Below, one piece after another: positions 1 to 64,000 of a DNA stretch of 64,000 nt (within the stretch, counting starts at the first letter, position 1; each line of letters opens with the position of its first letter). Source of the DNA: an uncultured Bacilli bacterium. GTDB lineage: Bacteria; Bacillota_I; Bacilli_A; RF39; UBA660. A program made the translations under genes and the position numbers. The stretch covers positions 25,769 through 89,768 of the forward strand of contig CALVRA010000002.1 of assembly GCA_944358415.1 (NCBI GenBank), in the 5' to 3' direction. The notes beneath the pieces were generated by a model. The model had not been told where the DNA came from. It did no database searches and worked only from the letters and a program-made list of their open reading frames with translations.

Positions 1-204
1 TTAAATCAATGTATGCTTAGCAGTCAGGATGTTTCTGATTTTGAGTTTGAGACTGGTCTTACAGTGTTTGCAACTATTCCACCTTTAAATGATCAAAGTG
101 ATGAAAATGAAGCTTTGGATAAGTTTTTTGTTAAACTCGGTTTTTATAAACAAGATTCTTCTAATGAGGGTGATAAAAAAGGAATTATGGGGTTATTTAA
201 ATAA
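1..204 (+). CDS. hypothetical protein, 3' end (reading frame is open to the window start)
   Basis: ORF 13..204 is in frame with positions 1-12 and no stop intervenes, so the gene probably starts upstream of the window. No recognisable motifs. Confidence 0.3.
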   Translation, partial: LNQCMLSSQDVSDFEFETGLTVFATIPPLNDQSDENEALDKFFVKLGFYKQDSSNEGDKKGIMGLFK

Positions 205-295
205 TTCTTTGTTCTATTATGGCATTTGTGAGTGATTTTGTAATAGGTTTTTGTTTAGTAAGTTTGTAAATTAATTGTATAAATATCACAATCTA

Positions 296-324
296 TTGAC
301 AAAATCTTTAATAAAAGGTATATT
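296..324 (+). promoter_or_regulatory. sigma-A-type promoter (TTGACA, 17-nt spacer, TATATT) upstream of the first pilin-like gene
   Basis: ttgaca at 296-301, 17-nt spacer, tatatt at 319-324. An aggagg RBS lies at 341-346, before the ATG at 354. Confidence 0.4.
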
Positions 325-353
325 TATTATGTAGATTAAGAGGAGGTTTATAT

Positions 354-707
354 ATGAATTTAGTTAATACGTTGGATTATTGTACTGAGTTTATAGATGG
401 TGGTATTCCAACTGGTATTGGTAATGTTGTTCATTTAATTGTAGTAGCTATTCAAATTGTGGTTCCAATACTTTTAATTATTTGGGGTATGGTTGATTTT
501 GCTAAGGCAATTATTGGACAAGATGAGGATAAGATTAAAGCTGGTCAAAAGTTATTTATAAAAAGACTTATTGCTGCGGTAGTTGTATTCTTGATTGTTA
601 CTATTGTTCAACTTGCTATTAGACTTGCAGCTACTGTTGGTGGCGAAGAAAATAATGCTAATAATGCTTGGACTTGTGCTCAATCATTAATTAGTGGACA
701 AGAGTAG
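354..707 (+). CDS. VirB2/TrbC-like pilin-family small membrane protein of a conjugative T4SS
   Basis: 117 aa. Two long hydrophobic helices separated by a short charged loop (…PILLIIWGMVDFAKAIIGQDEDK…LIAAVVVFLIVTIVQLAI…). Lies within the T4SS gene cluster and is paralogous to ORF 730..1122 and to the C-terminus of ORF 2376..3359. Confidence 0.5.
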   Translation: MNLVNTLDYCTEFIDGGIPTGIGNVVHLIVVAIQIVVPILLIIWGMVDFAKAIIGQDEDKIKAGQKLFIKRLIAAVVVFLIVTIVQLAIRLAATVGGEENNANNAWTCAQSLISGQE

Positions 708-729
708 TTATAGAAAGTAGGAATGAGAT

Positions 730-1122
730 ATGAATTTAATTTATATGTTAGATGCTGCTGATTCGACTTTATGCGAAGGAATTTTAGTTCCTAATACTTT
801 ATTTAATGTTGTTTCAACTATTATTAAAGGTATTAAGATTGTAGTTCCGATATTACTGATTATATGGGGTATGATGGATTTTACAAAGTCTGTTATTGCA
901 AAAAAAGAAGAAGATATTAAAAAATATCAAAAAGCGTTTGTTTCACGTCTTATTTCTGCTTTAATTGTATTTTTAATTATATTTGTTGTTCAATTAGCTG
1001 TTAATTTAGTTTCTGGTGTAGAAGACAAATCGAATCCAGATGGTACAACTGTAAGTGATATTTGGAGTTGTAGTAAGAAATTTATTAATGGTATTGATAC
1101 AAATAATGAAACAGAAGAATAA
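730..1122 (+). CDS. VirB2/TrbC-like pilin-family small membrane protein (paralog of 354..707)
   Basis: 130 aa. Same PILLIIWGMMDFTKSVI…two-helix architecture. Sits immediately downstream of its paralog. Confidence 0.5.
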   Translation: MNLIYMLDAADSTLCEGILVPNTLFNVVSTIIKGIKIVVPILLIIWGMMDFTKSVIAKKEEDIKKYQKAFVSRLISALIVFLIIFVVQLAVNLVSGVEDKSNPDGTTVSDIWSCSKKFINGIDTNNETEE

Positions 1123-1165
1123 GAGTTATCTAACGATAATTCTTTTTTTAATTTTTCTTTGGATA

Positions 1166-2281
1166 TGTGTAGTTGTCAATGATGTGAGACCAAAAAGTCG
1201 TAAAAAATATTAATTAGGAAGCTGTGCGTTAGCACAGTCTTCTTTTAAAATATTTCTTTTTTGAATAGGAGAAATCCAACCTAATACTTGCATAGGAATG
1301 TTATTAGAGCGTTTTAAATAAGCTTTCATTTGTTTTAATAAGTCATTATAAGAATAAAATTTCAAAAAATTATAAAATCTGTTTTGATCATTTCTGTGAC
1401 TACGTTCAACTTTTCCATTATGTCTAGGAGTCCTAGGTCTAATTAATTGATGTTTAATATTTAGTCCATTAAGTAAAACATCTAAAGGATGAATTCTATC
1501 AGTCTTTTTGGTATGAGTAAATTCACTACCGTTATCAGTTTGAATTATTTGAGGCTGATAATTAAAGTAGACAATAGCTCTTTTCACAAAATCAACAGTT
1601 GAATAAGAAGATTGTTCTTTATAAGGATAAATAAATCTTTCACGTGAAGCTTCATCAATCATAGTATATTGATAAAACTTTTCTTTATCTTTGCTAGTAT
1701 AACATTCTTTAGGAACATATTTCACATCCATTTGCCATTTGATTCCAATGTTTTTAGGGGTGTCATAGTGTTTAGGGTTATATTTAGATTTTTTCTCTTT
1801 GTTTACATATATTCCCATTTTTCTCATAAATCTAAAAAGTGATGTAGCATGTCTAGAGTAGCCTTTTTCTACTCGAAGTTTACCATATAATTCACATAAT
1901 GAAATATTGGGGTTTCTTTTTAAATAATTTTTAATCCATTTGATTTCTTCTTCGGTATGAGAATTAGGATGAGGAGTAAGAGGTCTATGAGATTTATCGG
2001 TTAAAGACTCTTTAGACCCATCAAATCTTTTATTCCAACGCATAAGAGAGGCTTTAGATATTTTATATCTTCTGCATACAAAAGATATAGGATAACCATT
2101 TCTATATAATTTAACAGCATAATATCTTGTGTTTAATTCATGTGGAATATATCTTTGAATTTGTGATATAATTGTCATAAGCAATAAGTCCTTTCGTATA
2201 ATTTTTGTTTTCAATTAATATTTTATACGACTTATTGCTTTTTTTCTAGTCTACTGGTCTCACATCAATTGTAACTCTACA
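1166..2281 (-). mobile_element. Insertion sequence (~1.1 kb) with imperfect terminal inverted repeats, flanked by a 25-bp direct repeat
   Basis: Left end is TGTGTAGTTGTCAATGATGTGAGACCA (1166-1192). Reverse complement of the right end is TGTAGAGTTACAATTGATGTGAGACCA (2255-2281). The identical 25-bp direct repeat tctttttttaatttttctttggata occurs at 1141-1165 and 2282-2306. The element encodes a single DDE transposase. Confidence 0.7.
1210..2214 (-). CDS. DDE (rve/integrase-core) transposase, IS481-like by size and motif
   Basis: 334 aa. N-terminal HTH region. Catalytic region has D…TDNGSEF…RPRTPRHNGKVERSHR, the typical IS3/IS481-type DDE motif. A single ORF fills the IS. Confidence 0.7.
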   Translation of the reverse strand: MKTKIIRKDLLLMTIISQIQRYIPHELNTRYYAVKLYRNGYPISFVCRRYKISKASLMRWNKRFDGSKESLTDKSHRPLTPHPNSHTEEEIKWIKNYLKRNPNISLCELYGKLRVEKGYSRHATSLFRFMRKMGIYVNKEKKSKYNPKHYDTPKNIGIKWQMDVKYVPKECYTSKDKEKFYQYTMIDEASRERFIYPYKEQSSYSTVDFVKRAIVYFNYQPQIIQTDNGSEFTHTKKTDRIHPLDVLLNGLNIKHQLIRPRTPRHNGKVERSHRNDQNRFYNFLKFYSYNDLLKQMKAYLKRSNNIPMQVLGWISPIQKRNILKEDCANAQLPN

Positions 2282-2375
2282 TCTTTTTTTAATTTTTCTT
2301 TGGATAGTTATTTGTTCATTTATAAATCTATGGTATAATGTTTATGTATATATTAATTATAAGGTAAGGGATTTT

Positions 2376-3359
2376 ATGAGAAAATATTTGCTTTCAGTAT
2401 TTGTATTATTTTGTTTTATTTTTATTGGAATAAATGATGTAAAAGCGGCAGATAATTGTACATGTTATTATAATGGCCGTTTACAAGATAGTGATTCACA
2501 AGGGAGAAATGAGACTCATTATTTAGTGTCTATTAGTTTTAACAAACAGAATTATAATTCCTCTGGTGATAAAGAAAAGTTTCAACCAAATATTTCATTT
2601 TTTGGTGAAAAAATGTATCACCCTGATACCGAAGAAAGCGGTAAAATAGAAGATGAAACATCTTTAGCAACGTGGTTTACAAGATATTTTCAAGGAGGAG
2701 CTGGAGTTAGTTCATCTCAGGTAGAGTCACTTTTTGATACAGATTGTGATTGTAATGCTGTTGGAACATTGACTTTTATTTCTTCTGCAGGGTCTAAAGA
2801 ATTGTATTATAATATTGATGATTATTATTATATGTTGCCGTCTGATTTGCCAGTTCTTGGTTATAATCGTTTAGATTTGACTTCAATGACTTATGAACAG
2901 TTTCAAGAACAATTGGAGTCTGATAATGTTGGTAATACATCTTCTGGACAAGGTTTTGCTGGAATTCAGGGAATTGTAAATTGGGGCAATCTTATTTCTG
3001 GTACAGGATATTATAATATCGATGATGTTGGAAAAGGATGTAGTACTGTTACACCGATAGCAACTTATTTATCTCAGATTTTTTGGCTTATTTGTGTTGT
3101 TTCAATTATTTTCCTAGTTGTAATGACTGCTATAGATTTTATAAAAGCTATTGTTGGTTCTGAAGAGGACAAATTGTTAAAAGCGTTTAAAAATTTTAAA
3201 ACTAGAATTATTGTTGTGATTATTTTGATTTTATTACCAGCTATAGTTAGTTTTGCTATTAATATTTATAATCAAAATGCTGATAATAGCAATGGTGTTG
3301 TTGAGATTGGTGAAGATGGTAAGCCATTTTGTAATGCTATTGGTGAGGGTAATAATTAA
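2376..3359 (+). CDS. secreted Cys-containing protein with a C-terminal VirB2-like two-helix membrane module
   Basis: Signal peptide MRKYLLSVFVLFCFIFIGINDVKA. The C-terminal ~90 aa (…FLVVMTAIDFIKAIVGSEEDKLLKAF…ILILLPAIVSFAINI) are paralogous to the two small pilin-like proteins. Confidence 0.4.
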   Translation: MRKYLLSVFVLFCFIFIGINDVKAADNCTCYYNGRLQDSDSQGRNETHYLVSISFNKQNYNSSGDKEKFQPNISFFGEKMYHPDTEESGKIEDETSLATWFTRYFQGGAGVSSSQVESLFDTDCDCNAVGTLTFISSAGSKELYYNIDDYYYMLPSDLPVLGYNRLDLTSMTYEQFQEQLESDNVGNTSSGQGFAGIQGIVNWGNLISGTGYYNIDDVGKGCSTVTPIATYLSQIFWLICVVSIIFLVVMTAIDFIKAIVGSEEDKLLKAFKNFKTRIIVVIILILLPAIVSFAINIYNQNADNSNGVVEIGEDGKPFCNAIGEGNN

Positions 3360-3379
3360 TTTGAAGGGAGGTTTGTCTT

Positions 3380-5605
3380 TTGAATGGTTTAGATGTTTTA
3401 ACTGATATATTAAGAACTATAACTTTTTTCTTGGATGATAAAGTTTATGGACTTATACCTACAATTTATGGCTTATTTATGAATTTGTCTCAAATTGATT
3501 TACTTTCTGGGGAAGATAATCCAATTTCAGCTTTGATTAGTCGTATATATGTTTTATTGGGAATATTTATGTTATTTAGATTAGCATTTTCTTTGCTTCA
3601 GTATATGGTTGATCCAAATTCTTTTAGTGATTCAGCTAAAGGTTTTGGAAAATTAGTAACTAATTCTTTAGTTTCTTTAGGTTTATTAGTATTAACTCCT
3701 TGGATTTTTAGTACAGCAATGGAAATTCAAAGTACTATTATTAATCAAAATGTTATTCCTAGTTTGGTTTTAGGAAGTGGTATTACATCTGGTGATGCTG
3801 GCACAAGTACAAATTCAGGTACTGTAATGAGTGCGGATTTTGTACAAGAAATTGCGAAAGATACGCAGTTTATGATGTTTGGAGCGTTTTATTATGTTAA
3901 TGGAAACGTGGTCTCAGAGTGTGCGGAAACACCTGTATTTGGGACTATTGGTATGTCTACTAATGAGTCTTGTTTGGAAACTTTGGATGAAGGTTTTGCT
4001 TCTGAAGAGGCAATATATTCATCGAATGTACAATTGTCTAGTTTTTTTAAGACGGCAGATGAAAATGGTAATGTAACTGATAATCGTAATTTTACGCATT
4101 TTGATAAATTATTATGGTGGAAAATAAACGGAGAATATGTAATTAATTATATTCCATTTATTTCTACAATTGCTGGAATATATGTTGTATTTTTACTTAT
4201 TACATTTTGTGTTGATGTTGCAGTGCGTATTTTAAAATTGGCATTTTTACAAGCTGTTGCACCAATAGCTATCATTTCCTATGTTGACCCTAAGGAATCT
4301 TTAAGTAATAGTAAGCTTTCTAATTGGCTTAAGGAAACAGGCAAAACCTATTTTTCCTTGTTTTTAAGATTAGCTATGATTTATTTAATTTTACTTTTAA
4401 TATCAGCAATTGCGAATACTGTACTTTCTAATGGTAGTCCAATTCAAAATAGTATTTCAGATTCATCTTATACTATGTGGGTTTATTTATTCTTGGTTAT
4501 TGCTTCATTTATGTTTGCTAAAAAAGTACCAGAATTATTGGAAAAGATTTTTGGTATTAAAGGATCTGGTGAATTTAGTTTAAATCCATTTAAGACTATT
4601 AAGGATGTAGCAACTATTCCTGCTATTGCTGCTGGTGGTGCAGCTTTAGGTGCAGGTGTTGGAGCTATGGCTTCAAATACAATAGCTGCATATTCAACTG
4701 TAAAAAATAATTGGGGTAATAATATTAATGATTTTAAAAATAATTTTTCTACTGCAAAAGGGGTTGCTGGAAAGATGGGTGTAATTAAATCTGCTGCATC
4801 ACCATGGCTTGGTATTGGTGGTGGTGCTATTAGTGGCGCTATTCGTGGTGGTAGAGCTGGATATACTGGCAAAAATATGATACAAGGAGCTATTGCCGGT
4901 AGAAAAGCTTCAAATCAAGCACGATATAGACGAGATGTAAATCAAGAGGCAAACTATGGAGTAAAACAACGAGTATTTGATAAAGTTAGTGATTTTGCAG
5001 GTATTAAAAATAAAGATGCAGGTTTAGGAAAAATGGATAAAGATATTAAGATTTTGAAAAAACAAATGTCTGATTTGGATATGCAAGAAAGTGGTGTTAG
5101 AGAGCAAATGGCGGGATATTATAAACAATACAATAGAGATATGTTAGATGATGCAGTAAAAGCAAAAACATATGAAGAATATTTAAAATCTCAAAATATA
5201 AATATTCCTGTTTCGCAATCTGTTACTATGGGAAATACTAATGTTGGAAATGTCGAACAGCAATTTAATGTATCTGCTGAAAATGTTGGTGTAACTGGTG
5301 GCGCGAGGTCAAATGTTAATGAAGATATTGATAATAGAGTTCCAAAGGTTATGCAGGATGTTGTGCCTGAAAGAAATGTTGCTAATTTAGGTGATATTAG
5401 CGGTCAACCATCATTTAATTCAAATCAACAGTCTCAACAAGTTATTGAAATTCCATCTGTAATAATTGATGAGAAAACATTTAATGAATATAAAAACCTT
5501 TCAGATACAGTTGAATCAATTAATAATCAACGTGAAGATTTACGTCAACAAGTTTCACGTTATGAGGATGTGTCTGAGGTTAAAAAATTAAATAAAAAGG
5601 GGTGA
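3380..5605 (+). CDS. VirB6/TrbL-like polytopic T4SS membrane protein (TcpH/ConG-like)
   Basis: 741 aa. N-terminal ~420 aa have multiple TM helices, followed by a Gly/Ala-rich segment and a coiled-coil-like charged C-terminus. Size and position match Gram-positive VirB6 homologs. Confidence 0.5.
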   Translation: MNGLDVLTDILRTITFFLDDKVYGLIPTIYGLFMNLSQIDLLSGEDNPISALISRIYVLLGIFMLFRLAFSLLQYMVDPNSFSDSAKGFGKLVTNSLVSLGLLVLTPWIFSTAMEIQSTIINQNVIPSLVLGSGITSGDAGTSTNSGTVMSADFVQEIAKDTQFMMFGAFYYVNGNVVSECAETPVFGTIGMSTNESCLETLDEGFASEEAIYSSNVQLSSFFKTADENGNVTDNRNFTHFDKLLWWKINGEYVINYIPFISTIAGIYVVFLLITFCVDVAVRILKLAFLQAVAPIAIISYVDPKESLSNSKLSNWLKETGKTYFSLFLRLAMIYLILLLISAIANTVLSNGSPIQNSISDSSYTMWVYLFLVIASFMFAKKVPELLEKIFGIKGSGEFSLNPFKTIKDVATIPAIAAGGAALGAGVGAMASNTIAAYSTVKNNWGNNINDFKNNFSTAKGVAGKMGVIKSAASPWLGIGGGAISGAIRGGRAGYTGKNMIQGAIAGRKASNQARYRRDVNQEANYGVKQRVFDKVSDFAGIKNKDAGLGKMDKDIKILKKQMSDLDMQESGVREQMAGYYKQYNRDMLDDAVKAKTYEEYLKSQNINIPVSQSVTMGNTNVGNVEQQFNVSAENVGVTGGARSNVNEDIDNRVPKVMQDVVPERNVANLGDISGQPSFNSNQQSQQVIEIPSVIIDEKTFNEYKNLSDTVESINNQREDLRQQVSRYEDVSEVKKLNKKG

Positions 5606-5609
5606 TTAA

Positions 5610-5939
5610 ATGAGATTTTTAATTCCGGCTAACTCAAAGAAGTCTATGTTAATATTTGGAGCTTTTACAACTTTTGATTTGATTTTATTTGCTTCTGGGA
5701 TATCTGTAACGATAATTATGCTATTGATTATAGCTCCAAATTCTTTATTTACAGCGGTTATTGATTTAATGCCGGCAGTTATATGTGGTTTTTTGGTACT
5801 ACCGGTACCAAATTACCACAATATTAGAATTATAATTCAAGAAGCTTATAGATTTTTTACAACAAGACAAAAGTTTATTTGGAAAGGATGGTGTGTGAAA
5901 GATGAGTACGCAGAAGAGTCGCAGCAAGTACACAAATGA
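5610..5939 (+). CDS. small two-TM T4SS protein (VirB3/TcpE-like)
   Basis: 109 aa with two hydrophobic helices. Sits immediately upstream of the VirB4 ATPase, as is typical for VirB3-like or TcpE-like proteins. Confidence 0.35.
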   Translation: MRFLIPANSKKSMLIFGAFTTFDLILFASGISVTIIMLLIIAPNSLFTAVIDLMPAVICGFLVLPVPNYHNIRIIIQEAYRFFTTRQKFIWKGWCVKDEYAEESQQVHK

Positions 5940-6453
5940 TTTTGTACCTATAAGGTCAATTACTAATGGAGTTATTATTTGTGATAATAACGAAAAGGTT
6001 ACAGGAGTAAAGATTTTTCCTAGAAATATCTTTATTTTGGAACCTGATTTGCAGAATATGATTATTACTAATTTAAAAAATGTTTATAATATGATTGATT
6101 ATGAATTTTGGATTGTTGTTGCGGATAGACCTGTTGATATTACAGCTTATTTATCAAGATTGCAATTACTTTATAATTCACAGACTAATCCTGTTAAGAG
6201 AAAGTTAATACTAGATGATATTAATAAAGCCAATATGTTTACTACGACTATGAATGTTGTTGATACAGAATATTATGTTTTATTTAAAGAGAAAGATATG
6301 GATAAGATTCAGAAGAAGATTAGGAATTTAATTCAATCTTTTGCTTCTGCTGGTCTTAATGTGGCACAGACTTCTAATGATGATTTAAGAATGATATTAG
6401 ATAATTTCTTAAATGGTGGAATGACTACTAGTTTTGGGACGGTGATGAGTTAA
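5902..6453 (+). CDS. VirB4-family ATPase, N-terminal domain, as a separate ORF (split gene or frameshift)
   Basis: 183 aa. Its stop overlaps the start of the next ORF in TAATG, and the two ORFs are in different frames. The combined length (~777 aa) matches Gram-positive VirB4 (ConE/TcpF). Confidence 0.45.
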   Translation: MSTQKSRSKYTNDFVPIRSITNGVIICDNNEKVTGVKIFPRNIFILEPDLQNMIITNLKNVYNMIDYEFWIVVADRPVDITAYLSRLQLLYNSQTNPVKRKLILDDINKANMFTTTMNVVDTEYYVLFKEKDMDKIQKKIRNLIQSFASAGLNVAQTSNDDLRMILDNFLNGGMTTSFGTVMS

Positions 6454-8237
6454 TGGATATAAGAACACAAATTGCTCCTAAGGGTTTAGAGTTTAAACCT
6501 AGTAGTTTTGTTGCAAGTGACAAGTATTCTACAATTTTAACAGCTATTAGTTATCCTAAAATGATTTCACCTGGTTTTTTAGCTAATTTAACTAGTATTC
6601 CTGGAGTTAAGATGGTTATTAAACATTTACCATTACCATTTAGTGTTATTAATAAAATGATTAATAAAGAGATTGCAGATATGAAGGTTCGTTATCAAGA
6701 AGAACACGATGTAACAATGCAAGAAAAATTACGACAAGATTATGAATCTTTAGAGGAATTTATTAAGCAGTTGGCGGCTACACAAGCTAAAATATATGAC
6801 TTTCAATTACATTTAATGATTACTGCTGATTCTGAAGATGAATTAACAGCTAGAAAATTACAAATTAAAAACTATCTTGAAGCGATGGATATGAGAGCTA
6901 TTCCTTTACGTTTTGAACAAGAAAAAGTTTTAAAAAGTATGCTTCCAATTTTTCCTAAACAAGATATTGAAGAGAGAATTGGAACACCAATTCCTTCTCC
7001 GACTTTGGCGGCTATGTATCCTTATGTATTTGATAGTATTAAAGATCCTGGATTATCTACTTTACTTGGTGTTGATTTTTCTGGTGGTGTTATTTTATTT
7101 AATCAATTTTTATATCAAATTCAAAAGGAGCACAATAGAAATAATGCGAATATGATTATTTTGGGTACTTCTGGTAGTGGTAAGTCTACGGCTGCTAAAT
7201 TACTTTTAAGAAGTCATATTAGAAATGATTATAAAATGGTTTTAATTGATCCTGAAGGTGAACTTGAGGATATGACTAGACTTTATGGTGGAGATTTTAT
7301 TGATCTTGGTAAAGGTGGAGAGTTTGGTATGATTAATCCGCTTGAGATTATTATGGATGCAGATGCGGATGAGATTAAACAAGGTATGGGTTATGCTGTA
7401 CTTACTAGATCTTTACAAACTGTAAAAGCTTTTATGAAGTATTATGATCCATCTATTACGGAAGATGTTTTAAATATTTTTAGTGAGGTTGTTCAGGAAA
7501 CTTATAAAAGATTCGGAATTGATTTTAATACAGACTTTACTCATTTTACTTCTCAGGATTATCCGACTTTTAGAGATGTTTATGCGACTGTTAGGGGTAA
7601 AATTACAGCGATGCCTGATCAAAATAAGGAAAGAGATATTTTAGAGCAGCTTGAGCTTAAATTAAGGCCTTTAATTAGGGAACTTAGATTTTACTTTGAT
7701 GGTAAAACAACTATTTCACCTAAAAGTAATTTTGTAGTATTTAATATTAGAGAATTAATGAATGCGGATGAAAATATTAGAAATGCACTTTTCTTTAATG
7801 TTTTAAAGTATGCATGGAGTTTAACTTTGGATTCTAATATTAATACAGTATTAACGGTTGATGAGGCTCATGTGCTTTTATCTGGTAATAATACTTTAGG
7901 TGCGGACTTTTTAGCGCAAATTCAAAGACGTGCGCGTAAGTATAATACTGGTACAATTATTATTACTCAGCAGCCAACTGATTTTAGTGATCCATCTGTT
8001 ATTACTCAAGGTAAGGCTATTTTTGATAATGCTTCTTATTATTTGATAATGGGATTAAAAAAACAGGCGGTTGAGGATTTGTCTAAGTTAATTGATTTAA
8101 ATGATAATGAGAAAGAAAGTATAAAGGGATATAATCAAGGTGAGGCCTTGTTTGTATGTGGTAGTAAACGTTTAAGAATTAATGTTGTTGTTACACAACA
8201 AGAACTTGATTCATTTGGATCAGGTGGCGGTCTATAG
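6453..8237 (+). CDS. VirB4-family conjugative transfer ATPase (TcpF/ConE/TraE-like), ATPase portion
   Basis: Walker A motif ILGTSGSGKST. Walker B-like motif TVLTVDEAH. 594 aa. Lies in the T4SS cluster. Confidence 0.75.
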   Translation: MDIRTQIAPKGLEFKPSSFVASDKYSTILTAISYPKMISPGFLANLTSIPGVKMVIKHLPLPFSVINKMINKEIADMKVRYQEEHDVTMQEKLRQDYESLEEFIKQLAATQAKIYDFQLHLMITADSEDELTARKLQIKNYLEAMDMRAIPLRFEQEKVLKSMLPIFPKQDIEERIGTPIPSPTLAAMYPYVFDSIKDPGLSTLLGVDFSGGVILFNQFLYQIQKEHNRNNANMIILGTSGSGKSTAAKLLLRSHIRNDYKMVLIDPEGELEDMTRLYGGDFIDLGKGGEFGMINPLEIIMDADADEIKQGMGYAVLTRSLQTVKAFMKYYDPSITEDVLNIFSEVVQETYKRFGIDFNTDFTHFTSQDYPTFRDVYATVRGKITAMPDQNKERDILEQLELKLRPLIRELRFYFDGKTTISPKSNFVVFNIRELMNADENIRNALFFNVLKYAWSLTLDSNINTVLTVDEAHVLLSGNNTLGADFLAQIQRRARKYNTGTIIITQQPTDFSDPSVITQGKAIFDNASYYLIMGLKKQAVEDLSKLIDLNDNEKESIKGYNQGEALFVCGSKRLRINVVVTQQELDSFGSGGGL

Positions 8238-8257
8238 TTTGAGTTGGAGGTGGTAGT

Positions 8258-8953
8258 GTGGCTTTACCGACAGTACTTTTAAAAGCAAAAAATTTGATTT
8301 CAAAAGGTGTGAGTGCGGCAAGAACTGCGAGTGCGGTAAAGTCTGTTACTTCTGATTCTACTGAATCAAAATCGCTTTTTTCAGGAATGAAAATTATAAT
8401 TTTGGCAATTGTAGGTTTAGTGTCATCATTTATTATTATTCCTCTGATATTTATTTTAATTGCTGGATCTACTATTTTTGCTTTTCCAGCTATATTGTTT
8501 GCTGATAATTATGGAGTTTCTAGTGGTTCTAGTGGTGGTAATGGTGGTGTTAGTGGTGGCACTATTGGAAGCGGAGTTGCAGCTTCAGTAGTTGAGTGTG
8601 CTAGGCAGCAAATAGGAAAACCTTATATATGGGCAGCTGAAGGACCTAATTCATTTGATTGTTCTGGGCTTGTTACTTATTGTTATAGGGAGGCTTTAGG
8701 CGTTGAGGTACCTCATCAAACTAAGTTATTAGCTGCTTCTGATAGTTTTGTAACTGTTTCATCTGTAAATGAAATTGGAGCTGGTGATATTATATTAGAT
8801 GGTGGAAATGATATTCATCATGTTGGTATATATACAGGAGCTGGAACAGTAATTCATGCTCCAAAGCCAGGAATGAATGTTGAAGAAGTTTCTTTAGATA
8901 GGTTTAAAAGTTGGGTTGGTGGATTTGAAACTTATAGACGTTTTATAGGATAG
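8258..8953 (+). CDS. membrane-anchored NlpC/P60 family peptidoglycan endopeptidase
   Basis: N-terminal TM segment and a Gly/Ser linker. C-terminal NlpC/P60 signature …PYIWAAEGPNSFDCSGLVTYCY…DIHHVGIYTG…VIHAP (Cys-His-His triad). Confidence 0.7.
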   Translation: MALPTVLLKAKNLISKGVSAARTASAVKSVTSDSTESKSLFSGMKIIILAIVGLVSSFIIIPLIFILIAGSTIFAFPAILFADNYGVSSGSSGGNGGVSGGTIGSGVAASVVECARQQIGKPYIWAAEGPNSFDCSGLVTYCYREALGVEVPHQTKLLAASDSFVTVSSVNEIGAGDIILDGGNDIHHVGIYTGAGTVIHAPKPGMNVEEVSLDRFKSWVGGFETYRRFIG

Positions 8954-8967
8954 TTGGTGGTGATATA

Positions 8968-9642
8968 ATGAAAAAGTTATTAATAATTTGTCTAGTTTTA
9001 TTTTTAACTGGTTGCAGTGCACAATATAATTTGGAAATTAATAATAATAATATTGTTGAAAATGTTACTGTGTCACTTCCAAAACAGTTGGTTAACAGAG
9101 ATTTATTAGATCCATATCTATCAATTGATAATCCTGTATATCCAGGGACTGATTTAGAGGACTATTATAAGAGTTCTTTAAATGAAGATCGCGATAATTA
9201 TTATCTTTCATATAATTATACTCATAATTATGAAAAATTTTCTCAAAGTTTGTTTTTAAAAAGATGTTATGAAAATGTTTATTTTACTGATACTGAAGAT
9301 AAATTATCTCTTTCTACTAGTGATACTTTTATGTGTATAAATATGCTTGATGATGGTTTTTATTTAGATGATGCTAATATTACTATTAAAACTGATATGA
9401 AAGTTATTAGTAATAATGCTGATAAAGTATCTGGTAATAGTTATACTTGGAATATTGATGAGACTAATTATGATAATAAGCCTATTAATTTGATTATTCA
9501 AAAGGATATGAATGTTCAAAATATTATTGTTGAAAATGATAGCTCATTTACACTTATTTTCGTAGTAATTACTGTGTTAGTTTTGCTTTTAGTAATTTTT
9601 ATTTTTATAAGATTGAAGGCAAAAAAGAATAATGCTATTTAA
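8968..9642 (+). CDS. lipoprotein with a C-terminal TM anchor (paralog of 12104..12829)
   Basis: Lipobox LTGCSAQ. C-terminal hydrophobic helix followed by KAKKNN. Shares a …Y(T/I)WN(I/V)D..NY(D/S)(N/D)K(P/S)I… block with ORF 12104. Confidence 0.45.
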   Translation: MKKLLIICLVLFLTGCSAQYNLEINNNNIVENVTVSLPKQLVNRDLLDPYLSIDNPVYPGTDLEDYYKSSLNEDRDNYYLSYNYTHNYEKFSQSLFLKRCYENVYFTDTEDKLSLSTSDTFMCINMLDDGFYLDDANITIKTDMKVISNNADKVSGNSYTWNIDETNYDNKPINLIIQKDMNVQNIIVENDSSFTLIFVVITVLVLLLVIFIFIRLKAKKNNAI

Positions 9643-9657
9643 TTAGGTGGTGTTTAG

Positions 9658-12099
9658 ATGAAGATGAAAACTGGATTTTTTAAGAAAAAAATTAAATTAT
9701 TTTCTTTTTTGTGTTTAATTTTATTAGTGCTTTTTGTTAATTTAGGTCCTATATTTGCTGGAACTATTAGTTCTTCAACTGATTATTACAAAGAAGAAAG
9801 ACAGTTTATGAGGAAAATTGAAATTATTCATGAAGCTTTTCCTAATCAAATTGATGAAGCGGCTTTATATGCAACTATTGCACATAGGGGAACTTCTACA
9901 GGCTATGTAAAACAGTCGTATGATCCTGATTTTGATGAAAATGCATATAGAACTATTATAGGTAATTTTAAAAGTGATGTTAATAGTGTATTTGGTAATC
10001 CACTTCAATATATTGATGTTCCAGCGTTAATTGAGTTATTTCTTAATGCGGTAGGAGCAGCTTTAAGTTGTGGGATAGAGGCTATAATGGGAACTGATGA
10101 AAATGGAAATGAGGTTCAAACTGGTATTGATACTAGTAATGCGGATGTTCCGTGCATGGTTAGAAAGTTATTGGAACCATATTTTAATAAATTAAATCAT
10201 ACATCTGAAAAAAATGTCGAAACTTCAGTTACACAACCACGTTCTATAGATTTGTTAATTGCAGCTACAATTATAATGCTTGATTCTAGTCATTGGACAG
10301 GTACTTATAGTGATGAGAATTATATGAAGGCTTTAGCTGGTGATGGACTTGTAGGTAATATGTTTGATGGTAGTGATCTTTTTCAGGCTGTTGCAGCTAC
10401 AGTTTTTAATGGGGTAATTTGTGGTGCATATTTTATTGCTGATATAGGAACTGGCGGAAATTTTGTTAATATTGCATTAACTCATTTTAATCCTTCTATG
10501 ACTTTTACAGAAGATGATTCTTTTGGACTTGAAGGTGCAAGTCCAGAGGATAAACTTAGTCGATATTATACGATGGCTAATATATGTTCCTATGGTTTTT
10601 TAGGAGGAACTTATGATTATTTAAGGAATTATACTTTGGAAACTGATGAACAAAAAGAGCAGTATCAGGCTAAGAAAGATCAAATAGCAGAGGAAATTAT
10701 TCAGCTTGCTGATTATTATAGAAGAATTTCTAAATATAATTCTTCTGGAGGCAGTGGTTCTTGTTCTGGAGGTGGAGGTGTTTGTTCTTATAAGATTCCT
10801 GGTGTTGATGGAGAAGTAAGTAATATTAAAGTTCAAACTATTCAAAGTGAGTATGGTAATGTGTCTGGTAAAGCTGGTGATGATATTCCTGGTGAGGGTT
10901 TAATTGATTTTGAGGATGATTATATACCAGGAGTTGTATATGCTGAATTTGGAGGAGCTGATTCTGAAACTAGAAAAGCTCAGGCAGTGGCTTCTAGAAG
11001 TTATGCTTTAACACGTGGTACTGCTATGAATGGAGCACTTAATATTGGACTTTCTATTGAAGCTGGACAATGGGTTTTAAGAATTAGAACTAGTACAAGT
11101 GATCAAGTATATTGTGATGTTAAGCAAGGTTGTTCAACATTAAATGGAAGTATGCAAGGTACAATTCATGGAGCATATACTGTATATGCAGGAGCAATTA
11201 ATGGATCTTTGACAAGGCAGCCACTTTCTGATCAAACTTTATTAGATGATGTTGCAGCAACTAGAGGACAGGTTGCAGTTGATGGTTCTGGATTTGTTGT
11301 GAATACTGGTTTTGTTTCTAGTGATCAAAGAGCTTGGCAAAGTGCGATAGGTTCTGGGAAAGATTATAAGCAAGCGATTATTGATCATTATAGTAGTAGA
11401 GGTGTAGTTGATGTGACTTCTACTTGTGATAATAGTTGTGGCAGTTCTGGTATTTATTCTAATGATGAGTTGGAGGAGTATTATCAATTGTCTAAAGCAG
11501 CAGTTAAGACAAATACTAGTGTTTCGGCTGATATGGCTGGGACAGAGTATGGTTCGCTTGATGGATTTAATGCGCATATCAAAGAAACAATTAATAATGC
11601 TGGATATGGCACTAGACAAGGTGTAGTAGCAGCTGGGGTGTCTTTGATTGGTGATTATATTAAGGCTACTGGTAAACGTATTAGATATAATCAGAATGCT
11701 GGATTTTGTCCGGGAATTACAACTGGTAGACAATCCGCCGAAACTGAGGGGGTTGTTGATAATCTTTATTTGGATTGTAGCGGTTTTGCTTGGTGGACTT
11801 TATATAATGCTGGGTTTAAGATACCTTGTTATCCGGAAACTAGTGGTATATATAGTTGGGCTAGAAATGCTGGGTATATAACTGATAGTAGAGCAGGTAA
11901 AGCTGGTGATTTTGCTGTTACTAAAGGAAAAGGACATGTTATGTTAATTGTTGGTACTTATGATGGTGGATATTATGTGGCTGAGGAAACAGGATGTAGT
12001 GAAGGTGGCGAGATTAATAAGCGTTCTTATGATAGTTTATCTAATTATGCAATTATAAATATGGATGAATATTATAATAATCCGTCTAATTTAAGGTGA
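9658..12099 (+). CDS. large multidomain conjugation-associated cell-wall hydrolase: SpoIID/LytB-like lytic transglycosylase domain plus C-terminal NlpC/P60 endopeptidase (CwlT-analog)
   Basis: 813 aa with an N-terminal signal/TM. Central block IPGVVYAEFGGADSETRKAQAVASRSYALTRG matches the SpoIID/LytB conserved core. C-terminus LDCSGFAWWTLYNAGF…GDFAV…GHVMLIVG is an NlpC/P60 triad. Carries a Cys/Gly-rich linker SGGSGSCSGGGGVCS. Confidence 0.6.
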   Translation: MKMKTGFFKKKIKLFSFLCLILLVLFVNLGPIFAGTISSSTDYYKEERQFMRKIEIIHEAFPNQIDEAALYATIAHRGTSTGYVKQSYDPDFDENAYRTIIGNFKSDVNSVFGNPLQYIDVPALIELFLNAVGAALSCGIEAIMGTDENGNEVQTGIDTSNADVPCMVRKLLEPYFNKLNHTSEKNVETSVTQPRSIDLLIAATIIMLDSSHWTGTYSDENYMKALAGDGLVGNMFDGSDLFQAVAATVFNGVICGAYFIADIGTGGNFVNIALTHFNPSMTFTEDDSFGLEGASPEDKLSRYYTMANICSYGFLGGTYDYLRNYTLETDEQKEQYQAKKDQIAEEIIQLADYYRRISKYNSSGGSGSCSGGGGVCSYKIPGVDGEVSNIKVQTIQSEYGNVSGKAGDDIPGEGLIDFEDDYIPGVVYAEFGGADSETRKAQAVASRSYALTRGTAMNGALNIGLSIEAGQWVLRIRTSTSDQVYCDVKQGCSTLNGSMQGTIHGAYTVYAGAINGSLTRQPLSDQTLLDDVAATRGQVAVDGSGFVVNTGFVSSDQRAWQSAIGSGKDYKQAIIDHYSSRGVVDVTSTCDNSCGSSGIYSNDELEEYYQLSKAAVKTNTSVSADMAGTEYGSLDGFNAHIKETINNAGYGTRQGVVAAGVSLIGDYIKATGKRIRYNQNAGFCPGITTGRQSAETEGVVDNLYLDCSGFAWWTLYNAGFKIPCYPETSGIYSWARNAGYITDSRAGKAGDFAVTKGKGHVMLIVGTYDGGYYVAEETGCSEGGEINKRSYDSLSNYAIINMDEYYNNPSNLR

Positions 12100-12103
12100 T
12101 TTT

Positions 12104-12829
12104 ATGAGAAAGAAAATATTAATATTATTAGGTTTTGTATTTTTAACATCAGGTTGTACTATAAATTATGATTTGTCAATTATGGATGGTAATTATACAG
12201 AAAAAATTGATAGTATAGAGACTAATTCAACGTATTTTGAGACTAATGATGAAGGGGTTATTCCAGCTAATGAGTTAAAAAAATTTTATTTAAAACAGCC
12301 CATACCACTTAGTGAATCCACACCGATGTTAGATGATGGTATGGGAACTGAAAATGATGCAGCTTATTATCATGTGGAGGATATTTCTAATAATAGTAGA
12401 GTCGGTCTTAGGTTTAATGGTTATTTTAGGTCAGTTGATTTAGCTGAGTCTAGAATGATTGATTATGGTTATAACCGTTTTTTAAAGGCAACAGTGAATG
12501 ATAATGTAATTTTGTCAACAGGTGAAAAATTAAAAATATTTGAGGAATACTCTAATTTAGATAGTGTAGTAATTAAAATTAAAACTAATCATAAGGTTAT
12601 TAAGGAAAATGCTGATAAGATAAATAAAAACACATATATTTGGAATGTTGATAGGAATAATTATTCTGATAAATCTATATATTTTGAGTTTGAAGCTGAA
12701 GGTCCTAAAGAAGGTGAACTAGGTTCTAGTATTTGGATATGGTTATTAATTATTATTGTATTTTTAGTTGTGGCTATATTTATAGGATTAAGAATTTATA
12801 AAAAGCATAAGAAAAGTAATAAAATATAA
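12104..12829 (+). CDS. lipoprotein with a C-terminal TM anchor (paralog of 8968..9642)
   Basis: Lipobox LTSGCTIN. C-terminal hydrophobic helix followed by KKHKKSNKI. Paralogous to the 224-aa lipoprotein. Confidence 0.45.
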   Translation: MRKKILILLGFVFLTSGCTINYDLSIMDGNYTEKIDSIETNSTYFETNDEGVIPANELKKFYLKQPIPLSESTPMLDDGMGTENDAAYYHVEDISNNSRVGLRFNGYFRSVDLAESRMIDYGYNRFLKATVNDNVILSTGEKLKIFEEYSNLDSVVIKIKTNHKVIKENADKINKNTYIWNVDRNNYSDKSIYFEFEAEGPKEGELGSSIWIWLLIIIVFLVVAIFIGLRIYKKHKKSNKI

Positions 12830-12955
12830 TTATTAACTATGAATAATAAGTTTTCATTAATAAAATCGTGTAAATAGAGGTAATATTAACAAATATTACT
12901 TTTTTATGGTATAATATTTTTGTTTAATAACTTATTTAATTGGGAGTGATAAAGC

Positions 12956-15196
12956 ATGAAATTAAAATTTAGAGCAGATAAAAAAGATTGGTTGATATTT
13001 GGAGGATATTGTATTGTATTACTTTATTTTGTGGCAATTGCTCTTTTAAATATTATTCAGTTTGCAAAAGGTGATTTAGATCATCCATTTCATGGTTTGA
13101 ATCCTTTTCCAGCTTTTTCAGCCGAGAATATTGGTATGACAATGGTTTGTTATATTATTGCTTTAGTAGCTAGTATTTTTAGTGTGTCTGATCGTTTTTT
13201 TGAAAGAGAAAAAGGCATAGGTTTTTCTACTGAGGCTAAGAAGGCTTCTAAAGGATATTCTAGGTGGACTAGTGTTGATGAGATGAAAAAAGAGCTTACA
13301 ATGGTTAAGGTTCAAGATGCAGAAGCTGATGCTGGTGGGCTTCCTTTAATTAATGATGGTAAAAAGATGTGGGTTGATAATGGTGAAGGTCATAATTTGA
13401 TTATAGGTTCTACTGGAGCTGGTAAAACACAGGTTGCAATTTTTCCACTTGTTCATTCACTTGCTAAAAATAATGAATCAATGATTATTACTGATCCAAA
13501 GGGTGAAATTTATGAGACAACTGCTGAAATGCTTAAAAAAAGAGGGTATAATGTAGTACTTTTAAATTTCCGTAATCCACAACAAGGTAGTGGTTGGAAT
13601 CCATTACATTTACCTTATAAATATTATAAAAATGGTAATTCTGATAAAGCTAATGAGCTTACGGATGACCTTGCTATGAATATTTTGTATGATGAAAATG
13701 CCCAAAATAGTGATCCATTTTGGGAAAAGACATCAGCTGATTATTTTTCTGGTATTTGTTTAGGTTTATTTGAAGATGCAAAAGAGGAAGAGATAAATTT
13801 AAATAGTGTTAATTTATTTACGACGGTTGGTGAAGATAGATGTGGTCCTAATTCGATATATGCGAATGAATATTTTAAGTTAAAAGATCCAATTTCTCCA
13901 GCTTATGTAAGTGCATCATCTACTATTTCTGCGCCTAATGAGACAAGAGGAAGTATTTTATCAGTGTTTAAGCAAAAGATTAGATTATTTGCTTCTCGTG
14001 AAAATTTATCAGAAATGCTTTCTCATAGTGATTTTGAGTTTGAAGATATTGGTAAGAAAAAAACTGCAGTATTTATTGTTATTCAAGATGAGAAAAAAAC
14101 TTATCACTCTTTAGTTACTATATTTTTGAAACAATGTTATGAGACACTTGTTGATTATGCCCAAAAATGTGGTGGAAAACTTCCATATAGGACTAATTTT
14201 TTGCTTGATGAGTTTGCGAATATGCCACCTTTAAAAGATGTTGATACTATGGTTTCAGCAGCTAGAAGTAGAAGAATGAGATTTTTCTTTGTTATTCAAA
14301 ACTTTGCTCAGCTTGCTGAGGTTTATGGTAAGGATAAGGGCGATACTATTAAAGGTAACTGTACAAATATTGTTTATTTGATTAGTACTGAGCTTGCCGC
14401 ACTAAAAGAGATTAGTGAGATGTGTGGTGAGGTTAAAGTTAAAACTGATAAAAAGGATAAGGATGGTAAGGCTATTGAAGAGACTAGGCCACTTATTACA
14501 GTTAGTGATTTACAAAAACTTAAAATGGGTGAGATAATTTTACTTAGACTTCGTATGGATCCTTTTAGAACTAAGTTAAAACTTAACTGGCAAATTGATT
14601 GGGGAGAAGCGGATAAATGTGAGAAAGCTACTTATCCTACAAGAGAAAAACAAAAGGTTCATACTTTTGATTTAAAAGCTTTTGTTAATGAGAAAAGAGA
14701 AGCAAAAAGAGAAGAGAGTATGAATAAGCTTATTAGTCAGGTTATGCCTAATATGAATAGGAATGCTGGTCTTCCTGGTATGAAATCTTCTGGAGTTAAA
14801 AAACCGATGTCAATGGAAGATATGCTTAAAAATATTGATAAAGCAGTTGAACGTTTAGAAAAAGAAGAAGCTCAGAAGAAAGCTAATATTATTGGTAAAA
14901 TTGAACCTGTAAAGGTACCTGCTAATATGGCTAATGATAGTAATATTAATCCTTCTAAAGTTATAGAAAAACCTGAAAAGAAAGATAAACTATCTAAACC
15001 AGTAATTAATGAGGCTGATTTTGCGGCTAAAATAACCAATAAGGTTAATAAGACCGTTAAAGATAATGAACATAGTCATGAAAAAAAGTCTCAGATATTA
15101 GATAAGAAAAATGTGGAAAAAGAAGATAAATATAATAGTGATTATGTAACTGATGATCAGTTTTTTGACGATTTTTTTGCGGACGATGATGATTAG
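12956..15196 (+). CDS. type IV coupling protein (VirD4/TraG/TraD family)
   Basis: Two N-terminal TM helices. Walker A motif LIIGSTGAGKTQ. Walker B motif FLLDEFANM. Long acidic/lysine-rich C-terminal tail. 746 aa. Confidence 0.7.
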   Translation: MKLKFRADKKDWLIFGGYCIVLLYFVAIALLNIIQFAKGDLDHPFHGLNPFPAFSAENIGMTMVCYIIALVASIFSVSDRFFEREKGIGFSTEAKKASKGYSRWTSVDEMKKELTMVKVQDAEADAGGLPLINDGKKMWVDNGEGHNLIIGSTGAGKTQVAIFPLVHSLAKNNESMIITDPKGEIYETTAEMLKKRGYNVVLLNFRNPQQGSGWNPLHLPYKYYKNGNSDKANELTDDLAMNILYDENAQNSDPFWEKTSADYFSGICLGLFEDAKEEEINLNSVNLFTTVGEDRCGPNSIYANEYFKLKDPISPAYVSASSTISAPNETRGSILSVFKQKIRLFASRENLSEMLSHSDFEFEDIGKKKTAVFIVIQDEKKTYHSLVTIFLKQCYETLVDYAQKCGGKLPYRTNFLLDEFANMPPLKDVDTMVSAARSRRMRFFFVIQNFAQLAEVYGKDKGDTIKGNCTNIVYLISTELAALKEISEMCGEVKVKTDKKDKDGKAIEETRPLITVSDLQKLKMGEIILLRLRMDPFRTKLKLNWQIDWGEADKCEKATYPTREKQKVHTFDLKAFVNEKREAKREESMNKLISQVMPNMNRNAGLPGMKSSGVKKPMSMEDMLKNIDKAVERLEKEEAQKKANIIGKIEPVKVPANMANDSNINPSKVIEKPEKKDKLSKPVINEADFAAKITNKVNKTVKDNEHSHEKKSQILDKKNVEKEDKYNSDYVTDDQFFDDFFADDDD

Positions 15197-15255
15197 GACC
15201 TATTTAATGGGTTCTTTTATTTTTTTTAAACATATAATATAGCAGAGGTGATTGG

Positions 15256-15537
15256 GTGGAAATTTCAATAGAGGATTTTTTAAAGATAAATAATCCTAAT
15301 GTTATTGATATAAGAAGTGTAGAAAAGTTTAATAGTAATCATATTCCTGGAGCATTAAATATAAATGCGACAGTTCTTTTAAATACACCTGAACGATTTT
15401 TAAAACCTAACTTAACTTATTATGTTTATTGTCAAAAGGGTAGTTCATCTAGGACTTTGGCTCAAGTGCTTAGGGTAAAAGGTTATAATGTGTTTAATAT
15501 TATGGGTGGATATGAGGCTTGGATTTTAAATTCGTAA
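15256..15537 (+). CDS. single-domain rhodanese (sulfurtransferase) protein
   Basis: 93 aa. Active-site loop YCQKGSSSR with the catalytic Cys. GTG start with an upstream agaggtg RBS. Confidence 0.6.
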   Translation: MEISIEDFLKINNPNVIDIRSVEKFNSNHIPGALNINATVLLNTPERFLKPNLTYYVYCQKGSSSRTLAQVLRVKGYNVFNIMGGYEAWILNS

Positions 15538-15622
15538 TATCAGAGTAATTTTCTGATATTTTTTTGATTAGAAAAAGGAATTTTGCTTTTTTTGTCGTAT
15601 GTTTATATATAGAGGTGGAAAT

Positions 15623-16516
15623 ATGCAATATTATGAAATGATAAAAGAAACATTAATTAAAAATGAAGTATATAAAAAAGTAAAAGATTATTCAAAAAAC
15701 AGAAGTGATTTAAATGCTTATTTTGAAGTAGGCAGATTAATTGTAGAAGCACAGGGTGGTGAGGCTAGAGCCAAATACGGAAATAAGTTAATTAAAGAAT
15801 ACTCAGAAAAATTAACTAAGGAACTTGGAAAAGGATATACTTATACTAATTTAAGTAGAATGCGTCAATTTTATTTGCTTTCTTTAAAAGTTGCCGCAGT
15901 GCGGCAACTATCTGGTCATTTAACGTGGACACATTATCGTATATTATTATCAATTAAAGATATTAATGAAATAAAATATTATGTTAATATTGCTATTTCA
16001 AATAATTTATCTTCCAGAGAACTTGAAAAATGTATCAAGTCAAATGAGTATGAAAGAATAGGTAAAGATGTAAATATCAATGAATCAAAAGTAAATAGTT
16101 TAATAAAAAATCCGATATTAATTAAAGTAAAAAATAAAAATGAAAAGTTAACTGAATTTGCTTTACATCAGTCCATCTTAGAAAACATTGATGAATTTTT
16201 AAGAGAGTTAGGAATTGGTTTTACTTATGTTGGTAGTGAAGTAAAAATAAAGTTGGGAGATAGATATAACTATATAGATTTTTTGTTATTTAATTATATT
16301 TATAATTGTTTCATAGTTATAGAACTTAAAGTAACTGAATTAAAAGCTGAATATATTGGACAAATCATTAAATATATAGGCTATGTAGATAAAAATATGA
16401 GAAAACCATTTCACGAAGAAACCGTTGGTGTAATTATTTGTAAAAAAGAAAATAAATATGTGATGGAGTACTGCACTAATCCTAATATATTTGTATCTAC
16501 ATATCAAACTATATAG
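15623..16516 (+). CDS. DUF1016 (YhcG-like) PD-(D/E)XK nuclease-domain protein, copy 1
   Basis: N-terminal YhcG-like region (…FEVGRLIVEAQGGEARAKYGNKLIKEYSE…). C-terminal PD-(D/E)XK-like IDFLLFN…VIELKV. ATG at 15623 with an agaggtgg RBS. Confidence 0.55.
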   Translation: MQYYEMIKETLIKNEVYKKVKDYSKNRSDLNAYFEVGRLIVEAQGGEARAKYGNKLIKEYSEKLTKELGKGYTYTNLSRMRQFYLLSLKVAAVRQLSGHLTWTHYRILLSIKDINEIKYYVNIAISNNLSSRELEKCIKSNEYERIGKDVNINESKVNSLIKNPILIKVKNKNEKLTEFALHQSILENIDEFLRELGIGFTYVGSEVKIKLGDRYNYIDFLLFNYIYNCFIVIELKVTELKAEYIGQIIKYIGYVDKNMRKPFHEETVGVIICKKENKYVMEYCTNPNIFVSTYQTI

Positions 16517-16530
16517 AAAGTGGTGATTAA

Positions 16531-17415
16531 ATGAATTATTATAACGAAATAAAAGATGTACTTGTAAAAAATGAAGTTTATAAAAAAGTAAAAGATTATT
16601 CAAAAAACAAAAGTGATTTAAATGCTTACTTTGAAGTAGGAAGATTAATAGTGGAAGCTCAGGGTGGAGAAACTAGAGCCAAATATGGAAATAAGTTAAT
16701 TAAAGAATACTCAGAAAAATTAACTAAGGAACTTGGTAAGGGGTATAATATTACTAGTTTAAAAGGAATGCGTCAGTTTTTTATAAAAAGTCCGACATTG
16801 TCGGACCAATTGTATTTTTTGAATTGGAGTCAAATTTTAGAAATTATTTATTTTGAAGATGATAAAAAAATAAATTATTATATTGAGCAATGTATTATTT
16901 TTAATTTATCGGTAAGAGAACTTAGAGAAAGAATTAAGTCAAAAGAATATGAAAGAATAGGAAAAAATATTAAATTAGAAGAGCTAAAAGTAAATAATCT
17001 AATTAAAAATCCAATACTAATTAAAGTAAAAAATAAAGATGAAAAGTTAACCGAATATGTTTTACATCATTTTATTTTAGAAAATATGGAAGATTTTTTA
17101 AAAGAATTAGGAATAGGTTTTGCATTTATTGGAAATGAAGTAAAAATAAAAATGGGTGATAGGTATAATTATATAGATTTTTTGTTATTTAATTATAAAT
17201 TTAACTGTTTTGTTGTAATCGAACTTAAAGTAACTGAATTAAAAGCTGAATATATTGGTCAAATAACTAAATATATAAATTATGTAGATAAAAATATTAA
17301 AGAAGTATTTCATGAAAAGACAGTAGGTGTAATCATTTGTAAAAAAGAAAATAAATATGTGATGGAGTACTGTACCAATCCTAATATATTTACAACTACT
17401 TATGAAACTGTTTGA
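16531..17415 (+). CDS. DUF1016 (YhcG-like) PD-(D/E)XK nuclease-domain protein, copy 2 (tandem paralog)
   Basis: Roughly 65% identical to copy 1 over its full length. Same architecture. Confidence 0.55.
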   Translation: MNYYNEIKDVLVKNEVYKKVKDYSKNKSDLNAYFEVGRLIVEAQGGETRAKYGNKLIKEYSEKLTKELGKGYNITSLKGMRQFFIKSPTLSDQLYFLNWSQILEIIYFEDDKKINYYIEQCIIFNLSVRELRERIKSKEYERIGKNIKLEELKVNNLIKNPILIKVKNKDEKLTEYVLHHFILENMEDFLKELGIGFAFIGNEVKIKMGDRYNYIDFLLFNYKFNCFVVIELKVTELKAEYIGQITKYINYVDKNIKEVFHEKTVGVIICKKENKYVMEYCTNPNIFTTTYETV

Positions 17416-17473
17416 TTTTCCTTGAATGTACATTTTATTTAAGATATAATGAATAAAGAATAGAGGTAATGAT

Positions 17474-18538
17474 ATGGAATATATTATAATTGGACTTTTA
17501 ATAATTGTACTAATTGTATCAATAATTAGTTTAACAAAAAATGTGAATGAATCTAATATTACTGAAAGACTTGGTAAGTTAGAAACAGAAATGGTAAAGG
17601 AATTAGGAGAGTTTAAAAGTGATATAAATAAAAATTTAATGGATGATTTTAATGCTTTAAATGAGAGGATTGAATACCGTTTAAATTTAATAAATGACAA
17701 GGTAAATGAGAGATTAGATCAGAATTTTGAAAAAACTAATAAAACATTTACCTCGGTTTTAGAAAGACTTTCTAAAATAGATGAGGCTCAAAAGAAAATT
17801 GATTCTCTATCTAGTGATATTGTTTCTTTACAATCTGTACTTACGGATAAGAAAACTAGAGGTATTTTTGGAGAGGTTAATTTAAAGCATATTTTAGTGA
17901 ATATTTTTGGAGAAAATAAAGATAGTATATATAAGATGCAGTATACATTGAGTAATGGGACAATTGCGGATAGTGTTATTTTCGCACCTGAACCTTTGGG
18001 TTTGATTGCGATTGATTCTAAATTTCCTTTAGAGGATTATCAGGCGATGGTTGATAAAAAAAATCCAAATCCTACACTTTCTGAGCGTAAATTTAAGGCA
18101 GATATGAAAAAACATATTGATGCGATTGCATCCAAATATATTATTCCTGGTGAAACAACTGATCAAGCGATACTTTTTCTACCGGCAGAGGCTATTTTTG
18201 CGGAAGTGAATGCTTATCATCAAGATATATTGGATTATGCTTATAGTAAAAGGGTTTGGATATGTGGTCCAACTACTTTAATTAGTACGCTTACAACTTT
18301 ACAAATTATTATTAAAAATATTGAAAGAGATAAATATACAAAAGTTATTCATAAGGAGCTTAAATTACTTGATTTGGAATTTAAAAGATATAAAGAAAGA
18401 TGGGATAAGCTTTCTAGGAGTATTGAGACAGTAAGCAAAGATGTAAAAGATATTCATACAACTACTGATAAAATTACAAAAAGGTTTAATGCGATTAACG
18501 AGGTTGAGGTGAAGGAGATTGGTCATGAAGAAAGTTAA
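17474..18538 (+). CDS. rmuC: DNA recombination protein RmuC
   Basis: N-terminal TM helix, a coiled-coil region, and the conserved RmuC block KKTRGIFGEVNLKHIL…IAIDSKFPLEDY. Confidence 0.65.
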   Translation: MEYIIIGLLIIVLIVSIISLTKNVNESNITERLGKLETEMVKELGEFKSDINKNLMDDFNALNERIEYRLNLINDKVNERLDQNFEKTNKTFTSVLERLSKIDEAQKKIDSLSSDIVSLQSVLTDKKTRGIFGEVNLKHILVNIFGENKDSIYKMQYTLSNGTIADSVIFAPEPLGLIAIDSKFPLEDYQAMVDKKNPNPTLSERKFKADMKKHIDAIASKYIIPGETTDQAILFLPAEAIFAEVNAYHQDILDYAYSKRVWICGPTTLISTLTTLQIIIKNIERDKYTKVIHKELKLLDLEFKRYKERWDKLSRSIETVSKDVKDIHTTTDKITKRFNAINEVEVKEIGHEES

Positions 18539-19070
18539 TATTTGTTTACTTATTATTACTTTAGGATGTGCTTTTTTTACAATTTTAGGTGAATTAGATA
18601 GAGGTATAGTGATTGTTTTAAAAGATTCTAGTATTGTTTTGACAGCAAGTTTACCTTTTATAGTTAATAAAATTTTTAAAGGGAAATTAAATGATGGAGT
18701 AACATTTGTATGGTTAATATTTATTTTTTTAGCTCATTATATGGGAGTTATTTTAGAACTTTATAATGAGTGGGAAGGCTTTGATAAGGTAGTCCATACT
18801 TTTTCAGGGGTGCTTACGGCTTATGCAGGAATGCTTTTTTTACCACAAAAAGTGGATAAAATTTGGTTTAAGGTTTTATTTATTGTTTCATTTAGTATGT
18901 TATGTGCATTTCTTTGGGAAACTTTTGAGTATGTGTGTAATATATTAGTTGGTGGCGATGCTCAAAGGGTGGCTGAGACAGGTGTGAATGATACGATGCT
19001 TGATATGATAGTGGCTTTTGGTGGTTCAATATTATTTAGTTTAGGTTTTTATATGAGAAAAAAGGGGTGA
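18519..19070 (+). CDS. small polytopic membrane protein (YjdF/DUF2238-like)
   Basis: 183 aa with 4-5 predicted TM helices. The HTFSG…WETFEY pattern resembles the YjdF family. Weak call. Confidence 0.3.
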   Translation: MVMKKVNICLLIITLGCAFFTILGELDRGIVIVLKDSSIVLTASLPFIVNKIFKGKLNDGVTFVWLIFIFLAHYMGVILELYNEWEGFDKVVHTFSGVLTAYAGMLFLPQKVDKIWFKVLFIVSFSMLCAFLWETFEYVCNILVGGDAQRVAETGVNDTMLDMIVAFGGSILFSLGFYMRKKG

Positions 19071-19077
19071 TAGTTTT

Positions 19078-21204
19078 ATGGAGGAAAAGGTTTTAGAAAT
19101 AATTAATGGTCATAATAAAGCTTTAAGTTATGATGAGATATTAGAAAGATTAACTGATGAAGAAGTTCCTTATTTACCTGAGGTTTTAAGTAAGCTTATA
19201 AAAGACCTTAAGATTAGATATACTAATAAAGGTAAGTATGCGAAGTTTGATGATAAGTCACAGAAGATAGGTGTTTTTGCAGCAAATAGAAAAGGCTTTG
19301 GTTTTGTTATTATTGATGGTGAAGATAAAGATTATCATATTTCATCTGAAAATGTAAATGGAGCTATTGATGGTGATGAGGTCGTTATTAAAGTATTAGA
19401 TGAATCTAGACATGAGGCTAGTGTTTTGAGAGTTAATAAGCGTAATTTAAACAATTTATTAGTTGGGGAGTTTTATAAGAAAGGCGATAAGAATTTTCTT
19501 AAGTTAGATGATGATAAGTTAAATATTATTGTGGAAATTTTAGATGAGGATGCGAAAGGTGCGGTTAGTGGACATAAGGTTGTTGTTAAGATAGAAAATA
19601 AGGTTAACAATAGTAATTATTATCAAGGTAAAATTATACGTATTTTAGGACATAAGGATGATCCTGGAGTAGATATTTTATCTATAGCTGCAAGGTATCA
19701 GATTAGTGATATTTTTCCAGATGAGGTTATCAGTGAACTTAAAAATATTCCAGATGAAGTTAAAATAGAAGAACTTAAAGGAAGAAAAGATTTGACTAAT
19801 GAGGTTATATTTACGATCGATGGTGATGATACTAAGGACATTGATGATGCAATAAGTATTAAAAAATTGGATAATGGAAATTATTTACTTGGAGTACATA
19901 TTGCGGATGTGAGTCATTATGTTAAGGAAGGGACAGCTTTAGGAGATGAGGCTTATTTAAGAGGTACTAGTAGTTATTTGGCGGATACGGTTATTCCTAT
20001 GCTTCCTCATCAGCTTTCTAACGGCATTTGTTCACTTAATCCGAACGTGATTAGACTTACTTTATCATGTGTGATGGAGATTGATGATAAGGGTAAGCTT
20101 GTAAGTAGTGATATTTTTGAGAGTTATATTAAATCTAAAAAACAGATGACTTATAAAAATGTCAATAAGATTTTAAATGAGAATGTTATACCTTCTGGTT
20201 ATGAGGAGTTTGTTTCAGATTTAAAATTGATGGAGGAACTTTCTAAAATTATTAGAAAAAGTAAGATAGAGAAGGGTTATCTTGATTTTGATATTCCTGA
20301 GCCAAAGATTATTACTGATGAAAATGGCAAAGCTATAGATATTCAAAAAAGGATTCAAGATACTGGTGAGAATTTAATTGAAGATTTTATGATTATGGCG
20401 AATGAGACAGTGGCAACTACGATTGCTTATATGGATTTACCTTTTATTTACCGTGTACATGGACTTCCAGATGAAGAAAAGATTAGTAATTTTTTAAAGT
20501 TTGTCAATATTTTAGGATATAAGGTGAATGCGAATTTAAAGAATATTACACCTAAAACTATTCAAAATATTTTGAAACAGTTAAAGGATAAAAAAGAGTA
20601 TAATATTTTATCTTCAATGCTTTTAAGGAGTATGCAGAAAGCGGTATATGATAATGTGAATATTGGACACTTTGGTTTAGCTAGTAAATTTTATACACAT
20701 TTTACATCGCCAATTAGAAGGTTTCCAGATTTGACGGTTCATAGATTACTTAGAACGTATTTGTTTAATCACAATATTGATAATGGGGTTGTAGATTATT
20801 ATAATAGTACTTTACCAGAGGTGGCAAAGCATTCTTCTGAGAGGGAAATGGCGGCAACTCAATGTGAGCGAGATGTTGATGATATGAAGATGGCTGAGTA
20901 TATGGAAAGTCATATAGGAGAGGTTTATAAAGGTGTAATTAGTACGGTTACTAATTATGGAATTTATGTAGAACTTCCTAATTTGGTAGAGGGTATGATA
21001 AAGATTGATCAATTAGATGATGATTATTATTTCTATGACGAAAGTACTTTTAGTTTAGTTGGTAAAAGAAGTAAAAAAAGATATATGCTTGGTGAAAAAT
21101 TAGAGATTGTAGTTGATAGTGTAATTAAGGATAAGGGGCTTATTAATTTTAGATTAAATAAAGGTGAGAAAAATGGAAATAGTAAACAGGAAGGCGAAGT
21201 ATAA
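19078..21204 (+). CDS. rnr: ribonuclease R
   Basis: 708 aa. RNB-domain motifs (…[15 protein letters not shown]…, …[22 protein letters not shown]…). C-terminal S1 domain ([19 protein letters not shown]). Confidence 0.85.
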
Positions 21205-21607
21205 TTATCAGATTTTTGAAACTATAGAGGCTGGAATTGTTTTAACTGGAACAGAGATTAAGTCTTTAAAAATGGGAAAAGCAAATATTAAGGATAGTTA
21301 TGCAAGAATAAAAAATAATGAGATTTTTCTTATAAATATGCATATAAGTAGTTATGAGAATGGAAATATTTTTAATCATGATGAAACTAGAGAAAGAAAG
21401 CTTTTGCTTCATAAAAAAGAAATTTTAAAGTTTAGAGACAAGATTAAATTAGAGGGTTATACAATAGTACCTTTAAAAGTTTATTTGAAAAATGGTAGGG
21501 CAAAGGTACTTATTGGTTTAGCTAAGGGTAAGAAAAATTATGATAAAAGAGAAGATATTAAGAAAAGGGATATTGAAAGAAGTATTAAAGCAAGGCTTAA
21601 AAGATGA
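21173..21607 (+). CDS. smpB: SsrA-binding protein SmpB
   Basis: Conserved [25 protein letters not shown]… Start taken at ATG 21173 with an aaaggtgag RBS; the ORF track starts at GTG 21164. Confidence 0.85.
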
Positions 21608-21608
21608 T

Positions 21609-21637
21609 TTGTCATTAAAGCTTTTATGTGTTATAAT
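21609..21637 (+). promoter_or_regulatory. promoter of ssrA: TTGTCA, 17-nt spacer, extended -10 TGtTATAAT
   Basis: ttgtca at 21609-21614 and tataat at 21632-21637, preceded by tg at 21629-30. Overlaps the 3' end of smpB. Confidence 0.55.
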
Positions 21638-21655
21638 GTAAGAGCTTTATTAATT

Positions 21656-22007
21656 GGGCCCGCTTTTGGTTTCGACAGGAATATGGATGAATGGACTGCA
21701 AGTCGGAGTGACACGTTAAGTCTAAACTTAAATATAACTGGAAACAGAAATAATTACGTACCAGCATTTGCCTAAGATTGGCAAGGTACACTCTTTTAAT
21801 TCTTTTGCTTCCGAGGAATTTTAAGGGTTCGCTTTTAGGAAGATATATCATTATTTAGCCTAGGGGTAATGATGAATTTTATAGGCTTACTAATAAAATA
21901 GTTGTTAGTTACTAATTTTTATTAGGACAGTTTTTAACTAACTAAGCTTGTAGATGTTTATTTGGAAATATTTTTGGACAGGAGTTCAATTCTCCTCGGG
22001 TCCACCA
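21656..22007 (+). ncRNA. ssrA: tmRNA (transfer-messenger RNA, SsrA)
   Basis: 5' GGGCCCGC…GGTTTCGACAGG matches the conserved tRNA-like 5' half. 3' end GGACAGGAGTTCAATTCTCCTCGGGTCCACCA is a T-arm plus acceptor with CCA. An internal reading frame ends …AAT AAT TAC GTA CCA GCA TTT GCC TAA, giving a tag …NNYVPAFA*. Located directly after smpB. Confidence 0.85.
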
Positions 22008-22017
22008 ATTTGAAAAT

Positions 22018-22042
22018 AACCGTTGAAAATCAACGGTTTTAA
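22018..22042 (+). terminator. Rho-independent terminator after ssrA
   Basis: AACCGTTGAAAATCAACGGTTTT: a 7-bp perfect stem followed by a T-run. Confidence 0.6.
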
Positions 22043-22249
22043 TATGCTTAATTTATAAAGTTTTATTTGATTTTTTAAAATATGTTTAAAAAAATTATTC
22101 CAGTATACTGAAATAACTTTACAATTTTGAGGTGTGATAGTAGAATGAAAATGAAGTCTATTAGTGAAAATATATTATATATTACTAATAGAAATTATTT
22201 TGTGAGGTAAATAAATATTTAATGGATAATTAATTTTAAAGGTTAAGAG

Positions 22250-23002
22250 GTGGATATTTTGGATGAACTTTTTAATGTAAAAATAAATGTAATGGACGAT
22301 GTTGATTTAGATATAATAGCTTTGATAGAAGAAAAATGTACGAATGGTGAAAGTTTGAGTCAAGATGAAGTTGATTATTATTTAAGTTATGTAATATATC
22401 AGACTAGAGCTTTACTTTCTTTAAAAAAATTTAAAGAAGTTAGTGATTATAATTATAGTTTTATGTGTGATACAGCACAGTCTATAATTGCGAGATATTT
22501 TGATAGGTTAAATATTAGTTATAAACCTGTAGAAACTGGAAAAGCTATTAGTGAAGATATTTTAGGTCATAGTTTTTTGACTGTGGATTTTAATTTATTA
22601 GGTGATGAAAAAAGTTATCTTTTAGATCCAACTTTTAATCAATTTTTTGATAAAGAAAAGTGTACAAAAGATAATTTTAAAATGATTAATGGTTTACTTG
22701 TTAAAACACCTGATTTAGGATATTTCGTTTTGAATGAAGATTTAGATATTATTAAAAATTTAATGGCTTTTGGATATATGGAATTAACTGAAGAGAATGC
22801 GAAAATTTATGGTGATTTATTTTATAAAACAAAGTTAGGTCATATTAATTATTTTAATTCTAAGTTAGAGATGAATGGTAAGATTTATATTAAAGGGTTT
22901 AAAAATTCACCATTTAAATTATCTTATACTTATGATGAGTTAAAGGCTTTAGGTATTGCTTTGGAGCCTATTTGTAAAAATAATTTAAAAAAAATAGTAT
23001 AA
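22250..23002 (+). CDS. hypothetical protein
   Basis: 250-aa ORF with coding-like composition and no recognisable motifs. First gene after ssrA. Confidence 0.35.
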   Translation: MDILDELFNVKINVMDDVDLDIIALIEEKCTNGESLSQDEVDYYLSYVIYQTRALLSLKKFKEVSDYNYSFMCDTAQSIIARYFDRLNISYKPVETGKAISEDILGHSFLTVDFNLLGDEKSYLLDPTFNQFFDKEKCTKDNFKMINGLLVKTPDLGYFVLNEDLDIIKNLMAFGYMELTEENAKIYGDLFYKTKLGHINYFNSKLEMNGKIYIKGFKNSPFKLSYTYDELKALGIALEPICKNNLKKIV

Positions 23003-23028
23003 ATTTTAGATAACTTTCCACAATATAA

Positions 23029-23766
23029 TTGAGGAGGGAAGTTATGAAAAAAGCGTTATGTTTACTTTTGGCCATTGGTTTATTTACTGGTTGTAGCTGC
23101 ACTGCTAATATGGGAAATACACCAACTAAAAAAGTAGAAGAGTATTTAAATAAGTATCAGACAAATGATGATGATGTTGTTAGTGATTTGAATGATGTTT
23201 TAACTAATGATGTGACACTAACTGATGATGAGCGAGTTAGTTATAGTGATTTTATGAAAACACATTATCAGGATATGCAATATGAGATTAAAGATGAAAC
23301 TATAGATGGTGATAGTGCGACAGTTACAGCAGAAGTTACGGTTAGAAATTATGCGGATGCGATTAATGAAGCTAACAATTATAGATTAAATAATGCAGAT
23401 GAGTTTACTGATACTAATACGTTTGCTAATTATAGGCTTGATAGATTAAAGGAAGTAACTAATACAGAAACTTATACCATTACTTTTTATTTAAATAAAG
23501 AAGATGATGAGTGGAAAATTGAAAACTTAACGGACGATGATTTAAGAAAATTAAGCGGTATGTATGGAGTTACTAATGTTAATACGACAGATGATATTAA
23601 TGGTACAGCCGATAATACAACTGATAATAATGAAACTGATGATACTGAAGGAGTAGATGATTCTAGTGATGGTTTAATTGGAGATGCAATAGATGATATA
23701 GCAGATGATATGACTGATAATAATTCTTCAGATAATAATTCAGATAGTAAAACTACCACTCCATAA
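23029..23766 (+). CDS. lipoprotein with an acidic Asp/Thr/Asn-rich C-terminal tail
   Basis: Lipobox LFTGCSC. C-terminal ~80 aa are low-complexity D/T/N-rich. Confidence 0.45.
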   Translation: MRREVMKKALCLLLAIGLFTGCSCTANMGNTPTKKVEEYLNKYQTNDDDVVSDLNDVLTNDVTLTDDERVSYSDFMKTHYQDMQYEIKDETIDGDSATVTAEVTVRNYADAINEANNYRLNNADEFTDTNTFANYRLDRLKEVTNTETYTITFYLNKEDDEWKIENLTDDDLRKLSGMYGVTNVNTTDDINGTADNTTDNNETDDTEGVDDSSDGLIGDAIDDIADDMTDNNSSDNNSDSKTTTP

Positions 23767-23990
23767 ATGTAGATTAATTTCTACATTTTTTTACGTTATT
23801 TTGTTTTTTTGCAAATTTTTATATAAATTTAACGATATTTCCGCAAAATGGATTAAAAAAATGTATAAAAACACTTTGTTTACATATAATGTAATAGAAA
23901 ATATATAATAATTATATAATTTTAATATAAAAATACTTGACAAATTATATTAAAATTGGCATATTTATTAACAGAAAAGGAGATGATATT

Positions 23991-24305
23991 ATGTCTAATC
24001 TAACAACTTCTATAAGTGTTCAAATTGATAAAGAAGATAAAGAACAAGCAACAGCAATACTTCAAAAATTAGGTGTTAGTATGAGTGGTTTAATAAATAT
24101 GACTATTAAACAATTAATAATGCGTGGTAGAATACCTTTTGACGTATCTATACCTAAAGAAGATCTTGAATTATATCAATATTTTACTAAAGACGAGTTA
24201 GAAAAAGCAGCAAAAGAACTTGCTTATATAGAAAAACATCCTAAAGAATATAAAGGTTTTGATAATATAGAAGATTTAAAAGAGGCGTTATTATCCAATG
24301 AATAG
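23991..24305 (+). CDS. type II antitoxin, DinJ/RelB family
   Basis: MSNLTTSISVQIDKEDKEQATAILQKLGVSMSGLINMTIKQLI… has the DinJ-like N-terminal ribbon-helix-helix fold. ATG at 23991 with an aaaaggag RBS. Overlaps the downstream toxin gene by 8 nt. Confidence 0.7.
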   Translation: MSNLTTSISVQIDKEDKEQATAILQKLGVSMSGLINMTIKQLIMRGRIPFDVSIPKEDLELYQYFTKDELEKAAKELAYIEKHPKEYKGFDNIEDLKEALLSNE

Positions 24306-24588
24306 TTATGAGATAAAATATTCAAAAGAATTTAAAAAATCACTAAAAAAAATAATGAAACAAGGCAAAAATATTGATACATTATTAAATGTAGTAGATA
24401 TGCTTTCAAAAAAACAACAATTAGATTCTAAATATAGAGATCATCAACTATACACTGACAAGAGATTTAAAGGTTGTAGGGACTATCATATCGAGCCTGA
24501 CTGGATACTTATATATAAATATTTAGAAGACGAAATTGTTTTGTTGTTAGTAAATACTGGTAGTCATAGCGAAGTGTTAAATAAATAG
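24298..24588 (+). CDS. type II toxin, YafQ/RelE family mRNA interferase
   Basis: 96 aa. …YRDHQLYTDKRFKGCRDYHIEPDWILIYKY…LLLVNTGSHSEVL matches the YafQ family (…H.L.G….R.CHI.PDWLLIY…L.L.RTGSHS.LF). Confidence 0.75.
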   Translation: MNSYEIKYSKEFKKSLKKIMKQGKNIDTLLNVVDMLSKKQQLDSKYRDHQLYTDKRFKGCRDYHIEPDWILIYKYLEDEIVLLLVNTGSHSEVLNK

Positions 24589-24864
24589 TGACACTTCTTT
24601 TTTTATAATTTTATAAAATAAAAAAAGGACAATAAATAAGCATTTGTGTCCAATAATATAACTTTGTGAACACATTTTTTTAGCACTTTCCAAAATTTAA
24701 CAAAGTAATATTTTATTCAATATTTTTTATTAATTCTAAAGGAAATTGGTTTTGAATTTTTAAATATTATTCTCCAGCAGTAGACAATTTTTTAGTCACA
24801 TATATATAATAATAAGTGGACATATTTGTTCATTTTTTTGTATATAATTTTTTAGGTGGTGTAT

Positions 24865-25932
24865 ATGAAGAAGTTATTTTTAATACTCCTTTTATTTTTA
24901 CCTTTTAAAGTTTTTGGATATTCTACTAGTGCGAAGTCGGCTATTTTAATGGATATGGATAGTGGTAGGGTTATTTATGGTAAGGATGTTCATTATGTTC
25001 AAAGTGTGGCTTCTATTTCAAAGATTATGACGGCTATTATTGCGATAGAAAATGGTGATATTGATAAGGAAGTTGTCATTGGAAAAGAGGTTTTAAAGGC
25101 TTATGGATCTGGAATATATGTTCAAATTGGGGAGAAAATGAAGTTAAAAGATTTACTTTATGGGCTTATGCTTAGAAGTGGGAATGATGCGGCTTTAGCT
25201 ATTTCAGTTAATGTGGCTGGGAATGTAGATAGTTTTGTTAAAATGATGAATGAAAAGGCTAAGGAAATAGGGATGAAAAATACGACTTTTAATAATCCTA
25301 GTGGTTTAGATGAGGAAAAGGGCAATTTTTCTTCGGCTTATGATATGGCTTTGCTTATGAGTTATGCAATGAAAAATGAGGAGTTTAGGAAGATTGTAGG
25401 GACTAAAGATTATAGTTTAAAAACTAATAAAAATGTGTATAAATGGCATAATAAGAACAAATTACTTTCAAGTTATAAATATACAATAGGAGGTAAGACT
25501 GGATTTACTAAAATAGCTAAAAGGACACTAGTGACAAGCGCTTCTAAGGATGATATGAATTTGACAGTAGTGACTATTAATGATGGAGATGATTTTAATG
25601 ATCATAAAAATTTATATGAGGAGGCTTTTAGTGAATATAATTCATATACGCTTTTAAATAAAGGTGAGGTTAGGATAATTGGTGAGAATTATTATACTGA
25701 TGATAAACTTTATTTAAAAAATGATTTTAAGTATTTACTTAGAGAGAATGAAGAAGATATTTTAAAGTTAAAGTATGAGGTTAATAAGATGAGAAAATAC
25801 AAAAGTGGTGATAAGGTTGGAGTAGTAAAAGTTTATTTGGGGGATAAATGTATAGGCGAAGAGAATATTTATGTTAAAAAGGGAAATAAAAAAAAGAGTT
25901 TTTGGGATAAGTTTATGGAGTTATTTAAATGA
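24865..25932 (+). CDS. dacB: D-alanyl-D-alanine carboxypeptidase (PBP5* / DacB-like, sporulation-type)
   Basis: SxxK (ASISKIM), SxN (RSGND) and KTG (GGKTGFT) motifs. Signal peptide present. Followed by spmA-spmB, as in the Bacillus dacB operon. Confidence 0.75.
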   Translation: MKKLFLILLLFLPFKVFGYSTSAKSAILMDMDSGRVIYGKDVHYVQSVASISKIMTAIIAIENGDIDKEVVIGKEVLKAYGSGIYVQIGEKMKLKDLLYGLMLRSGNDAALAISVNVAGNVDSFVKMMNEKAKEIGMKNTTFNNPSGLDEEKGNFSSAYDMALLMSYAMKNEEFRKIVGTKDYSLKTNKNVYKWHNKNKLLSSYKYTIGGKTGFTKIAKRTLVTSASKDDMNLTVVTINDGDDFNDHKNLYEEAFSEYNSYTLLNKGEVRIIGENYYTDDKLYLKNDFKYLLRENEEDILKLKYEVNKMRKYKSGDKVGVVKVYLGDKCIGEENIYVKKGNKKKSFWDKFMELFK

Positions 25933-26510
25933 TTAATAAACTTTGGGTAGGACTTATTGTAATTGGATCTTTATGTTTACTTTTGACAGGGAAGGCGGAT
26001 GTTTTAAATGCCCAAATTTTATCTAGTGGTAAGGCTACTTTGGAACTTGTGATGCAGATTTTTCCTTTGATGAGTTTATGGCTTGGAATTATGAATATAG
26101 CTAGGGAGTCTGGTTTATTATTTAAGGTTTCAAAGTTTATTTCTCCTTTGCTTCATAAAATTTTTCCAGAAATTCCAAAGAATCATGAAGCTTTCGGTTT
26201 TATTTCTTCTAATATACTTTCTAATATGTTTGGACTTGGTAATGCTGCAACGCCTTTTGGATTAAAGGCTATGGAGTCTTTACAAAAGTTGAATAATAAT
26301 AAAAAAGAGGCAAGCAGGAGTATGATTACTTTTTTAATTATTAATACTTGTGGACTTTGTGTTATTCCGACAACAATTATTTCACTTAGGATGCTTTATG
26401 ATAGTAAAGATGCTTCTTTTATTGCGGTACCTTGTTTAATTATTAGTTTTATTTCACTCATATTTGGGCTTATTTTAGACAGGATTTTTAGTAGGAGGTA
26501 TCACAAGTGA
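25929..26510 (+). CDS. spmA: spore maturation protein A (nucleoside-recognition-domain membrane protein)
   Basis: 193-aa polytopic membrane protein directly downstream of dacB. Overlaps the next gene, as in dacB-spmA-spmB operons. Confidence 0.6.
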   Translation: MINKLWVGLIVIGSLCLLLTGKADVLNAQILSSGKATLELVMQIFPLMSLWLGIMNIARESGLLFKVSKFISPLLHKIFPEIPKNHEAFGFISSNILSNMFGLGNAATPFGLKAMESLQKLNNNKKEASRSMITFLIINTCGLCVIPTTIISLRMLYDSKDASFIAVPCLIISFISLIFGLILDRIFSRRYHK

Positions 26511-27025
26511 CTACCATTTCTAGTATGTTTATTCCTATTATTGTTTTAGTAGTTATTAGTTATGGCGTTTTTCGAAAAATCAATGTTTATGATAGTTTTA
26601 TTAATGGGGCAAAGGAAGGACTTCCAATGACTATTTCAATGTTTTTTTCATTATTGGCAATGATTTTTGGGGTGAATATATTTTTAAATAGTGGAATCAT
26701 TGATTACTTTTTTGATTTTTTGAAACCTATTTTAGTTTTATTACATATTCCTGTAGAAGTTTTACCTATCGCAATTATGAGGCCATTTTCTGGAAGTTTT
26801 GGGCTTGCTTTGCTTAATGATCTTTATAAGGTGTATGGGCCAGATAGTTTAATTAGTGTTTTGGCTTCAGTTATTCAAGGTTCTAGTGATACAACAATAT
26901 ATATTATAACTTTATATTTTGGAACTATTGGGATTAAGAAAATTAAATATGCTTTATGGGTAGGATTACTTACTGATTTATTTATGGTTATAGTGGCTTT
27001 GGTTATTGTTCCCTTGTTTTTTTAA
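26507..27025 (+). CDS. spmB: spore maturation protein B
   Basis: 172-aa membrane protein that follows spmA with a 4-nt overlap. Confidence 0.6.
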   Translation: MTTISSMFIPIIVLVVISYGVFRKINVYDSFINGAKEGLPMTISMFFSLLAMIFGVNIFLNSGIIDYFFDFLKPILVLLHIPVEVLPIAIMRPFSGSFGLALLNDLYKVYGPDSLISVLASVIQGSSDTTIYIITLYFGTIGIKKIKYALWVGLLTDLFMVIVALVIVPLFF

Positions 27026-27059
27026 GGTTTATTTTGTATAATTTTGATAGGTGATTTAT

Positions 27060-27776
27060 GTGGAAAGATTACAAAAAATTATTGCGAATAGTGGATACTG
27101 TTCTAGGAGAAAAGCTGAAGAGCTTATTTTAAGTGGTAAGGTAAAAGTGAATGGCGTGACTATTAATACTTTAGGGAGCAGGGCTAGTTATAGTGATACG
27201 ATTGTTATTAATGGTGTTACTTTGAAAAGCGAGAGTAAAGAATATATTTTACTTTATAAGCCTAGAGGTGTGGTTTCAAGTGTGAGCGATGAGAAAGGTA
27301 GGAAAACTGTAGTAGATATTGTGGAAAGTAAAAATAGATTATATCCGGTTGGAAGACTTGATTATGATACTAGTGGCCTTTTAATACTTACTAATGATGG
27401 TGAACTTACGAATTTACTTATTCATCCATCACACGAAGTAGAGAAGGTTTATATTGTAAAAGTAGATGAAATTGTTAATCCTAGTTTAGTTAAATCTTTA
27501 GAGAAAGGTGTTATTATAGGTGGTAAGAAAACTGGAAGAGCGAGGGTTAAGATAAAAAAAATAGATAAAAAGAAAAAAAGTTCATTAATAGAACTTACAA
27601 TTTATGAGGGAAGAAATCATCAAGTTAAGAAAATGTTTGAAGCTATTGGTTATAAGGTTTCTAAACTTAAAAGAGAAAGATTTTCATTTCTTACTTTAGA
27701 TGGTCTTTCATCTGGTGAATATAGACATTTAAATATTAAAGAAGTTAAAAAATTATATGCGATAGCTAAGAAATAG
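27060..27776 (+). CDS. rluB: 23S rRNA pseudouridine synthase, RluB/RsuA family (S4 domain plus PsuS catalytic domain)
   Basis: N-terminal S4 domain (ERLQKIIANSGYCSRRKAEELILSGKVKVNG). Catalytic core …YKPRGVVSS…GRLDYDTSGLLILTNDGEL… Probable GTG start at 27060 with an aggtga RBS. Confidence 0.75.
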   Translation: MERLQKIIANSGYCSRRKAEELILSGKVKVNGVTINTLGSRASYSDTIVINGVTLKSESKEYILLYKPRGVVSSVSDEKGRKTVVDIVESKNRLYPVGRLDYDTSGLLILTNDGELTNLLIHPSHEVEKVYIVKVDEIVNPSLVKSLEKGVIIGGKKTGRARVKIKKIDKKKKSSLIELTIYEGRNHQVKKMFEAIGYKVSKLKRERFSFLTLDGLSSGEYRHLNIKEVKKLYAIAKK

Positions 27777-28529
27777 CTATTTTTTAATTTTTATTTTTAT
27801 TAATTTGTGATCGCTAAAACTGTTATCAATAACATCTACACTTTCAATAATAAAGTCTTTCCAAATGAATATATGGTCTGGGGTTTTAAAATTATATGAT
27901 ATTTTGAATGGGTTTACTGGTGGTTTAAATGTTCTTTCATTAATTGGAACTAATTTACAGTTTTTTGTTTGCATGTATTTTACAAATTCTTGGAAATTTT
28001 CGTTTTCGGTGTTAAAGTTAAAATCACCAGTTAGAATAATTGGGTAATTATTATTTAGTTCGATGATTTGTTTTAAATAAGTTAACTGTGTTTTTCGTCC
28101 AATATTAGTTAGATGGTCAAGATGAGTGTTTATAACTGTAAAGTTTTGATTTTCTTTGTTTATGGTTGTTACTGTGGCAATTCTAGGAAATATTGAAAGA
28201 AAACTTCTTTTACCTATTTGATTTAAATTTTTGGATAAGGAGTAAGTTTTTGTGCTTAAGATATTTAAGCTGGTTATGATTCCATTTTTTTCACCAAAGT
28301 GTGAGTACCATATACTTTTTTTGGAAAATCTGTTTTGACCGGTAAAATGATAGGTTGGAATAAATGTTTTAAGTTTGTTTTCATAGGCGTCTGTGATTTC
28401 TTGTATGGTGATGACGTCTGGTTTTTCTTTATCAATAATGGATGCGAAAAGTTGGGTGTTTTGATTACCATCATAGTGTTTTTTTAACACTTTATTTTGA
28501 ATATTAAGATTTATGATTTTTAATTCCAT
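27777..28529 (-). CDS. endonuclease/exonuclease/phosphatase (EEP) family protein
   Basis: …VITIQEITD… near the N-terminus, …ILTGDFNF…, and SDHKLIKIKI at the C-terminus match EEP-fold conserved blocks. Confidence 0.6.
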   Translation of the reverse strand: MELKIINLNIQNKVLKKHYDGNQNTQLFASIIDKEKPDVITIQEITDAYENKLKTFIPTYHFTGQNRFSKKSIWYSHFGEKNGIITSLNILSTKTYSLSKNLNQIGKRSFLSIFPRIATVTTINKENQNFTVINTHLDHLTNIGRKTQLTYLKQIIELNNNYPIILTGDFNFNTENENFQEFVKYMQTKNCKLVPINERTFKPPVNPFKISYNFKTPDHIFIWKDFIIESVDVIDNSFSDHKLIKIKIKK

Positions 28530-28550
28530 ATTTTTAAAAAGAAGAAAATT

Positions 28551-28736
28551 TTAACTATTTTCTTCATCAATTTCAATAGCTTCTGTTGGACAACTTTCAG
28601 CAGCCATTTTAACATCATCATTTACTTCGTTTTTGATTACTTTGGCCAATCCATCGTCATCAAAATCAAATACTTCTGGGGCAGTTGCGGTGCATGCACC
28701 ACAGCCAATACATTTATCTTTATTTACTTTTATCAT
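28551..28736 (-). CDS. 4Fe-4S ferredoxin (small, single cluster)
   Basis: MIKVNKDKCIGCGACTATAPEVF…AAESCPTEAIEI has a CxxCxxC…CP cluster motif. ATG at 28736 with a ggaggt RBS. The longer track ORF 28551..28802 probably overextends. Confidence 0.7.
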   Translation of the reverse strand: MIKVNKDKCIGCGACTATAPEVFDFDDDGLAKVIKNEVNDDVKMAAESCPTEAIEIDEENS

Positions 28737-28836
28737 TTTGATACCTCCATAGAAATTATAAATAAATTTTAAAAAAAAAGCAAGGCTTTTAAAATGTGAC
28801 AAAATATGATATTATTAATAATAAGAGGTGGTATTG

Positions 28837-29613
28837 GTGGCATCAAGAATGGAGAGGTATTATAAAAAAAGTACGAGTGGTGCATCAAGGACTAAAAGGA
28901 ATACGAGACTTTATAATAGTATTTATTCTTATGGCAAATATAGTAATATTGAGGGAATTGCTGAGATTGATGGAACTAATGAGATAGATATTACTAAGGT
29001 TAAACAAATGCTTGAGACTAGAGAGAAGTATCAAGCTGAGAGAAAATATAGAAGGCTTACTAATGAGGAAAAAATTGAAGAGGTACCGTTAAAACGTAAG
29101 AGATATGATGAAGAAGAGCGAACTTATGATATTATGGATGTATTATCAAAAGCAAAACAAAATAAAGAACCTGATGATAAAGAGAGAGTACTTAGTAAAA
29201 CTAGTTATGATGTTTTAAACAATCTTAATTTAAAGAAAGGCCATAGTAAATTTTATTCAGATGATGATGATATGGTTCAGACTATTTCTAGTACGCATGC
29301 ACTTAATGAGTTAAATGATGCAGATTTGGCAGCTGATATGTTTAGTGAGTTGCAAGGTCATAATGAAAATACACAAGTTGGTAATTTAAGTGATATTAAA
29401 CCTTTTATTAACAAAAGTAAAAGAGATGATAATGATGGAACGATGGATAGTACATTTTTTACTTCTAGTTTGAAATTTAAGAAAAAAGATTTTTTGGATA
29501 ATGATGAAAAGGGAAAAGGTTCTATTTTTAAAACTATTTTTGTAACGATACTGGTTTTAGGAGTTATCGCACTTATTGCATTTTTTGTGGAACAAAAGTT
29601 AGGTCTTTTTTAA
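28837..29613 (+). CDS. hypothetical protein with a C-terminal TM anchor
   Basis: ~258-aa charged protein ending in a hydrophobic helix. No recognised domain. Start uncertain (GTG 28837 or ATG 28849). Confidence 0.3.
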   Translation: MASRMERYYKKSTSGASRTKRNTRLYNSIYSYGKYSNIEGIAEIDGTNEIDITKVKQMLETREKYQAERKYRRLTNEEKIEEVPLKRKRYDEEERTYDIMDVLSKAKQNKEPDDKERVLSKTSYDVLNNLNLKKGHSKFYSDDDDMVQTISSTHALNELNDADLAADMFSELQGHNENTQVGNLSDIKPFINKSKRDDNDGTMDSTFFTSSLKFKKKDFLDNDEKGKGSIFKTIFVTILVLGVIALIAFFVEQKLGLF

Positions 29614-30672
29614 GCTTTTGATGAATGTAATTAATGGGATGATGAAATAGGCTATAAATAGCATGTAAATTAAGATATTTTTAAAGTAAGCTATTTCAGT
29701 TCCTTTGGTGGTAAAAATAATTTGGGTTAGAAAGGCGATGGTTAAACAAACAATTATCATGATGATATTGTTTGTTTTTTCTTTGGTTTGAAAAGTTTCT
29801 TCTAAAGCTTTTTTAATAAAGAAAAGAGCCATCATGATTTGAATGAATAGGGCTAAAAACCATTCTAGTGATAAAATACTTTCAACTCTATCGATTATTT
29901 CTAAAACGCTTACTCTTTTTAAAAGGTGAAAACTTGGATAATTATAAAGTTCGGATAGATGAATGCCAAAGATACTGATGGTTAAAAATATAACATTTAA
30001 AAGAGAAAGGCCACTTATTAAATAGAAAATAAAGCTTTTTTTAGGAGAGTAATTTTGGATATTACTTTTTGGTACAATACTTAAAAGAAATAGAGGTAAG
30101 ATATTGAATCCTATGAAGTAAAAACTGCCATATAGGATGTTATTGGGATGATTGTTTAAAATGGGTTTTAGGTTATTTATATCTATACTACCAATAAGTC
30201 CTGATAATATTATTATTATAAAGAAAAGGGATATATAAAACATGATAAGGCTTATTTTACTAAAGACATGGAATTTTTTTATGATTGTGTATATGACAGG
30301 AAGGATTAAAATGATAATTATTACTTGAGTAGGAGTTTGATATAGGTACTGAGAGTCTATGAAGTTAACGACAATCCAAAAGCTACTGAGTGCGAATATT
30401 AAGCTTGAAGCAATTAATATAAGGTTTAAAAAGGTACCTAATTTGCCTAATTTTTCTTTGTTTAATTTTATGATATTTTGGCTTGGATATTTGTTTTTTA
30501 AATATGAATATAAGCAAAATGGTATAATACCTATTATGATAGCTATAAATATGCTTATCCATGAATCTTGATGGGCGGTGTTTAACAATATTTCAGCGGT
30601 TATTTCAATGAATGTGGCTCTGGTTAGGAACCAAAGTAGTGTGTTATATTCTAGTGAGGTTATTTTTTTCAT
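29599..30672 (-). CDS. spore germination protein, GerAB/GerKB-type (APC-superfamily permease subunit)
   Basis: 357-aa protein with ~10 TM helices. Last gene of a germinant-receptor operon downstream of GerAA and GerAC homologs. Confidence 0.6.
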   Translation of the reverse strand: MKKITSLEYNTLLWFLTRATFIEITAEILLNTAHQDSWISIFIAIIIGIIPFCLYSYLKNKYPSQNIIKLNKEKLGKLGTFLNLILIASSLIFALSSFWIVVNFIDSQYLYQTPTQVIIIILILPVIYTIIKKFHVFSKISLIMFYISLFFIIIILSGLIGSIDINNLKPILNNHPNNILYGSFYFIGFNILPLFLLSIVPKSNIQNYSPKKSFIFYLISGLSLLNVIFLTISIFGIHLSELYNYPSFHLLKRVSVLEIIDRVESILSLEWFLALFIQIMMALFFIKKALEETFQTKEKTNNIIMIIVCLTIAFLTQIIFTTKGTEIAYFKNILIYMLFIAYFIIPLITFIKSLKKT

Positions 30673-31850
30673 TATTCACCCTCCTCAATTGTTTTAACTA
30701 AAGAGCCAGTAGCCTCTATTTTTAGATTAGTTTTAATTTTTATGTTTAGATTAGGAAAGTATTTGGAATTCCATTCTTTTTCTAATTTTTCCCATGTTTT
30801 AGGGTTATTTTTATATATTAGATTACCAAAGCCAAAGATATCAGCTTTATATTTAGTTTGAACTTTTTTAATGACTTTTAAAAGATCTTTTTTTAAGGAG
30901 TTACTCCAAGCTTTTTCAATTTTATTTATTTCTTTATAATTTTGAATGTTGATTTTGTTATTAATGTTATAGATATCACCCTTGCCACTAATAGTTATTT
31001 CTATGTTATTTATATCAATTATTTTGATTTTTGATTTCAAAGAACTTGTTTCAATACTTATGTCTTGATTTTGGTATTTGACGTTATAATTAACTTCTTT
31101 GGCTTCGTTTTTTAATACATTGATAGCCCAGCTTTCTTTTTCGGTGGAGAATCCTTCTAGTTTATCTTTTTTATAAATGGCAAGAGGACCTAGAGCAAGA
31201 TAGGTTTCTGGTTCGGTTGTTTCTAAATTTTTTTCATTACTACCATCTTTGACGTTGCCTTTGATAGTTATGGTAGGTAAGACAGGATCATATCCTTTTT
31301 CTAGTATTTGACTTATGAAGTTACTATAGGTGATAGATGTGGCAATGGATTTGGTTTCGGCATTTGATTCGATTAAGGTGGCAATACTTTGTGAAGGGAA
31401 TGATTCTAATGGTGAGACTATTTTTAAGATATTTTTTGCTTTTTCATCTTTGGCTTGTAGAAGATAGAATTTTTTTCTAGTTTGAGGGTTTCTAAGAAGC
31501 CAATCGGCAATTTTTAAAAAACCGTCTTTGGCAATGTCTTCGGATATGATAACAACGTTTATATGTCCTAGATATATTTTTTTAGGTACGATTTGTTCGA
31601 TGTTTTTGGAAGCTTCAGCAATTGTTTTCCCTTTACCTTCATAAACTGTTGTTTTGGCTTCGCCTTCTTTGGCGGAAGTTTGGGCTTTTGGAGAGTTGGC
31701 AATTAGAAAGCTTAGTTCATAGTTGTCATCTGTTTTATCAAAAGCAACGGCTGTAACGATTGAGAGGTTATTTAATTCTTCGTAGCCGATACATCCGGTT
31801 AAGGATATGGTTATTATTATAAAGGTTATGATAAAGGTTATTTTTTTCAT
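30672..31850 (-). CDS. spore germination lipoprotein, Ger(x)C family
   Basis: Lipobox SLTGCIGYEEL. Typical ~390-aa GerAC/GerKC size. Sits between the A and B subunits. Confidence 0.6.
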   Translation of the reverse strand: MKKITFIITFIIITISLTGCIGYEELNNLSIVTAVAFDKTDDNYELSFLIANSPKAQTSAKEGEAKTTVYEGKGKTIAEASKNIEQIVPKKIYLGHINVVIISEDIAKDGFLKIADWLLRNPQTRKKFYLLQAKDEKAKNILKIVSPLESFPSQSIATLIESNAETKSIATSITYSNFISQILEKGYDPVLPTITIKGNVKDGSNEKNLETTEPETYLALGPLAIYKKDKLEGFSTEKESWAINVLKNEAKEVNYNVKYQNQDISIETSSLKSKIKIIDINNIEITISGKGDIYNINNKINIQNYKEINKIEKAWSNSLKKDLLKVIKKVQTKYKADIFGFGNLIYKNNPKTWEKLEKEWNSKYFPNLNIKIKTNLKIEATGSLVKTIEEGE

Positions 31851-33307
31851 TTGGTCCTCCTTTGTCTATGAGGGTTTAGGTTACTTATGTAGTTAGGCCT
31901 ATTTATGAGTTTTTCTTCTGGGGCTTTATAGATAGCATCGTTTTGATCTATTGTGGAGAAAGGAGCGAATGGAGATAAATAACTAGTTTCTAAGTTTTCT
32001 AAGGAAGCTAATTTAACAAGCCAGATGATGGCAAATGATAGAATACCAATGATGCCTAGTATACTTGCAGCTAAGATAAAAATGAATCGCCAAGTTCTTA
32101 TACCATTCATGAAGTCGATATCGGTGAATACTAGACTACAAATTGAGGTAAAAGCGACAACGATGACAGTTATTGGTGAGACAATTCCAGCGTCAACGGC
32201 AGCTTGACCTAAAACTAAAGCTCCAACGATGCTCATAGCGGCAGACATACTGCTTGGGCTTCTTAGGTCACTTTCTCTTAGTATTTCAAAGATAGTGGTT
32301 AAGAGAATTATTTCAAAGGTGGTTGGAAAGGGGACGCCTTCTCTTTGAATGGCAAGTGATATTAAGAGTTTATCTGGAATTGTGTTTTGGTCAAAGGTGG
32401 TTATGGCAATATATATGGCTGGTGTAAATATAGTTATGACTAGGGCAATAGTTCTTAATATTCTCGTGAAGGTGATGTTTGAGGATTTTTGATTTTGGTC
32501 TTCTGAGGTGTGTAGGTAGTCAATAAAAACGTTTGGCAAAATTAAAGTGAAAGGACAGTTTTCGGTGAAGATGACGATTTTACCTTTAAGTAGTTCTTGG
32601 CTTACGACATCTGGTCTTTCGGTACTTTGAATTTGAGGGAATACAGATTTTTGTTTTATTAAATAGTCTTTGATGTTACCACTATCTAATATTCCGTCAA
32701 TGTCGATTTTACTCAGTCTTTTTTTGATTTCTTCTATTTTTTTTGGATCAGCTATTCCATTTATGTAGGCAATACTAATTCTTGTTTTGGTTCTTCTACC
32801 TAGTTTTATTTCATTAAACCAAAGGTTAGGGTCTTTGATTCTTTTTCTGATTAAACCTAAATTTTTGGAATGGCTTTCGGTGAAGCTATCTTTTGAGCCT
32901 CTTAAGATAGGTTCGCTTGTGGATTCAGTGACGCCTCTATCTAATTGAGCTCTTGTTTCCATTATGATAGCTTCGTTTGAGTTATCGGTAACAATTATAG
33001 TGAAGCCACTAGATAAGAAGTAGGGAAACTGTGAGTAGTCTTTGATAGTAAATAGCTGACTATTAAATAAATTATTTTTTAGGGCATCAAAGATATTTTG
33101 AAAAAGATTTTTGCTTGAGGCAGTATATAAGGTACCTTTTATTATAAAGTCACTGATGGTACTGGCTTGTGATGAGCTTTCAAGAAAAAGAATACCGACA
33201 TTTGTGCCTTTGATGTTGATGATTCTAGTGTTTAAATCAGGACTATTACCATATAGTTTTTTTGTTTTTTCAATTACTTTTTTTGCGCTTTCTATAATTT
33301 TTTCCAT
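31847..33307 (-). CDS. spore germination protein, GerAA/GerKA-type (germinant receptor A subunit)
   Basis: 486 aa. Soluble N-terminal domain followed by a C-terminal 4-5 TM region (…ITVIVVAFTSICSLV…). First gene of the A-C-B operon. Confidence 0.6.
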   Translation of the reverse strand: MEKIIESAKKVIEKTKKLYGNSPDLNTRIINIKGTNVGILFLESSSQASTISDFIIKGTLYTASSKNLFQNIFDALKNNLFNSQLFTIKDYSQFPYFLSSGFTIIVTDNSNEAIIMETRAQLDRGVTESTSEPILRGSKDSFTESHSKNLGLIRKRIKDPNLWFNEIKLGRRTKTRISIAYINGIADPKKIEEIKKRLSKIDIDGILDSGNIKDYLIKQKSVFPQIQSTERPDVVSQELLKGKIVIFTENCPFTLILPNVFIDYLHTSEDQNQKSSNITFTRILRTIALVITIFTPAIYIAITTFDQNTIPDKLLISLAIQREGVPFPTTFEIILLTTIFEILRESDLRSPSSMSAAMSIVGALVLGQAAVDAGIVSPITVIVVAFTSICSLVFTDIDFMNGIRTWRFIFILAASILGIIGILSFAIIWLVKLASLENLETSYLSPFAPFSTIDQNDAIYKAPEEKLINRPNYISNLNPHRQRRTK

Positions 33308-33368
33308 AATATTCCTACTTTCCTTTTTTATTATGTCCGAAAGTGTTTAAATTATAAGAAAAAAGACT

Positions 33369-34388
33369 TTATTTTAGTCTTTTGGAAGTTTGTTTTAAAT
33401 GAATTAAAGAGAAACCATTTTTAAGAATTTGATTTAAGGGATTTTGAAACAAAACATTTTCAAAGTTTTGTATTTTATTTGGTTCATTACTTCTTTTTAT
33501 AATTTCATATAGTTTGAACTGAAGTTTATGGTATTTAATGAAATCTTTTAGAGGAATTGGTCCAGTGGTAAAGTTATCTAAGTTTTCTAAGAGATTAAAG
33601 AATTCTTCTTTAGTGCCATATTTACAAAATTGATAGATAACTGTGTCTAAATCGTTACTAAAAAAGGCATTTTGTAAGTCTTTAGGGTCATCAAAAAAAG
33701 TTTCTAATAGTTTTACTATACCAACATTTTTGGGATAGGCACAATGTTTATATTTAAATATTCTTTGGTTTAAAAGTTCGGTATAGCCTTCATTTAAACC
33801 GAGACCAATTTTTTCATTGAAACGAGTATTTAAATTGAAACCGCAGTGATCTTTATTATTTGTGCACATGTGAATAAATTCGTGACTTAAGACTTGTTTT
33901 GAATCAATAAAAAGATCTATGATGTTGGTGTCATAATGATAAAAACCAGCGTTGAAAGGTGGTTTTGCTAGGTTAGATAGGTAGTCTTTAAAGTGTTTTA
34001 TGATATTTTTGTTTTCTATTTTAACATTTTTTAAATTTTTTGCACAGTATTTAAGATTTTTTTCATCGACATTTTGAACAAATGTATTTACTATTTCTTT
34101 TAAATCTTCTGGGATTTTAATTGCTTTAATAATGTTAATATAGTCTTGTTTGTCATTTATTTTAAATAATAATTCAATTATTTTGGTGAATTTATTATTG
34201 TTTTTTTCTTTAATTTCACCAACACTGCGGTATAATTTTAGATGTCTAAGTTTGTTTTCTTTTCTATTTTTGATAGAAAAGTTTATTTGATTACTTATAT
34301 AAGTAATGAATATACCACTATTTATAGCTATAAAGAAATAGAAAGGTAAGCTATTAAGAGCTTGGATATAGGCTTGAATTATTTCCAT
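33369..34388 (-). CDS. membrane-anchored putative zinc metallopeptidase (HExxH…E), paralog 1
   Basis: N-terminal TM helix. …VLSHEFIHMCTNN… is followed ~25 aa later by GLGLNEGYTELLNQRIF. Paralogous to ORF 41473..42444. Confidence 0.4.
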   Translation of the reverse strand: MEIIQAYIQALNSLPFYFFIAINSGIFITYISNQINFSIKNRKENKLRHLKLYRSVGEIKEKNNNKFTKIIELLFKINDKQDYINIIKAIKIPEDLKEIVNTFVQNVDEKNLKYCAKNLKNVKIENKNIIKHFKDYLSNLAKPPFNAGFYHYDTNIIDLFIDSKQVLSHEFIHMCTNNKDHCGFNLNTRFNEKIGLGLNEGYTELLNQRIFKYKHCAYPKNVGIVKLLETFFDDPKDLQNAFFSNDLDTVIYQFCKYGTKEEFFNLLENLDNFTTGPIPLKDFIKYHKLQFKLYEIIKRSNEPNKIQNFENVLFQNPLNQILKNGFSLIHLKQTSKRLK

Positions 34389-34596
34389 ATAATCACCAAT
34401 TTTATTTTAAGATTTATTAGTTATTTTGTCAATTAAAGGGTTTAGTGTGATATTTAAAAAATAGAAATGTTTTATATTTTTGTTTGGAGTGATATAATAT
34501 AACAAATAAGTAGTTTTTAATATGAAAATAATTAAAACAGGTTTGTTAATTTATTTTAAATGAAAGATGTTATGTTTTATTAAAGCGAGGGTAGAT

Positions 34597-35781
34597 ATGA
34601 ATGAGATTTTAGTTAAATGTGAGAAGTTAGATCATTTTGGAAGAGGATTGGGTCATGTTTTTGGAAAAATTATTTTTGTGCCTAATTTATTACCAAATGA
34701 AGAAGCTTTAGTAAAAATAGTTTTAGATAAGAAGAAATATTTGGTTGGTGAGGTTATTAAATTAGTTAAAATTTCTTGTGATAGAATAGTTTCAAAATGT
34801 GGTTATGAAAATTGTGGATGTGCGATTAAAAACTTAAATTATCCGAAAACTTTAGAATTTAAGAAGTATAAAGTTACGGAGATTTTAAAAAGGTACTGTG
34901 GTACTCCTGATGTTGTTAAGGAGATTATACCTAGTGATAGTATTTATGGATACAGGAATAAAATAACTTTGAAGGTTAAAGATGGTAAGATTGGTTATTT
35001 TAAAAATGGGACGAATGATTTAATAGAAATTGATGGTTGCGTGCTTGCAGGTAAACAGATTAATGAAATTATTGGTATTTTAAAGAAATGTGATTTAAGC
35101 AAAGTTAGAGAAGTTATTATTAAAGATTTCGGTGAAGTTATGATAATAATAGATGGTGATATGGATATAGATTTATTAAAGAAAAAGGCAACATCGATTT
35201 ATATGAATGAGAAACTTGTTTATGGAAGTAAAAATATAATAGCTAATTTAGGTAATTTTAAGTTTTATGTTTCTAAAGATGCTTTTTTTCAAGTTAATAG
35301 TGAGGTGGCATTAAAACTTTATAATAAGGTTTTGGAATATTTATCTTTTAAAGGTAGTGTTTTAGATTTATACTGTGGAACTGGGACAATTAGTTTATTT
35401 TTAAGTAAATATTTTGATAAGGTTATAGGAATTGAGATAAATGAGGAAGCTATAAAGTGTGCGAATTTAAATAAGAAGTTAAATGATATAGATAATGTTT
35501 CTTTTATTTGTGGTGATGTAAGTAAAAAAATTCATGATTTAAAGGCTGATAGTATTGTTGTAGATCCACCTAGGAGTGGTTTAACTAAAGAGGGTATTAG
35601 AGATATTTTGAAAATTGGGCCAGAAAGGTTTGTTTATGTTTCGTGTGATCCGATGACATTAGCTCGTGATTTAAAGATACTTAAGGAGAAATATGTAATA
35701 AAAGAAGTCACGTTATTTGATATGTTTCCTTGGACTTATCATGTTGAAAGTGTGGTTTTATGCGTGAAAAGAATATCATAA
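34597..35781 (+). CDS. rlmD: 23S rRNA (uracil-C5)-methyltransferase RlmD/RumA family (TRAM plus SAM-MTase)
   Basis: N-terminal TRAM-like domain and a Cys cluster (CDRIVSKCGYENCGCA). SAM-binding LDLYCGTGTISL. Catalytic …DPPRSG… and C-terminal Cys. ATG at 34597. Confidence 0.7.
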   Translation: MNEILVKCEKLDHFGRGLGHVFGKIIFVPNLLPNEEALVKIVLDKKKYLVGEVIKLVKISCDRIVSKCGYENCGCAIKNLNYPKTLEFKKYKVTEILKRYCGTPDVVKEIIPSDSIYGYRNKITLKVKDGKIGYFKNGTNDLIEIDGCVLAGKQINEIIGILKKCDLSKVREVIIKDFGEVMIIIDGDMDIDLLKKKATSIYMNEKLVYGSKNIIANLGNFKFYVSKDAFFQVNSEVALKLYNKVLEYLSFKGSVLDLYCGTGTISLFLSKYFDKVIGIEINEEAIKCANLNKKLNDIDNVSFICGDVSKKIHDLKADSIVVDPPRSGLTKEGIRDILKIGPERFVYVSCDPMTLARDLKILKEKYVIKEVTLFDMFPWTYHVESVVLCVKRIS

Positions 35782-35967
35782 TTTGGCGTTTTAGGAAAAT
35801 AAAGACATTTTTTTATTTTTTCATTTTCTTTTAGAAAAATAAAATTGACTTTTTCTTTTTCTTATGTAATAGGAAAGTCATACTTTTTAATAAAGTTTAC
35901 AAAAAGTGATTTACAAATATAACTGCTCGTGATATATTTAGTTAAACAAAAGTTGGAAGGTGATGGT

Positions 35968-37116
35968 ATGCAAATATTAAAAGGATATGTCTTTAGACTT
36001 TATCCTGATAAAAAGCAAGAAGAGTTAATCAATAAAACAATTGGATGTGCAAGATTTATATATAATTATTTTTTAGATGATAAAATTAAAGAATATAAAG
36101 AAATAGGTAAAAGTAAAAGTGCTTTTGATCAAGCAAAATTAATTCCATCACTAGCTAAAGAAAAAGAGTGGCTCAAAGAAGTAGACAGCTGCGCTCTTCG
36201 TACAAGTCTGTTTAATCTAGAAGATGCTTTTAAAAATTTTTATAATGGAAGAGGCTATCCTAGATTTAAAGCTAAAGGTGTTTATGAAAAATATAAAACA
36301 AATAATATTAAAAGTAGTTATAAAGGAAAAGAATATAACTCTATTAAACTAGATTTAAAAAATAGAACCATTACTTTACCAAAATTAAAAGAAGTAAAAA
36401 TCAGAGGATATAGAAATAAAGAAGTAATAATAGGTGATATAAAAAGTGCGGTTATCAAAAAAGAAGCTGGAAGATATTATGTCAGTGTATTAATTGAAGA
36501 AGAACTTATAAAACCATCTTTTGTACTATCAAGTATAATAGGAATAGATTTAGGAATAAAAGATTTAATAGTAACATCATTTAATGAAAAAATAGAAAAT
36601 ACTATTAAACTAAACTCTAAAAGATTAATTGGACTTCAAAGAGGACTTTCAAGATGTAAAAGTGGCAGTAAAAACAGATATAAAATGAAACTAAAAATAC
36701 AAAGATTATATCAAAAGATAAGAAACGCAAGAAAGCATATGATACATGATATAACAAATAAACTAATAAAAGAAAATGACATAATAGTAACTGAGAATTT
36801 AGATGTAAAAAATATGCAGAAGAATCACTATGTAGCAAAAGGCTTAAATGAAAACCCAATTTCTGAGATAATAAGAGTACTTAAATATAAAGCTATTTGG
36901 AATAATAAAAAACTAATACAAATAGATAGATATTATCCAAGCAGTCAAATATGTAGTGTTTGTAATTATCAAAATAAGGAAGTAAAAGATTTAAGCATAA
37001 GGAAATGGGAATGCCCAATATGTCACACCATACATGACCGTGATTATAATGCATCAGTAAATATAATGTTCGAAGGTTTAAAAATATATATGAAGGGCAT
37101 AGAACAATCTGCTTAA
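35968..37116 (+). CDS. tnpB: TnpB (OrfB_IS605) RNA-guided endonuclease family protein
   Basis: MQILKGYVFRLYP… N-terminus. RuvC-like motifs. C-terminal zinc finger CSVCNYQN…CPICHTIHDRDYNASVNI. Confidence 0.8.
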   Translation: MQILKGYVFRLYPDKKQEELINKTIGCARFIYNYFLDDKIKEYKEIGKSKSAFDQAKLIPSLAKEKEWLKEVDSCALRTSLFNLEDAFKNFYNGRGYPRFKAKGVYEKYKTNNIKSSYKGKEYNSIKLDLKNRTITLPKLKEVKIRGYRNKEVIIGDIKSAVIKKEAGRYYVSVLIEEELIKPSFVLSSIIGIDLGIKDLIVTSFNEKIENTIKLNSKRLIGLQRGLSRCKSGSKNRYKMKLKIQRLYQKIRNARKHMIHDITNKLIKENDIIVTENLDVKNMQKNHYVAKGLNENPISEIIRVLKYKAIWNNKKLIQIDRYYPSSQICSVCNYQNKEVKDLSIRKWECPICHTIHDRDYNASVNIMFEGLKIYMKGIEQSA

Positions 37117-37235
37117 ACATAAATTTTGACAAAAATAAAAAGAGTTAGGGTGGCGACCATCCGATATTGGTCTATGGAGGAGCCTAAGGTTCCTATGAAG
37201 TAGAAAAAGCTTACCGTGAGGTAAGATAATGTCAA
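37117..37235 (+). ncRNA. candidate omega-RNA / right-end RNA of the tnpB element
   Basis: Locally GC-rich structured segment (…GAGTTAGGGTGGCGACCATCCGATATTGGTCTATGGAGGAGCCTAAGGTTCCTATGAAG…) immediately 3' of tnpB, where omega-RNAs map in IS605 elements. Confidence 0.4.
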
Positions 37236-37281
37236 ATTTTATTTGGCATTTTGTTCTGTTATATTGATTGTGGTGATATTT

Positions 37282-38478
37282 ATGATAATAAGAGAAAGAT
37301 ATTTATCTAGAATAAGAGAATTTTATGATTCTAATTTAATTAAAATTATTACTGGAATTAGGCGATGCGGAAAGTCAGTTCTTTTAAAGCAAATAATGAA
37401 TGAATTAATAGATAATGGTATAGATGATAGTCATATTATATATATTAATTTTGAAGATGTGGAATATTCTTTTATTAGTGATTATTTAGAGTTAAATAAG
37501 TATATTAAAGATAAAATTATTGATAAAAATAAGTACTATTTGTTTTTTGACGAGGTTCAAATGGTGGATAAATGGGAAAAAGTGGTTAATTCTTTTAAAG
37601 CGACTTTGAATGTTTCAATATTTGTAATAGGTTCTAATTCTAAACTTTTGTCAGGAGAACTTTCTACTTTATTATCTGGCCGTTATGTGTCATTTAAAGT
37701 TCAACCTTTTGTTTTTAGTGAGGTTATTGAATTAAAAAATTTAACTAATAAAAGAGATATTGAAGATGCTTTTGATGATTATTTACTTTGGGGAGGACTT
37801 CCACAAAGATTTGAATTTAAAACTACTGATGGTATGAAAACTTATTTATCTGATGTTTTTGATGCGATAGTTTTAAAAGACATTGTTAAACGCCATAATA
37901 TAAAAAATGTAGTATTATTTCAAAGAATTATGGAATATTTGGTGACAAACCCTAGTCAGTCGTTTTCTCCTACTAAAATGCTTGGTGAGTTTGAAAGAGC
38001 AAAAATACTAATGTCTACAAAAACGGTATATGAATGTTTAGCTTATGCGGAAGAGACTTTACTTATGAATAAAGTTCAAGCTTATGATGTTAGAGGTAAG
38101 CGAATTTTATCTAGGAATGATAAGTATTATTTAACTGATTTAGGATTGGGTCAAATTTTAAATGTTAATAAAAAAGTTCAATTTGGAGCTTATTTGGAAA
38201 ATATTGTTTATAATGAACTAGTGTATAGAGGATATAATGTAAGTATTGGAAACAATAATGGCAAGAAAATTGATTTTGTGGCAGTGAAACATAATTTGAT
38301 AGAGTATTATCAAGTGTCTTATTCACTTCAAAATGAAGAGACTTTGGAAAGAGAGTTTGGGGCTTATAAAAATATAGATGATAATTTTCCAAAGTATGTG
38401 ATTTCGACTGACAAGTTAGATTATTCACAAAATGGTATTATTCATAAGAATATTATTGATTGGTTATTGGAGAGTTAA
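37282..38478 (+). CDS. DUF4143 / AAA+ superfamily ATPase (COG1373-type)
   Basis: P-loop IITGIRRCGKSVLLKQI. Walker B LFFDEVQ. Typical ~400-aa length. Confidence 0.65.
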   Translation: MIIRERYLSRIREFYDSNLIKIITGIRRCGKSVLLKQIMNELIDNGIDDSHIIYINFEDVEYSFISDYLELNKYIKDKIIDKNKYYLFFDEVQMVDKWEKVVNSFKATLNVSIFVIGSNSKLLSGELSTLLSGRYVSFKVQPFVFSEVIELKNLTNKRDIEDAFDDYLLWGGLPQRFEFKTTDGMKTYLSDVFDAIVLKDIVKRHNIKNVVLFQRIMEYLVTNPSQSFSPTKMLGEFERAKILMSTKTVYECLAYAEETLLMNKVQAYDVRGKRILSRNDKYYLTDLGLGQILNVNKKVQFGAYLENIVYNELVYRGYNVSIGNNNGKKIDFVAVKHNLIEYYQVSYSLQNEETLEREFGAYKNIDDNFPKYVISTDKLDYSQNGIIHKNIIDWLLES

Positions 38479-38730
38479 ATGTATAAGATATTAGATAATA
38501 AAGTTGTTTATGTAGAAAATAATATAGAAAAAGGCATTTTGGAATTTAAAGTAGAAAGAGGTCAAGCCGATATTTATCATACTTATGTTGATGATGATTT
38601 AAGAGGAATGGGCGTTGCTTCTAAATTAGTAGAAATGGCTTTTGATTATTTTGAAAAAAAAGGTTATGTAGTTAAGTGTTCATGCTTTTATGCGAGAAAA
38701 TGGGCTTTGAAACATGGGAAAATTCTATAA
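38479..38730 (+). CDS. small GNAT-family N-acetyltransferase
   Basis: 83 aa. …HTYVDDDLRGMGVASKLVEMAFDYFEKKGY… is a minimal GNAT acetyl-CoA-binding motif. Confidence 0.5.
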   Translation: MYKILDNKVVYVENNIEKGILEFKVERGQADIYHTYVDDDLRGMGVASKLVEMAFDYFEKKGYVVKCSCFYARKWALKHGKIL

Positions 38731-38794
38731 GTTTATAGCTTATAGTTTTTCTTTTGGTTAAATACTGTTATAATGTTAATAAGAGGTTAGATTT

Positions 38795-40264
38795 ATGAAA
38801 AAGATTGTTAATGGTATTTTAGGATTTGCGATTGGAGATGCGATGGGCGTTTCAGTTGAATTTAAAAATAGAAAAGAACTGCTTGAGAAACCGGTAGTTA
38901 AGATGGAGGGGTATGGAACCTATGATGTACCTGCTGGTAGTTGGTCTGATGATACTTCTATGGTTTTAGCTACTATTGATTCAATTATTAGTATGCATAA
39001 GATTGATTATAATGATATGATGAAAAGGTTTTGTGAGTGGATTAATAATGCAAAGTATACAGCTACAGATAAGGTTTTTGATATTGGAATTACTACTAAG
39101 GAGAGTATTTTAAAGTATTATATGAATAGAATAGATCCTAGTTTATGCGGATCTGCTTCTACCGATAATGGGAGTTTAATGAGGATACTTCCTATTGCTT
39201 TATATACTTATTTTGAGGATACTAATGATGATGAGCTTTTAGAGATAGTTAAAGAATCTTCTATGATAACACATGCCCATGAGTATAGTATTATGGGGTG
39301 TTATATATTTGTGAAGTATGTTCATTTTTTGCTTTCTGGGTATAATAAATTTAAGGCTTATGAAAAGGTTAAAAATTTAAATTTTTATAAATTTAGTGAG
39401 AATGCACGAAGGGCTTATAAACGTTTTTTGACAACAGATTTTGAAAAGTTAGATTTGGATTATATTAAGTCTAGTAGTTATGTTGTTGATACTTTAGAAG
39501 CGGTTATATGGACTTTTTTAAATACTAATAGTTTTATGGAAAGTATTATTGGGGCAATTAATTTAGGTGATGATACTGATACAATAGGTGCTTTGACTGG
39601 TGCTTTAGCGGGTATTTATTATGGAGTGAATGAAAATTTATTGAATGAGGTTCAAAACAAAGATTATTTAATAGAACTTGCTTATAAGTTTGATGAGGAA
39701 CTTAGGCTTAATATTTTGAAGTTTGATGATGTTATTGATGATAAATATGGGATTGTTACAGGATATAAAGATATATTTTTTATAAAGATTGAGGTTAATA
39801 GTACTATATATGGGATTGGTAATAGATATTTAAAAATAGCTAAGAGGATTAATTTTAAATATGGTTTTACAGTTATTGTATCTAGTAATGATTTAAAGTT
39901 AGAGGATGATTTTAATAATTTGAGAGATTATTTGAAAGATAAAAAAATATATTTTATGGGGGTTTCTAATGGAGCTACTCAGGCAATACAAAATATAGAG
40001 ATAGGGAAAAGGATTGATAAGATGTTGCTTGTTAATTTACCTTTGATGATTAATTTACATAAAACTAAAGATGGAATTACTAATTATAATGGTAAACTTA
40101 TATGTGTTTTTGGCAGTAGGGATTCTTCGTTTAATTATTTGCCATTAATTCAAAATTTTAGGAATGTCAATATTGTAGTTATTCCTAATCAAGATCATAA
40201 TTTTACTGTTGGAGATGAGTTTTTGTATTTGTCTGATAAGTATTTATTTGGTGATGTAAAATGA
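38795..40264 (+). CDS. ADP-ribosylglycohydrolase (ARH) domain fused to a C-terminal alpha/beta-hydrolase (Ser-nucleophile) domain
   Basis: N-terminus GILGFAIGDAMGVSVEF…SWSDDTSM… and …NLGDDTDTIGALTGALAGIYYG match ARH family blocks. C-terminal ~190 aa carry a GxSxG-like elbow (FMGVSNGAT) and a late …NQDHNF… His. Confidence 0.55.
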   Translation: MKKIVNGILGFAIGDAMGVSVEFKNRKELLEKPVVKMEGYGTYDVPAGSWSDDTSMVLATIDSIISMHKIDYNDMMKRFCEWINNAKYTATDKVFDIGITTKESILKYYMNRIDPSLCGSASTDNGSLMRILPIALYTYFEDTNDDELLEIVKESSMITHAHEYSIMGCYIFVKYVHFLLSGYNKFKAYEKVKNLNFYKFSENARRAYKRFLTTDFEKLDLDYIKSSSYVVDTLEAVIWTFLNTNSFMESIIGAINLGDDTDTIGALTGALAGIYYGVNENLLNEVQNKDYLIELAYKFDEELRLNILKFDDVIDDKYGIVTGYKDIFFIKIEVNSTIYGIGNRYLKIAKRINFKYGFTVIVSSNDLKLEDDFNNLRDYLKDKKIYFMGVSNGATQAIQNIEIGKRIDKMLLVNLPLMINLHKTKDGITNYNGKLICVFGSRDSSFNYLPLIQNFRNVNIVVIPNQDHNFTVGDEFLYLSDKYLFGDVK

Positions 40265-40644
40265 AAGTGGTTTCAATAAAACAGCCTTATGCATCTTTAA
40301 TCGCTTATGGGATAAAAAAATATGAGTTTCGAACTTGGAAGACAAATTACCGTGGTGAGGTATTAATTCATGCAAGTAAGAGTGTGGATAAAAAAGCGGT
40401 GAAGGAGTTTAATGTTTATGATTTGGATATGCCTGCTGGCTGTATAATTGCGAAGGCTGATATTACTGATGTTATTTTGGTGGATGATGAGTTTAGAGAA
40501 GTTTTGAGATTAGAAAATAGTTTAATTTATAATCATATTATTAATGATAAGAATTTTAAGGGTTATGCTTTTAAATTAGATAATGTTCAGTTGGTGCAAA
40601 GAGTTTTTGTGAAGGGAAAGTTAGGACTTTGGAATTATGAGTGA
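40261..40644 (+). CDS. ASCH (PUA-like) domain protein
   Basis: 127 aa. MKVVSIKQPYASLIAYGIKKYEFRTW… matches the ASCH N-terminal strand pattern. Confidence 0.5.
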   Translation: MKVVSIKQPYASLIAYGIKKYEFRTWKTNYRGEVLIHASKSVDKKAVKEFNVYDLDMPAGCIIAKADITDVILVDDEFREVLRLENSLIYNHIINDKNFKGYAFKLDNVQLVQRVFVKGKLGLWNYE

Positions 40645-40731
40645 TTTATTTCACTTTTTTTGCATATATTTAATTTGACTTTCATTTGTGTTAGTGATAT
40701 TATTGAAATTCAAATTAAAGGAGCTGATTAG

Positions 40732-41412
40732 ATGAAATTTATAGATGAGAATTTATTTGATGATGAGCAGCTAAAAGAAATTAAAAAAGGAAGAAAGCAT
40801 GGACTTTCTAAAAAAGAAGTTTTGTTATATGCGGATAGTAAATTTAGTAGTTTTCAAATGAAACTTATTAGGGGGTTACTTGAAAACGGTATTTCTTATA
40901 GTAAAGTTCAAGAGATAGTAAGTTATGATCTGGATTTTTATCAATTATTGGAAGTTATTGATGGTCTTTTTAAAGGTGTTTCTTTAAAAAAAATGAGACC
41001 ATATTTGAATGGTGATTTTGATTATAATCAATTAAGGGAAATTTTTAAAGGTTTTGAGAATGGTCTTTCTTTGGAAGATGTTCAAAAATATGCGAAAGGG
41101 GAATTTTTCTTTTTTGAAATGAGGTTAATGAGGCTTGGGTATGAGAATGGCTTTGATGAGGATAAGATAAAACTTTATAGTGACAGAAGATTTTCTCAGG
41201 AACAAATGTATCAGATTTATAAAGGTGTGAAGCATGGTCTTGATTTAAAACAGCTTAATGTTTATGCGAAGGAAGAGTATAATAGAGATCAGATGTATTT
41301 AATTAGAATGTGTTTGGAAAATGGATATAGTGCGAATAGTATTGATTTTGAAAAGATAGATGAGATTGGGGATTCTGGTGAGTTTATTAAGGCGTTTGTT
41401 TTGAAAAAATAG
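40732..41412 (+). CDS. hypothetical protein built from five ~45-aa tandem repeats
   Basis: Repeats with consensus …(K/E)..L..YA...F...QM..I..G.ENG(LS)…. No known domain recognised. Confidence 0.35.
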   Translation: MKFIDENLFDDEQLKEIKKGRKHGLSKKEVLLYADSKFSSFQMKLIRGLLENGISYSKVQEIVSYDLDFYQLLEVIDGLFKGVSLKKMRPYLNGDFDYNQLREIFKGFENGLSLEDVQKYAKGEFFFFEMRLMRLGYENGFDEDKIKLYSDRRFSQEQMYQIYKGVKHGLDLKQLNVYAKEEYNRDQMYLIRMCLENGYSANSIDFEKIDEIGDSGEFIKAFVLKK

Positions 41413-41472
41413 GTATTTTAAAAGAGAGTTTTTCTCTCTTATTTTGTTTTAGGATGGGTTTTAGTAAAACAT

Positions 41473-42444
41473 TTAAGAATTGTGTTTAGTATATTTGTAC
41501 TGTTTTATTGGTTTACTTTTTATTAAATTTTTATTTTTAATAAATTTAATTAAAGGGTCTTTTTCAAGTAGTTTTTTGGCAGCTAAAATTTTATTTTTAT
41601 CATTAGATCGTTTGATAATATCATAAAGTTTGATTTTTGTTTTTACAGTGATGACTTTTTTATAAATGGGGATATCTGTTTCAATTAGATTATCAAGTGT
41701 TTGGAGTAGTAAGAAGAATTCTTTTTTAGTGCCATATTTTAAGAATGTGTGATAGACTTTGAAAATGTTATTATGAAAATAAGCATATTCCATATCTTTA
41801 GTGTTATCAAAAAAAAGTTCAAGTATTTTGATAATTTCGATATTATAGGTGTATGAAATTTTTTTAGTGTTGAAGATTCTTTGATTTAAAAGTTCGGTAT
41901 AGCCTTCATCTAGGCCATTTCCTATCCAACAGCTATCTAATTTAGTGTAGAAACCGGATGTTTGGTTTTTAAGTGTTGAAGCCATGTGCAGAAATTCATG
42001 AGATAGAACACTATTTTTATCAAATATTTTATAAATATCAATAGTGTTTTCTTTTGGAAGATATATTCCATCATTTAAATAATTTTGGAGGTATTTTTTA
42101 ATATCATGAATTAAGTCAAAATGATTGACTTTTAAATCTGTTAATCTATTTATGCATACTTGGAAGTTGATAGGATCAATATAATTTTTAAAGGTTATAA
42201 TAATTTCTTTTAATTCATTTGGATAGGATAAATTTTGTAAGATGTTTTCTAAGTCATCTATAGTTTGATTTTGAGTTACTTCTGTGTTTGGAAATTTATC
42301 AATGATGTTATAAGCTTCCATATTTCTTTGTTTGTTTAATTTTAGTGTTTTTAAATTTTGTGGAGTTTCAAAAAGACTATCTATGAGGTAAGTTATCATA
42401 TAAAGCCCAGAGAGGGCTGCAATGATATCAATAATATTTATCAT
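41473..42444 (-). CDS. membrane-anchored putative zinc metallopeptidase (HExxH…E), paralog 2
   Basis: N-terminal TM helix. …VLSHEFLHMAST…GLDEGYTELLNQRIF. Paralogous to ORF 33369..34388. Confidence 0.4.
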   Translation of the reverse strand: MINIIDIIAALSGLYMITYLIDSLFETPQNLKTLKLNKQRNMEAYNIIDKFPNTEVTQNQTIDDLENILQNLSYPNELKEIIITFKNYIDPINFQVCINRLTDLKVNHFDLIHDIKKYLQNYLNDGIYLPKENTIDIYKIFDKNSVLSHEFLHMASTLKNQTSGFYTKLDSCWIGNGLDEGYTELLNQRIFNTKKISYTYNIEIIKILELFFDNTKDMEYAYFHNNIFKVYHTFLKYGTKKEFFLLLQTLDNLIETDIPIYKKVITVKTKIKLYDIIKRSNDKNKILAAKKLLEKDPLIKFIKNKNLIKSKPIKQYKYTKHNS

Positions 42445-42445
42445 A

Positions 42446-43309
42446 TTAGTTTTGAACCAATCTATATAAATTATATGATGGAGTATTGAATAGTCTAAAG
42501 TTATAATTAGAAGCTCCTAAGCCATTTGAAATATATAAGTCTGTATTTTCTATTTTGTAGTAATTATTATGATATTTGATAGCTCCTTCTTTATAGATTA
42601 AAGGACCAATTAATGGGAGTCTTACTTGACCTCCGTGAGAATGTCCAGCTAATATAAGGTTAAATGGGTTAACCGTTAGTTCATCTATGGTATCTGGTTC
42701 GTGTAGGAGTAGTATTTTATAGATTGGACCATCTTTTTCAAAGGAGTTTAGATAATCAATAGATGTTTTTAATTTATCGTTGATGCTTAGTTTGTCTTCT
42801 TTGGTACTAGCTCCAGCAATAAAAATGCTTTGGTAGCCATCTTTATAAATGGTATCATAGGTATTATTTAAATCTTTAAATCCAGCTTTTGTAATGATGG
42901 TCATCCATTCGTCAAAGTTTAAATCATTTTCACCATTAATGGCATATTTGCCAGCGGTTGCATTTATTTTATTTAAAAGAGTACTGATTTGAGTTACGGT
43001 ATTTTGATTTATATAAGTGTTTTTGTCTAATAAGTCTCCAGTTAAAACAACAATATCAGGTTTTTGTTCATTGATACTATCAACTAGTTTTTGTAATTGT
43101 TTTTGGTCAAATATTTTACCATAATGGATATCTGATATATGAACAATTTTAAAGCCATTAAAGTTATCTGGAAGGTTATTAATGGTTATTTTTTGTTCTT
43201 TAACTGTGATTAATTTAGGTTCGATGAAAAAACCATAGGCTATGATGGCTGATATTAGTAAAATTAGAAATACTACTATTTTTAATATAGGATGTTTTTT
43301 TTCTTTCAT
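42446..43309 (-). CDS. membrane-anchored metallophosphoesterase (calcineurin-like, YkuE-type)
   Basis: N-terminal TM helix. Metal-binding motifs …HISDIHYG…, …VVLTGDLLD…, …GHSHGGQVRLP. Confidence 0.65.
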   Translation of the reverse strand: MKEKKHPILKIVVFLILLISAIIAYGFFIEPKLITVKEQKITINNLPDNFNGFKIVHISDIHYGKIFDQKQLQKLVDSINEQKPDIVVLTGDLLDKNTYINQNTVTQISTLLNKINATAGKYAINGENDLNFDEWMTIITKAGFKDLNNTYDTIYKDGYQSIFIAGASTKEDKLSINDKLKTSIDYLNSFEKDGPIYKILLLHEPDTIDELTVNPFNLILAGHSHGGQVRLPLIGPLIYKEGAIKYHNNYYKIENTDLYISNGLGASNYNFRLFNTPSYNLYRLVQN

Positions 43310-43358
43310 GTTTTCACCTACACTAATTTTAGCACATTTAAAAAAAAGACAAAAGTCT

Positions 43359-44063
43359 TTATGAGAATATGAATAAAAAAGTTTGTAAAGCTAAGATTAG
43401 ACCGTTATGCATAAAGTGGAAGAACATACTGACAAAGATGTTATTGGTTTTTTTGAGCATATAGGCAAAGGCAATTCCACAGCACGAATATGATAGTAAG
43501 TATAAAGGAAATAGTTCATTTAAAGGATTTGTTATAAGGTGCAAGCTTCCAAATATTAAACTAGATATGGTTATGAAAAGAAAATCATTTTTAAAAATGG
43601 CTCTAAAACCTAGTCTAAAAACGCTTTCTTCTAGTATTGGGGCGAGAATAACTGCAGATATGAATGTGTATATTGGGAAAATATTGAATTCATTTCTGAT
43701 GGCTGTTTCATTATTTGAAAGACCTCCACCTAATAAATTTATGAAAATATTTGAAGCCATCATGACGATTAGACTAATGATATAATATTTTAAATTATTT
43801 TGAAAATATTTTAAATGATTTTTCTTTATATCTTGAAAAGCTTTGGAAAATTCTTTTTCAAAGATATAGAAAATTATGGAAATCATTAATAGTTCGACCG
43901 ATAGGGTATAAACTACTTTAATAATATTTGGAAGATTTTGAGTATTGATGTGTAGTAAGTCAAAAGGCAAAGTTTGAAAGAAACTAAATAGGAAGTATAT
44001 AAGTATAACGCTAGTGCCTTTTAAAATATATTTTAATTCATTTTTATCTGTTTTTGTTATCAT
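43359..44063 (-). CDS. CPBP family intramembrane metalloprotease (CAAX protease / Abi family)
   Basis: Polytopic membrane protein. Motifs LEESVFRLGF (EExxxR), FGSLH (FxxxH) and HFMHN. Confidence 0.65.
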   Translation of the reverse strand: MITKTDKNELKYILKGTSVILIYFLFSFFQTLPFDLLHINTQNLPNIIKVVYTLSVELLMISIIFYIFEKEFSKAFQDIKKNHLKYFQNNLKYYIISLIVMMASNIFINLLGGGLSNNETAIRNEFNIFPIYTFISAVILAPILEESVFRLGFRAIFKNDFLFITISSLIFGSLHLITNPLNELFPLYLLSYSCCGIAFAYMLKKTNNIFVSMFFHFMHNGLILALQTFLFIFS

Positions 44064-44230
44064 TTTTTATCACCTTAATTATTATAGCACGCTTTTGGAG
44101 AAAAAAGGTAGATATTGTATATAGTTTTATTTAAAAAGTGTGTTAAAAAGGGGAAAAGTATGATATAATTGTCTTAGACGTGCAGAAAGAGTGGGGCTTC
44201 CCACTCTTTAATGTAGTTAGGAGGAGTATA

Positions 44231-44491
44231 TTGGAAAAAGATATTAGAAGTTTGCTTGAGAAGCCAATTGAAGATGCAGGGTATATTTTGGATGAAGTAT
44301 TTTATGGTAAGGAAGATAATATAAATACTTTAAGGCTTGTTATTGATAAAAATGGTTTTATTAATGTTGGAGACTGTGTGAAGGTTAATGAGATAGTAAA
44401 TCCAATTTTAGATGAGGCAGACCCAATAAGTGAAAGTTATGTTTTAGATATTTGTTCTAAAGAGAAAGGTAGTGATGAAGATGGACAGTAA
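44231..44491 (+). CDS. rimP: ribosome maturation factor RimP, short form (N-terminal domain only)
   Basis: Sits immediately upstream of nusA. RimP-like N-terminal domain sequence. Only ~87 aa from TTG 44231 (aggagg RBS at 44219). The C-terminal Sm-like domain appears absent. Confidence 0.45.
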   Translation: MEKDIRSLLEKPIEDAGYILDEVFYGKEDNINTLRLVIDKNGFINVGDCVKVNEIVNPILDEADPISESYVLDICSKEKGSDEDGQ

Positions 44492-45635
44492 AAAGTTTAA
44501 ATTAGCTGTGGAAAATTTATCAAAAGAAAAGGGAATAGATAAAGATATTATTTATGATGCGATGGAACTTGCTTTAACTAGTGCCTATAAGAAAAATTAT
44601 CATTCACTTTCAAATGTTAGAGTTGATATTAATAGAGAAACTGGTGAAATTAAGATTTTTTCTTATAAGACGGTTGTTTTTAGTGAAGAGTTTGAAAAAG
44701 AAGATGGAGTTTTAGAGAAAGAAATTATTACTGATGAGGATGGTAATGAAAAGGAGATAGAAAAGGAATTTCATTTTGATGATAGAATTCATATTACTTT
44801 GGAAAACGCGAGAAAACAAGTTCCTGGGATTGAGATAGGTGAGACTATTGAAAAAGAGGTTACACCTAAGGACTTTGGTAGAGTGGCTGCTTCAACAGCA
44901 AAACAAGTTGTGGTTCAAAAAATTAGAGAAGCTGAAAGAGAAATTATCAATAATGAGTTTGCGGATAAGCAAGATGAGATGATGAGTGGAATAGTTGCGA
45001 TGGAAGATGTACGTAATTATTATATTGATTTAGGCAGAACACAAGGTATTTTACCTAAAAATGAGATTATTCCTGGTGAAAAAATAAAGATGGGTTCTAG
45101 TTTAAAAGTTTATGTTACTAAAGTTGAGAATAATTCAAAAGGGCCTTTGATTTTACTTTCTAGGAAACATTATGGTTTTGTTAAAAGGTTATTTGAACTT
45201 GAAATTCCAGAAATTAATGAAGGTATTATTTTAGTTTATAGTGTAGCTAGGGATGCTGGTAACAGGACAAAGATTGCAGTTTATTCTGAAAATTCTAATG
45301 TTGATCCTGTTGGATCTTGTATTGGTGAACATGGTTCGCGTATTAACAGTATTATTTCTGAGCTTAATGGTGAGAAAATTGATATTGTTAAATATGAGCC
45401 TGATAATGCGAGGTTTATTGAAAATGCTTTAAGTCCTGCTCGTAACTTGCACGTTTTTGTAACTGATGAGAAGAAGAAAGAATGTTTAGTTGTTGTGGAT
45501 AATGAGAATTTATCTTTAGCTATTGGTAAAAAAGGAATGAATGTTAGATTAGCTTCACGTCTTACACATTTTAAAATTGATGTGCTTACAGTAGAGCAGG
45601 CTAAGGAAAAAGGTATTAGTATTTATGAAGGTTAG
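44475..45635 (+). CDS. nusA: transcription termination/antitermination factor NusA
   Basis: N-terminal …LSKEKGIDKDIIYDAMELAL…. S1 and KH domains (…GKKGMNVRLASRLT…). Conserved position in the nusA-infB operon. Confidence 0.85.
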   Translation: MKMDSKKFKLAVENLSKEKGIDKDIIYDAMELALTSAYKKNYHSLSNVRVDINRETGEIKIFSYKTVVFSEEFEKEDGVLEKEIITDEDGNEKEIEKEFHFDDRIHITLENARKQVPGIEIGETIEKEVTPKDFGRVAASTAKQVVVQKIREAEREIINNEFADKQDEMMSGIVAMEDVRNYYIDLGRTQGILPKNEIIPGEKIKMGSSLKVYVTKVENNSKGPLILLSRKHYGFVKRLFELEIPEINEGIILVYSVARDAGNRTKIAVYSENSNVDPVGSCIGEHGSRINSIISELNGEKIDIVKYEPDNARFIENALSPARNLHVFVTDEKKKECLVVVDNENLSLAIGKKGMNVRLASRLTHFKIDVLTVEQAKEKGISIYEG

Positions 45636-45885
45636 AAAAATTCCGATGAGAATGTGTGTGGTGACGAGAGAGAAATTTCCTAAAAATGAGCTTATTAGGG
45701 TTGTTAAAACTCCAGAAGGTACAGTTATTATTGATGAAAGTGGTAAAGCTAATGGTAGAGGAGCTTATTTAAAAAAGGAAAAGGAAGTATTTTTAAAAGC
45801 TAAGAAGAGTAAAATTCTTAATAAACAATTAGAAATAGAGGTGCCATCAGAGATTTTTGATGAACTTGATAATTTATTAGATTAA
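45625..45885 (+). CDS. ylxR: YlxR/RnpM (DUF448) family RNA-binding protein
   Basis: MRMCVVTREKFPKNELIRVV…GRGAYL is the YlxR signature. Lies between nusA and infB. Confidence 0.75.
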   Translation: MKVRKIPMRMCVVTREKFPKNELIRVVKTPEGTVIIDESGKANGRGAYLKKEKEVFLKAKKSKILNKQLEIEVPSEIFDELDNLLD

Positions 45886-45905
45886 TAGAAAAGAGGTGCA
45901 TAAAA

Positions 45906-47999
45906 ATGATGAGTGTTAAAGAGTATGCAGAAGATATTAATCAAGATGTTGCTTTAGTGTTAGAAAAGTGTTTAGAGCTTGATATTGATGTTAAAAACGA
46001 AAATGATTTACTTGATGAAGAAGCTATTGTGATGCTTGATAATAGTTTTGATAAGATTAGTGAAGAGATGGAAGATGAGGAGATAGCTGAGGAAGTTGCT
46101 TTAGAAGAAAGTGGCATGAATGGAGTTAAACAAAATAAGAAAAAAAGTGTGAATACTTTTAAGAAAAATGATAATAAGAAAAGTTTAGCTCAAAAGAAAA
46201 AAGCAATGTATAAGAGTAAAGAAAAGCTTCAAAGTAATGTGGTTAATTTAGATGAGAATGTTGTTTTATATAAAGAAAATATGACGATTGCTGAGCTTGC
46301 GAAAGCACTTGGAGTGGCACCAACAGAGATTATTAAAAAATTATTTTCTTTGGGATTAATGGCTAATATTAATAGTAGTATTTCATTTGAGAATGCAGAG
46401 ATTATTGTGCTTGATTATGGTAAGGAACTAAAGAAAGAGCAAAGTGCGAATGTGGCTAATTTTGAAGAGTTTGAGGTAAATGATAATGAAGATGATTTAG
46501 TTTCAAGACCACCGGTTGTAACGATTATGGGACATGTTGACCATGGAAAGACTACTTTACTTGATGCTATTCGTAAAACTAATGTTGCTTTAGGTGAAGC
46601 TGGTGGTATTACACAGGCTATTTCAGCTTATCAGGTTAAGTATAATGATAAGTTAATTACTTTTATTGATACTCCTGGTCATGCGGCTTTTACAGAAATG
46701 AGAGCTAGAGGAGCTAGTATAACTGATATAGTAATTATTATTGTGGCAGCTGATGATGGTGTGATGCCACAGACTAGGGAAGCGATTGATCATGCGAAAG
46801 CGGCTGGAGTACCAATTATTGTGGCTATTAATAAAATGGACAAGCCAGGAGCTAATCCAGATAAGGTGATGACAGAGATGGCTGAGGCTGGATTAATGCC
46901 AGAAGAGTGGGGTGGAGATATTATCTTTACGAAACTTTCAGCTGTGACCGGTGAGGGGATTGGCGATTTACTTGAAAATATTTTGTTAATTGCAGATGTA
47001 AATAATTATAGAGCAAACCCTAATCGTTATGCGATGGGAACGGTTGTGGAGTCTAGGTTAAATAAACATGTTGGTCCGGTTGTTACGGTACTTGTTCAAA
47101 ATGGTACTTTACGTTTGGGAGATCCAATTGTTGTTGGTACTACATTTGGCAAGATTAGGACTTTAAGAAATGACAAAGGCGAAGAGATTACTAGTGCTTT
47201 ACCGTCTCAGCCGGTTGAGATTACAGGTTTAAATGAAGTTCCTTCAGCTGGTGATAGATTTATGACGTTTGCGACTGAAAAAGAGGCTAAAAGTATTGCT
47301 TCTGAACGTAAGGAACAAGCGAGAGTTCGTGATAATAAGTTAAAAACTTCAGTTTCTTTGGATGATTTATTTGCAAAGATTGGTGAAGGTTTAAAGGAAA
47401 TTAATGTGATTATTAAAGCTGATGTGAATGGTAGTAGTGAGGCTGTTAAAAATAGTTTACAAAAGATTGAAGTTGACGGAGTTAAAATTAATGTTATTAG
47501 AAGTTCTGTAGGTGGAATTACAGAGAGTGATATTGTTTTAGCTAAGGCTAGTGGTGCAATTATTATTGGTTTTAACGTTAGACCTTCTAAAGCTATTTTG
47601 GATAAAGCTAAAGAAGAAGGGGTAGAAATAAGATTTTATAATATTATTTATAAAGCTGTAGAGGAAATGGAATCAGCTATGAAAGGTATGCTTGATCCTG
47701 AATTTGAAGAGAAGATTTTAGGAACAGCAGATATTAGGCAAATATTTAAGTTTTCTAAGATAGGTAATATTGCTGGTTCTTCTGTTAGTGATGGTGTTAT
47801 TAAAAGAGATGCGAAAGCGAGAGTTATTCGTGATGGCGTGGTAATTTATGACGGTAAGATAGGATCTTTACAGCGTGAAAAAGATAGTGTGAAAGAAGTT
47901 AAAAAAGGGTATGAATGTGGAATTACTATTGATGGTTTTAATGATATTAAAGTTGGAGATATTATTGAAGCTTATGAAATGGTAGAAGTTAAAAGATAG
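45906..47999 (+). CDS. infB: translation initiation factor IF-2
   Basis: GTPase motifs GHVDHGKTTLLD, DTPGH and NKMD. 697 aa. Follows nusA-ylxR. Confidence 0.9.
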   Translation: MMSVKEYAEDINQDVALVLEKCLELDIDVKNENDLLDEEAIVMLDNSFDKISEEMEDEEIAEEVALEESGMNGVKQNKKKSVNTFKKNDNKKSLAQKKKAMYKSKEKLQSNVVNLDENVVLYKENMTIAELAKALGVAPTEIIKKLFSLGLMANINSSISFENAEIIVLDYGKELKKEQSANVANFEEFEVNDNEDDLVSRPPVVTIMGHVDHGKTTLLDAIRKTNVALGEAGGITQAISAYQVKYNDKLITFIDTPGHAAFTEMRARGASITDIVIIIVAADDGVMPQTREAIDHAKAAGVPIIVAINKMDKPGANPDKVMTEMAEAGLMPEEWGGDIIFTKLSAVTGEGIGDLLENILLIADVNNYRANPNRYAMGTVVESRLNKHVGPVVTVLVQNGTLRLGDPIVVGTTFGKIRTLRNDKGEEITSALPSQPVEITGLNEVPSAGDRFMTFATEKEAKSIASERKEQARVRDNKLKTSVSLDDLFAKIGEGLKEINVIIKADVNGSSEAVKNSLQKIEVDGVKINVIRSSVGGITESDIVLAKASGAIIIGFNVRPSKAILDKAKEEGVEIRFYNIIYKAVEEMESAMKGMLDPEFEEKILGTADIRQIFKFSKIGNIAGSSVSDGVIKRDAKARVIRDGVVIYDGKIGSLQREKDSVKEVKKGYECGITIDGFNDIKVGDIIEAYEMVEVKR

Positions 48000-48019
48000 A
48001 ACCTATTTGGGTTCTTTTA
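47998..48019 (+). terminator. putative intrinsic terminator or attenuator after infB
   Basis: AGAACC-tatttg-GGTTCT followed by TTTT: a 6-bp stem plus T-run. Weak. Confidence 0.3.
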
Positions 48020-48058
48020 AAATGTTTTTTGGTATGTTATAATTTTAAATGAGGTGAT

Positions 48059-48406
48059 ATGATGAGTAATATAAAAACTGAAAGGATTTCTGATGCATTA
48101 ATTGAACAAATTAGTTATATTATTGCCAATGAGGTTAAAAATGGAAATATTAAGTTTGTAACAATTACTGATGTTAAAGTTAGTTCTGATTTAAGTTATG
48201 CGAAGGTTTATTTTACGGTTTTAGATGAAAGTAAAATTGATTTTACACTTAAGGCTTTGAAGGAAGCTAGTGGTTTTATTCGTCATGAGCTTAGGAATAG
48301 GGTTGATATTAGACAAATTCCTGAGCTTGAGTTTGTGTATGATGAGTCTATTAAAAATGCTCAAAAGATTGAGGATATAATTGATAAGTTACATGAAGAA
48401 AAATAA
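48059..48406 (+). CDS. rbfA: ribosome-binding factor A
   Basis: …RISDALIEQISYIIANEVKN…ITDVKVSSDLSYAKVYFTVL… is the RbfA KH-like core. Position after infB. Confidence 0.8.
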   Translation: MMSNIKTERISDALIEQISYIIANEVKNGNIKFVTITDVKVSSDLSYAKVYFTVLDESKIDFTLKALKEASGFIRHELRNRVDIRQIPELEFVYDESIKNAQKIEDIIDKLHEEK

Positions 48407-48501
48407 AGTTCAAATTTTTGGACTTTTTTTGTTTTAGAAAAAGGAAATTTAATAAAAATATCGTATGTTAATATATGTAGGAGTAAACAAAGGAGGAAAA
48501 T

Positions 48502-49386
48502 ATGACTAATTTATTAGAAAAACCAGTTATAGATGAAAATAAGTATATGAACAGTATGTATGACCGAATATTTAAATCCATTGTTCAAAATCCGAATTTT
48601 AGGAAATTACTTTCACTTATAATAAGCGAGGTAACTGATTTTTCTGCAAGTTTTATTTATGAAAATTTAGTTTTTGTAAATACGGAGCTACCTATAGAAA
48701 ATAAGGGTGATAGGGGAATGATAACGGATATACTAGCTTATGTAGATGGGTCTATTATAAATATAGAAGCTAATAAGTTTTTTAAACTTAGCTCTATTGG
48801 TAAGAATAATTTATATCATCATAAAATAGCTTATGAGCAATATAAAAGAGGTAAAGATGTAGATGACACAGTCACTTTACAGATTAATTTTAATATGATA
48901 AGGACGTTTGGAAACAAATTGTTTGAAGTATTTAGTATGAAAAATGAAGATGGTACTTACAGGGATGAGGAAAATTTTAAAAGAGTGCATATAAATATGG
49001 CAAATCCTTTAAAAAAGTATTATACTAATAGTGAGCTTTCAAAAATTGAAAAAGCATTAGTGATATTTCAAATTACTAATAAAGATGAGGTTTGGAAGTT
49101 AGCTAAAGGAGATGAGGATTTAGAGGCTATGGCGAAGATAATTGATGATATAAACAAAGATGAAGAAATTATAGGTGCGTATTACAAAGATGAAATGGAT
49201 GAATGGATGAAAAAGATTGATATTAATGAAGCTAAGAAAGATGGTCAAATTGAAGGTCATATAGAAGGTTCAAAAGAAAAAGCTTTAGAGATAGCTCGAA
49301 ATTTATTACATTTGGGCATAGATGTTCAAACTATTTCAAAAGCAACTGGTTTATTAGAAGAAGAGATTAACTCACTTAAAAGTTAA
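48502..49386 (+). CDS. Rpn/YhgA-like PD-(D/E)XK nuclease family putative transposase
   Basis: N-terminal …DRIFKSIVQNPNFRKLLSLIISEV…ITDILAYVDGSIINIEANKF… resembles the Rpn (TIGR01784) N-terminal nuclease region. Confidence 0.45.
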   Translation: MTNLLEKPVIDENKYMNSMYDRIFKSIVQNPNFRKLLSLIISEVTDFSASFIYENLVFVNTELPIENKGDRGMITDILAYVDGSIINIEANKFFKLSSIGKNNLYHHKIAYEQYKRGKDVDDTVTLQINFNMIRTFGNKLFEVFSMKNEDGTYRDEENFKRVHINMANPLKKYYTNSELSKIEKALVIFQITNKDEVWKLAKGDEDLEAMAKIIDDINKDEEIIGAYYKDEMDEWMKKIDINEAKKDGQIEGHIEGSKEKALEIARNLLHLGIDVQTISKATGLLEEEINSLKS

Positions 49387-49447
49387 TTTCTTTTTAGTTG
49401 TATATCTTACAAGGTTATTTTTTAGAATTTTTTGGTATGAAAAAGGC

Positions 49448-49477
49448 TTGACAAACATACTATTTATATGTATAATC
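49448..49477 (+). promoter_or_regulatory. consensus sigma-A promoter of the infC-rpmI-rplT operon (TTGACA, 17-nt spacer, TATAAT)
   Basis: ttgaca at 49448-53, 17-nt spacer, tataat at 49471-76. Followed by a ~150-nt leader, the expected place for the L20-binding autoregulatory leader. Confidence 0.6.
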
Positions 49478-49630
49478 GTTTGTGTAATTTGAAAAAGGAA
49501 AGAAGAAGTGTCCACTTCTCACCTGATCTGCTTATAGGCGATGGGTATAATGCCGAAAAAAGTTTTTACTTTATTTAATGTGCATTTTAGTGGATACTTT
49601 GTATTCACTTTTTTATTGGAGGTGTCTGGT

Positions 49631-50158
49631 ATCGCAAGAGATAAAGATTTGTATATCAATAATCAAATACGTGCAAAAGAGGTTATGGTAATTGGACCTA
49701 ATGGTGAACAATTGGGGGTTAAGCCAATTAAAGATGCACTTACTTTAGCGGATTATGCAGGATTCGATTTAGTACTTATGAATCCAGGTGGAAAGCCACC
49801 AGTTTGTAAAATTATGGATTATAATAGGTATAAATATGAAAACAAGAAGAAACAAAAGGAAAATATGAAAAAGCAAAGGGAAGCTAATTTAGATATGAAA
49901 GAGTATAAGCTTTCTGTTAATATTGATGTTCATGATTTTAATACTAAATTAAATAATGCAATGAAATATTTGAAAAAAGGTCACAAGGTTAAGGTAAGTA
50001 TTAGATTTAAAGGACGTGAGATTACACATAGCTATTTGGGTAAAGATGTTTTAATGCGTTTTGCTGATTCTGTTAAAGATATTGCAAGCATTGAACAGAT
50101 GCCTAAGATTGATGGACGTATTATGGCAATGATACTTGCGCCAATTAAGGAAAAATAG
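49631..50158 (+). CDS. infC: translation initiation factor IF-3
   Basis: …INNQIRAKEVMVIGPNGEQLGVKPIKDAL… is the IF-3 N-terminal domain; C-terminal domain also present. Probable non-AUG start ATC at 49631, 7 nt after the ggaggtg RBS. infC characteristically uses AUU/AUC/AUA starts. The longer track ORF from 49541 probably overextends. Confidence 0.75.
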   Translation: MARDKDLYINNQIRAKEVMVIGPNGEQLGVKPIKDALTLADYAGFDLVLMNPGGKPPVCKIMDYNRYKYENKKKQKENMKKQREANLDMKEYKLSVNIDVHDFNTKLNNAMKYLKKGHKVKVSIRFKGREITHSYLGKDVLMRFADSVKDIASIEQMPKIDGRIMAMILAPIKEK

Positions 50159-50169
50159 GAGGAGAGTTT

Positions 50170-50370
50170 ATGGCTAAAATTAAAGCAAAATCTCATAAGG
50201 GATTAAGTAAGGTTTTAAAGGTTAGAAAAAGCGGTTCAATTAAATTTCAACCAGCTATGAAAAACCATAAGTTAACTCATAAGAGTAACCAATCAAGAAG
50301 AAGAAGACATCATGAGTTAGAAATGAGCTCATCAGATATTAAAAGATTAAAAGATTTAATTAATAAATAG
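50170..50370 (+). CDS. rpmI: 50S ribosomal protein L35
   Basis: 66-aa highly basic protein (MAKIKAKSHKGLSKVLKVRKSG…) in the infC-rpmI-rplT arrangement. Confidence 0.85.
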   Translation: MAKIKAKSHKGLSKVLKVRKSGSIKFQPAMKNHKLTHKSNQSRRRRHHELEMSSSDIKRLKDLINK

Positions 50371-50382
50371 GAGGGATTTTAA

Positions 50383-50901
50383 ATGAGAGTTAAAGGTGGA
50401 ACTATTCATCGCGCACGCCGAAAGAAAGCTTTAAAACAAGCTAAAGGTTATTTCGGTAGTAAACATAGACTTTATAAAACTGCTAAAGAACAAGTAATGC
50501 ATTCAGGTGCTTATGCATATAGAGATAGAAGAAATAGAAAAAGAGATTTTAGAAAATTATGGATTACAAGAATTAATGCGGCTTGTAGATTAAATGATAT
50601 TAGTTATTCTAAGTTTATTGATGGTCTTAATAAGGCTAATATAGAGGTTAATAGAAAAATGCTTGCTGAGATTGCTATAGATGATTCTAAGGCATTTGCA
50701 GAACTTGTAAAAGCAGCAAAAGCTGCACTTGATGGAAAAGAGTATAAAGCAGTTAAGGTAGAAGTTAAAGAAGAGAAAAAAAGTGAAAGTACTGATTTAA
50801 GTAAAATGACAGTTGCTGAACTTAAACAATTAGCTAAGGAAAAAAAGGTTGAAGGTTATTCAACTATGAAAAAAGCTGAACTATTAGAAGCTTTAAAATA
50901 A
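50383..50901 (+). CDS. rplT: 50S ribosomal protein L20 with a ~55-aa C-terminal extension (Rho_N-like helix-hairpin)
   Basis: N-terminal ~118 aa are canonical L20 ([15 protein letters not shown]…). The extension ends …[31 protein letters not shown]. Confidence 0.8.
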
Positions 50902-50921
50902 GGGGTTAGTCCCTTTTTTTC
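50899..50921 (+). terminator. terminator after rplT
   Basis: AAGGGG-ttagt-CCCTT followed by TTTTTTT. Confidence 0.45.
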
Positions 50922-50936
50922 TTAGAAAGGGGTTTT

Positions 50937-51428
50937 ATGAAAAATTTATATATTGATTTTGATGGAGTTATTTATAATTCTATCGAAGTGTCTTATAAAC
51001 TAGCTGAAGAGGAAAATGTTTCAAAGGATTATGAAAGTTATTATCAGTTTTTTAAAAATTTGGACTGGTGTGATGTTTTAGAAAAAAGTACAGAAATTAA
51101 TGATGCTTTTAATTGTATAAAAAAGATTATAGATAGTGGAAAATTTAATGTTTTTATTTTGACCCATGTTATTTCTTTAAAAGAAGCTGAATTAAAAATT
51201 GGTTTAATTAGAAATCATTTGGATGATGTAACGATTATTCCAGTTCCTAAAAGGGTGTCAAAAAATAAAATGGTTAAGGTGAATGGAGCTATTTTAGTAG
51301 ATGATTATCCTGAAAATTTACGTGAATGGGAGAGGGACGGAGGCATTTCCGTTAGATTTGATTTAGATATGGATGGAAAAGGTTTTCCAGTTATCTGTAA
51401 GCTTGATGAACTTGTAGAAATGTTTTAA
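50937..51428 (+). CDS. HAD-superfamily 5'(3')-deoxyribonucleotidase-like protein
   Basis: HAD motif I IDFDGV at the N-terminus. ~160-aa size is typical of NT5C-like bacterial proteins. Confidence 0.45.
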   Translation: MKNLYIDFDGVIYNSIEVSYKLAEEENVSKDYESYYQFFKNLDWCDVLEKSTEINDAFNCIKKIIDSGKFNVFILTHVISLKEAELKIGLIRNHLDDVTIIPVPKRVSKNKMVKVNGAILVDDYPENLREWERDGGISVRFDLDMDGKGFPVICKLDELVEMF

Positions 51429-51485
51429 AACTATGTACAAAATGCATGAAAAAATGGTATAATTGTACTACTTGGAGATGAGGAT

Positions 51486-52478
51486 ATGTTAGTATTAGCC
51501 AAAGCTGTACTGTCGATTATGTTAGGATTCTCTGTTTCAGTCGTTTTTGGCTACTTTGCTATTAAATGGCTGAAGAAGAAACATATAAGACAGCAAGTTA
51601 GTAACACTTTAGGAGAAAGACATAAAAGAAAAAATGGAACGCCGACGACTGGAGGTATAATATTTATCATTCCGACGGTTTTGATAATGATAGCTCTGGT
51701 ACTTACGGGAAAGGTCGAGTTTTCGACAAACTTATTTATTGTATTATTTGTATTTATTGCTTATGCAATATTTGGGTATATTGATGATTATTTAATTATA
51801 AAACGGCATACAAATGATGGACTTAGTATATTTTGGAAACTCGTTTTACAAATAATTGTCGCTTTAGTATTTTTCTATATGTTTTTAAGTAGTGGTAATG
51901 ATCCGATTGTGGATATTCACACTTTGGGTATAAAGCTGGACTTGGGATGGCTTTATGGAATGTTTTTACTATTTGTTTTAGTTGGTAGTAGTAATGCGGT
52001 GAATATTACAGACGGACTTGATGGACTTGCTGGTGGACTTTCAGCTATTGCGTTTTTTGCTTTTGGTATTATTACTTGGGGTGCTAATTGGGCTTCTGGT
52101 AATGAAGCAATCGCGATTTTCTGTTTTGTTTTAGTTGGATCGCTTGTTGGATTTTTGGTTTATAATTGTTATCCAGCTAAGGTCTTTATGGGTGATACAG
52201 GATCTTTATCTTTAGGTGCGGCACTGGCTAGTGTGGCAATTATTACGAATCACGAAGTAACACTTATTATTGTGGCCGGTGTATTTGTTATCGAGACTTT
52301 GAGTGTTATTATACAATGGATTGCAATAAGTAAATTTCATACTAAAGTATTTTTAATGGCACCACTTCATCATCATTTTGAGAAGTTAGGCTGGTCTGAA
52401 TCAGATGTTGTTAGGTTATTTTGGTCAGCTGGTTTACTACTTAGTATGGTAGCTATTGGCTTTGGTGTGTGGATATAG
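51486..52478 (+). CDS. mraY: phospho-N-acetylmuramoyl-pentapeptide transferase MraY
   Basis: Polytopic membrane protein. …NGTPTTGG… loop. …NAVNITDGLDGLAGG…. HHHFEK C-terminal motif. Confidence 0.8.
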   Translation: MLVLAKAVLSIMLGFSVSVVFGYFAIKWLKKKHIRQQVSNTLGERHKRKNGTPTTGGIIFIIPTVLIMIALVLTGKVEFSTNLFIVLFVFIAYAIFGYIDDYLIIKRHTNDGLSIFWKLVLQIIVALVFFYMFLSSGNDPIVDIHTLGIKLDLGWLYGMFLLFVLVGSSNAVNITDGLDGLAGGLSAIAFFAFGIITWGANWASGNEAIAIFCFVLVGSLVGFLVYNCYPAKVFMGDTGSLSLGAALASVAIITNHEVTLIIVAGVFVIETLSVIIQWIAISKFHTKVFLMAPLHHHFEKLGWSESDVVRLFWSAGLLLSMVAIGFGVWI

Positions 52479-52491
52479 GAGGAATTAAATT

Positions 52492-53745
52492 ATGGCAAAA
52501 AGTGAAAAAGAAATTGAAATTGTTGTTGAAGGAAAAGAATGGGAAGAGGCTTTAGATAAAGCATTTAAGAAAGCTAATAAAAATGCGAAGATTGATGGTT
52601 TTAGACCTGGTAAAGCTCCAAAAGATGTATTTTTAAAGAAATATGGTAAAGAGTCTTTATATATGGATGCTGCAGATATGGCAGCTGATATAGCTTATCA
52701 AAAGTTACTTACTGAGTACGCTTCAGATGTACAAGAGTTAGTGGCTCGTCCTGATATTGCTTTAACTGATATTAATGACGAAAAAGTGACTTTTAAATTT
52801 ACTTTAACTATGAAACCAGAAGTTAAACTTGGTAAATATAAAGGTTTAGGTATTAAGAAAGATGAAGTAAAAGCTGAAGCTGAAGAAATTGAAGATGCTA
52901 TTAAACATATGCGTGAAAGATATGCGGAGGATGTTTTAAAAGAAGGGGCTATTGCTGATGGTGATGTAGCAGTTATCGATTTCGAGGGTTTTATCGATGG
53001 TAAGGCTTTTGAAGGTGGTAAGTCAGAAAATTATTCTTTAAAAATTGGTAGTGGAACATTTATTCCTGGGTTTGAAGATCAGTTAATTGGACTTAAATCA
53101 GGTGATAAAAAAGATGTTAAGGTTACTTTCCCAGAAGATTATCATGCTGAAGATTTGAAAGGTAAAGATGCTATTTTTAAAGTAACTGTTCATGAAGTTA
53201 AAGAGGTTAAAATTCCAGAATTAGATAAGGATTTCTTCGAAGATTTAGGTATGGAAGGAATTAATACTAAAGAGGAATTAGAAGCACAAATTTCTGAAAA
53301 TATTTTGGCTCGTAAGGAAATGGAAGCTGAAAATAAATATTTAGATGAATTACTTGAGGCAGCAGCTAAAGATGTTAAGGTTGAAATTCCTGAAGCTATG
53401 ATTAATGAAGAGTTAGATAGAATGGTGGCACAATATGCTGATCATTTGAAAATGCAAGGTATTACTATTGAACAGTTCTATCAATTTACAAATTCTGATG
53501 AGCAAGCTTTAAAGGATCAAATGAGACCAGAAGCTATTAAGAGAATTACTTATAGATTAATGCTTGAAGAAATTGCTAAAGAAGAGAAAATTGAAATTGA
53601 TGATAAAGAAGCTAAGGAAGAGGCTAAGAAGTTAGCTGAAAAATACCAAATGAAAGAAGATGAATTCTTAAGTGCATTTGGTGGACTTGATATTGTTAAA
53701 TACGATATGAGAATGCGCAGGGCTATGGAAATCCTAAAGAAATAG
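52492..53745 (+). CDS. tig: trigger factor
   Basis: …DGFRPGKAPK… ribosome-binding signature. Central FKBP-type PPIase domain (…VIDFEGFIDGKAFEGGK…). 417 aa. Confidence 0.85.
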   Translation: MAKSEKEIEIVVEGKEWEEALDKAFKKANKNAKIDGFRPGKAPKDVFLKKYGKESLYMDAADMAADIAYQKLLTEYASDVQELVARPDIALTDINDEKVTFKFTLTMKPEVKLGKYKGLGIKKDEVKAEAEEIEDAIKHMRERYAEDVLKEGAIADGDVAVIDFEGFIDGKAFEGGKSENYSLKIGSGTFIPGFEDQLIGLKSGDKKDVKVTFPEDYHAEDLKGKDAIFKVTVHEVKEVKIPELDKDFFEDLGMEGINTKEELEAQISENILARKEMEAENKYLDELLEAAAKDVKVEIPEAMINEELDRMVAQYADHLKMQGITIEQFYQFTNSDEQALKDQMRPEAIKRITYRLMLEEIAKEEKIEIDDKEAKEEAKKLAEKYQMKEDEFLSAFGGLDIVKYDMRMRRAMEILKK

Positions 53746-53794
53746 GGTTTCTTTTTTTATACATAAGGAAAGTGCATTTTTGAATGATAAACAA

Positions 53795-54380
53795 ATGTTT
53801 GTAAAAAAGTTATTTACAAATATAACTATTCGTGATATAGTGATTGCAATATAGATTGAAGGTGATGATATGAAAATACTAAAAGGTTATGTATTTAGGA
53901 TGTATCCTAATGAAAATCAAGAAGAGTTAATTAATAAAACTATTGGTTGCTCTAGATTTGTATATAATTATTTTTTGGATGATAAAATTAAAGAATATAA
54001 AAAAACTGGCAAAAGTAAAAGTGCTTATGACCAAATAAAATTAATACCATCACTTTCTAAAGAAAAACCATGGCTAAAAGAAGTAGATAGCTGCGCACTT
54101 AGAAATAGTCTATTTAATTTAGAAGATGCTTATAAAAGATTTTTTAATGGAAATGGTTATCCTAGATTTAAAGCAAAAGGAGTACATGAAAGTTATAAAA
54201 CTAATAATATTAAAAGTAGTTATAAAGGAAATAATTATAATAGTATAAAATTAGATTTAAAAAATAAAACAATAACTTTACCAAAGTTAAAAGAAGTAAA
54301 GATAAGAGGATATAGAAATAAAGAAGTAATACCTGGTGAGGTTAAAAGTGCTGTAATTAAGAAAGATGCCGGTAAATATA
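53795..54380 (+). mobile_element. second, 3'-truncated copy of the IS605-family tnpB element (left end plus 5' ~510 nt of tnpB)
   Basis: Left end is conserved with copy 1 (TTTACAAATATAACTATTCGTGATATA). It has a perfect TTTGTAAA-aaagttat-TTTACAAA subterminal hairpin. Homology to copy 1 ends abruptly near 54380. Confidence 0.55.
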
Positions 54381-54532
54381 ATATGTTTGGACTGTTTTGC
54401 TTGTCGCCTAATTCTAGTAACTCTAACAACGTGTTCAATGTGAACAACAACGGCAACGTCAACAACAACAACGCGAACAATACGAACAACGCGGTCCGCC
54501 CTTTGAACTCTCTAAAACACTATGGATTATGA
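53870..54532 (+). pseudogene. tnpB: tnpB fragment (N-terminal ~170 aa of TnpB) reading through into an unrelated Asn/AAC-rich tail
   Basis: ~75% identical to TnpB residues 1-170 of copy 1. It then diverges (…DAGKYNMFGLFCLSPNSSNSNNVFNVNNNGNVNNNNANNTNN…). The RuvC-II/III and zinc-finger regions are absent. Confidence 0.7.
54400..54505 (+). repeat. candidate DGR template repeat (TR): AAC-codon-rich, GC-rich segment ending in a GC-rich IMH-like stretch
   Basis: TCT AAC AAC GTG TTC AAT GTG AAC AAC AAC GGC AAC GTC AAC AAC AAC AAC GCG AAC AAT ACG AAC AAC GCG GTC CGC CC, with 15 in-frame AAC/AAT codons. GC content is far above the local background. Lies ~300 bp upstream of the Avd/RT genes. Confidence 0.45.
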
Positions 54533-54579
54533 ACTAATATGGTCATAATGAAAAGATTAGAGAATAAGTATTGTCACAA

Positions 54580-54614
54580 GTTAGGAAAACTACATCGACA
54601 AATTGTTTCCTAAC
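54580..54614 (+). other. 9-bp stem hairpin between the candidate TR and the accessory genes
   Basis: GTTAGGAAA-(17 nt loop)-TTTCCTAAC. Confidence 0.35.
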
Positions 54615-54736
54615 TAAATATTAAATATAGTCAGAGATGTTTCTAGTAAAATTGATTATTAAATATGTCCTGGTGATTAGTTAATAATCTATAATATTTG
54701 AAAGAGATATGATATGAGAAAAACTATATTTTTTTA

Positions 54737-54782
54737 GCAGTACCAATTAGGGATTAGTCCCTTATTTGATACTGCTTTTTTG
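54737..54782 (+). terminator. nested hairpin plus T-run (terminator-like) upstream of the MutS-domain gene
   Basis: GCAGTA…AGGGA-ttag-TCCCT…TACTGC followed by TTTTTT. The inner AGGGA-TTAG-TCCCT hairpin is near-identical to the rplT terminator at 50901. Confidence 0.4.
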
Positions 54783-54793
54783 TTGGAGGTTGT

Positions 54794-55204
54794 ATGATAA
54801 AAATAATTGATAAATATAATTTATATAAAAATAAATATCCAAAATGTGTAGTTTTAATGAAGGTTGGTATTTTCTACGAGTGTTATGGTGAGGATGTATA
54901 TGTTTTAAATAACTTATTTAGTTATAAAATTAAAGATTTTAATGGTATAAAAAGAGTTGGTTTTCCTATTAACAGTTATGATAAGGTAATTTCAAAGTTT
55001 AAGAGTTTTAAGATAAATTATGTAATTATTGAAGATGATGATATAACACGTAAGAAGTTTAATTTTAATAATTATGATAGGTTTGTCCCAGATGATTTGA
55101 ATTTGGAAGATAGAATTAATAAGGTATATGATAGGCTTAGGGTTTTAAAAAATAATTCAAAGATTATGGATGTATTGGATAAAGTTGAGGAAATTTTATG
55201 GTAG
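54794..55204 (+). CDS. stand-alone MutS domain I (mismatch-binding domain)-like protein, DGR-associated
   Basis: …YNLYKNKYPKCVVLMKVGIFYECYGEDVYVLNNLFSYKIKDFNG–IKRVGFPINSYDKVISKFKSFKINYVIIED… aligns block-for-block with MutS domain I (…[43 protein letters not shown]…[30 protein letters not shown]). ttggaggttgt RBS. Overlaps the avd start. Confidence 0.55.
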   Translation: MIKIIDKYNLYKNKYPKCVVLMKVGIFYECYGEDVYVLNNLFSYKIKDFNGIKRVGFPINSYDKVISKFKSFKINYVIIEDDDITRKKFNFNNYDRFVPDDLNLEDRINKVYDRLRVLKNNSKIMDVLDKVEEILW

Positions 55205-55548
55205 ATAATTTTAGGGTAGTGATTAATATAAAAAAAACAATTTTATATTTAGATAAGATTATTACTAATTTCCCGGCTAAAGAAAAAGTTCTTAGGGACA
55301 AAATTAGTCAAACGATGTATGATATTTTAGAGTTTACATATATGGCAAGTGAGTTTAAGGATAAGCGGACATATTATCAAACAAGGATAGTTGTTAATAT
55401 TAAAATGACTGATTTTTATTTGAAGACGGCAGTTGATAAAAAGTATATTTCTTACAAAAAATATCAGAAAGTTTCTTTACATTTATTAGATATTTTAAAA
55501 CAGATTTATGGATGGATGAGAAATGAAAAGAAGACGGAATCTATATGA
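55198..55548 (+). CDS. avd: Avd-like accessory variability determinant (small basic four-helix-bundle family)
   Basis: 116-aa basic helical protein. Immediately upstream of the DGR-type RT and overlapping it by 26 nt, the canonical avd-rt arrangement. Confidence 0.55.
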   Translation: MVDNFRVVINIKKTILYLDKIITNFPAKEKVLRDKISQTMYDILEFTYMASEFKDKRTYYQTRIVVNIKMTDFYLKTAVDKKYISYKKYQKVSLHLLDILKQIYGWMRNEKKTESI

Positions 55549-56683
55549 TAGTGTTAGTATGGAAGATATTATAAAGGTTTATAGGAGACAAATTAGAGTT
55601 AATACTAAAAATAAATATAAGATTAAAAGATTTGAAGATTTTTATTCTATAAATATTAGCTGGGTTAAAAAGACTTTTGAAAATGAGAATTATGTGGGTG
55701 GGATGTACAATATATTTTTAATTCAAGAACCTAAGTATAGAATTATTATGAGTCAAAATATTTATGATAAGTTAATTAATCATGTGGTAGCAGCTAAGTT
55801 TTTATTACCTGTTTTAGATAGATGTTTGATTGAGACAAATATTGCGACAAGGTTAAATAAAGGTACGCATTTTGGAATTAAACTTATAAAAAAATATTTG
55901 AATAATTTAAAAGGTGAGACGATTTATGCACTTAAGTATGATATTAGTAAGTATTTTTATAATATAGACCATGAGATTTTGTTAGATTTACTTAATAAAA
56001 AAATTAAAGATAAAAAGGTTTTAGATATACTTAAAAAGATTATTTATTCACCTGATAAGGAATATGTTAATAGGACGATAGAAAAATTAAAGAATATGGA
56101 GATAGAGCGAATTTGTGGGTTAAATATAAGTGATAAAGAAAAGAATATTAAAATTAGAGAGATTGAGCAAATTCCTTTATATAAAAAAGGCAGAGGACTG
56201 CCGATTGGAAATATGACAAGTCAGATACTAGCTGTGTTTTACTTAAATGAGCTTGATCATTTTATTAAAGAAGATTTGGGGGCTAAGTATTATATAAGAT
56301 ATATGGATGATGGGATAATACTTTCTAATGACAAGGAATATTTAAAGAATTGTCTAAAGGAAATAGAAAAGGTGGTATTAAAGTATCGTCTTTGTTTGAA
56401 TAGGAAAACGAAGATTATTAATGTTAGTAAAGAAGGACTTGATTTTTTAGGGTTTAGATACTGTATTATAGATAATAAAGTAATACTGAAAGTTCGAAAA
56501 TTAACTAAGAAAAATTTTAAACGAAAAATTAAACTAATTTATGAAGAAAAAATTTCTTTAGAAAGTGGTTTAAGAATTATTAGTAGTTATAGGGGACATT
56601 TAAAGTGGGGAAATTGTTATAATTTAATGAAAACAACTTTAAAAATTAATTTTGAAAATTGTAAAATATACATTGATAAATAA
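55523..56683 (+). CDS. diversity-generating retroelement (DGR)-type reverse transcriptase
   Basis: N-terminus …RRNLYDSVSMEDI…. Motifs EPKYRIIMSQ, DRCLIETNIATRLNKGTHFG (NKGTH) and ALKYDISKYF (motif A Asp). LPIGNMTSQILAVFYLNELDHF carries the DGR-diagnostic IGxxxSQ in place of the QGxxxSP of group II and retron RTs. YIRYMDDGII is the YxDD box. 386 aa. Confidence 0.8.
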   Translation: MKRRRNLYDSVSMEDIIKVYRRQIRVNTKNKYKIKRFEDFYSINISWVKKTFENENYVGGMYNIFLIQEPKYRIIMSQNIYDKLINHVVAAKFLLPVLDRCLIETNIATRLNKGTHFGIKLIKKYLNNLKGETIYALKYDISKYFYNIDHEILLDLLNKKIKDKKVLDILKKIIYSPDKEYVNRTIEKLKNMEIERICGLNISDKEKNIKIREIEQIPLYKKGRGLPIGNMTSQILAVFYLNELDHFIKEDLGAKYYIRYMDDGIILSNDKEYLKNCLKEIEKVVLKYRLCLNRKTKIINVSKEGLDFLGFRYCIIDNKVILKVRKLTKKNFKRKIKLIYEEKISLESGLRIISSYRGHLKWGNCYNLMKTTLKINFENCKIYIDK

Positions 56684-56803
56684 TTTATGATATTGAAAAT
56701 AAAAAAATGTAGTTGTATATTGTACCTAATTAATGTTTGAAAAATAATTAAATGTACTTTAAAATGTTTTAATTTCTTTGTATAATTATAGTTGGTGGTA
56801 GCT

Positions 56804-57802
56804 ATGAAAAAAAAGAAAATTAGAAAGGGTTTGTTATTTATTATTTTGATTATACTAATTGGAACATTTTATTTTATCTTTTTTGATGAGGATAATGTAT
56901 TAACTAATAAAATTGGTGATAGTGTTGATGTGGCTTTAAAAAATATTACAAAAAGTACAGATGCATATAAGAAATGTATGAAAGGTATTTTAAAAGAAGA
57001 AGATTTTAGTGATAATTTAAAGAATAAGAAGAATGAGATAATTAGTTTATATAATGGGGTTAATGCGAATTTTATGTATACTGATTTGGAAAGTGATTAT
57101 AGTTTTGGTGAGGGTATAGATGATGAGTTATATGCGGCTTCAGTTACTAAATTACCAGCTGTTTTATATACTTATAGACTTGCGGATGAGGGAAATATTA
57201 ATTTGAATAAGGAGCTTACTTATTTGGCATCTTATAAAACTGGAGGCAGTGGAATTATACAAAATGATAGCATAGGAACTAAGTATAAGTTAAGTACTAT
57301 TTTAGAGTATACGATTAAATATAGTGATAATATAGGCTATGCGATGCTTTTAGATGAGCTTGGTGGAAGAAATAAAGTTAAAGAATATTGGTCTAGTTTA
57401 GGTTATAATATAAAGTATACAGATAATTTTGGTAATTTATCGCCAAGTCTTGGTAATGGGTATATTAAAGAGGTTTATAAGTATTATTTGACAGGAAAGG
57501 AAAATGCGAAGAAGCTTATAAATGATATGAAAGTATCTGATAATTTAGAGTATGTTAAAAGTGGTGATATTGAGGTAGCTCATAAGTATGGTGAGTATGT
57601 GGAAGGTGGAGGATATTATAATGATGTTAGTTTAAATTTTACTGAACATCCTTTTGCTTTGTCTATTACTAGTACTTTGGGTCTTACTGATAAGATGAAA
57701 AATTTATTTTTAGAAACACATAGGCTTTCTATAGAGTTTAATAATTTGTATTATCAGGAAAAAGAAAATTATTGTGTAGAAAAATCACATGTTTTAGGAT
57801 AA
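56804..57802 (+). CDS. membrane-anchored class A beta-lactamase-like / serine hydrolase family protein
   Basis: N-terminal TM helix. SxxK (AASVTKLPA) and SDN (YSDNIGY) motifs. tataat at 56782-87 just upstream. Confidence 0.5.
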   Translation: MKKKKIRKGLLFIILIILIGTFYFIFFDEDNVLTNKIGDSVDVALKNITKSTDAYKKCMKGILKEEDFSDNLKNKKNEIISLYNGVNANFMYTDLESDYSFGEGIDDELYAASVTKLPAVLYTYRLADEGNINLNKELTYLASYKTGGSGIIQNDSIGTKYKLSTILEYTIKYSDNIGYAMLLDELGGRNKVKEYWSSLGYNIKYTDNFGNLSPSLGNGYIKEVYKYYLTGKENAKKLINDMKVSDNLEYVKSGDIEVAHKYGEYVEGGGYYNDVSLNFTEHPFALSITSTLGLTDKMKNLFLETHRLSIEFNNLYYQEKENYCVEKSHVLG

Positions 57803-57838
57803 GAATACTAAAAAGATAGTATTTTTTCAATTGGGGGG

Positions 57839-59992
57839 GTGAAGTTTGTGTATGCGGATATTTTAGTAGAGGTTGTAACAAAAAGTACAGATAAGACTTT
57901 TACTTATAAAATTCCTGATGGTATGAATGCTTTAGTAGGTATGAGAGCTTTAGTTCCTTTTGGTAAAAGAAATCTTTTAGGTTTTATTGTGAAAATATAT
58001 GATAAAAAAGATTTTGATTATGAAGTAAAAGATATTATAGAAGTAATTGATGAATATCCTGTTTTAAATGAAGAGATGCTTGAACTTGGTAAATATATTA
58101 GTAAAAAAACTTTATCGCCTTTAACGATGGCATATCAAACGATGCTTCCTAGAGCTTTAAAAGCTAAGGAAAAAAATAGAATTAAGAAAAAAATGGTTAA
58201 GTATGTAAGGGTTTTAGAAACTAAGGAAGTTACTAGTTTAAAACAAAAAGATATTTTGGCATTGGTTTTAAAAAATGGTGAGGTGCCTAAAAGTGAAGTT
58301 AATAATATTTCTTCATCTGCTTTAAAAACACTTATTAAAAATGGTGTTTTAGAAGAGATAGAAAAAGAAGTTTATAGGTTAGATGATGATGTTATTTTAG
58401 AAAATAAAGAGTATGAACTTACATTTGAACAAAAAGAGGTTTTGAAAAAAATTAAGTTCAATTTATTTAAACCTTATTTATTGCATGGAGTGACAGGTAG
58501 TGGTAAAACTTTAGTTTATATTAAGTTAATTGAAAAGGTATTAAAACAAGGTAAGGAAGCTATTTTACTTGTCCCAGAGATTAGTTTAACACCACAAGTT
58601 GTGGATATTTTTAGAAAAAGTTTTGGTAAGGTCGTGGCTATTTTACACAGTGGTTTAAGTAATGGTGAAAAGTATGATGAGTGGAGGAAAATTGAAAGAA
58701 AAGAGGTTTCTATTGTTATAGGAGCAAGAAGTGCGATATTCGCACCATTTACTAATTTGGGAATCATTATTATTGATGAGGAACATTCTAGTACTTATAA
58801 ACAGGAAAATGTTCCTAGATATAATGCGATAGATATTGCATTAAAAAGAGGTAAAACTTATGAGATTCCAGTTGTTTTGGGTAGTGCGACACCTAGTATA
58901 GAAAGTTATACAAGAAGTAAAATGGGAATTTATGAGTTATTAGTTATGAAAAATAGAGTTAATAAAAGTTTACCTAAAGTATATTTAGTGGATATGAAAG
59001 ATGAGTTTAAAAAAGGTAATAGAGTTTTTTCAGAAATTTTTAAAGAAAAGGTTAATGATAGATTAAACAAAGGTGAACAAATTTTAGTTTTACTTAATAG
59101 AAGAGGTTATTCAACAGTAATTACTTGTCCAGAATGTGGTTTTACACATAAGTGTCCAAATTGTGATATTCCACTTATTTATCATAAAAAAGAAAATATG
59201 ATGAATTGTCATTATTGTAATTATAAAGTTCCAAGGTTAATTGAATGTCCAAATTGTCACAGTAAGAATATTAGTGCTTTGGGAATGGGAACTGAAAGGT
59301 TAGAGCGTTTAATTAAGGAAGAGTTTGATGGAGCGAATGTTGTTAGAATGGATCAAGATACAACGAGAGTAAAAGGAGCTCATAAAAAAATTATAGATGA
59401 TTTTAAGTCTGGAAAATACAATGTTTTAGTGGGAACACAAATGATTGCGAAGGGGCTTGATTTTCCTTTAGTTACTTTAGTTTGTGTAATCAATGGTGAT
59501 GCTTCTTTAAATGTTCCTGATTTTCGAAGCAGTGAAAGAACTTTTGAACTGTTAAATCAGGTAGCTGGTAGAGCTGGTAGGGATAAGTTACCTGGTGAGG
59601 TAATTATTCAAGGTTTTAATGTTAGTCATTACAGCATACAGTGTGCGATGAGAAATGATTATGAAGAATTTTATGATGAAGAGATGAGGATAAGAAAGGT
59701 TTTAAAATACCCACCTTTTTATAATCTTTGTTTGATTAAGGTAAGTGGCAAAATATATGATGAAGTATTTGATGAGGCTAAAAAAATAGCTAGTTATTTG
59801 AAAAATAATTTAGAGGATATTATTTTGGGACCTTCTTCTTCTAGTATGCCAAAGGTAAATAATATTTACTATGTCCAAATTATTATAAAGTTTAAGAATA
59901 CAAAGAATATTTTGGGTAGTTTAGAATTTATTAAAAATCATTATAAAAATAAGATAAATGTGGATATTGATTTAAATCCTTTTAGGATTTAA
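57839..59992 (+). CDS. priA: primosomal protein N' (replication restart helicase PriA)
   Basis: Walker A LHGVTGSGKT. DExH IIIDEEH. Cys4 zinc-binding region (CPECG…CPNCD…CHYCN…CPNC). 717 aa. Confidence 0.9.
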   Translation: MKFVYADILVEVVTKSTDKTFTYKIPDGMNALVGMRALVPFGKRNLLGFIVKIYDKKDFDYEVKDIIEVIDEYPVLNEEMLELGKYISKKTLSPLTMAYQTMLPRALKAKEKNRIKKKMVKYVRVLETKEVTSLKQKDILALVLKNGEVPKSEVNNISSSALKTLIKNGVLEEIEKEVYRLDDDVILENKEYELTFEQKEVLKKIKFNLFKPYLLHGVTGSGKTLVYIKLIEKVLKQGKEAILLVPEISLTPQVVDIFRKSFGKVVAILHSGLSNGEKYDEWRKIERKEVSIVIGARSAIFAPFTNLGIIIIDEEHSSTYKQENVPRYNAIDIALKRGKTYEIPVVLGSATPSIESYTRSKMGIYELLVMKNRVNKSLPKVYLVDMKDEFKKGNRVFSEIFKEKVNDRLNKGEQILVLLNRRGYSTVITCPECGFTHKCPNCDIPLIYHKKENMMNCHYCNYKVPRLIECPNCHSKNISALGMGTERLERLIKEEFDGANVVRMDQDTTRVKGAHKKIIDDFKSGKYNVLVGTQMIAKGLDFPLVTLVCVINGDASLNVPDFRSSERTFELLNQVAGRAGRDKLPGEVIIQGFNVSHYSIQCAMRNDYEEFYDEEMRIRKVLKYPPFYNLCLIKVSGKIYDEVFDEAKKIASYLKNNLEDIILGPSSSSMPKVNNIYYVQIIIKFKNTKNILGSLEFIKNHYKNKINVDIDLNPFRI

Positions 59993-60048
59993 AAAAGGTT
60001 ATTTGTATTTGTTTTAAAATGTGGTAAAATTATTATTAAGGTGATGAT

Positions 60049-61008
60049 ATGGATTTTGATAAGATTGAGATAAAAAAAGACCCAGTAATTATTTTTATGG
60101 GAACACCTGATTTTAGTGTCCCTGTTTTAGAGGGGCTTATTAGTAAATATAAGGTTAGGGCGATAGTTACGCAGCCTGATAGGCCAGTTGGAAGACATGG
60201 TGAGATTAAATATTCACCAGTTAAAGAGATAGCTTTAAAACATAATATTTTGTGCTTGCAACCAAATAAGATTAAAGAGGCTTTACAAGAGATTAATGTA
60301 TTAGAGCCTGATTTAATTATTACGTGTGCTTATGGACAGATACTTCCTTTGGAACTTCTTTTGATGCCAAAAATAGCTTGTATTAATGTTCATGCATCAC
60401 TTCTTCCAAAGCTTCGTGGAGGAGCTCCTATCCATCATGCAATTATTGATGGTTATAATAAAACAGGTATAACTATTATGTATATGGCTGAGGGTATGGA
60501 TAGTGGTGATATCATTAGTCAAAGGGAAACGGAAATTTCTGATGATGATACGGCTTCTAGTTTACATGATAGGCTTTCTATTATGGGACGTGATTTATTA
60601 CTTGATACTTTACCTAGTATATTAGATGGAACTAATAAAAGGATAGTTCAAGATGAGTCAGAGGTTACTTATGGTTTTAATATAAGTAGAAAAGATGAAA
60701 AGATAGATTTTAATAAGACTAAGAGAAAAATTGTTAATCAAGTTAGAGGATTAAATTCTTGGCCAGGGGCTTACTGCATTTTTGATAATAAGATTATGAA
60801 AGTATGGTCTTGTTATAGGTCTGATGAGATTTATGATAGGGCTTTACCTGGTGAGATAACGAAGATTTATCCAGATGGTTTTGGTGTGAAATGTGGCAAT
60901 GGTGAAGTGGTGTTTACGGAAATTCAACTTGAGGGAAAGAAAAAAATGAAGGCAATAGATTTTGTTAATGGTTATCATGATAAGTTAGTGGGAAAAGTTT
61001 TGAAGTAA
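60049..61008 (+). CDS. fmt: methionyl-tRNA formyltransferase
   Basis: …IIFMGTPDFSVPVLE…. Formyltransferase motif …NVHASLLPKLRGGAPIHHAI…. Position after priA, a commonly conserved arrangement. Confidence 0.9.
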   Translation: MDFDKIEIKKDPVIIFMGTPDFSVPVLEGLISKYKVRAIVTQPDRPVGRHGEIKYSPVKEIALKHNILCLQPNKIKEALQEINVLEPDLIITCAYGQILPLELLLMPKIACINVHASLLPKLRGGAPIHHAIIDGYNKTGITIMYMAEGMDSGDIISQRETEISDDDTASSLHDRLSIMGRDLLLDTLPSILDGTNKRIVQDESEVTYGFNISRKDEKIDFNKTKRKIVNQVRGLNSWPGAYCIFDNKIMKVWSCYRSDEIYDRALPGEITKIYPDGFGVKCGNGEVVFTEIQLEGKKKMKAIDFVNGYHDKLVGKVLK

Positions 61009-61009
61009 A

Positions 61010-61672
61010 ATGTTTAGAAAAATAAAAGAGAATCCTTATTATAAAAAATTTAAGGAAATGCGGGCTGACCCTAAGCTTAGACCAATTACATCACTTATTT
61101 TTTGGTTAGTGTTTATGGTTTTATTAATCATATTTGTTAGAGTGACTTCTAGTTCTGTTCCAAGAAGTACGTCTACAGAGGTAAAGCAAAATTTGTCTAG
61201 TTATGAATTTACGTATACTAATAATAGTGGAGTTATTTTTGGTAAAGCTGATAATGATAAATTAGAGTTTATTTTGGGAAATAACAGATATTACTATGAC
61301 GGTGAGAATGTTTATTTGATCAATGGAAGAAGTGCGAAGGTGATTTCTAATTTTGATTTAAATGTTTTAAAGATAACGCCAAAGTTTATAGAAAATTTAA
61401 TTAGTAATTTAACTTATAATACTGATGGAGAAGCTAAGCAATATGCAGTACCACTTTCAAGATTCATAAATTTATATGAATTTGATGTAGAGGTAAATAG
61501 TAGTAAAGCTGACAATTACAATGTTTTGGTAAATGTTTATGAAAAAGATAATGAGATTTATATGTATAAGTTAGATTTAAGTAATTATTATAAGTTTCGC
61601 TCTTTGAATGATAGTGGAATTTTGACGATTGATATTTATGATGATTTAGATGAAGTAATAGGAGGGGTATAA
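61010..61672 (+). CDS. hypothetical N-terminally membrane-anchored protein
   Basis: 220 aa. TM helix at residues ~25-45. No recognised motifs. Confidence 0.3.
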   Translation: MFRKIKENPYYKKFKEMRADPKLRPITSLIFWLVFMVLLIIFVRVTSSSVPRSTSTEVKQNLSSYEFTYTNNSGVIFGKADNDKLEFILGNNRYYYDGENVYLINGRSAKVISNFDLNVLKITPKFIENLISNLTYNTDGEAKQYAVPLSRFINLYEFDVEVNSSKADNYNVLVNVYEKDNEIYMYKLDLSNYYKFRSLNDSGILTIDIYDDLDEVIGGV

Positions 61673-61980
61673 TGTCAATTTCAGTTATTGTATTAATTAT
61701 TTTACTTGTATTAATTATAGTATTTTTTAGAGATTTTAATGCTTTTATATATTCGTTTGTAATGATTGATATATTTTTACGTATAGTTACATATTTAAAA
61801 ACATATTTACTTAAGGATAATGCTTTTGGATTTTTTGATTTTATTCCAGAGAGTATACCGGCTATTTTAAAATCGTTTGATTTAGGTAGTATGAATGATA
61901 TTGTTATGTTTTTATACGTGCTTGTGTATATGGTTTTCTTAGGTTTAATGTTTTCGAAGTTCGTCAACCGGAAGTTTTAA
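61672..61980 (+). CDS. hypothetical small membrane protein (3 TM)
   Basis: 102 aa. Start overlaps the upstream stop (TAATG). Confidence 0.3.
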   Translation: MSISVIVLIILLVLIIVFFRDFNAFIYSFVMIDIFLRIVTYLKTYLLKDNAFGFFDFIPESIPAILKSFDLGSMNDIVMFLYVLVYMVFLGLMFSKFVNRKF

Positions 61981-62030
61981 TTCGGCTGGCTTTTTCTTTA
62001 AAAAAAATGTATAATTAAATAGGTGGTTTT

Positions 62031-62582
62031 ATGTATGCATATATAAAAGGATATGTTAAGGATATAGAAAGTGATTATATAGTTTTAGACAATAATGGAA
62101 TTGGTTATTTGATTTATACGGCAAGTCCTTATTCTTTTGATATGGATAAAGAATATACTGTTTATTTATATCAGTATGTTAGAGAGGATGAAATTACTTT
62201 ATATGGGTTTAAAACGATAGATGAGAAAAAGTTATTTTTGAAACTTATTTCGGTTAAGGGTGTGGGGTGCAAGATGGCTTTACCGATGTTGGCAACTGGT
62301 TCACCTTCAGGAATAATTGACGCGATAGAAAGAGAAAATATTTTATATTTAAAAAAGTTCCCTAAGATTGGTGATAAGGTAGCTAGACAAATTATTTTGG
62401 ATTTGAAAGGTAAGCTTGCGAAAAGTGATGATAGTAGTAATTTAGTTAATGATGAACTTATAGAAGCTTTGAAGAGTTTAGGTTATAAAAATAGTGATAT
62501 TAATAAAGTTATTAAGAATGTTGACAGTTCTTTAGATATTGAAGTGCAGATAAAAGAGGCATTGAAACTTCTTTTGAAATGA
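62031..62582 (+). CDS. ruvA: Holliday junction DNA helicase RuvA
   Basis: MYAYIKGYV…LDNNGIGYLIY… N-terminal OB domain. …LISVKGVGCKMAL… HhH motifs. 183 aa. Confidence 0.85.
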   Translation: MYAYIKGYVKDIESDYIVLDNNGIGYLIYTASPYSFDMDKEYTVYLYQYVREDEITLYGFKTIDEKKLFLKLISVKGVGCKMALPMLATGSPSGIIDAIERENILYLKKFPKIGDKVARQIILDLKGKLAKSDDSSNLVNDELIEALKSLGYKNSDINKVIKNVDSSLDIEVQIKEALKLLLK

Positions 62583-62592
62583 GGTGAGATGA

Positions 62593-63594
62593 TTGGGAAG
62601 ATTAGTTAGTGGAGAAGAGATGGCGGAAGATAATTTTGAAACGTCTATTAGACCAGATAGTATTGATGAGTATATTGGACAAGCTGAATTAAAAGAAAAT
62701 TTGAATATATTTATGAAGGCGGCTAAGATGCGTGGAGAGGCTTTAGACCATGTTTTATTATATGGTCCTCCAGGGCTTGGTAAGACGACTATGGCTTATA
62801 TTATAGCGAATGAAATGGATGGAAATATAAAGACAACTAGTGGTCCAGCAATTGAAAAAAGTGGCGATTTGGCAGCTGTACTTTCTACTTTGGAGCCTGG
62901 GGATATTCTTTTTATTGATGAAATTCATAGAATTCCTAGGTTTATTGAGGAAATTTTATATTCAGCAATGGAGGATTTTAAACTTGATATAATAGTTGGA
63001 ACAGATGCTTCTAGTCGAAATATTACGATTGATTTACCTCCATTTACACTAGTTGGGGCAACTACTAGGGCAGGAGATTTGACTGGGCCTTTACGTGATA
63101 GGTTTGGTATTGTATCTAAGCTTAATTTTTATACAGAAGATGAACTTAAACAAATTGTACTTAGGACAAGTAGAGTTTTAAAATCGTCTATTTCTGAGGA
63201 GGCAGCAATGGAACTTGCGAAAAGAAGTAGAGGAACACCAAGAATAGCAAATAGACTTTTTAAAAGAGTTCGTGATTATGCTTTAGTTATGGGCGATGGC
63301 AATATTGATTTATCTATTACTAAGCTTGCTTTAGATAAACTTAAGGTAGATGCTTTCGGCTTAGATGCGACAGATTATAATTTACTTAGTTCAATTATTG
63401 AAAAATTTAATGGTGGTCCAGTTGGAATCGATGCTTTGGCATCTAGTATTGGTGAAGAGGCATCAACGATTGAAGATGTGTATGAACCTTATTTGCTTCA
63501 AAACGGTTTTCTTAAAAGAACAAGTAGAGGAAGAATGGTTACTGAAAAAGCTTATAAGTATTTGAAAAAAGGGGAACAAGATACTTTATTTTAG
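62593..63594 (+). CDS. ruvB: Holliday junction DNA helicase RuvB
   Basis: Walker [10 protein letters not shown]. Walker [10 protein letters not shown]. Sensor …LVGATTR…. 333 aa. Confidence 0.9.
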
Positions 63595-63605
63595 GAAGTG
63601 ATGAT

Positions 63606-64000
63606 ATGAAAACTGATGATTTTGATTTTTATTTACCTTTAGAGTTAATCGCACAAACACCTTTAGAGAAACGTGATACATCACGTCTTTTAGTTTTAGA
63701 TAGGAAAACAGGTGATATTAATCATAGACATTTTACAGATATTATAGATTATTTAAATGAAGGTGATAGTTTAGTTTTAAATGATACTAAGGTTATGCCA
63801 GCTAGACTTTATGGAGTTAAAGAGGAAACTGGGGCAGTAGTTGAGGTATTACTTTTAAAAGATAATGGTGATAATGTTTGGGAATGTTTGACTAAACCAG
63901 CAAAGAGGATAAAAGAGGGAACGGTTATTTCTTTTGGTGATGGTAAATTAAAAGCAAGATGTGTGAAGGTTTTAGACGAGGGAATTAGATATTTTAAGCT
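63606..64000 (+). CDS. queA: S-adenosylmethionine:tRNA ribosyltransferase-isomerase QueA, 5' part (runs past the window end)
   Basis: [36 protein letters not shown]…[16 protein letters not shown] is the canonical QueA N-terminus. Follows ruvB, as in many Firmicutes. Confidence 0.85.

Follow-up and report, generated by a model that had tools for sequence, protein, structure and literature searches.

A chromosomal diversity-generating retroelement of the MSL/Avd type, probably orphaned of its target by an IS-linked deletion, in an uncultured gut Bacilli

Results

The window (the whole 64-kb stretch of DNA analysed here) carries, at positions 54400-56683, a real diversity-generating retroelement (DGR) of the known MSL/Avd architecture, made up of a template repeat (TR), a spacer, the accessory genes MSL and avd and a reverse transcriptase (RT) gene (Table 1). 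We consider that this DGR is resident in the chromosome, that its target gene was lost through a deletion linked to an insertion sequence (IS), and that it was most likely orphaned recently and is decaying (probability of about 0.6). It is probably a non-phage, chromosomally resident element of known type that is seen in a state of decay, rather than a new system. In DGRs, a complex of the RT and Avd binds the TR-spacer RNA and primes cDNA from the spacer; the adenines of the TR are copied unfaithfully and the cDNA replaces the variable repeat (VR) at the 3' end of the target gene.

Table 1. Coordinates of the DGR and of the tnpB-related features in the window.
Feature	Position	Strand	Remarks
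5' fragment of tnpB-only IS200/IS605-family element	53798-54379	+	582 nt; Pfam HTH_OrfB_IS605, E 1e-18
Chimeric 220-aa ORF	53870-54532	+	TnpB residues 1-170 in frame with TR and start of spacer
Native TR flank, AATATGTTTGGACTGTTTTG	54380-54399	+	kept after the putative deletion; conserved in L103, L104 and L008
Template repeat (TR)	54400-54505	+	36 adenines, 17 AAY codons; homologous TRs in L103, L104 and L008
Spacer (Sp), part of presumed DGR RNA	54506-54793	+	structured (RNAalifold, single-sequence fold)
MSL, MutS-domain-I-like DGR accessory gene	54794-55204	+	136 aa, pI 9.0; Pfam MutS_I, E 7e-8
avd accessory gene	55198-55548	+	116 aa, pI 9.7; overlaps MSL by 7 nt and RT by 26 nt
DGR reverse transcriptase	55523-56683	+	386 aa, intact, all motifs present
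Full tnpB-only IS copy elsewhere in the window	35898-37257		

The reverse transcriptase and its accessory genes

The original prediction had recognised a DGR-type RT from its signatures, and our results agree with it. The EPKYRII, NKGTH, IGNMTSQ and YMDD motifs were all read in the RT ORF, the protein matched Pfam RVT_1 in a profile search, and its best solved relative was the RT of a Bordetella phage (bRT, PDB 8ub7, E 4.1e-34), aligned over residues 2-369. The best group II RT and the retron-type RT chains among the other PDB matches gave E values of 1.6e-9 and 1.8e-8, respectively. IGNMTSQ fits the [I/L]GxxxSQ motif of the DGR clade. PDB 8ub7 and its related entries are bRT-Avd-RNA structures.

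An RT of another class (retron, group II intron or Abi/DRT defence RT), accompanied by an AAC-rich segment that is an ordinary Asn-rich coding repeat, has practically no probability. Generic RT models (the PADLOC DRT/UG families and TIGR04416) do match the protein partially, but all of them scored far below their curated cutoffs, with 98 bits against 300 for TIGR04416 (group II) and, for the retron_St85_RT model, 36.6 bits against 235. The full-length best match to bRT and the adjoining avd and MSL genes argue against such an RT, as does the Rfam scan of positions 53000-57500, which gave no family match and so neither an intron nor a retron RNA. The AAC-rich segment is moreover homologous to the TRs of the RT relatives, and the adenine-specific TR/VR pairs of these relatives already refute this reading. 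Such pairs were found in 31 of the 40 RT relatives with enough upstream DNA (at least 1.8 kb). The scan used for them ran along ungapped diagonals, tolerated mismatches at adenines, was validated on L008 and L009, and accepted a pair with six or more A mismatches and no more than three non-A mismatches per 60 nt. A blastn self-comparison, which returned no pairs and missed the known L008 pair too, was dropped.

The basic ORF overlapping the RT had been taken for avd, and its match to Pfam bAvd (45.4 bits for a gathering score of 40), together with its pI and its overlap, bears this out. The same protein matched NCBIfam DivGenRetAVD with an E value of 2.7e-13 and 50 bits, under the curated 80. 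The MSL gene, which was absent from the original description, adjoins avd and the RT gene in most RT relatives; the MSL accessory class and the 'Architecture D' to which it belongs have been set out previously (PMC5758913).

The template repeat and the spacer

The AAC-rich, GC-rich TR lies where it had been predicted, whereas the predicted upstream distance of ~300 bp did not hold for the RT: the TR is ~290 bp from MSL and ~1 kb from the RT gene. AAC makes up 14, and AAY 17, of its 34 codons, its GC content is 46% as against 29% for the window, and its AAC-dense stretch is unique in the 64 kb on both strands. The 3' end of the TR is a GC-rich element (GCGGTCCGCCC, positions 54491-54501). The TR encodes ...LSPNSSNSNNVFNVNNNGNVNNNNANNTNNAVRP, the un-diversified form of the variable loop of DUF6273 targets, and 46 DUF6273 target proteins have a variable segment that fits the pattern of this peptide. 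The TR aligned base for base with those of L103, L104 and L008, each of which is paired to an adjacent VR. What the TR encodes is the C-terminus of DUF6273, a DGR target domain with a C-type-lectin-like fold. A search with the TR peptide itself returned TR-like fragments only and no targets.

Comparison of the spacer with those of the relatives showed a conserved core (positions 54519-54566) that persists in relatives whose RTs are as little as 57% identical. Within this core lies an invariant hairpin, UUAUGAAC-UAAUAU-GGUCAUAA, at positions 54527-54548. The 9-bp hairpin predicted after the TR is present at positions 54580-54614 as a perfect stem (10 pairs in the single-sequence fold). A long-range AU-rich stem is also part of the predicted fold. 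Directly 5' of the MSL ribosome-binding site (positions 54785-54789) lies a terminal hairpin followed by a U-run (positions 54736-54781). RNAalifold predicted 60 pairs in the spacer, with compensatory changes in 12 of them. The window and L007 are perfectly identical over 139 nt from the TR into the spacer, against a background of 83%. We had read this identity as selection and have downgraded that reading; recombination or a chimeric assembly is equally possible because the alleles of the spacer hairpin are mosaic among strains.

The tnpB fragment and its junction with the template repeat

The truncated tnpB with a breakpoint near position 54380 that had been reported is real. The fragment consists of a left end with a subterminal hairpin (positions 53798-53820) and of tnpB codons 1-170 (positions 53870-54379), with a promoter-like site (TTTACA-17-TATAGT with TG) at positions 53813-53841. 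It covers positions 2-160 of the 360 of the NCBIfam IS200_TnpB model. Comparison with the full-length TnpB of L104 (402 aa) gave 90% nucleotide and 94% amino acid identity, with homology stopping at position 54382; the junction, mapped against both the full-length TnpB and the native TR flank, was placed by inspection at 54379/54380, 20 nt upstream of the TR. With the tnpB-only IS200/IS605 elements of the IS1341 group the fragment shares the N-terminal HTH/WED part of TnpB, a promoter and the left end, but unlike intact members it stops after 170 codons. It has lost the RuvC/zinc-finger half, the omega-RNA region and the right end. Without the nuclease half and the omega-RNA this copy cannot be active, and it is relevant only as a deletion scar and because it may supply a promoter to the TR.

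The fusion creates a chimeric ORF, which gene callers annotate as an HTH_OrfB_IS605 protein; its C-terminal residues 178-216 gave a weak match (E 0.0065) to the C-terminus of DUF6273. We consider this ORF an annotation artefact of the fusion, not likely to encode a functional protein, and flag it since annotation pipelines call a protein there. The full-length tnpB elsewhere in the window adjoins an AAA_14/DUF4143 gene (positions 37243-38478). This gene was considered as the relocated neighbour of the L103 and L104 RT genes and rejected, the proteins being without detectable similarity.

The locus in relatives

In L104, the gene order is mraY, tig, ..., HTH, DUF6273 target (with VR), TR, MSL, avd, RT, ..., bla-like, priA, while in the window it is tig, truncated tnpB, TR, MSL, avd, RT, bla-like, priA. 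The L104 TR/VR pair has 0 non-A and 14 A mismatches, and its DUF6273 target gene with this perfect VR occupies the place taken by the tnpB fragment in the window; the cassette is therefore the resident and the IS the newcomer. That the fragment stands in place of the target likewise indicates that the target was lost to the IS and a deletion. In the syntenic relatives (tig ... bla-like, priA), the DUF6273 target and its VR are located ~300 bp upstream of the TR. Of the 31 paired relatives, 30 have the VR 200-700 bp upstream of the TR (up to ~1 kb in one weak pair); the exception is L082, whose TR is downstream of the RT gene.

These results contradict the proposal that the cassette had replaced the 3' half of tnpB and was hence mobile. 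It is very unlikely that the DGR cassette is itself mobile and either entered an IS605 tnpB or took the place of its 3' half. The tnpB ORF is indeed cut at codon 170 and runs straight into TR-flanking DNA, as such an event would leave it, but L103, L104, L101 and L007 (RTs 79-87% identical) have the cassette at the same site, between tig and bla-like/priA, despite different upstream neighbours. The 20 nt that precede the TR are also the native flank of L103, L104 and L008, which possess intact targets, no repeats bounding the cassette were seen, and the cassette genes have diverged as much as the flanking housekeeping gene (dS ~0.6-0.7).

The between-species dN/dS of the cassette genes, 0.05 for MSL (versus L007), 0.12 for avd and 0.18 for the RT gene, equals that of the flanking housekeeping gene. 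Within the species there were 11 substitutions, 5 non-synonymous and 6 synonymous, which hint at some continuing constraint if the compared strain carries the deletion, as this reading presupposes.

In L007, L101 and L102 the TR is cut by a tyrosine-recombinase element, and the L007 RT gene additionally carries a 145-bp deletion. The end of this same element abuts the TR at two depths in the genus.

Search for the variable repeat

The original prediction of no VR in the window was supported: an adenine-tolerant scan of both strands returned the TR alone. A cognate VR was found neither in GTDB representative genomes, JGI metagenomes and IMG/VR, searched with a pattern in which the adenines were replaced by N, nor among the 46 target-family proteins or in the fetched loci. 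Exact-protein look-ups with Tig, Avd, the RT and the fusion ORF returned the same arrangement only and no conspecific strain with an intact target. All the VRs recovered had at least 9 non-A mismatches to the window TR and were a better fit to the TRs of other strains. Three candidate VRs, those of L014 (P0009), L013 (P0027) and L015 (P0045), fitted at the protein level and were rejected with 9-12 non-A mismatches in their DNA; they fit the TRs of L103, L008 or L104 better than that of the window. Two Logan assemblies break within the TR, at position 54473; TR-like or VR-like reads from another place in those samples could be the cause.

It is possible, though we hold it with some doubt, that the DGR is fully functional and diversifies a remote DUF6273 target in trans, the loss of the adjacent one being harmless or a second target having existed before. 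A remote target can be envisaged since the scan of the organism's own genome covered ~67 kb of its 91-97 kb contig. The RT, Avd, MSL, TR and spacer are all intact, strong purifying selection acted on the cassette genes for most of their history, and non-phage DGRs with remote targets have been described (45 of 372; PMC5758913). The study that gave the window also yielded L014, a stand-alone fragment carrying a VR. L013 is an HTH-DUF6273 module with a diversified VR and no RT gene within 6 kb; the location of this target-family relative, far from any RT, speaks against an orphaned element. The mismatches of every recovered VR to the window TR and the negative pattern scans argue against a remote target, as do the adjacent upstream VR of 30 of the 31 paired relatives and the visible decay of sister lineages at the same locus.

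Discussion

The original prediction had left a choice between a remote target in trans and an orphan or degenerate cassette, and we judge that this was the right alternative; a recently orphaned resident DGR is the explanation that we prefer. Its recency is inferred from the between-species dN/dS of 0.05-0.18 and from the intact state of all ORFs. The three intact ORFs and the full TR would, however, also be expected of an active element acting in trans.

We infer the established retrohoming mechanism for this DGR as well. The target would have been of the kind found in the genus, a small C-type-lectin-like protein (DUF6273) whose gene lies ~300 bp ahead of the TR. A tnpB-only IS200/IS605 element would have inserted downstream of tig, and a later illegitimate deletion at 1-2 nt of microhomology would have joined tnpB codon 170 to the point 20 nt before the TR. 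This deletion would have taken out the remainder of the IS together with an upstream regulator and the VR-bearing target gene, leaving the TR, the spacer and the three proteins intact, and the predicted IS promoter could then read into the TR. Mutagenised cDNA may still be made in the window strain, with no detectable homing site.

It is improbable that the intact DGR machine, without a VR and transcribed from the IS promoter, has a role other than retrohoming, or that mobile elements land preferentially in the TR region. The landing-site reading draws on the IS junction 20 nt upstream of the TR and on the end of the tyrosine-recombinase element at the TR. TR-derived single-stranded DNA or RNA-DNA hybrids could attract mobile elements.

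The Bordetella phage BPP-1 DGR has the order mtd-VR, avd, TR, Sp, brt. Like it, the window DGR has an RT that aligns over its full length, Avd, a TR followed by a structured spacer, adenine-rich AAY codons in the TR and a GC-rich 3' end of the TR. However, the window RT, in which 50 additional residues are inserted (residues 162-212), is only ~30% identical to bRT. The window DGR also has MSL as an extra gene, its spacer precedes MSL instead of lying directly before the RT gene, and the element is chromosomal instead of phage-borne and is without a VR. Its RT is at most 35% identical to any INPHARED phage RT. With the MSL- and Avd-containing 'Architecture D' DGRs, which include the Legionella DGR (Wu et al. 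2018, PMC5758913), it shares a TR, MSL, avd and RT on one strand, a cellular setting and a C-type-lectin-type target. It differs from them in its order (TR-Sp-MSL-Avd-RT), in its host, an uncultured low-GC gut Bacilli, and in having no adjacent target or VR, owing to the putative IS-linked deletion.

DUF6273 targets are known from gut phages, namely Faecalibacterium prophages (PMC11792537) and phages nd4 and nd12, as 'tentaclins' (PMC10743442), and their VRs map to the C-terminal end of DUF6273 (PMC11792537, PMC10743442). The window TR encodes this same C-type-lectin-like part. The phage targets, however, are proteins for receptor binding or decoration that carry their VR in cis, while the targets of the relatives studied here are small cellular proteins of ~180-330 aa.

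Our analysis corrects an over-reading, in that this is an ordinary MSL/Avd-type DGR and not a mobile cassette within tnpB. Its modest value lies in a comparative series of one chromosomal DGR locus in several states, within a genus of uncultured gut Bacilli: L104 and L103 with intact pairs, the window without a target, and L007, L101 and L102 with a truncated TR, L007 having lost part of its RT gene as well. This series shows the course of DGR decay, and the natural target-less, otherwise intact cassette of the window could be used to test the roles of the RT, Avd and MSL without a VR.

Characterization of the DGR cassette

The cassette is a genuine diversity-generating retroelement (DGR) of known architecture whose adjacent target has been deleted. 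Every element described in the original prediction was found, namely the reverse transcriptase (RT) with its motifs, the overlapping accessory gene avd, the AAC-rich segment, the hairpin and the tnpB fragment. The best solved relative of the RT was the Bordetella phage bRT (8ub7; E 4e-34, residues 2-369), while group II intron and retron-type RT chains gave E values of about 1e-9 to 1e-7 and the curated group II, retron and defence RT models were all far under their cutoffs, in agreement with the DGR-type RT proposed. The RT and Avd thus stood as described, but a third gene had been overlooked; judged from its sequence, its product belongs to the MutS-domain-I-like (MSL) accessory class, by which Wu et al. 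(PMC5758913) define 'Architecture D' in their DGR survey.

Features of the cassette and related elements in the window
Feature	Position	Description
Second tnpB-only IS200/IS605-family element	35898-37257	Full-length; TnpB at 35929-37116 (395 aa; HTH, OrfB_IS605 and TNB domains)
HTH_Rpn_C ORF	48502-49386	294 aa; Rpn/PD-(D/E)XK recombination-promoting nuclease family
IS promoter	53813-53841	Best promoter-like site upstream of the TR
Chimeric ORF	53870-54532	Residues 1-170, N-terminal IS200/IS605 TnpB; frame continues into the TR
Template repeat (TR)	54400-54505	AAC-rich
Spacer core	54519-54566	48 nt; invariant hairpin
Hairpin	54580-54614	Two alleles, pairing preserved in both
Terminal hairpin and U-run	54736-54781	Directly 5' of the MSL ribosome-binding site; compensatory changes
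MSL	54794-55204	136 aa; MutS domain I match, E 7e-8
Avd	55198-55548	116 aa, overlaps RT start; Pfam bAvd above gathering score, NCBIfam DivGenRetAVD E 3e-13
RT	55523-56683	386 aa; EPKYRII, NKGTH, IGNMTSQ and YMDD blocks

Eighty more distant RT relatives (38-62% identity) were fetched, and pairs of TR and variable repeat (VR) were sought by a purpose-written adenine-tolerant diagonal scan validated on known pairs, the count being restricted to the 40 loci in which 1.8 kb or more of upstream DNA precedes the RT. Pairs were present in 31 of these 40 loci, and the order in the paired relatives was nearly always target-VR, TR, (MSL), Avd, RT. The clade of the window RT is therefore a DGR clade in function as well as in sequence.

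Template repeat, target family and spacer

The TR is the only AAC-rich stretch on either strand of the window. When translated, it shows a weak match to the final 38 positions of DUF6273, which has been described as a C-type-lectin-like target domain of DGRs with its variable region at the C-terminus (PMC11792537, PMC10743442). A search with the TR peptide, followed by one with the target fragment beside the related TR of locus L008, yielded 46 small DUF6273 proteins with the C-terminal scheme WWTLSPxSxxSxxVFxVxxxGxVxxxxAxxxxxAVRP, in which positions are fixed at adenine-free TR codons and vary at AAY codons. The TRs of the cassette's close relatives align base for base with that of the window, and each is preceded by a VR at a distance of about 300 bp; the L104 pair shows 14 adenine and 0 non-adenine mismatches across 104 nt. 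The AAC-rich segment, said in the original prediction to look like a TR, is thus homologous to TRs having adenine-specific VR partners. In L008 (206-330 versus 514-640) and L103 (277-400 versus 591-700), VR and TR differ by a 3-nt indel plus adenine substitutions, and both DGRs are apparently active; the TR copy of L008 additionally includes the target's complete C-terminal coding end.

The TR is followed by a non-coding stretch of about 290 nt. The core of this stretch is kept in relatives with RT identity as low as 57%, and the hairpin predicted after the TR was located downstream of this core. No Rfam family matched the spacer region. In the BPP-1 DGR the spacer primes cDNA synthesis, and by analogy this stretch most likely corresponds to the spacer of the DGR RNA.

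Loss of the adjacent target

The window (29% GC) is an exact part of a 90.8-kb metagenomic scaffold (ENA ERZ28614779); the same RT protein is also recorded in NCBI and Logan assemblies, and the nearest genome among GTDB representatives is a MAG labelled 'uncultured Bacilli bacterium'. The housekeeping genes infB, rbfA, infC, rpmI, rplT, mraY and tig precede the DGR on the forward strand, a class-A beta-lactamase-like (bla-like) gene, priA, fmt, ruvAB and queA follow it on the same strand, and no prophage signs were found among the surrounding genes. The HTH_Rpn_C ORF lies between rbfA and infC. The contig of a second sample (L002) is identical to the window over about 52000-64000, with 236 differences crowded into 50500-52000 (rplT, a 163-aa ORF and mraY), which looks like a between-strain recombination patch.

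The sequence 53798-54382 is 90% identical to the full-length tnpB-only element of L104, and the TnpB part of the chimeric ORF spans NCBIfam positions 2-160 of 360. When the window was compared with the complete tnpB and with the native sequence flanking the TR in L103 and L104, the junction fell at 54379/54380, where there is a microhomology of 1-2 nt; the 20 nt that separate it from the TR, starting at 54380, are native TR flank. In L104, whose RT is 79% identical, the gene order over the same interval of the chromosome is mraY, tig, IS3 transposase, RelB/YafQ, HTH, DUF6273 target with VR, TR, MSL, Avd, RT, AAA_14 fragment, full TnpB, bla-like and priA; L103 (RT 87% identical) also has VR-TR-MSL-Avd-RT. 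By this synteny, the cassette is resident at the tig/bla-like site and the tnpB fragment occupies the target's normal position. In the simplest history, an IS would have inserted downstream of tig, and an illegitimate deletion would then have removed the DNA between the middle of tnpB and a point shortly 5' of the TR. The cassette mobility suggested in the original prediction has the polarity reversed, since the cassette is resident in both relatives and the IS insertion and deletion would have come afterwards.

The second tnpB-only element of the window shares 83% DNA identity with the fragment 53798-54379 and is flanked by a tRNA U5-methyltransferase gene and an AAA_14/DUF4143 ATPase gene. 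In L104 (8250-9882 and 11171-13308), the full TnpB element splits the AAA_14 gene just 3' of the RT, and priA is in several ORFs, either pseudogenes or assembly indel errors.

Search for a remote target and state of the cassette

In line with the original prediction, the window showed neither a cognate VR nor a homologue of the target family (tblastn for the latter, best E 0.02). A pattern of 42 nt was taken from the 3' half of the TR, with N in place of each adenine. In GTDB representative genomes it matched just the sister cassette L007, apart from two chance matches in high-GC genomes, and in JGI metagenomes it matched nothing; in IMG/VR, neither it nor another pattern drawn from the 5' part of the TR gave a match. 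Exact-protein look-ups gave only the arrangement of the window. At the protein level, 3 of the 46 target-family proteins fit the window TR; they were rejected as cognate targets, their DNA having 9-12 non-adenine mismatches and fitting the TRs of other strains more closely. After these searches of the window, GTDB representatives, JGI metagenomes and IMG/VR, we favour a recently orphaned cassette (probability about 0.6). The main rival, a DGR still acting on a remote target outside the sampled DNA, is less likely.

In locus L013, an isolated HTH-DUF6273 target module (6143-7526) bears a diversified VR. It has def and ftsW as neighbours, and 6 kb around it are free of any RT or TR. Its target gene is broken into two ORFs, of 199 and 121 aa, and the module represents either a remote target or a remnant.

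In the comparison of the window with L007, dN/dS was 0.05 for MSL, 0.12 for Avd and 0.18 for RT, with dS of about 0.6-0.7 (saturated, about 2, for MSL). These ratios are near that of the flanking bla-like gene (0.14), and purifying selection of ordinary strength has therefore acted on the cassette genes during most of their past, any loss of function being recent. The conspecific fragment L098 (99.3% identical) showed 6 synonymous and 5 non-synonymous changes, a small sample. The window and L007 also share 139 nt of perfect identity against a background of 83%, which may come from recombination or chimeric assembly rather than selection. From the position of the IS promoter, transcription may now yield a chimeric RNA of tnpB', TR and spacer. 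Two sequencing runs gave Logan contigs (L003 and L004) that both begin exactly at 54473, inside the TR, which implies an assembly-graph branch (caused by a SNP, by another junction or by reads resembling the TR in the two samples).

Damage in sister lineages

In L007, L101 and L102 (RT 81% identical), a tyrosine-recombinase element abuts the TR and has removed the 5' part of it to two different depths, one in L007 and another in L101 and L102; three recombinase genes are on the L101 contig and two on L007, where the RT also has a 145-bp deletion. Among the more distant relatives, TR and VR are out of register in L019, and 5 of the 40 loci have no TR-like segment; incomplete cassettes are thus common in the clade.

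The tyrosine-recombinase element terminates in TTTTTGTCGTATAATATTTTTTGTCATAT, and the 12-mer TTTTTGTCGTAT is also at the contig ends of L007 and L008 (sites at L007 2088-2116 and 5415-5438, L101 about 5180-5210 and L008 745-777). The element is therefore probably present in several copies that interrupt assemblies; the one occurrence of TTTTTGTCGTAT in the window (15589-15600) is not above chance expectation.

The interest of this locus is mainly in the comparative series that it offers, with intact, orphaned and truncated states of a DGR at one chromosomal site.

Follow-up and report, generated by a model that had tools for sequence, protein, structure and literature searches.

A very probable DGR template repeat joined to a tnpB fragment by rearrangement in an uncultured Bacilli bacterium

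Upstream of the reverse transcriptase (RT) gene cassette of a diversity-generating retroelement (DGR) in an uncultured low-GC Bacilli bacterium, an open reading frame (ORF) that begins as TnpB runs on into an AAC-rich segment, which raises the question of what this segment is and how it came to be in frame with a transposon gene. The ORF occupies positions 53870–54532 on the + strand of the 64-kb stretch of DNA that was analyzed (hereafter the window), encodes 220 amino acids and ends with a TGA stop codon at 54530–54532. This agrees with what had been noted from the letters alone, namely that the frame of a 170-aa TnpB fragment continues for ~50 codons to a stop at 54530. The same sequence-only reading had proposed that the segment is either a non-translated template repeat (TR) that happens to be in frame or a variable repeat (VR) that has not yet been diversified. 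The segment clearly differs in composition from its surroundings, with 14 AAC per 108 nt compared with 10.3 per kb window-wide, and a GC content of 46% at 54400–54499 compared with 14–31% in the flanking non-overlapping intervals. The 49 codons of the ORF tail include 15 AAC and 3 AAT codons, against 16 AAT and no AAC codons in the tnpB part. Only the frame of the tnpB ORF is open through the AAC-rich segment, the other two stopping after 9 and 20 codons.

The first 170 codons of the ORF (53870–54379, + strand) are the 5′ fragment of a tnpB pseudogene, as identified by Pfam and by alignment to a full copy. The fragment carries an HTH_OrfB_IS605 domain (Pfam, E = 1.1e-18) and shares 83% amino-acid identity with residues 9–183 of a 395-aa full-length TnpB, the gene for which lies 18 kb away at 35929–37116. 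The RuvC-like (OrfB_IS605) and zinc-finger domains are missing, as is an IS right end. Aligned as DNA, the fragment and the full-length copy are homologous up to ~54380, and the alignment also covers ~65 nt of the left end. This truncated IS605-family left end (53804–53869, + strand) is ~78% identical to the sequence 5′ of the full-length copy and, together with the fragment, lies directly 3′ of the trigger-factor gene and its terminator. A search for an IS right end or an omega-RNA found no similarity between 54380–54800 and either the full-length IS or the rest of the window. The locus is thus homologous to the tnpB-only (IS1341-like) elements of the IS200/IS605 group over the left end and the first 170 codons, but differs from them in being truncated and in having no right end. 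Judged by its domain content, with one of the three TnpB domains present, the fragment is not a functional TnpB.

The three genes that follow the ORF, all on the + strand, are full length. The first (54794–55204, 136 aa) is a MutS-like (MSL) accessory gene with a match to MutS_I (E = 7e-8), the product of which is 81–84% identical to those of L024 and L023, two related loci described below. The second (55198–55548, 116 aa) is a bAvd accessory gene (PF22296, E = 1.3e-11), 84–87% identical to its relatives, and the third (55523–56683, 386 aa) is the DGR reverse transcriptase (RVT_1, E = 3.6e-18), which is full length compared with its relatives and has the motifs IGNMTSQ at residues 227–234 and YMDD at residue 260. 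The locus therefore has the DGR-clade RT and the Avd of a DGR and, beside avd, the MutS_I-like gene of the MSL type. A pair of TR and VR with differences at adenines only was found in the related loci L024, L029 and L086 and not for the element in the window, and tblastn detected no DUF6273 homologue in the window that could represent a C-type-lectin-like or Ig-fold target, whereas the relatives do have DUF6273 targets. The locus is a rearranged member of the known MSL DGRs, which are those with MSL, avd and RT genes, named Architecture D by Wu et al. (2018) and including the Legionella DGR (PMC5758913); it is not a new kind of gene.

The identity of the AAC-rich segment became apparent from the relatives, which were found by tracing RT homologues to their contigs. 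The trio of MSL, bAvd and RT was present in all relatives fetched, and four of the loci are intact, with RTs 79% (L024), 65% (L029), 64% (L086) and 87% (L091) identical to that of the window. All four share the layout of a DUF6273 gene with its VR, terminator-like hairpins, a leader, the TR, a spacer and the MSL, bAvd and RT genes, the TR being intergenic, with the DUF6273 target gene that bears the VR on one side and the MutS-like gene on the other. The TR/VR pairs are 103–110 nt long and differ at 14 positions in L024, 23 in L029 and 15 in L086, all of them adenines of the TR and none elsewhere. Because every difference falls on an adenine of the intergenic copy, this copy is the TR and the genic copy is the VR.

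The 107-nt segment at 54399–54505 (+ strand) of the window is orthologous to the TRs of L024, L029, L086 and L091. Immediately upstream, the 19 nt at 54380–54398 (+ strand; AATATGTTTGGACTGTTTT) match what precedes the TR in L024, L091 and L029 and represent the 3′ part of the DGR RNA leader, which has been retained; in L024 and L091 the leader reads AATATGTTTGG(A/G)TCTGTTA. The 3′ flank is of the TR type (AACTCTCTAAAACAC...; AACTCTCTAAAACACTATGG...), and the VR-type tail of the relatives (TTAACTCTTTCTTCT...; TTAACTCTTTCTTCTGAAGTCC, encoding ITLSSEVQITGG) is absent 3′ of the segment. Since the leader and the 3′ flank with its spacer match the TR copy of the relatives and not the VR copy, we call the segment a TR. 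Its GC-rich 3′ end (54491–54505, + strand; GCGGTCCGCCCTTTG) occurs once in the window and is the place where the homology between TR and VR stops in the relatives, which corresponds to the position of IMH* in Bordetella nomenclature; the earlier description of a GC-rich IMH-like stretch at this end is thus borne out. The orthology of both the segment and its flanks to the intergenic TRs of intact relatives makes it very probable that 54399–54505 is a DGR TR that was brought beside the tnpB fragment by a rearrangement, and that the in-frame join is accidental, as the first of the two proposals had it.

The TR also betrays its kinship with a target gene at the protein level. Its translation gives a weak C-terminal match to the DUF6273 profile (positions 134–171 of 172), the match of the tail scoring 16.8 bits, under the curated cut-off of 23.5, and the VRs of published DGR targets map to the C-terminal end of DUF6273 (PMC11792537, PMC10743442). 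The translation fits the invariant scaffold of DUF6273 targets, LSP.S..S..VF.V...G.V....A......AVRP, and the variable residues of these targets coincide with the AAC codons of the TR.

Could the segment instead be an undiversified VR, forming the 3′ end of a chimeric TnpB–lectin-like target that the neighbouring cassette has yet to diversify? The segment is in frame and has been called as part of a gene, its GC-rich end and the hairpin that follows superficially resemble the IMH and the hairpin/cruciform of the Bordetella VR (PMC3240598), and an A-rich VR-like remnant beside the tail of a target gene in L023 makes A-rich VRs possible in the lineage. However, both flanks are those of a TR, with the leader AATATGTTTGG on the 5′ side and AACTCTCTAAAACAC... 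on the 3′ side leading into a spacer that is 97–99% identical to that of the relatives, while the VR-type tail TTAACTCTTTCTTCTGAAGTCC... that encodes ITLSSEVQITGG is missing. Were the segment a VR, the cassette would be left without another TR to serve as template. Moreover, just ~38 of the 172 DUF6273 profile positions are present, too few for a lectin-like fold, and the hairpin stands 75 nt from the end of the repeat and is orthologous to the hairpin of the TR-side spacer. The second proposal is accordingly rejected on its TR-type 3′ flank, its TR-side 5′ leader and its small share of the DUF6273 profile, and we regard it as extremely improbable. The segment was also considered as the VR of a complete gene with a lectin-like or Ig domain, which was discarded as TnpB lies upstream and the 3′ flank is of the TR type.

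The sequence-only reading had suggested a comparison of strains, in which strict conservation would indicate a TR and variation confined to adenines a VR. Positions 54380–54640 were identical in three ENA assemblies (L001, L002 and L006), and two Logan contigs (L003 and L004) that begin at 54473 were identical to the window from there on. The segment is therefore strictly conserved, as expected of a TR and unlike an actively varying VR. The assemblies are clonal, with 0 differences over 13–18 kb except for a divergent patch at 50500–52000 in L002, and because of this the conservation of the TR among them is weak evidence; the invariance speaks only against a VR that is actively varying.

The same assemblies bear on whether the junction of tnpB and TR is real. 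It might be an assembly chimera produced by repeats, either the two tnpB copies or the TR and VR repeats, given that a second tnpB copy is present at 35929–37116 and that two Logan run assemblies are interrupted within the TR, at 54473, leaving the junction uncovered. Against this, the junction is the same, base for base, in the three ENA assemblies, which come from three samples and two projects, and the 220-aa product has also been recorded from NCBI. In addition, the two copies of tnpB share only 84% identity, and the junction itself is outside any repeated sequence. We thus consider an artefact of assembly scarcely credible and treat the join as a genuine rearrangement.

How this rearrangement came about can be partly reconstructed from the intact loci. 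In the relatives, the TR is preceded by the target gene and ~120 nt of terminators and leader, in place of which the window has the left end and the 170 codons of tnpB. The junction falls in an AT-rich stretch (54371–54385) that resembles both parents, so that the exact breakpoint is ambiguous; by eye, CGGTAAATATAATATG matches the L024 leader at 12 of 16 positions and the full-length tnpB at 10 of 16. This suggests that illegitimate recombination or deletion at a short homology made the junction. The ancestral order would have been a DUF6273 target with a 3′ VR, terminators, a short leader, the TR, a structured spacer of ~280 nt and the MSL, bAvd and RT genes. The rearrangement would then have deleted the target gene along with its terminators and the first part of the leader, and would have joined codon 170 of tnpB to the leader ~19 nt upstream of the TR. 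The TR retains the open frame of the VR because it is homologous to coding sequence, and the join would have landed in the sole open frame of the TR, the one it has in common with the VR, giving rise to the 220-aa ORF. That the join is in frame is a 1-in-3 accident.

The resulting chimeric ORF (53870–54532, + strand) comprises the tnpB N-terminus, the leader remnant, the TR and nine spacer codons. It is annotated as a gene in the three ENA assemblies, and its 220-aa product is also found in NCBI records; it is a by-product of the join, neither a DGR target nor a new protein. The public 'HTH_OrfB_IS605' call of 220 aa is an annotation trap, in which a pseudogene is fused to a noncoding template, and should be taken neither for a TnpB variant nor for a DGR target.

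Downstream of the TR, the conservation of the locus reaches its maximum. The 74 nt between the TR and the hairpin (spacer segment 1, 54506–54579, + strand) are conserved more highly than any other part of the cassette, being identical at 72/74 positions in L024, 73/74 in L021 and 62/74 in L029, that is, 84–99% identity as compared with 63–85% nucleotide identity for the MSL, Avd and RT genes. They hold an invariant stem, TTATGA/TCATAA; a further helix around it, CTCTAA/TTAGAG, was absent from the RNAalifold prediction. In L029, the frame 3′ of the TR is shifted by one base while the nucleotide sequence is still conserved, which means that what is conserved is the RNA or DNA of the spacer and not a protein.

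Next to this block lies the spacer hairpin (54579–54615, + strand), with a stem of 9–10 bp and a variable loop. The earlier claim of a stable hairpin at 54580–54614 held up under folding, at −10.2 kcal/mol and z = −4.1 (none of 200 shuffles was as good), as well as under covariation analysis. Sequence identity to the relatives is 49–54% here, yet 98.6% of the stem cells remain paired and four of nine pairs show compensatory double changes, including A-U to U-A and G-C to U-A, in an alignment of eight distinct sequences that represent only about four independent lineages. For the whole structure, one mis-indexed helix included, the covariation score was equalled by none of 500 shuffles, and all slid registers scored lower. 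These data provide good but not overwhelming evidence that the hairpin is a conserved structure of the spacer. It was also weighed as the VR-side hairpin/cruciform of PMC3240598, and dismissed because it stands 75 nt away from the repeat and on the side of the TR.

The remainder of the spacer (segment 2, 54616–54735, + strand) is 89% identical to L024 and L021 and includes the conserved blocks AAATATAGTCAGAGAT and GATATGATATGAGAAAAACTATA. It is followed, just 5′ of the MSL gene, by a two-tier stem-loop and a T-run (54736–54781, + strand, with the T-run at 54777–54781) that together resemble a terminator. The inner stem of this element was found in the terminator scan; its outer stem, AGCAGTA/TACTGCT, is retained in eight sequences with G-U changes only. 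By eye, the inner stems vary in sequence and are self-complementary within each lineage, and RNAalifold recovered no more than the outer stem, because the inner stems do not align. It is the local elements alone that are supported, as the fold of the whole RNA (54380–54790) is not distinctive (z = −1.7), and no Rfam family was found at E ≤ 1 in 53000–57500.

In BPP-1, Avd binds to the noncoding segment 3′ of the TR, and the segment licenses the processive, template-primed synthesis of cDNA (PMC6182149). The conserved spacer block is the positional analogue of this segment, and a comparable function may be supposed by analogy. For the MSL-type family, the comparison thus defines a noncoding RNA made up of a leader, the TR, a near-invariant 74-nt block, a covarying hairpin and a terminator-like stem-loop, and this RNA could inform experiments on template recognition by Avd, RT and MSL. 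If the Bordetella system is a guide, Avd and RT would bind the RNA of leader, TR and spacer via the spacer, the RT would copy the TR with misincorporation at adenines, and the cDNA would replace the VR in a C-type-lectin-like DUF6273 gene.

We searched for a VR that could be served by the TR of the window. An adenine-masked scan of the 64-kb window, on both strands and with five sub-segments of the TR, gave best matches at non-A positions of 0.45–0.57, which is noise, and a search of the window for direct repeats left the TR without a partner. Among the GTDB species representatives, a pattern with A replaced by N retrieved 14 matches, none of them a cognate VR: 13 were in unrelated taxa, mostly of high GC, and the remaining one was the TR of the relative L021, an uncultured Bacilli MAG. 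A shorter pattern retrieved 34 matches from the JGI metagenomes, all in contigs of 59–77% GC with unrelated flanks and none a VR, and the same shorter pattern had no match in IMG/VR, in which RT relatives are ≤36% identical, too far for an alignment of the spacer. All of the best 120 homologues of the L024 target agree with the scaffold of the TR, and none of these 120 has the AVRPL ending expected from the TR of the window; matching at the protein level cannot tie a VR to one particular TR.

Among the close relatives, L084 carries a VR at an rpmE–gpsA locus with no cassette within 10 kb. Compared with the TR of L024, this VR is equal at 69 of 69 non-A positions and has 21 differences, at adenines. 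One TR type in a close relative therefore matches both the cassette-adjacent target and a VR that has no cassette within 10 kb. Several DUF6273 paralogues were also found on a single 1.52-Mb contig of the lineage.

Whether the cassette is active at present is a sub-question of the TR explanation, which does not touch the identity of the segment. One view is that it is a dead relic, in which the target and the native promoter have been deleted, no VR is left, and the TR and the MSL, Avd and RT genes are decaying. It accords with the outcome of the VR searches in the window, the GTDB representatives, the JGI metagenomes and IMG/VR, and with the deletion of the native upstream region, possibly with a promoter. 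It accords also with related lineages in which, at the same locus, TRs have been cut by an element and one RT is truncated, so that loss appears to be common and tolerated. On the other hand, the three protein genes are full length and have kept their catalytic motifs, the TR, 19 nt of the leader and the entire spacer are intact, and the lineage offers examples of possible targets at a distance, in the VR that a close relative uses with no cassette within 10 kb and in the DUF6273 paralogues of the 1.52-Mb contig. A promoter-like site upstream, with no terminator in between, also speaks against a relic. The intact ORFs are no proof of function, because sister lineages are visibly decaying at this very locus. 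We give the relic an even chance; between a relic and a cassette still usable in trans the odds are roughly even, and the segment is a TR in both cases.

Any activity in the strain of the window would need a VR that lies beyond the 64 kb, and a TR RNA transcribed from a promoter in the IS left end or from a −10 box created at the junction. The top sigma-70-like site of the region in a promoter scan is TG-extended and reads TTTACA-17-TATAGT (53813–53841), within the truncated left end, and the terminator scan found nothing terminator-like between this site and 54749; its sequence suggests a role as promoter. Tentatively, and with less confidence than we give to decay, we envisage that the cassette is active, that either the IS605 left-end promoter or the junction TATAAT (54377–54382) drives the RNA, and that DUF6273 genes are diversified purely in trans. 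If true, this would be a DGR cut down to a module of template and enzymes with no local target, run by the promoter of a transposon remnant.

As regards known systems, remote targets and MSL-type DGRs have both been described (PMC5758913), and the known picture of DGRs is unchanged by this locus. Like the window, Architecture D DGRs have a small MutS_I-like gene, avd and a DGR-type RT, no HRDC, and an adenine-rich TR for a C-type-lectin-like VR; they are chromosomal and not obviously phage-borne, and the use of non-adjacent targets is common to them and to relatives in the family of the window. The window differs in that the adjacent target and VR have been deleted, with the TR abutting the tnpB fragment, and in its order of TR, long structured spacer with a terminator-like stem-loop, MSL, avd and RT; a further difference is that its relatives, in uncultured gut Bacilli, target DUF6273 proteins. 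The BPP-1 DGR is also similar in having a TR with AAC codons, Avd and RT, a noncoding segment 3′ of the TR and a GC-rich 3′ end of the repeat. However, its order is mtd/VR, avd, TR, spacer and brt, the MSL gene of the window is extra, and the spacers have no sequence similarity. BPP-1 has an adjacent VR with a hairpin/cruciform within 24 bp of it (PMC3240598), whereas in the window the hairpin belongs to the TR side, at a distance of 75 nt. In Treponema denticola-type DGRs, a single TR/RT module serves VRs that are far off (PMC5758913), as L084 illustrates for the family of the window, but these DGRs have HRDC and not MSL, and for the window no remote VR was found in the collections searched. 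The locus is a small natural experiment, in which a complete module of template and enzymes has been stripped of its adjacent target.

Sister lineages show another mobile element taking the same DGR module apart. The cuts in the TR fall at three different positions, in L021, in L022/L023 and in L027/L028, each time immediately 5′ of an AAC codon (AACGTG, AACAAT and AACGTC). The cutting sequence is the same in all, an inverted-repeat end (...TTTTTTGTCATAT) of an element with three tandem tyrosine recombinases. The L021 RT ORF has been shortened to 293 aa. The opposite end of the element in L023 borders, in mirror image, on a VR-like repeat of which the 3′ part (AACGTG onward) is present, together with the tail of a target gene.

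In three related lineages, the template repeat (TR) of the diversity-generating retroelement (DGR) is adjoined, at three different positions, by an element that carries three tyrosine-recombinase genes in tandem (recombinase-in-trio type) and is bounded by terminal inverted repeats (...TTTTTTGTCATAT). The junctions between this element and the DGR repeats lie at L021:2040-2130, L023:1790-1990 and 5160-5260, L022:1-110 and L027:1-130, and an AAC codon is found directly 3' of each junction in the TR. At L023, the 3' part of a variable repeat (VR)-like sequence and the tail of a target gene adjoin the other end of the element, as a mirror image. Because the element's ends are nearly identical between lineages whereas the adjacent spacers are lineage-specific, sequence comparison suggests repeated recent insertion into DGR repeats, or rearrangement at them.

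In the window, the junction between the truncated tnpB (53870-54379) and the DGR leader forms a perfect -10 hexamer, TATAAT (54377-54382); the corresponding bases in relatives are ACTAAT or ACTAGT. There is no good -35 element upstream of the hexamer. Immediately 5' of the TR, an ATG that is in frame with the VR (ATGTTTGG / ATGTGTGG; window 54383-54385) is kept in relatives (L024:8865-8867, L029 about 8832 and L091:573-575) and opens a small open reading frame (ORF) through the TR. As L029 does not keep the reading frame 3' of the TR, this small ORF is probably not a coding feature. A full-length tnpB of 395 aa is located elsewhere in the window (35929-37116, with its left end from about 35901), shares 84% nucleotide identity with the truncated copy and has no adjacent tnpA. 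Another full-length tnpB (L024:11674-12882) directly follows the DGR reverse transcriptase gene in L024.

Comparison of the VR (L091:264-395) with the TR (L091:590-700) in L091 revealed five NAC codons between GTG and GCG in the VR versus four in the TR. The extra codon is an indel within the AAC run, and TR/VR pairs of this DGR family are therefore not always collinear. Contig L084, from one relative, contains two DUF6273 genes (L084:1-781 and 10001-10939), both amid housekeeping genes and neither accompanied by a DGR cassette within 10 kb. For one of their two VRs, the cognate TR is of the L024 type; the second VR is of a different repeat type and ends in GCGGTCCGCCC, as the window TR does, yet is non-cognate to it.

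Two Logan contigs matching the window, assembled from separate runs (ERR4096315 and ERR4096300), both start exactly at window position 54473, within the TR (54399-54505), unlike the ENA assemblies, which continue through this position. The 3' part of the TR is probably also present in other sequence of these samples, as a VR or a variant junction. One of the ENA contigs carrying the tnpB-TR junction, L002, matches the window without a difference over 13.6 kb outside one patch of ~1.5 kb (window 50500-52000), in which about 229 alignment columns differ and which spans the 3' end of rplT, an ORF of 163 aa and the 5' portion of a Glycos_transf_4 gene. This patch looks like a recombination tract within an otherwise clonal background. 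The window also contains two diverged paralogous genes of 339 and 323 aa on the minus strand (33369-34388 and 41473-42444; repeat families D4 and D19), together with a tandem duplicate pair of ~900 nt each, 81-84% identical (15604-17201; families D2 and D3).

Follow-up and report, generated by a model that had tools for sequence, protein, structure and literature searches.

A MutS domain I-only protein of the MSL class, encoded with avd and reverse transcriptase in a locally incomplete DGR cassette

Introduction

What use might a diversity-generating retroelement (DGR) have for the mismatch-binding domain of MutS when it carries nothing else of that protein? The question is raised by a 136-aa ORF lying directly upstream of the avd (accessory variability determinant) and reverse transcriptase (RT) genes of a DGR cassette in the window, as we call the whole 64-kb stretch of DNA analysed here. 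The first-pass annotation of this DNA did not recognise the ORF as a standard DGR accessory gene and flagged it as potentially undescribed. We reject this novelty claim, because the MSL class was already defined by Wu et al. in 2017 (NAR 46:11, PMC5758913), who named four classes of DGR accessory genes: avd, HRDC, MSL (MutS-like) and CH1. In their survey, MSL occurred in 16 of 372 DGRs as proteins of 112–283 aa; every case had avd and none had HRDC ('Architecture D'), the Legionella DGR being one example. About three quarters of DGRs had avd, and three RTs bore a C-terminal MutS_I motif.

Msl has also been described in Bacteroides DGRs (Macadangdang et al., bioRxiv 10.1101/2024.11.15.621889), and a 2021 review lists MSL as a DGR ancillary protein. 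A 2026 preprint justifies its suppression of mismatch repair (MMR) by the abundance of MutS-like homologues among natural DGRs. Our literature search found no experiments on the function of any MSL. With the founding sequences compared by description, the ORF almost certainly encodes an MSL/Msl-class, MutS domain I-only DGR accessory protein. The window MSL is a further member of a known but functionally uncharacterised accessory family.

Results

MSL consists of MutS domain I and a short hairpin

The MSL protein matches Pfam MutS_I at residues 6–69 with an E-value of 7e-8 and 33.1 bits (gathering score 20.6), and it matches no other Pfam family. Its only sequence matches in the PDB are Taq MutS, to which it aligns without gaps around the wedge motif, GIFYECYGED of MSL lying along GDFYECFGED of Taq MutS. 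F27-Y28-E29 thus stand opposite Taq F39-Y40-E41, of which Phe39 and Glu41 are the mismatch-contacting residues. The pLDDT of the AlphaFold2 model was 83.5 when 15 sequences were aligned and 92.7 when 61 were, and the best 50 Foldseek matches of the model against the PDB are all MutS or MutSβ chains.

In the model, residues ~1–95 form MutS domain I, which carries Phe27-Tyr28-Glu29 and Gly56-Phe57-Pro58, and residues ~104–135 form a predicted acidic two-helix hairpin. The pI is 9.04 for the whole protein, 9.24 for the N-terminal part and 5.13 for the C-terminal part. MutS domains II–V (connector, lever/clamp and ABC ATPase) are missing, as the model contains domain I and two helices only. The first-pass annotation had read from the letters a MutS domain I with a Phe-x-Glu wedge motif and none of the other MutS domains, and had named a Pfam search as a check; the profile, alignment and structural matches uphold this reading on every point.

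On MSL, the MutS equivalogs of NCBIfam reach 20 and 14 bits, against cutoffs of 480 and 642. NCBIfam returned only these sub-threshold matches and no dedicated MSL model, in agreement with the label 'hypothetical protein' that public records give to MSL relatives. No PHROGs family matches MSL.

The family is conserved at the wedge and includes fusions

The family was collected by searching 1.84 billion cluster representatives with a profile built from 15 close homologues. It comprises 1238 clusters at 50% identity with E ≤ 1e-3 and 348 with E ≤ 1e-10, mostly of 100–160 aa. Among the best 150 representatives of the 1238 clusters, 136 are 170 aa or shorter, most of them matching the profile end to end, and none is MutS-sized. 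The long members among these 150 are fusions, either RVT_1 followed by a C-terminal MutS_I (P0135, P0154 and P0160, ~510 aa) or MutS_I joined to bAvd (P0036, P0046, P0108 and P0140, ~230 aa). These fusions to Avd and RT may be taken as a physical association of the domain with the complex.

Predicted single polypeptides of MutS_I and bAvd (~225–245 aa) occur in several independent clusters, also in P0221, P0223 and P0237, though some might stem from sequencing frameshifts. No mention of MSL-Avd fusions was found in the DGR literature searched.

In an alignment of 61 sequences with 25–82% identity to the window MSL, Phe27 and Phe57 are conserved in 61/61, Gly25 and Pro58 in 60/61, and Gly56 in 59/61. 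Glu29 is conserved in 17/61 and is otherwise replaced by N, I, L, R and others. When the window MSL is compared with five orthologues, dN/dS is 0.05–0.26, next to 0.05–0.17 for avd and 0.11–0.17 for RT. Such ratios indicate that MSL is under purifying selection, and together with the 1238 homologous clusters they rule out a pseudogene or a chance ORF. One of the comparisons, with the closely related locus L008, gives 0.08, a value that mostly records the history before the deletion described below.

Neither tblastn of MSL against phage and plasmid collections nor a scan of viral contigs with alignment A1 returned any relatives. Within the collections searched, this MSL subfamily does not look phage- or plasmid-borne.

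MSL is encoded in one cassette with avd and RT

On the + strand of the window, a template repeat (TR, approximately 54400..54510) is followed by a conserved non-coding spacer of ~280 nt (54511..54793), MSL (54794..55204, 136 aa), avd (55198..55548, 116 aa) and RT (55523..56683, 386 aa), and all these parts are intact. The MSL ORF starts with ATG behind a ribosome-binding site, GGAGG, at 54785–54789. It overlaps avd by 7 nt, avd overlaps RT by 26 nt, and MSL is translationally coupled to Avd and the DGR RT. Both the 7-nt overlap and the DGR context had been reported by the first-pass annotation and are confirmed here.

The avd product matches bAvd PF22296 (1.3e-11), NF033474 (NCBIfam DivGenRetAVD, 2.7e-13) and phrog_3206 ('Avd protein of DGR', 1.4e-15). 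The RT matches Pfam RVT_1 (3.6e-18) and phrog_1423 (reverse transcriptase, 3e-80), and its translation contains IGNMTSQ and YMDD, which agree with the DGR-type (I/L/V)GxxxSQ and YxDD motifs. The TR is AAC-rich, with ~49 A within the 150 nt examined, and is homologous to the TR of L008 (7603–7712). Pfam and NCBIfam searches gave no HRDC match in any cassette ORF or neighbouring ORF, and an Rfam search over 53500–57000 gave no match.

Elsewhere in the window, positions 1–15200 hold conjugative-element genes, with a VirB4/TraG-like ATPase at 6453–8237, a VirD4/TraG coupling protein at 12956–15196 and an IS3-type integrase at 1210–2214 on the − strand. Two tandem YhcG/DUF1016 PDDEXK-nuclease genes with 81–84% DNA identity (repeat families D2 and D3) lie at 15599–17415.

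MSL is linked to DGR genes in related genomes

A related-locus search with alignment A1 returned seven MAG loci, and the hosts of the relatives are uncultured low-GC Bacilli or Erysipelotrichaceae-like MAGs. MSL is followed by adjacent avd and RT in the window, L001/L002, L005/L006, L007, L008, L009, L010, L012, L013 and L014. Four distant members were inspected as well, and the order is kept in L015/L016 (28% identity) and L017/L018 (41%). In the other two, MSL and avd are accompanied by an RT on the opposite strand (L021/L022), or RT is absent and an IS3 element occupies its expected position (L019/L020). Nearly all loci examined have MSL directly ahead of avd, and MSL runs 4–22 nt into avd in all those for which gene coordinates are available.

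Some copies are damaged. An IS3 lies inside MSL in L001/L002, RT is disrupted in L010, and L003 (3–1449) and L011 (85–1630) keep the target gene and MSL without avd or RT, followed by a two-component system. From gene content, the loci departing from the MSL-avd-RT order look like erosion; L003/L011 may represent MSL persisting after RT loss or a remnant. The first-pass annotation had suggested surveying DGR loci of related genomes, and in most loci examined MSL homologues do co-localise with RT.

The DGR at L021 5001–7644 / L022 164–2807 has two MSL genes. The first overlaps avd, and the second lies on the opposite strand directly before RT with no avd between them.

Incidentally, an AAA_14/DUF4143 ATPase gene recurs beside MSL-type DGR cassettes, including those of distant relatives (L001 11841–13133; L007 3631–4818; L008 2499–3764 and 9984–11255; L015 3512–4636; L016 2678–3802; L017 3256–4575). 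The two copies of L008, 63% identical in nucleotides, stand on either side of the entire DGR. The sole copy of the window (37243–38478) lies 16 kb away from the cassette, adjoining the full TnpB gene.

The spacer is probably a structured RNA

The spacer between TR and MSL (54511–54793) contains long invariant blocks across seven loci whose MSL proteins are only 55–96% identical, and it exceeds the flanking genes in conservation. RNAalifold predicted 80 pairs in four hairpin domains, 18 of the pairs with compensatory changes. A terminator-like outer stem (AGCAGTA at 54736–54742 and TACTGCT at 54770–54776), followed by a T run, ends the spacer a short way ahead of the MSL ribosome-binding site. 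The outer stem and the T run were read from the sequence and the RNAalifold consensus, as a pattern scan flags only the inner stem at 54749–54762. The covariation suggests that the spacer is probably a structured part of the DGR RNA, and by analogy it may be a counterpart of the 'Sp' priming RNA of the Bordetella phage.

The local target of the cassette is missing

A complete counterpart of the cassette is found in L008, a related MAG labelled 'uncultured Bacilli bacterium' with a 96% identical MSL. Its order is tig, then further on a DUF6273-like target (300 aa), TR, MSL, avd and RT. The TR (coordinates above) pairs with a VR at 7288–7397, at the 3′ end of the DUF6273-like target gene, and all 17 of the 17 mismatches in their 103-nt core fall at TR adenines.

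In the window, the place of the target is occupied by a truncated IS200/IS605-type TnpB copy (53870..54382, + strand) of the N-terminal ~171 codons. It matches HTH_OrfB_IS605 (1.1e-18) and, over profile positions 2–160 of 360 only, NCBIfam IS200_TnpB (1.8e-43). Up to 54382, it shares 81% nucleotide identity with the 5′ portion of the full copy at 35929..37116. The TnpB frame continues into TR as an in-frame fusion, making a chimeric ORF of 53870..54532. Homology between the window and L008 starts exactly at 54380, and the TnpB copy meets the TR side at 54380–54382. Since the TnpB copy reaches 54382 and L008 homology begins at 54380, the target gene must have been deleted or replaced, the truncated TnpB now standing in its stead, with 54380–54382 as the breakpoint.

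VR was looked for throughout the 64-kb window. An ungapped scan of both strands, with non-A positions scored, gave 31/65 at best, equal to background; a search for the 3′-TR motif allowing up to 3 mismatches found TR itself only; and relaxed blastn across the window found none. Four target proteins of related loci, run against the window by tblastn, revealed neither a DUF6273-like nor a pilin-like target. An A-masked TR pattern gave 0 matches among JGI metagenome contigs. The absence of a target gene and VR from the window had been overlooked in the first-pass annotation. The window cassette is a DGR in origin, but locally incomplete, as there is no TR/VR pair in the 64 kb. The window MSL has nothing to act on here, barring a remote VR beyond the window.

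The VR of a sister strain, L023, was considered as a partner of the window TR and rejected, having 25 mismatches at A sites and 18 at non-A sites, with a flank only 85% identical.

The target-less arrangement is not an assembly artefact, because it is also carried by L024, which matches the window at 100% identity along 19.2 kb, and by L025, at 98.3% identity. L023 (5159–10760), which is 99.2% identical downstream, keeps the DUF6273 target, but three tyrosine-recombinase genes split its TR and its avd has a nonsense codon at position 61. With this damage alongside the target loss in the window, the DGR locus is eroding in several lineages.

In L026 (1–7406), the recombinase trio of L023 lies beside a second spacer-MSL-avd-RT cassette, 66% identical and in opposite orientation. 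The strains of L023 and L026 encode an identical MSL protein yet differ at the DGR locus. Between the window (51357–53758) and L023 (2116–4511), the segment from an mraY-like gene to tig is 85% identical, whereas either side is 99.2–99.6% identical. This step in identity suggests that DNA beside the DGR has recombined with that of a more distant lineage.

Discussion

We conceived that MSL could serve the DGR by keeping host repair away from the products of its mutagenesis. Here 'shielding' refers to occupancy of mismatches by MSL. MSL would work within the RT-Avd-RNA complex as a subunit, or closely beside it as a partner. Adenine-mutagenised cDNA, once paired with the parental strand of VR, would make a densely mismatched duplex, and the domain I wedge, with its invariant Phe27 and G-F-P loop, would bind it. 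Having no ATPase, clamp or connector, MSL would be unable to signal to MutL and, lacking that interface, would block repair instead of triggering it. With the mismatches occupied, the heteroduplex would stay hidden from the MutS of the host long enough for replication to fix the new allele. That MSL borne by RT-Avd wedges into the mismatched cDNA:VR heteroduplex and shields it from host MutS is a reading we put forward tentatively, as a real possibility that falls short of being probable. The broader statement, that MSL is a retroelement-encoded anti-MMR shield stripped of its signalling domains and delivered by RT-Avd, is possible with slightly more doubt. To our knowledge, natural evasion of MMR by domain mimicry has no earlier demonstration. 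The first-pass annotation had proposed that the protein protects the heteroduplex from mismatch repair or biases which strand is retained, and this putative role is plausible.

Shielding is supported by the fold, the wedge residue, purifying selection, the linkage and overlap with avd, and the fusions to Avd and RT. The variable Glu29 also bears on it. Glu38 of MutS authorises repair and is not needed for binding, and 1wb9, 1wbb and 1wbd, among our Foldseek matches, are structures of E. coli MutS with E38 mutated and yet bound to a G·T mismatch. Loss of the Glu in most MSLs fits a binder without need to authorise repair, and under the shielding reading the family-wide constancy of the Phe, with the Glu dispensable, would mark a binding-only role. 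On the other hand, domain I by itself may have a weak hold on DNA, which MutS grips with its clamp domains as well; MSL would then need a partner. No mutS or mutL gene lies within the 64-kb window.

How much MMR weighs on DGRs differs among systems. In a Bacteroides DGR with no Msl reported, mutS deletion raises retrohoming 5–10 fold in an all-or-nothing manner (bioRxiv 10.1101/2024.11.15.621889). Engineered E. coli DGR systems disable MMR by a dominant-negative MutL or by a mutS deletion meant to preserve substitutions. However, the Bordetella phage DGR retrohomes without need for MutS (PMC5758913), and one reporter in E. coli did not respond to mutS deletion. MMR pressure on DGRs is therefore not universal.

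Three other courses can be considered. MSL could act earlier, during reverse transcription, by binding A:N mispairs in the nascent RNA:cDNA hybrid beside the RT thumb, where it would stabilise mismatched primer termini as a mismatch-tolerance or processivity factor, or help set the adenine-specific error pattern. The RT-MSL fusions, here and in PMC5758913, put the domain directly after the RT C-terminus, which fits a role in cDNA synthesis equally well as shielding; from the order and overlaps of the genes, MSL should form a stoichiometric complex with Avd and RT; and an invariant Phe with a dispensable Glu also suits generic wedging into a distorted duplex. Yet the Bordetella phage RT-Avd pair does adenine-mutagenic synthesis without MSL, and MutS domain I is known to bind DNA duplexes, not RNA:DNA hybrids. 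Since MSL is in addition rare among DGRs with avd, by the survey counts given in the Introduction, it is dispensable for the core chemistry, and we consider action during reverse transcription unlikely, although it is the chief rival of shielding. MSL could also act later and independently of host MMR, promoting homing by recognising or stabilising the imperfect duplex of cDNA and VR strand, for instance at a replication fork, and favouring the annealing of a highly divergent strand or the keeping of the cDNA strand. A reconstituted DGR is biased with respect to replication orientation, and the ssDNA exonuclease SbcB limits it (PMC12875486). Both features suggest ssDNA annealing at the fork, and by its fold MSL is a binder of duplex distortion. 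But MSL has no nuclease, helicase or annealing domain, and without connector and ATPase it would recruit neither MutL nor a nickase. A homing role, hard as it is to tell apart from shielding, seems improbable to us.

The remaining course concerns the window copy itself, which could be a functionless passenger of a decaying DGR, idle while the target is gone. The absent target and VR with a truncated TnpB in their stead, the split TR and avd nonsense codon of L023, and the damaged cassettes of L001/L002, L010 and L003/L011 all speak for decay. Against them stand the intact MSL, avd, RT and TR of the window, an arrangement kept in at least two further assemblies (L024 and L025), and the low dN/dS against L008, with its mostly pre-deletion record; remote targets are also common among DGRs. 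On balance a mere passenger is somewhat unlikely.

What matters here is how DGR cDNA is installed and how its heavily mismatched intermediate survives repair, a step to which MSL, alone among the accessory proteins, points directly by its fold. The locus adds no new kind of component; the family data sharpen the shielding hypothesis and name Phe27 as its residue. Because its target is missing, the window copy would be a poor experimental model.

Compared with published MSL proteins, the window MSL is alike in its length, which falls within the published range, in homology confined to the mismatch-binding domain of MutS, in its place in a DGR cassette with avd and without HRDC, and in having related RTs that carry the domain as a C-terminal extension. 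It differs in its hosts, which are low-GC Bacilli/Erysipelotrichaceae-like MAGs, and its pI is just more than 1 SD above the published mean of 7.2 ± 1.7, a value that describes the class without defining it. Also to be set against the published cases are the TR upstream of MSL, the conserved ~280-nt spacer that follows it and the missing local target. Compared with bacterial MutS and eukaryotic MSH6 and MSH3, MSL is without domains II–V and hence has no ATPase, clamp, MutL interface or dimerisation module, and it adds a family-specific C-terminal two-helix hairpin. Canonical mismatch-recognising MutS subunits retain the wedge Glu, unlike the MSL family, where only the minority counted above keeps it.

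The outcome proposed for MSL is the same as that of engineered MMR evasion in recombineering and in DGR or retron editing, where dominant-negative MutL E32K or mutS deletion is used: a mismatched heteroduplex of ssDNA or cDNA with the chromosome escapes MutS-MutL, and the edit is retained. Engineered evasion is artificial and poisons or removes the host system globally, whereas MSL would act locally, through occupancy of the lesion.
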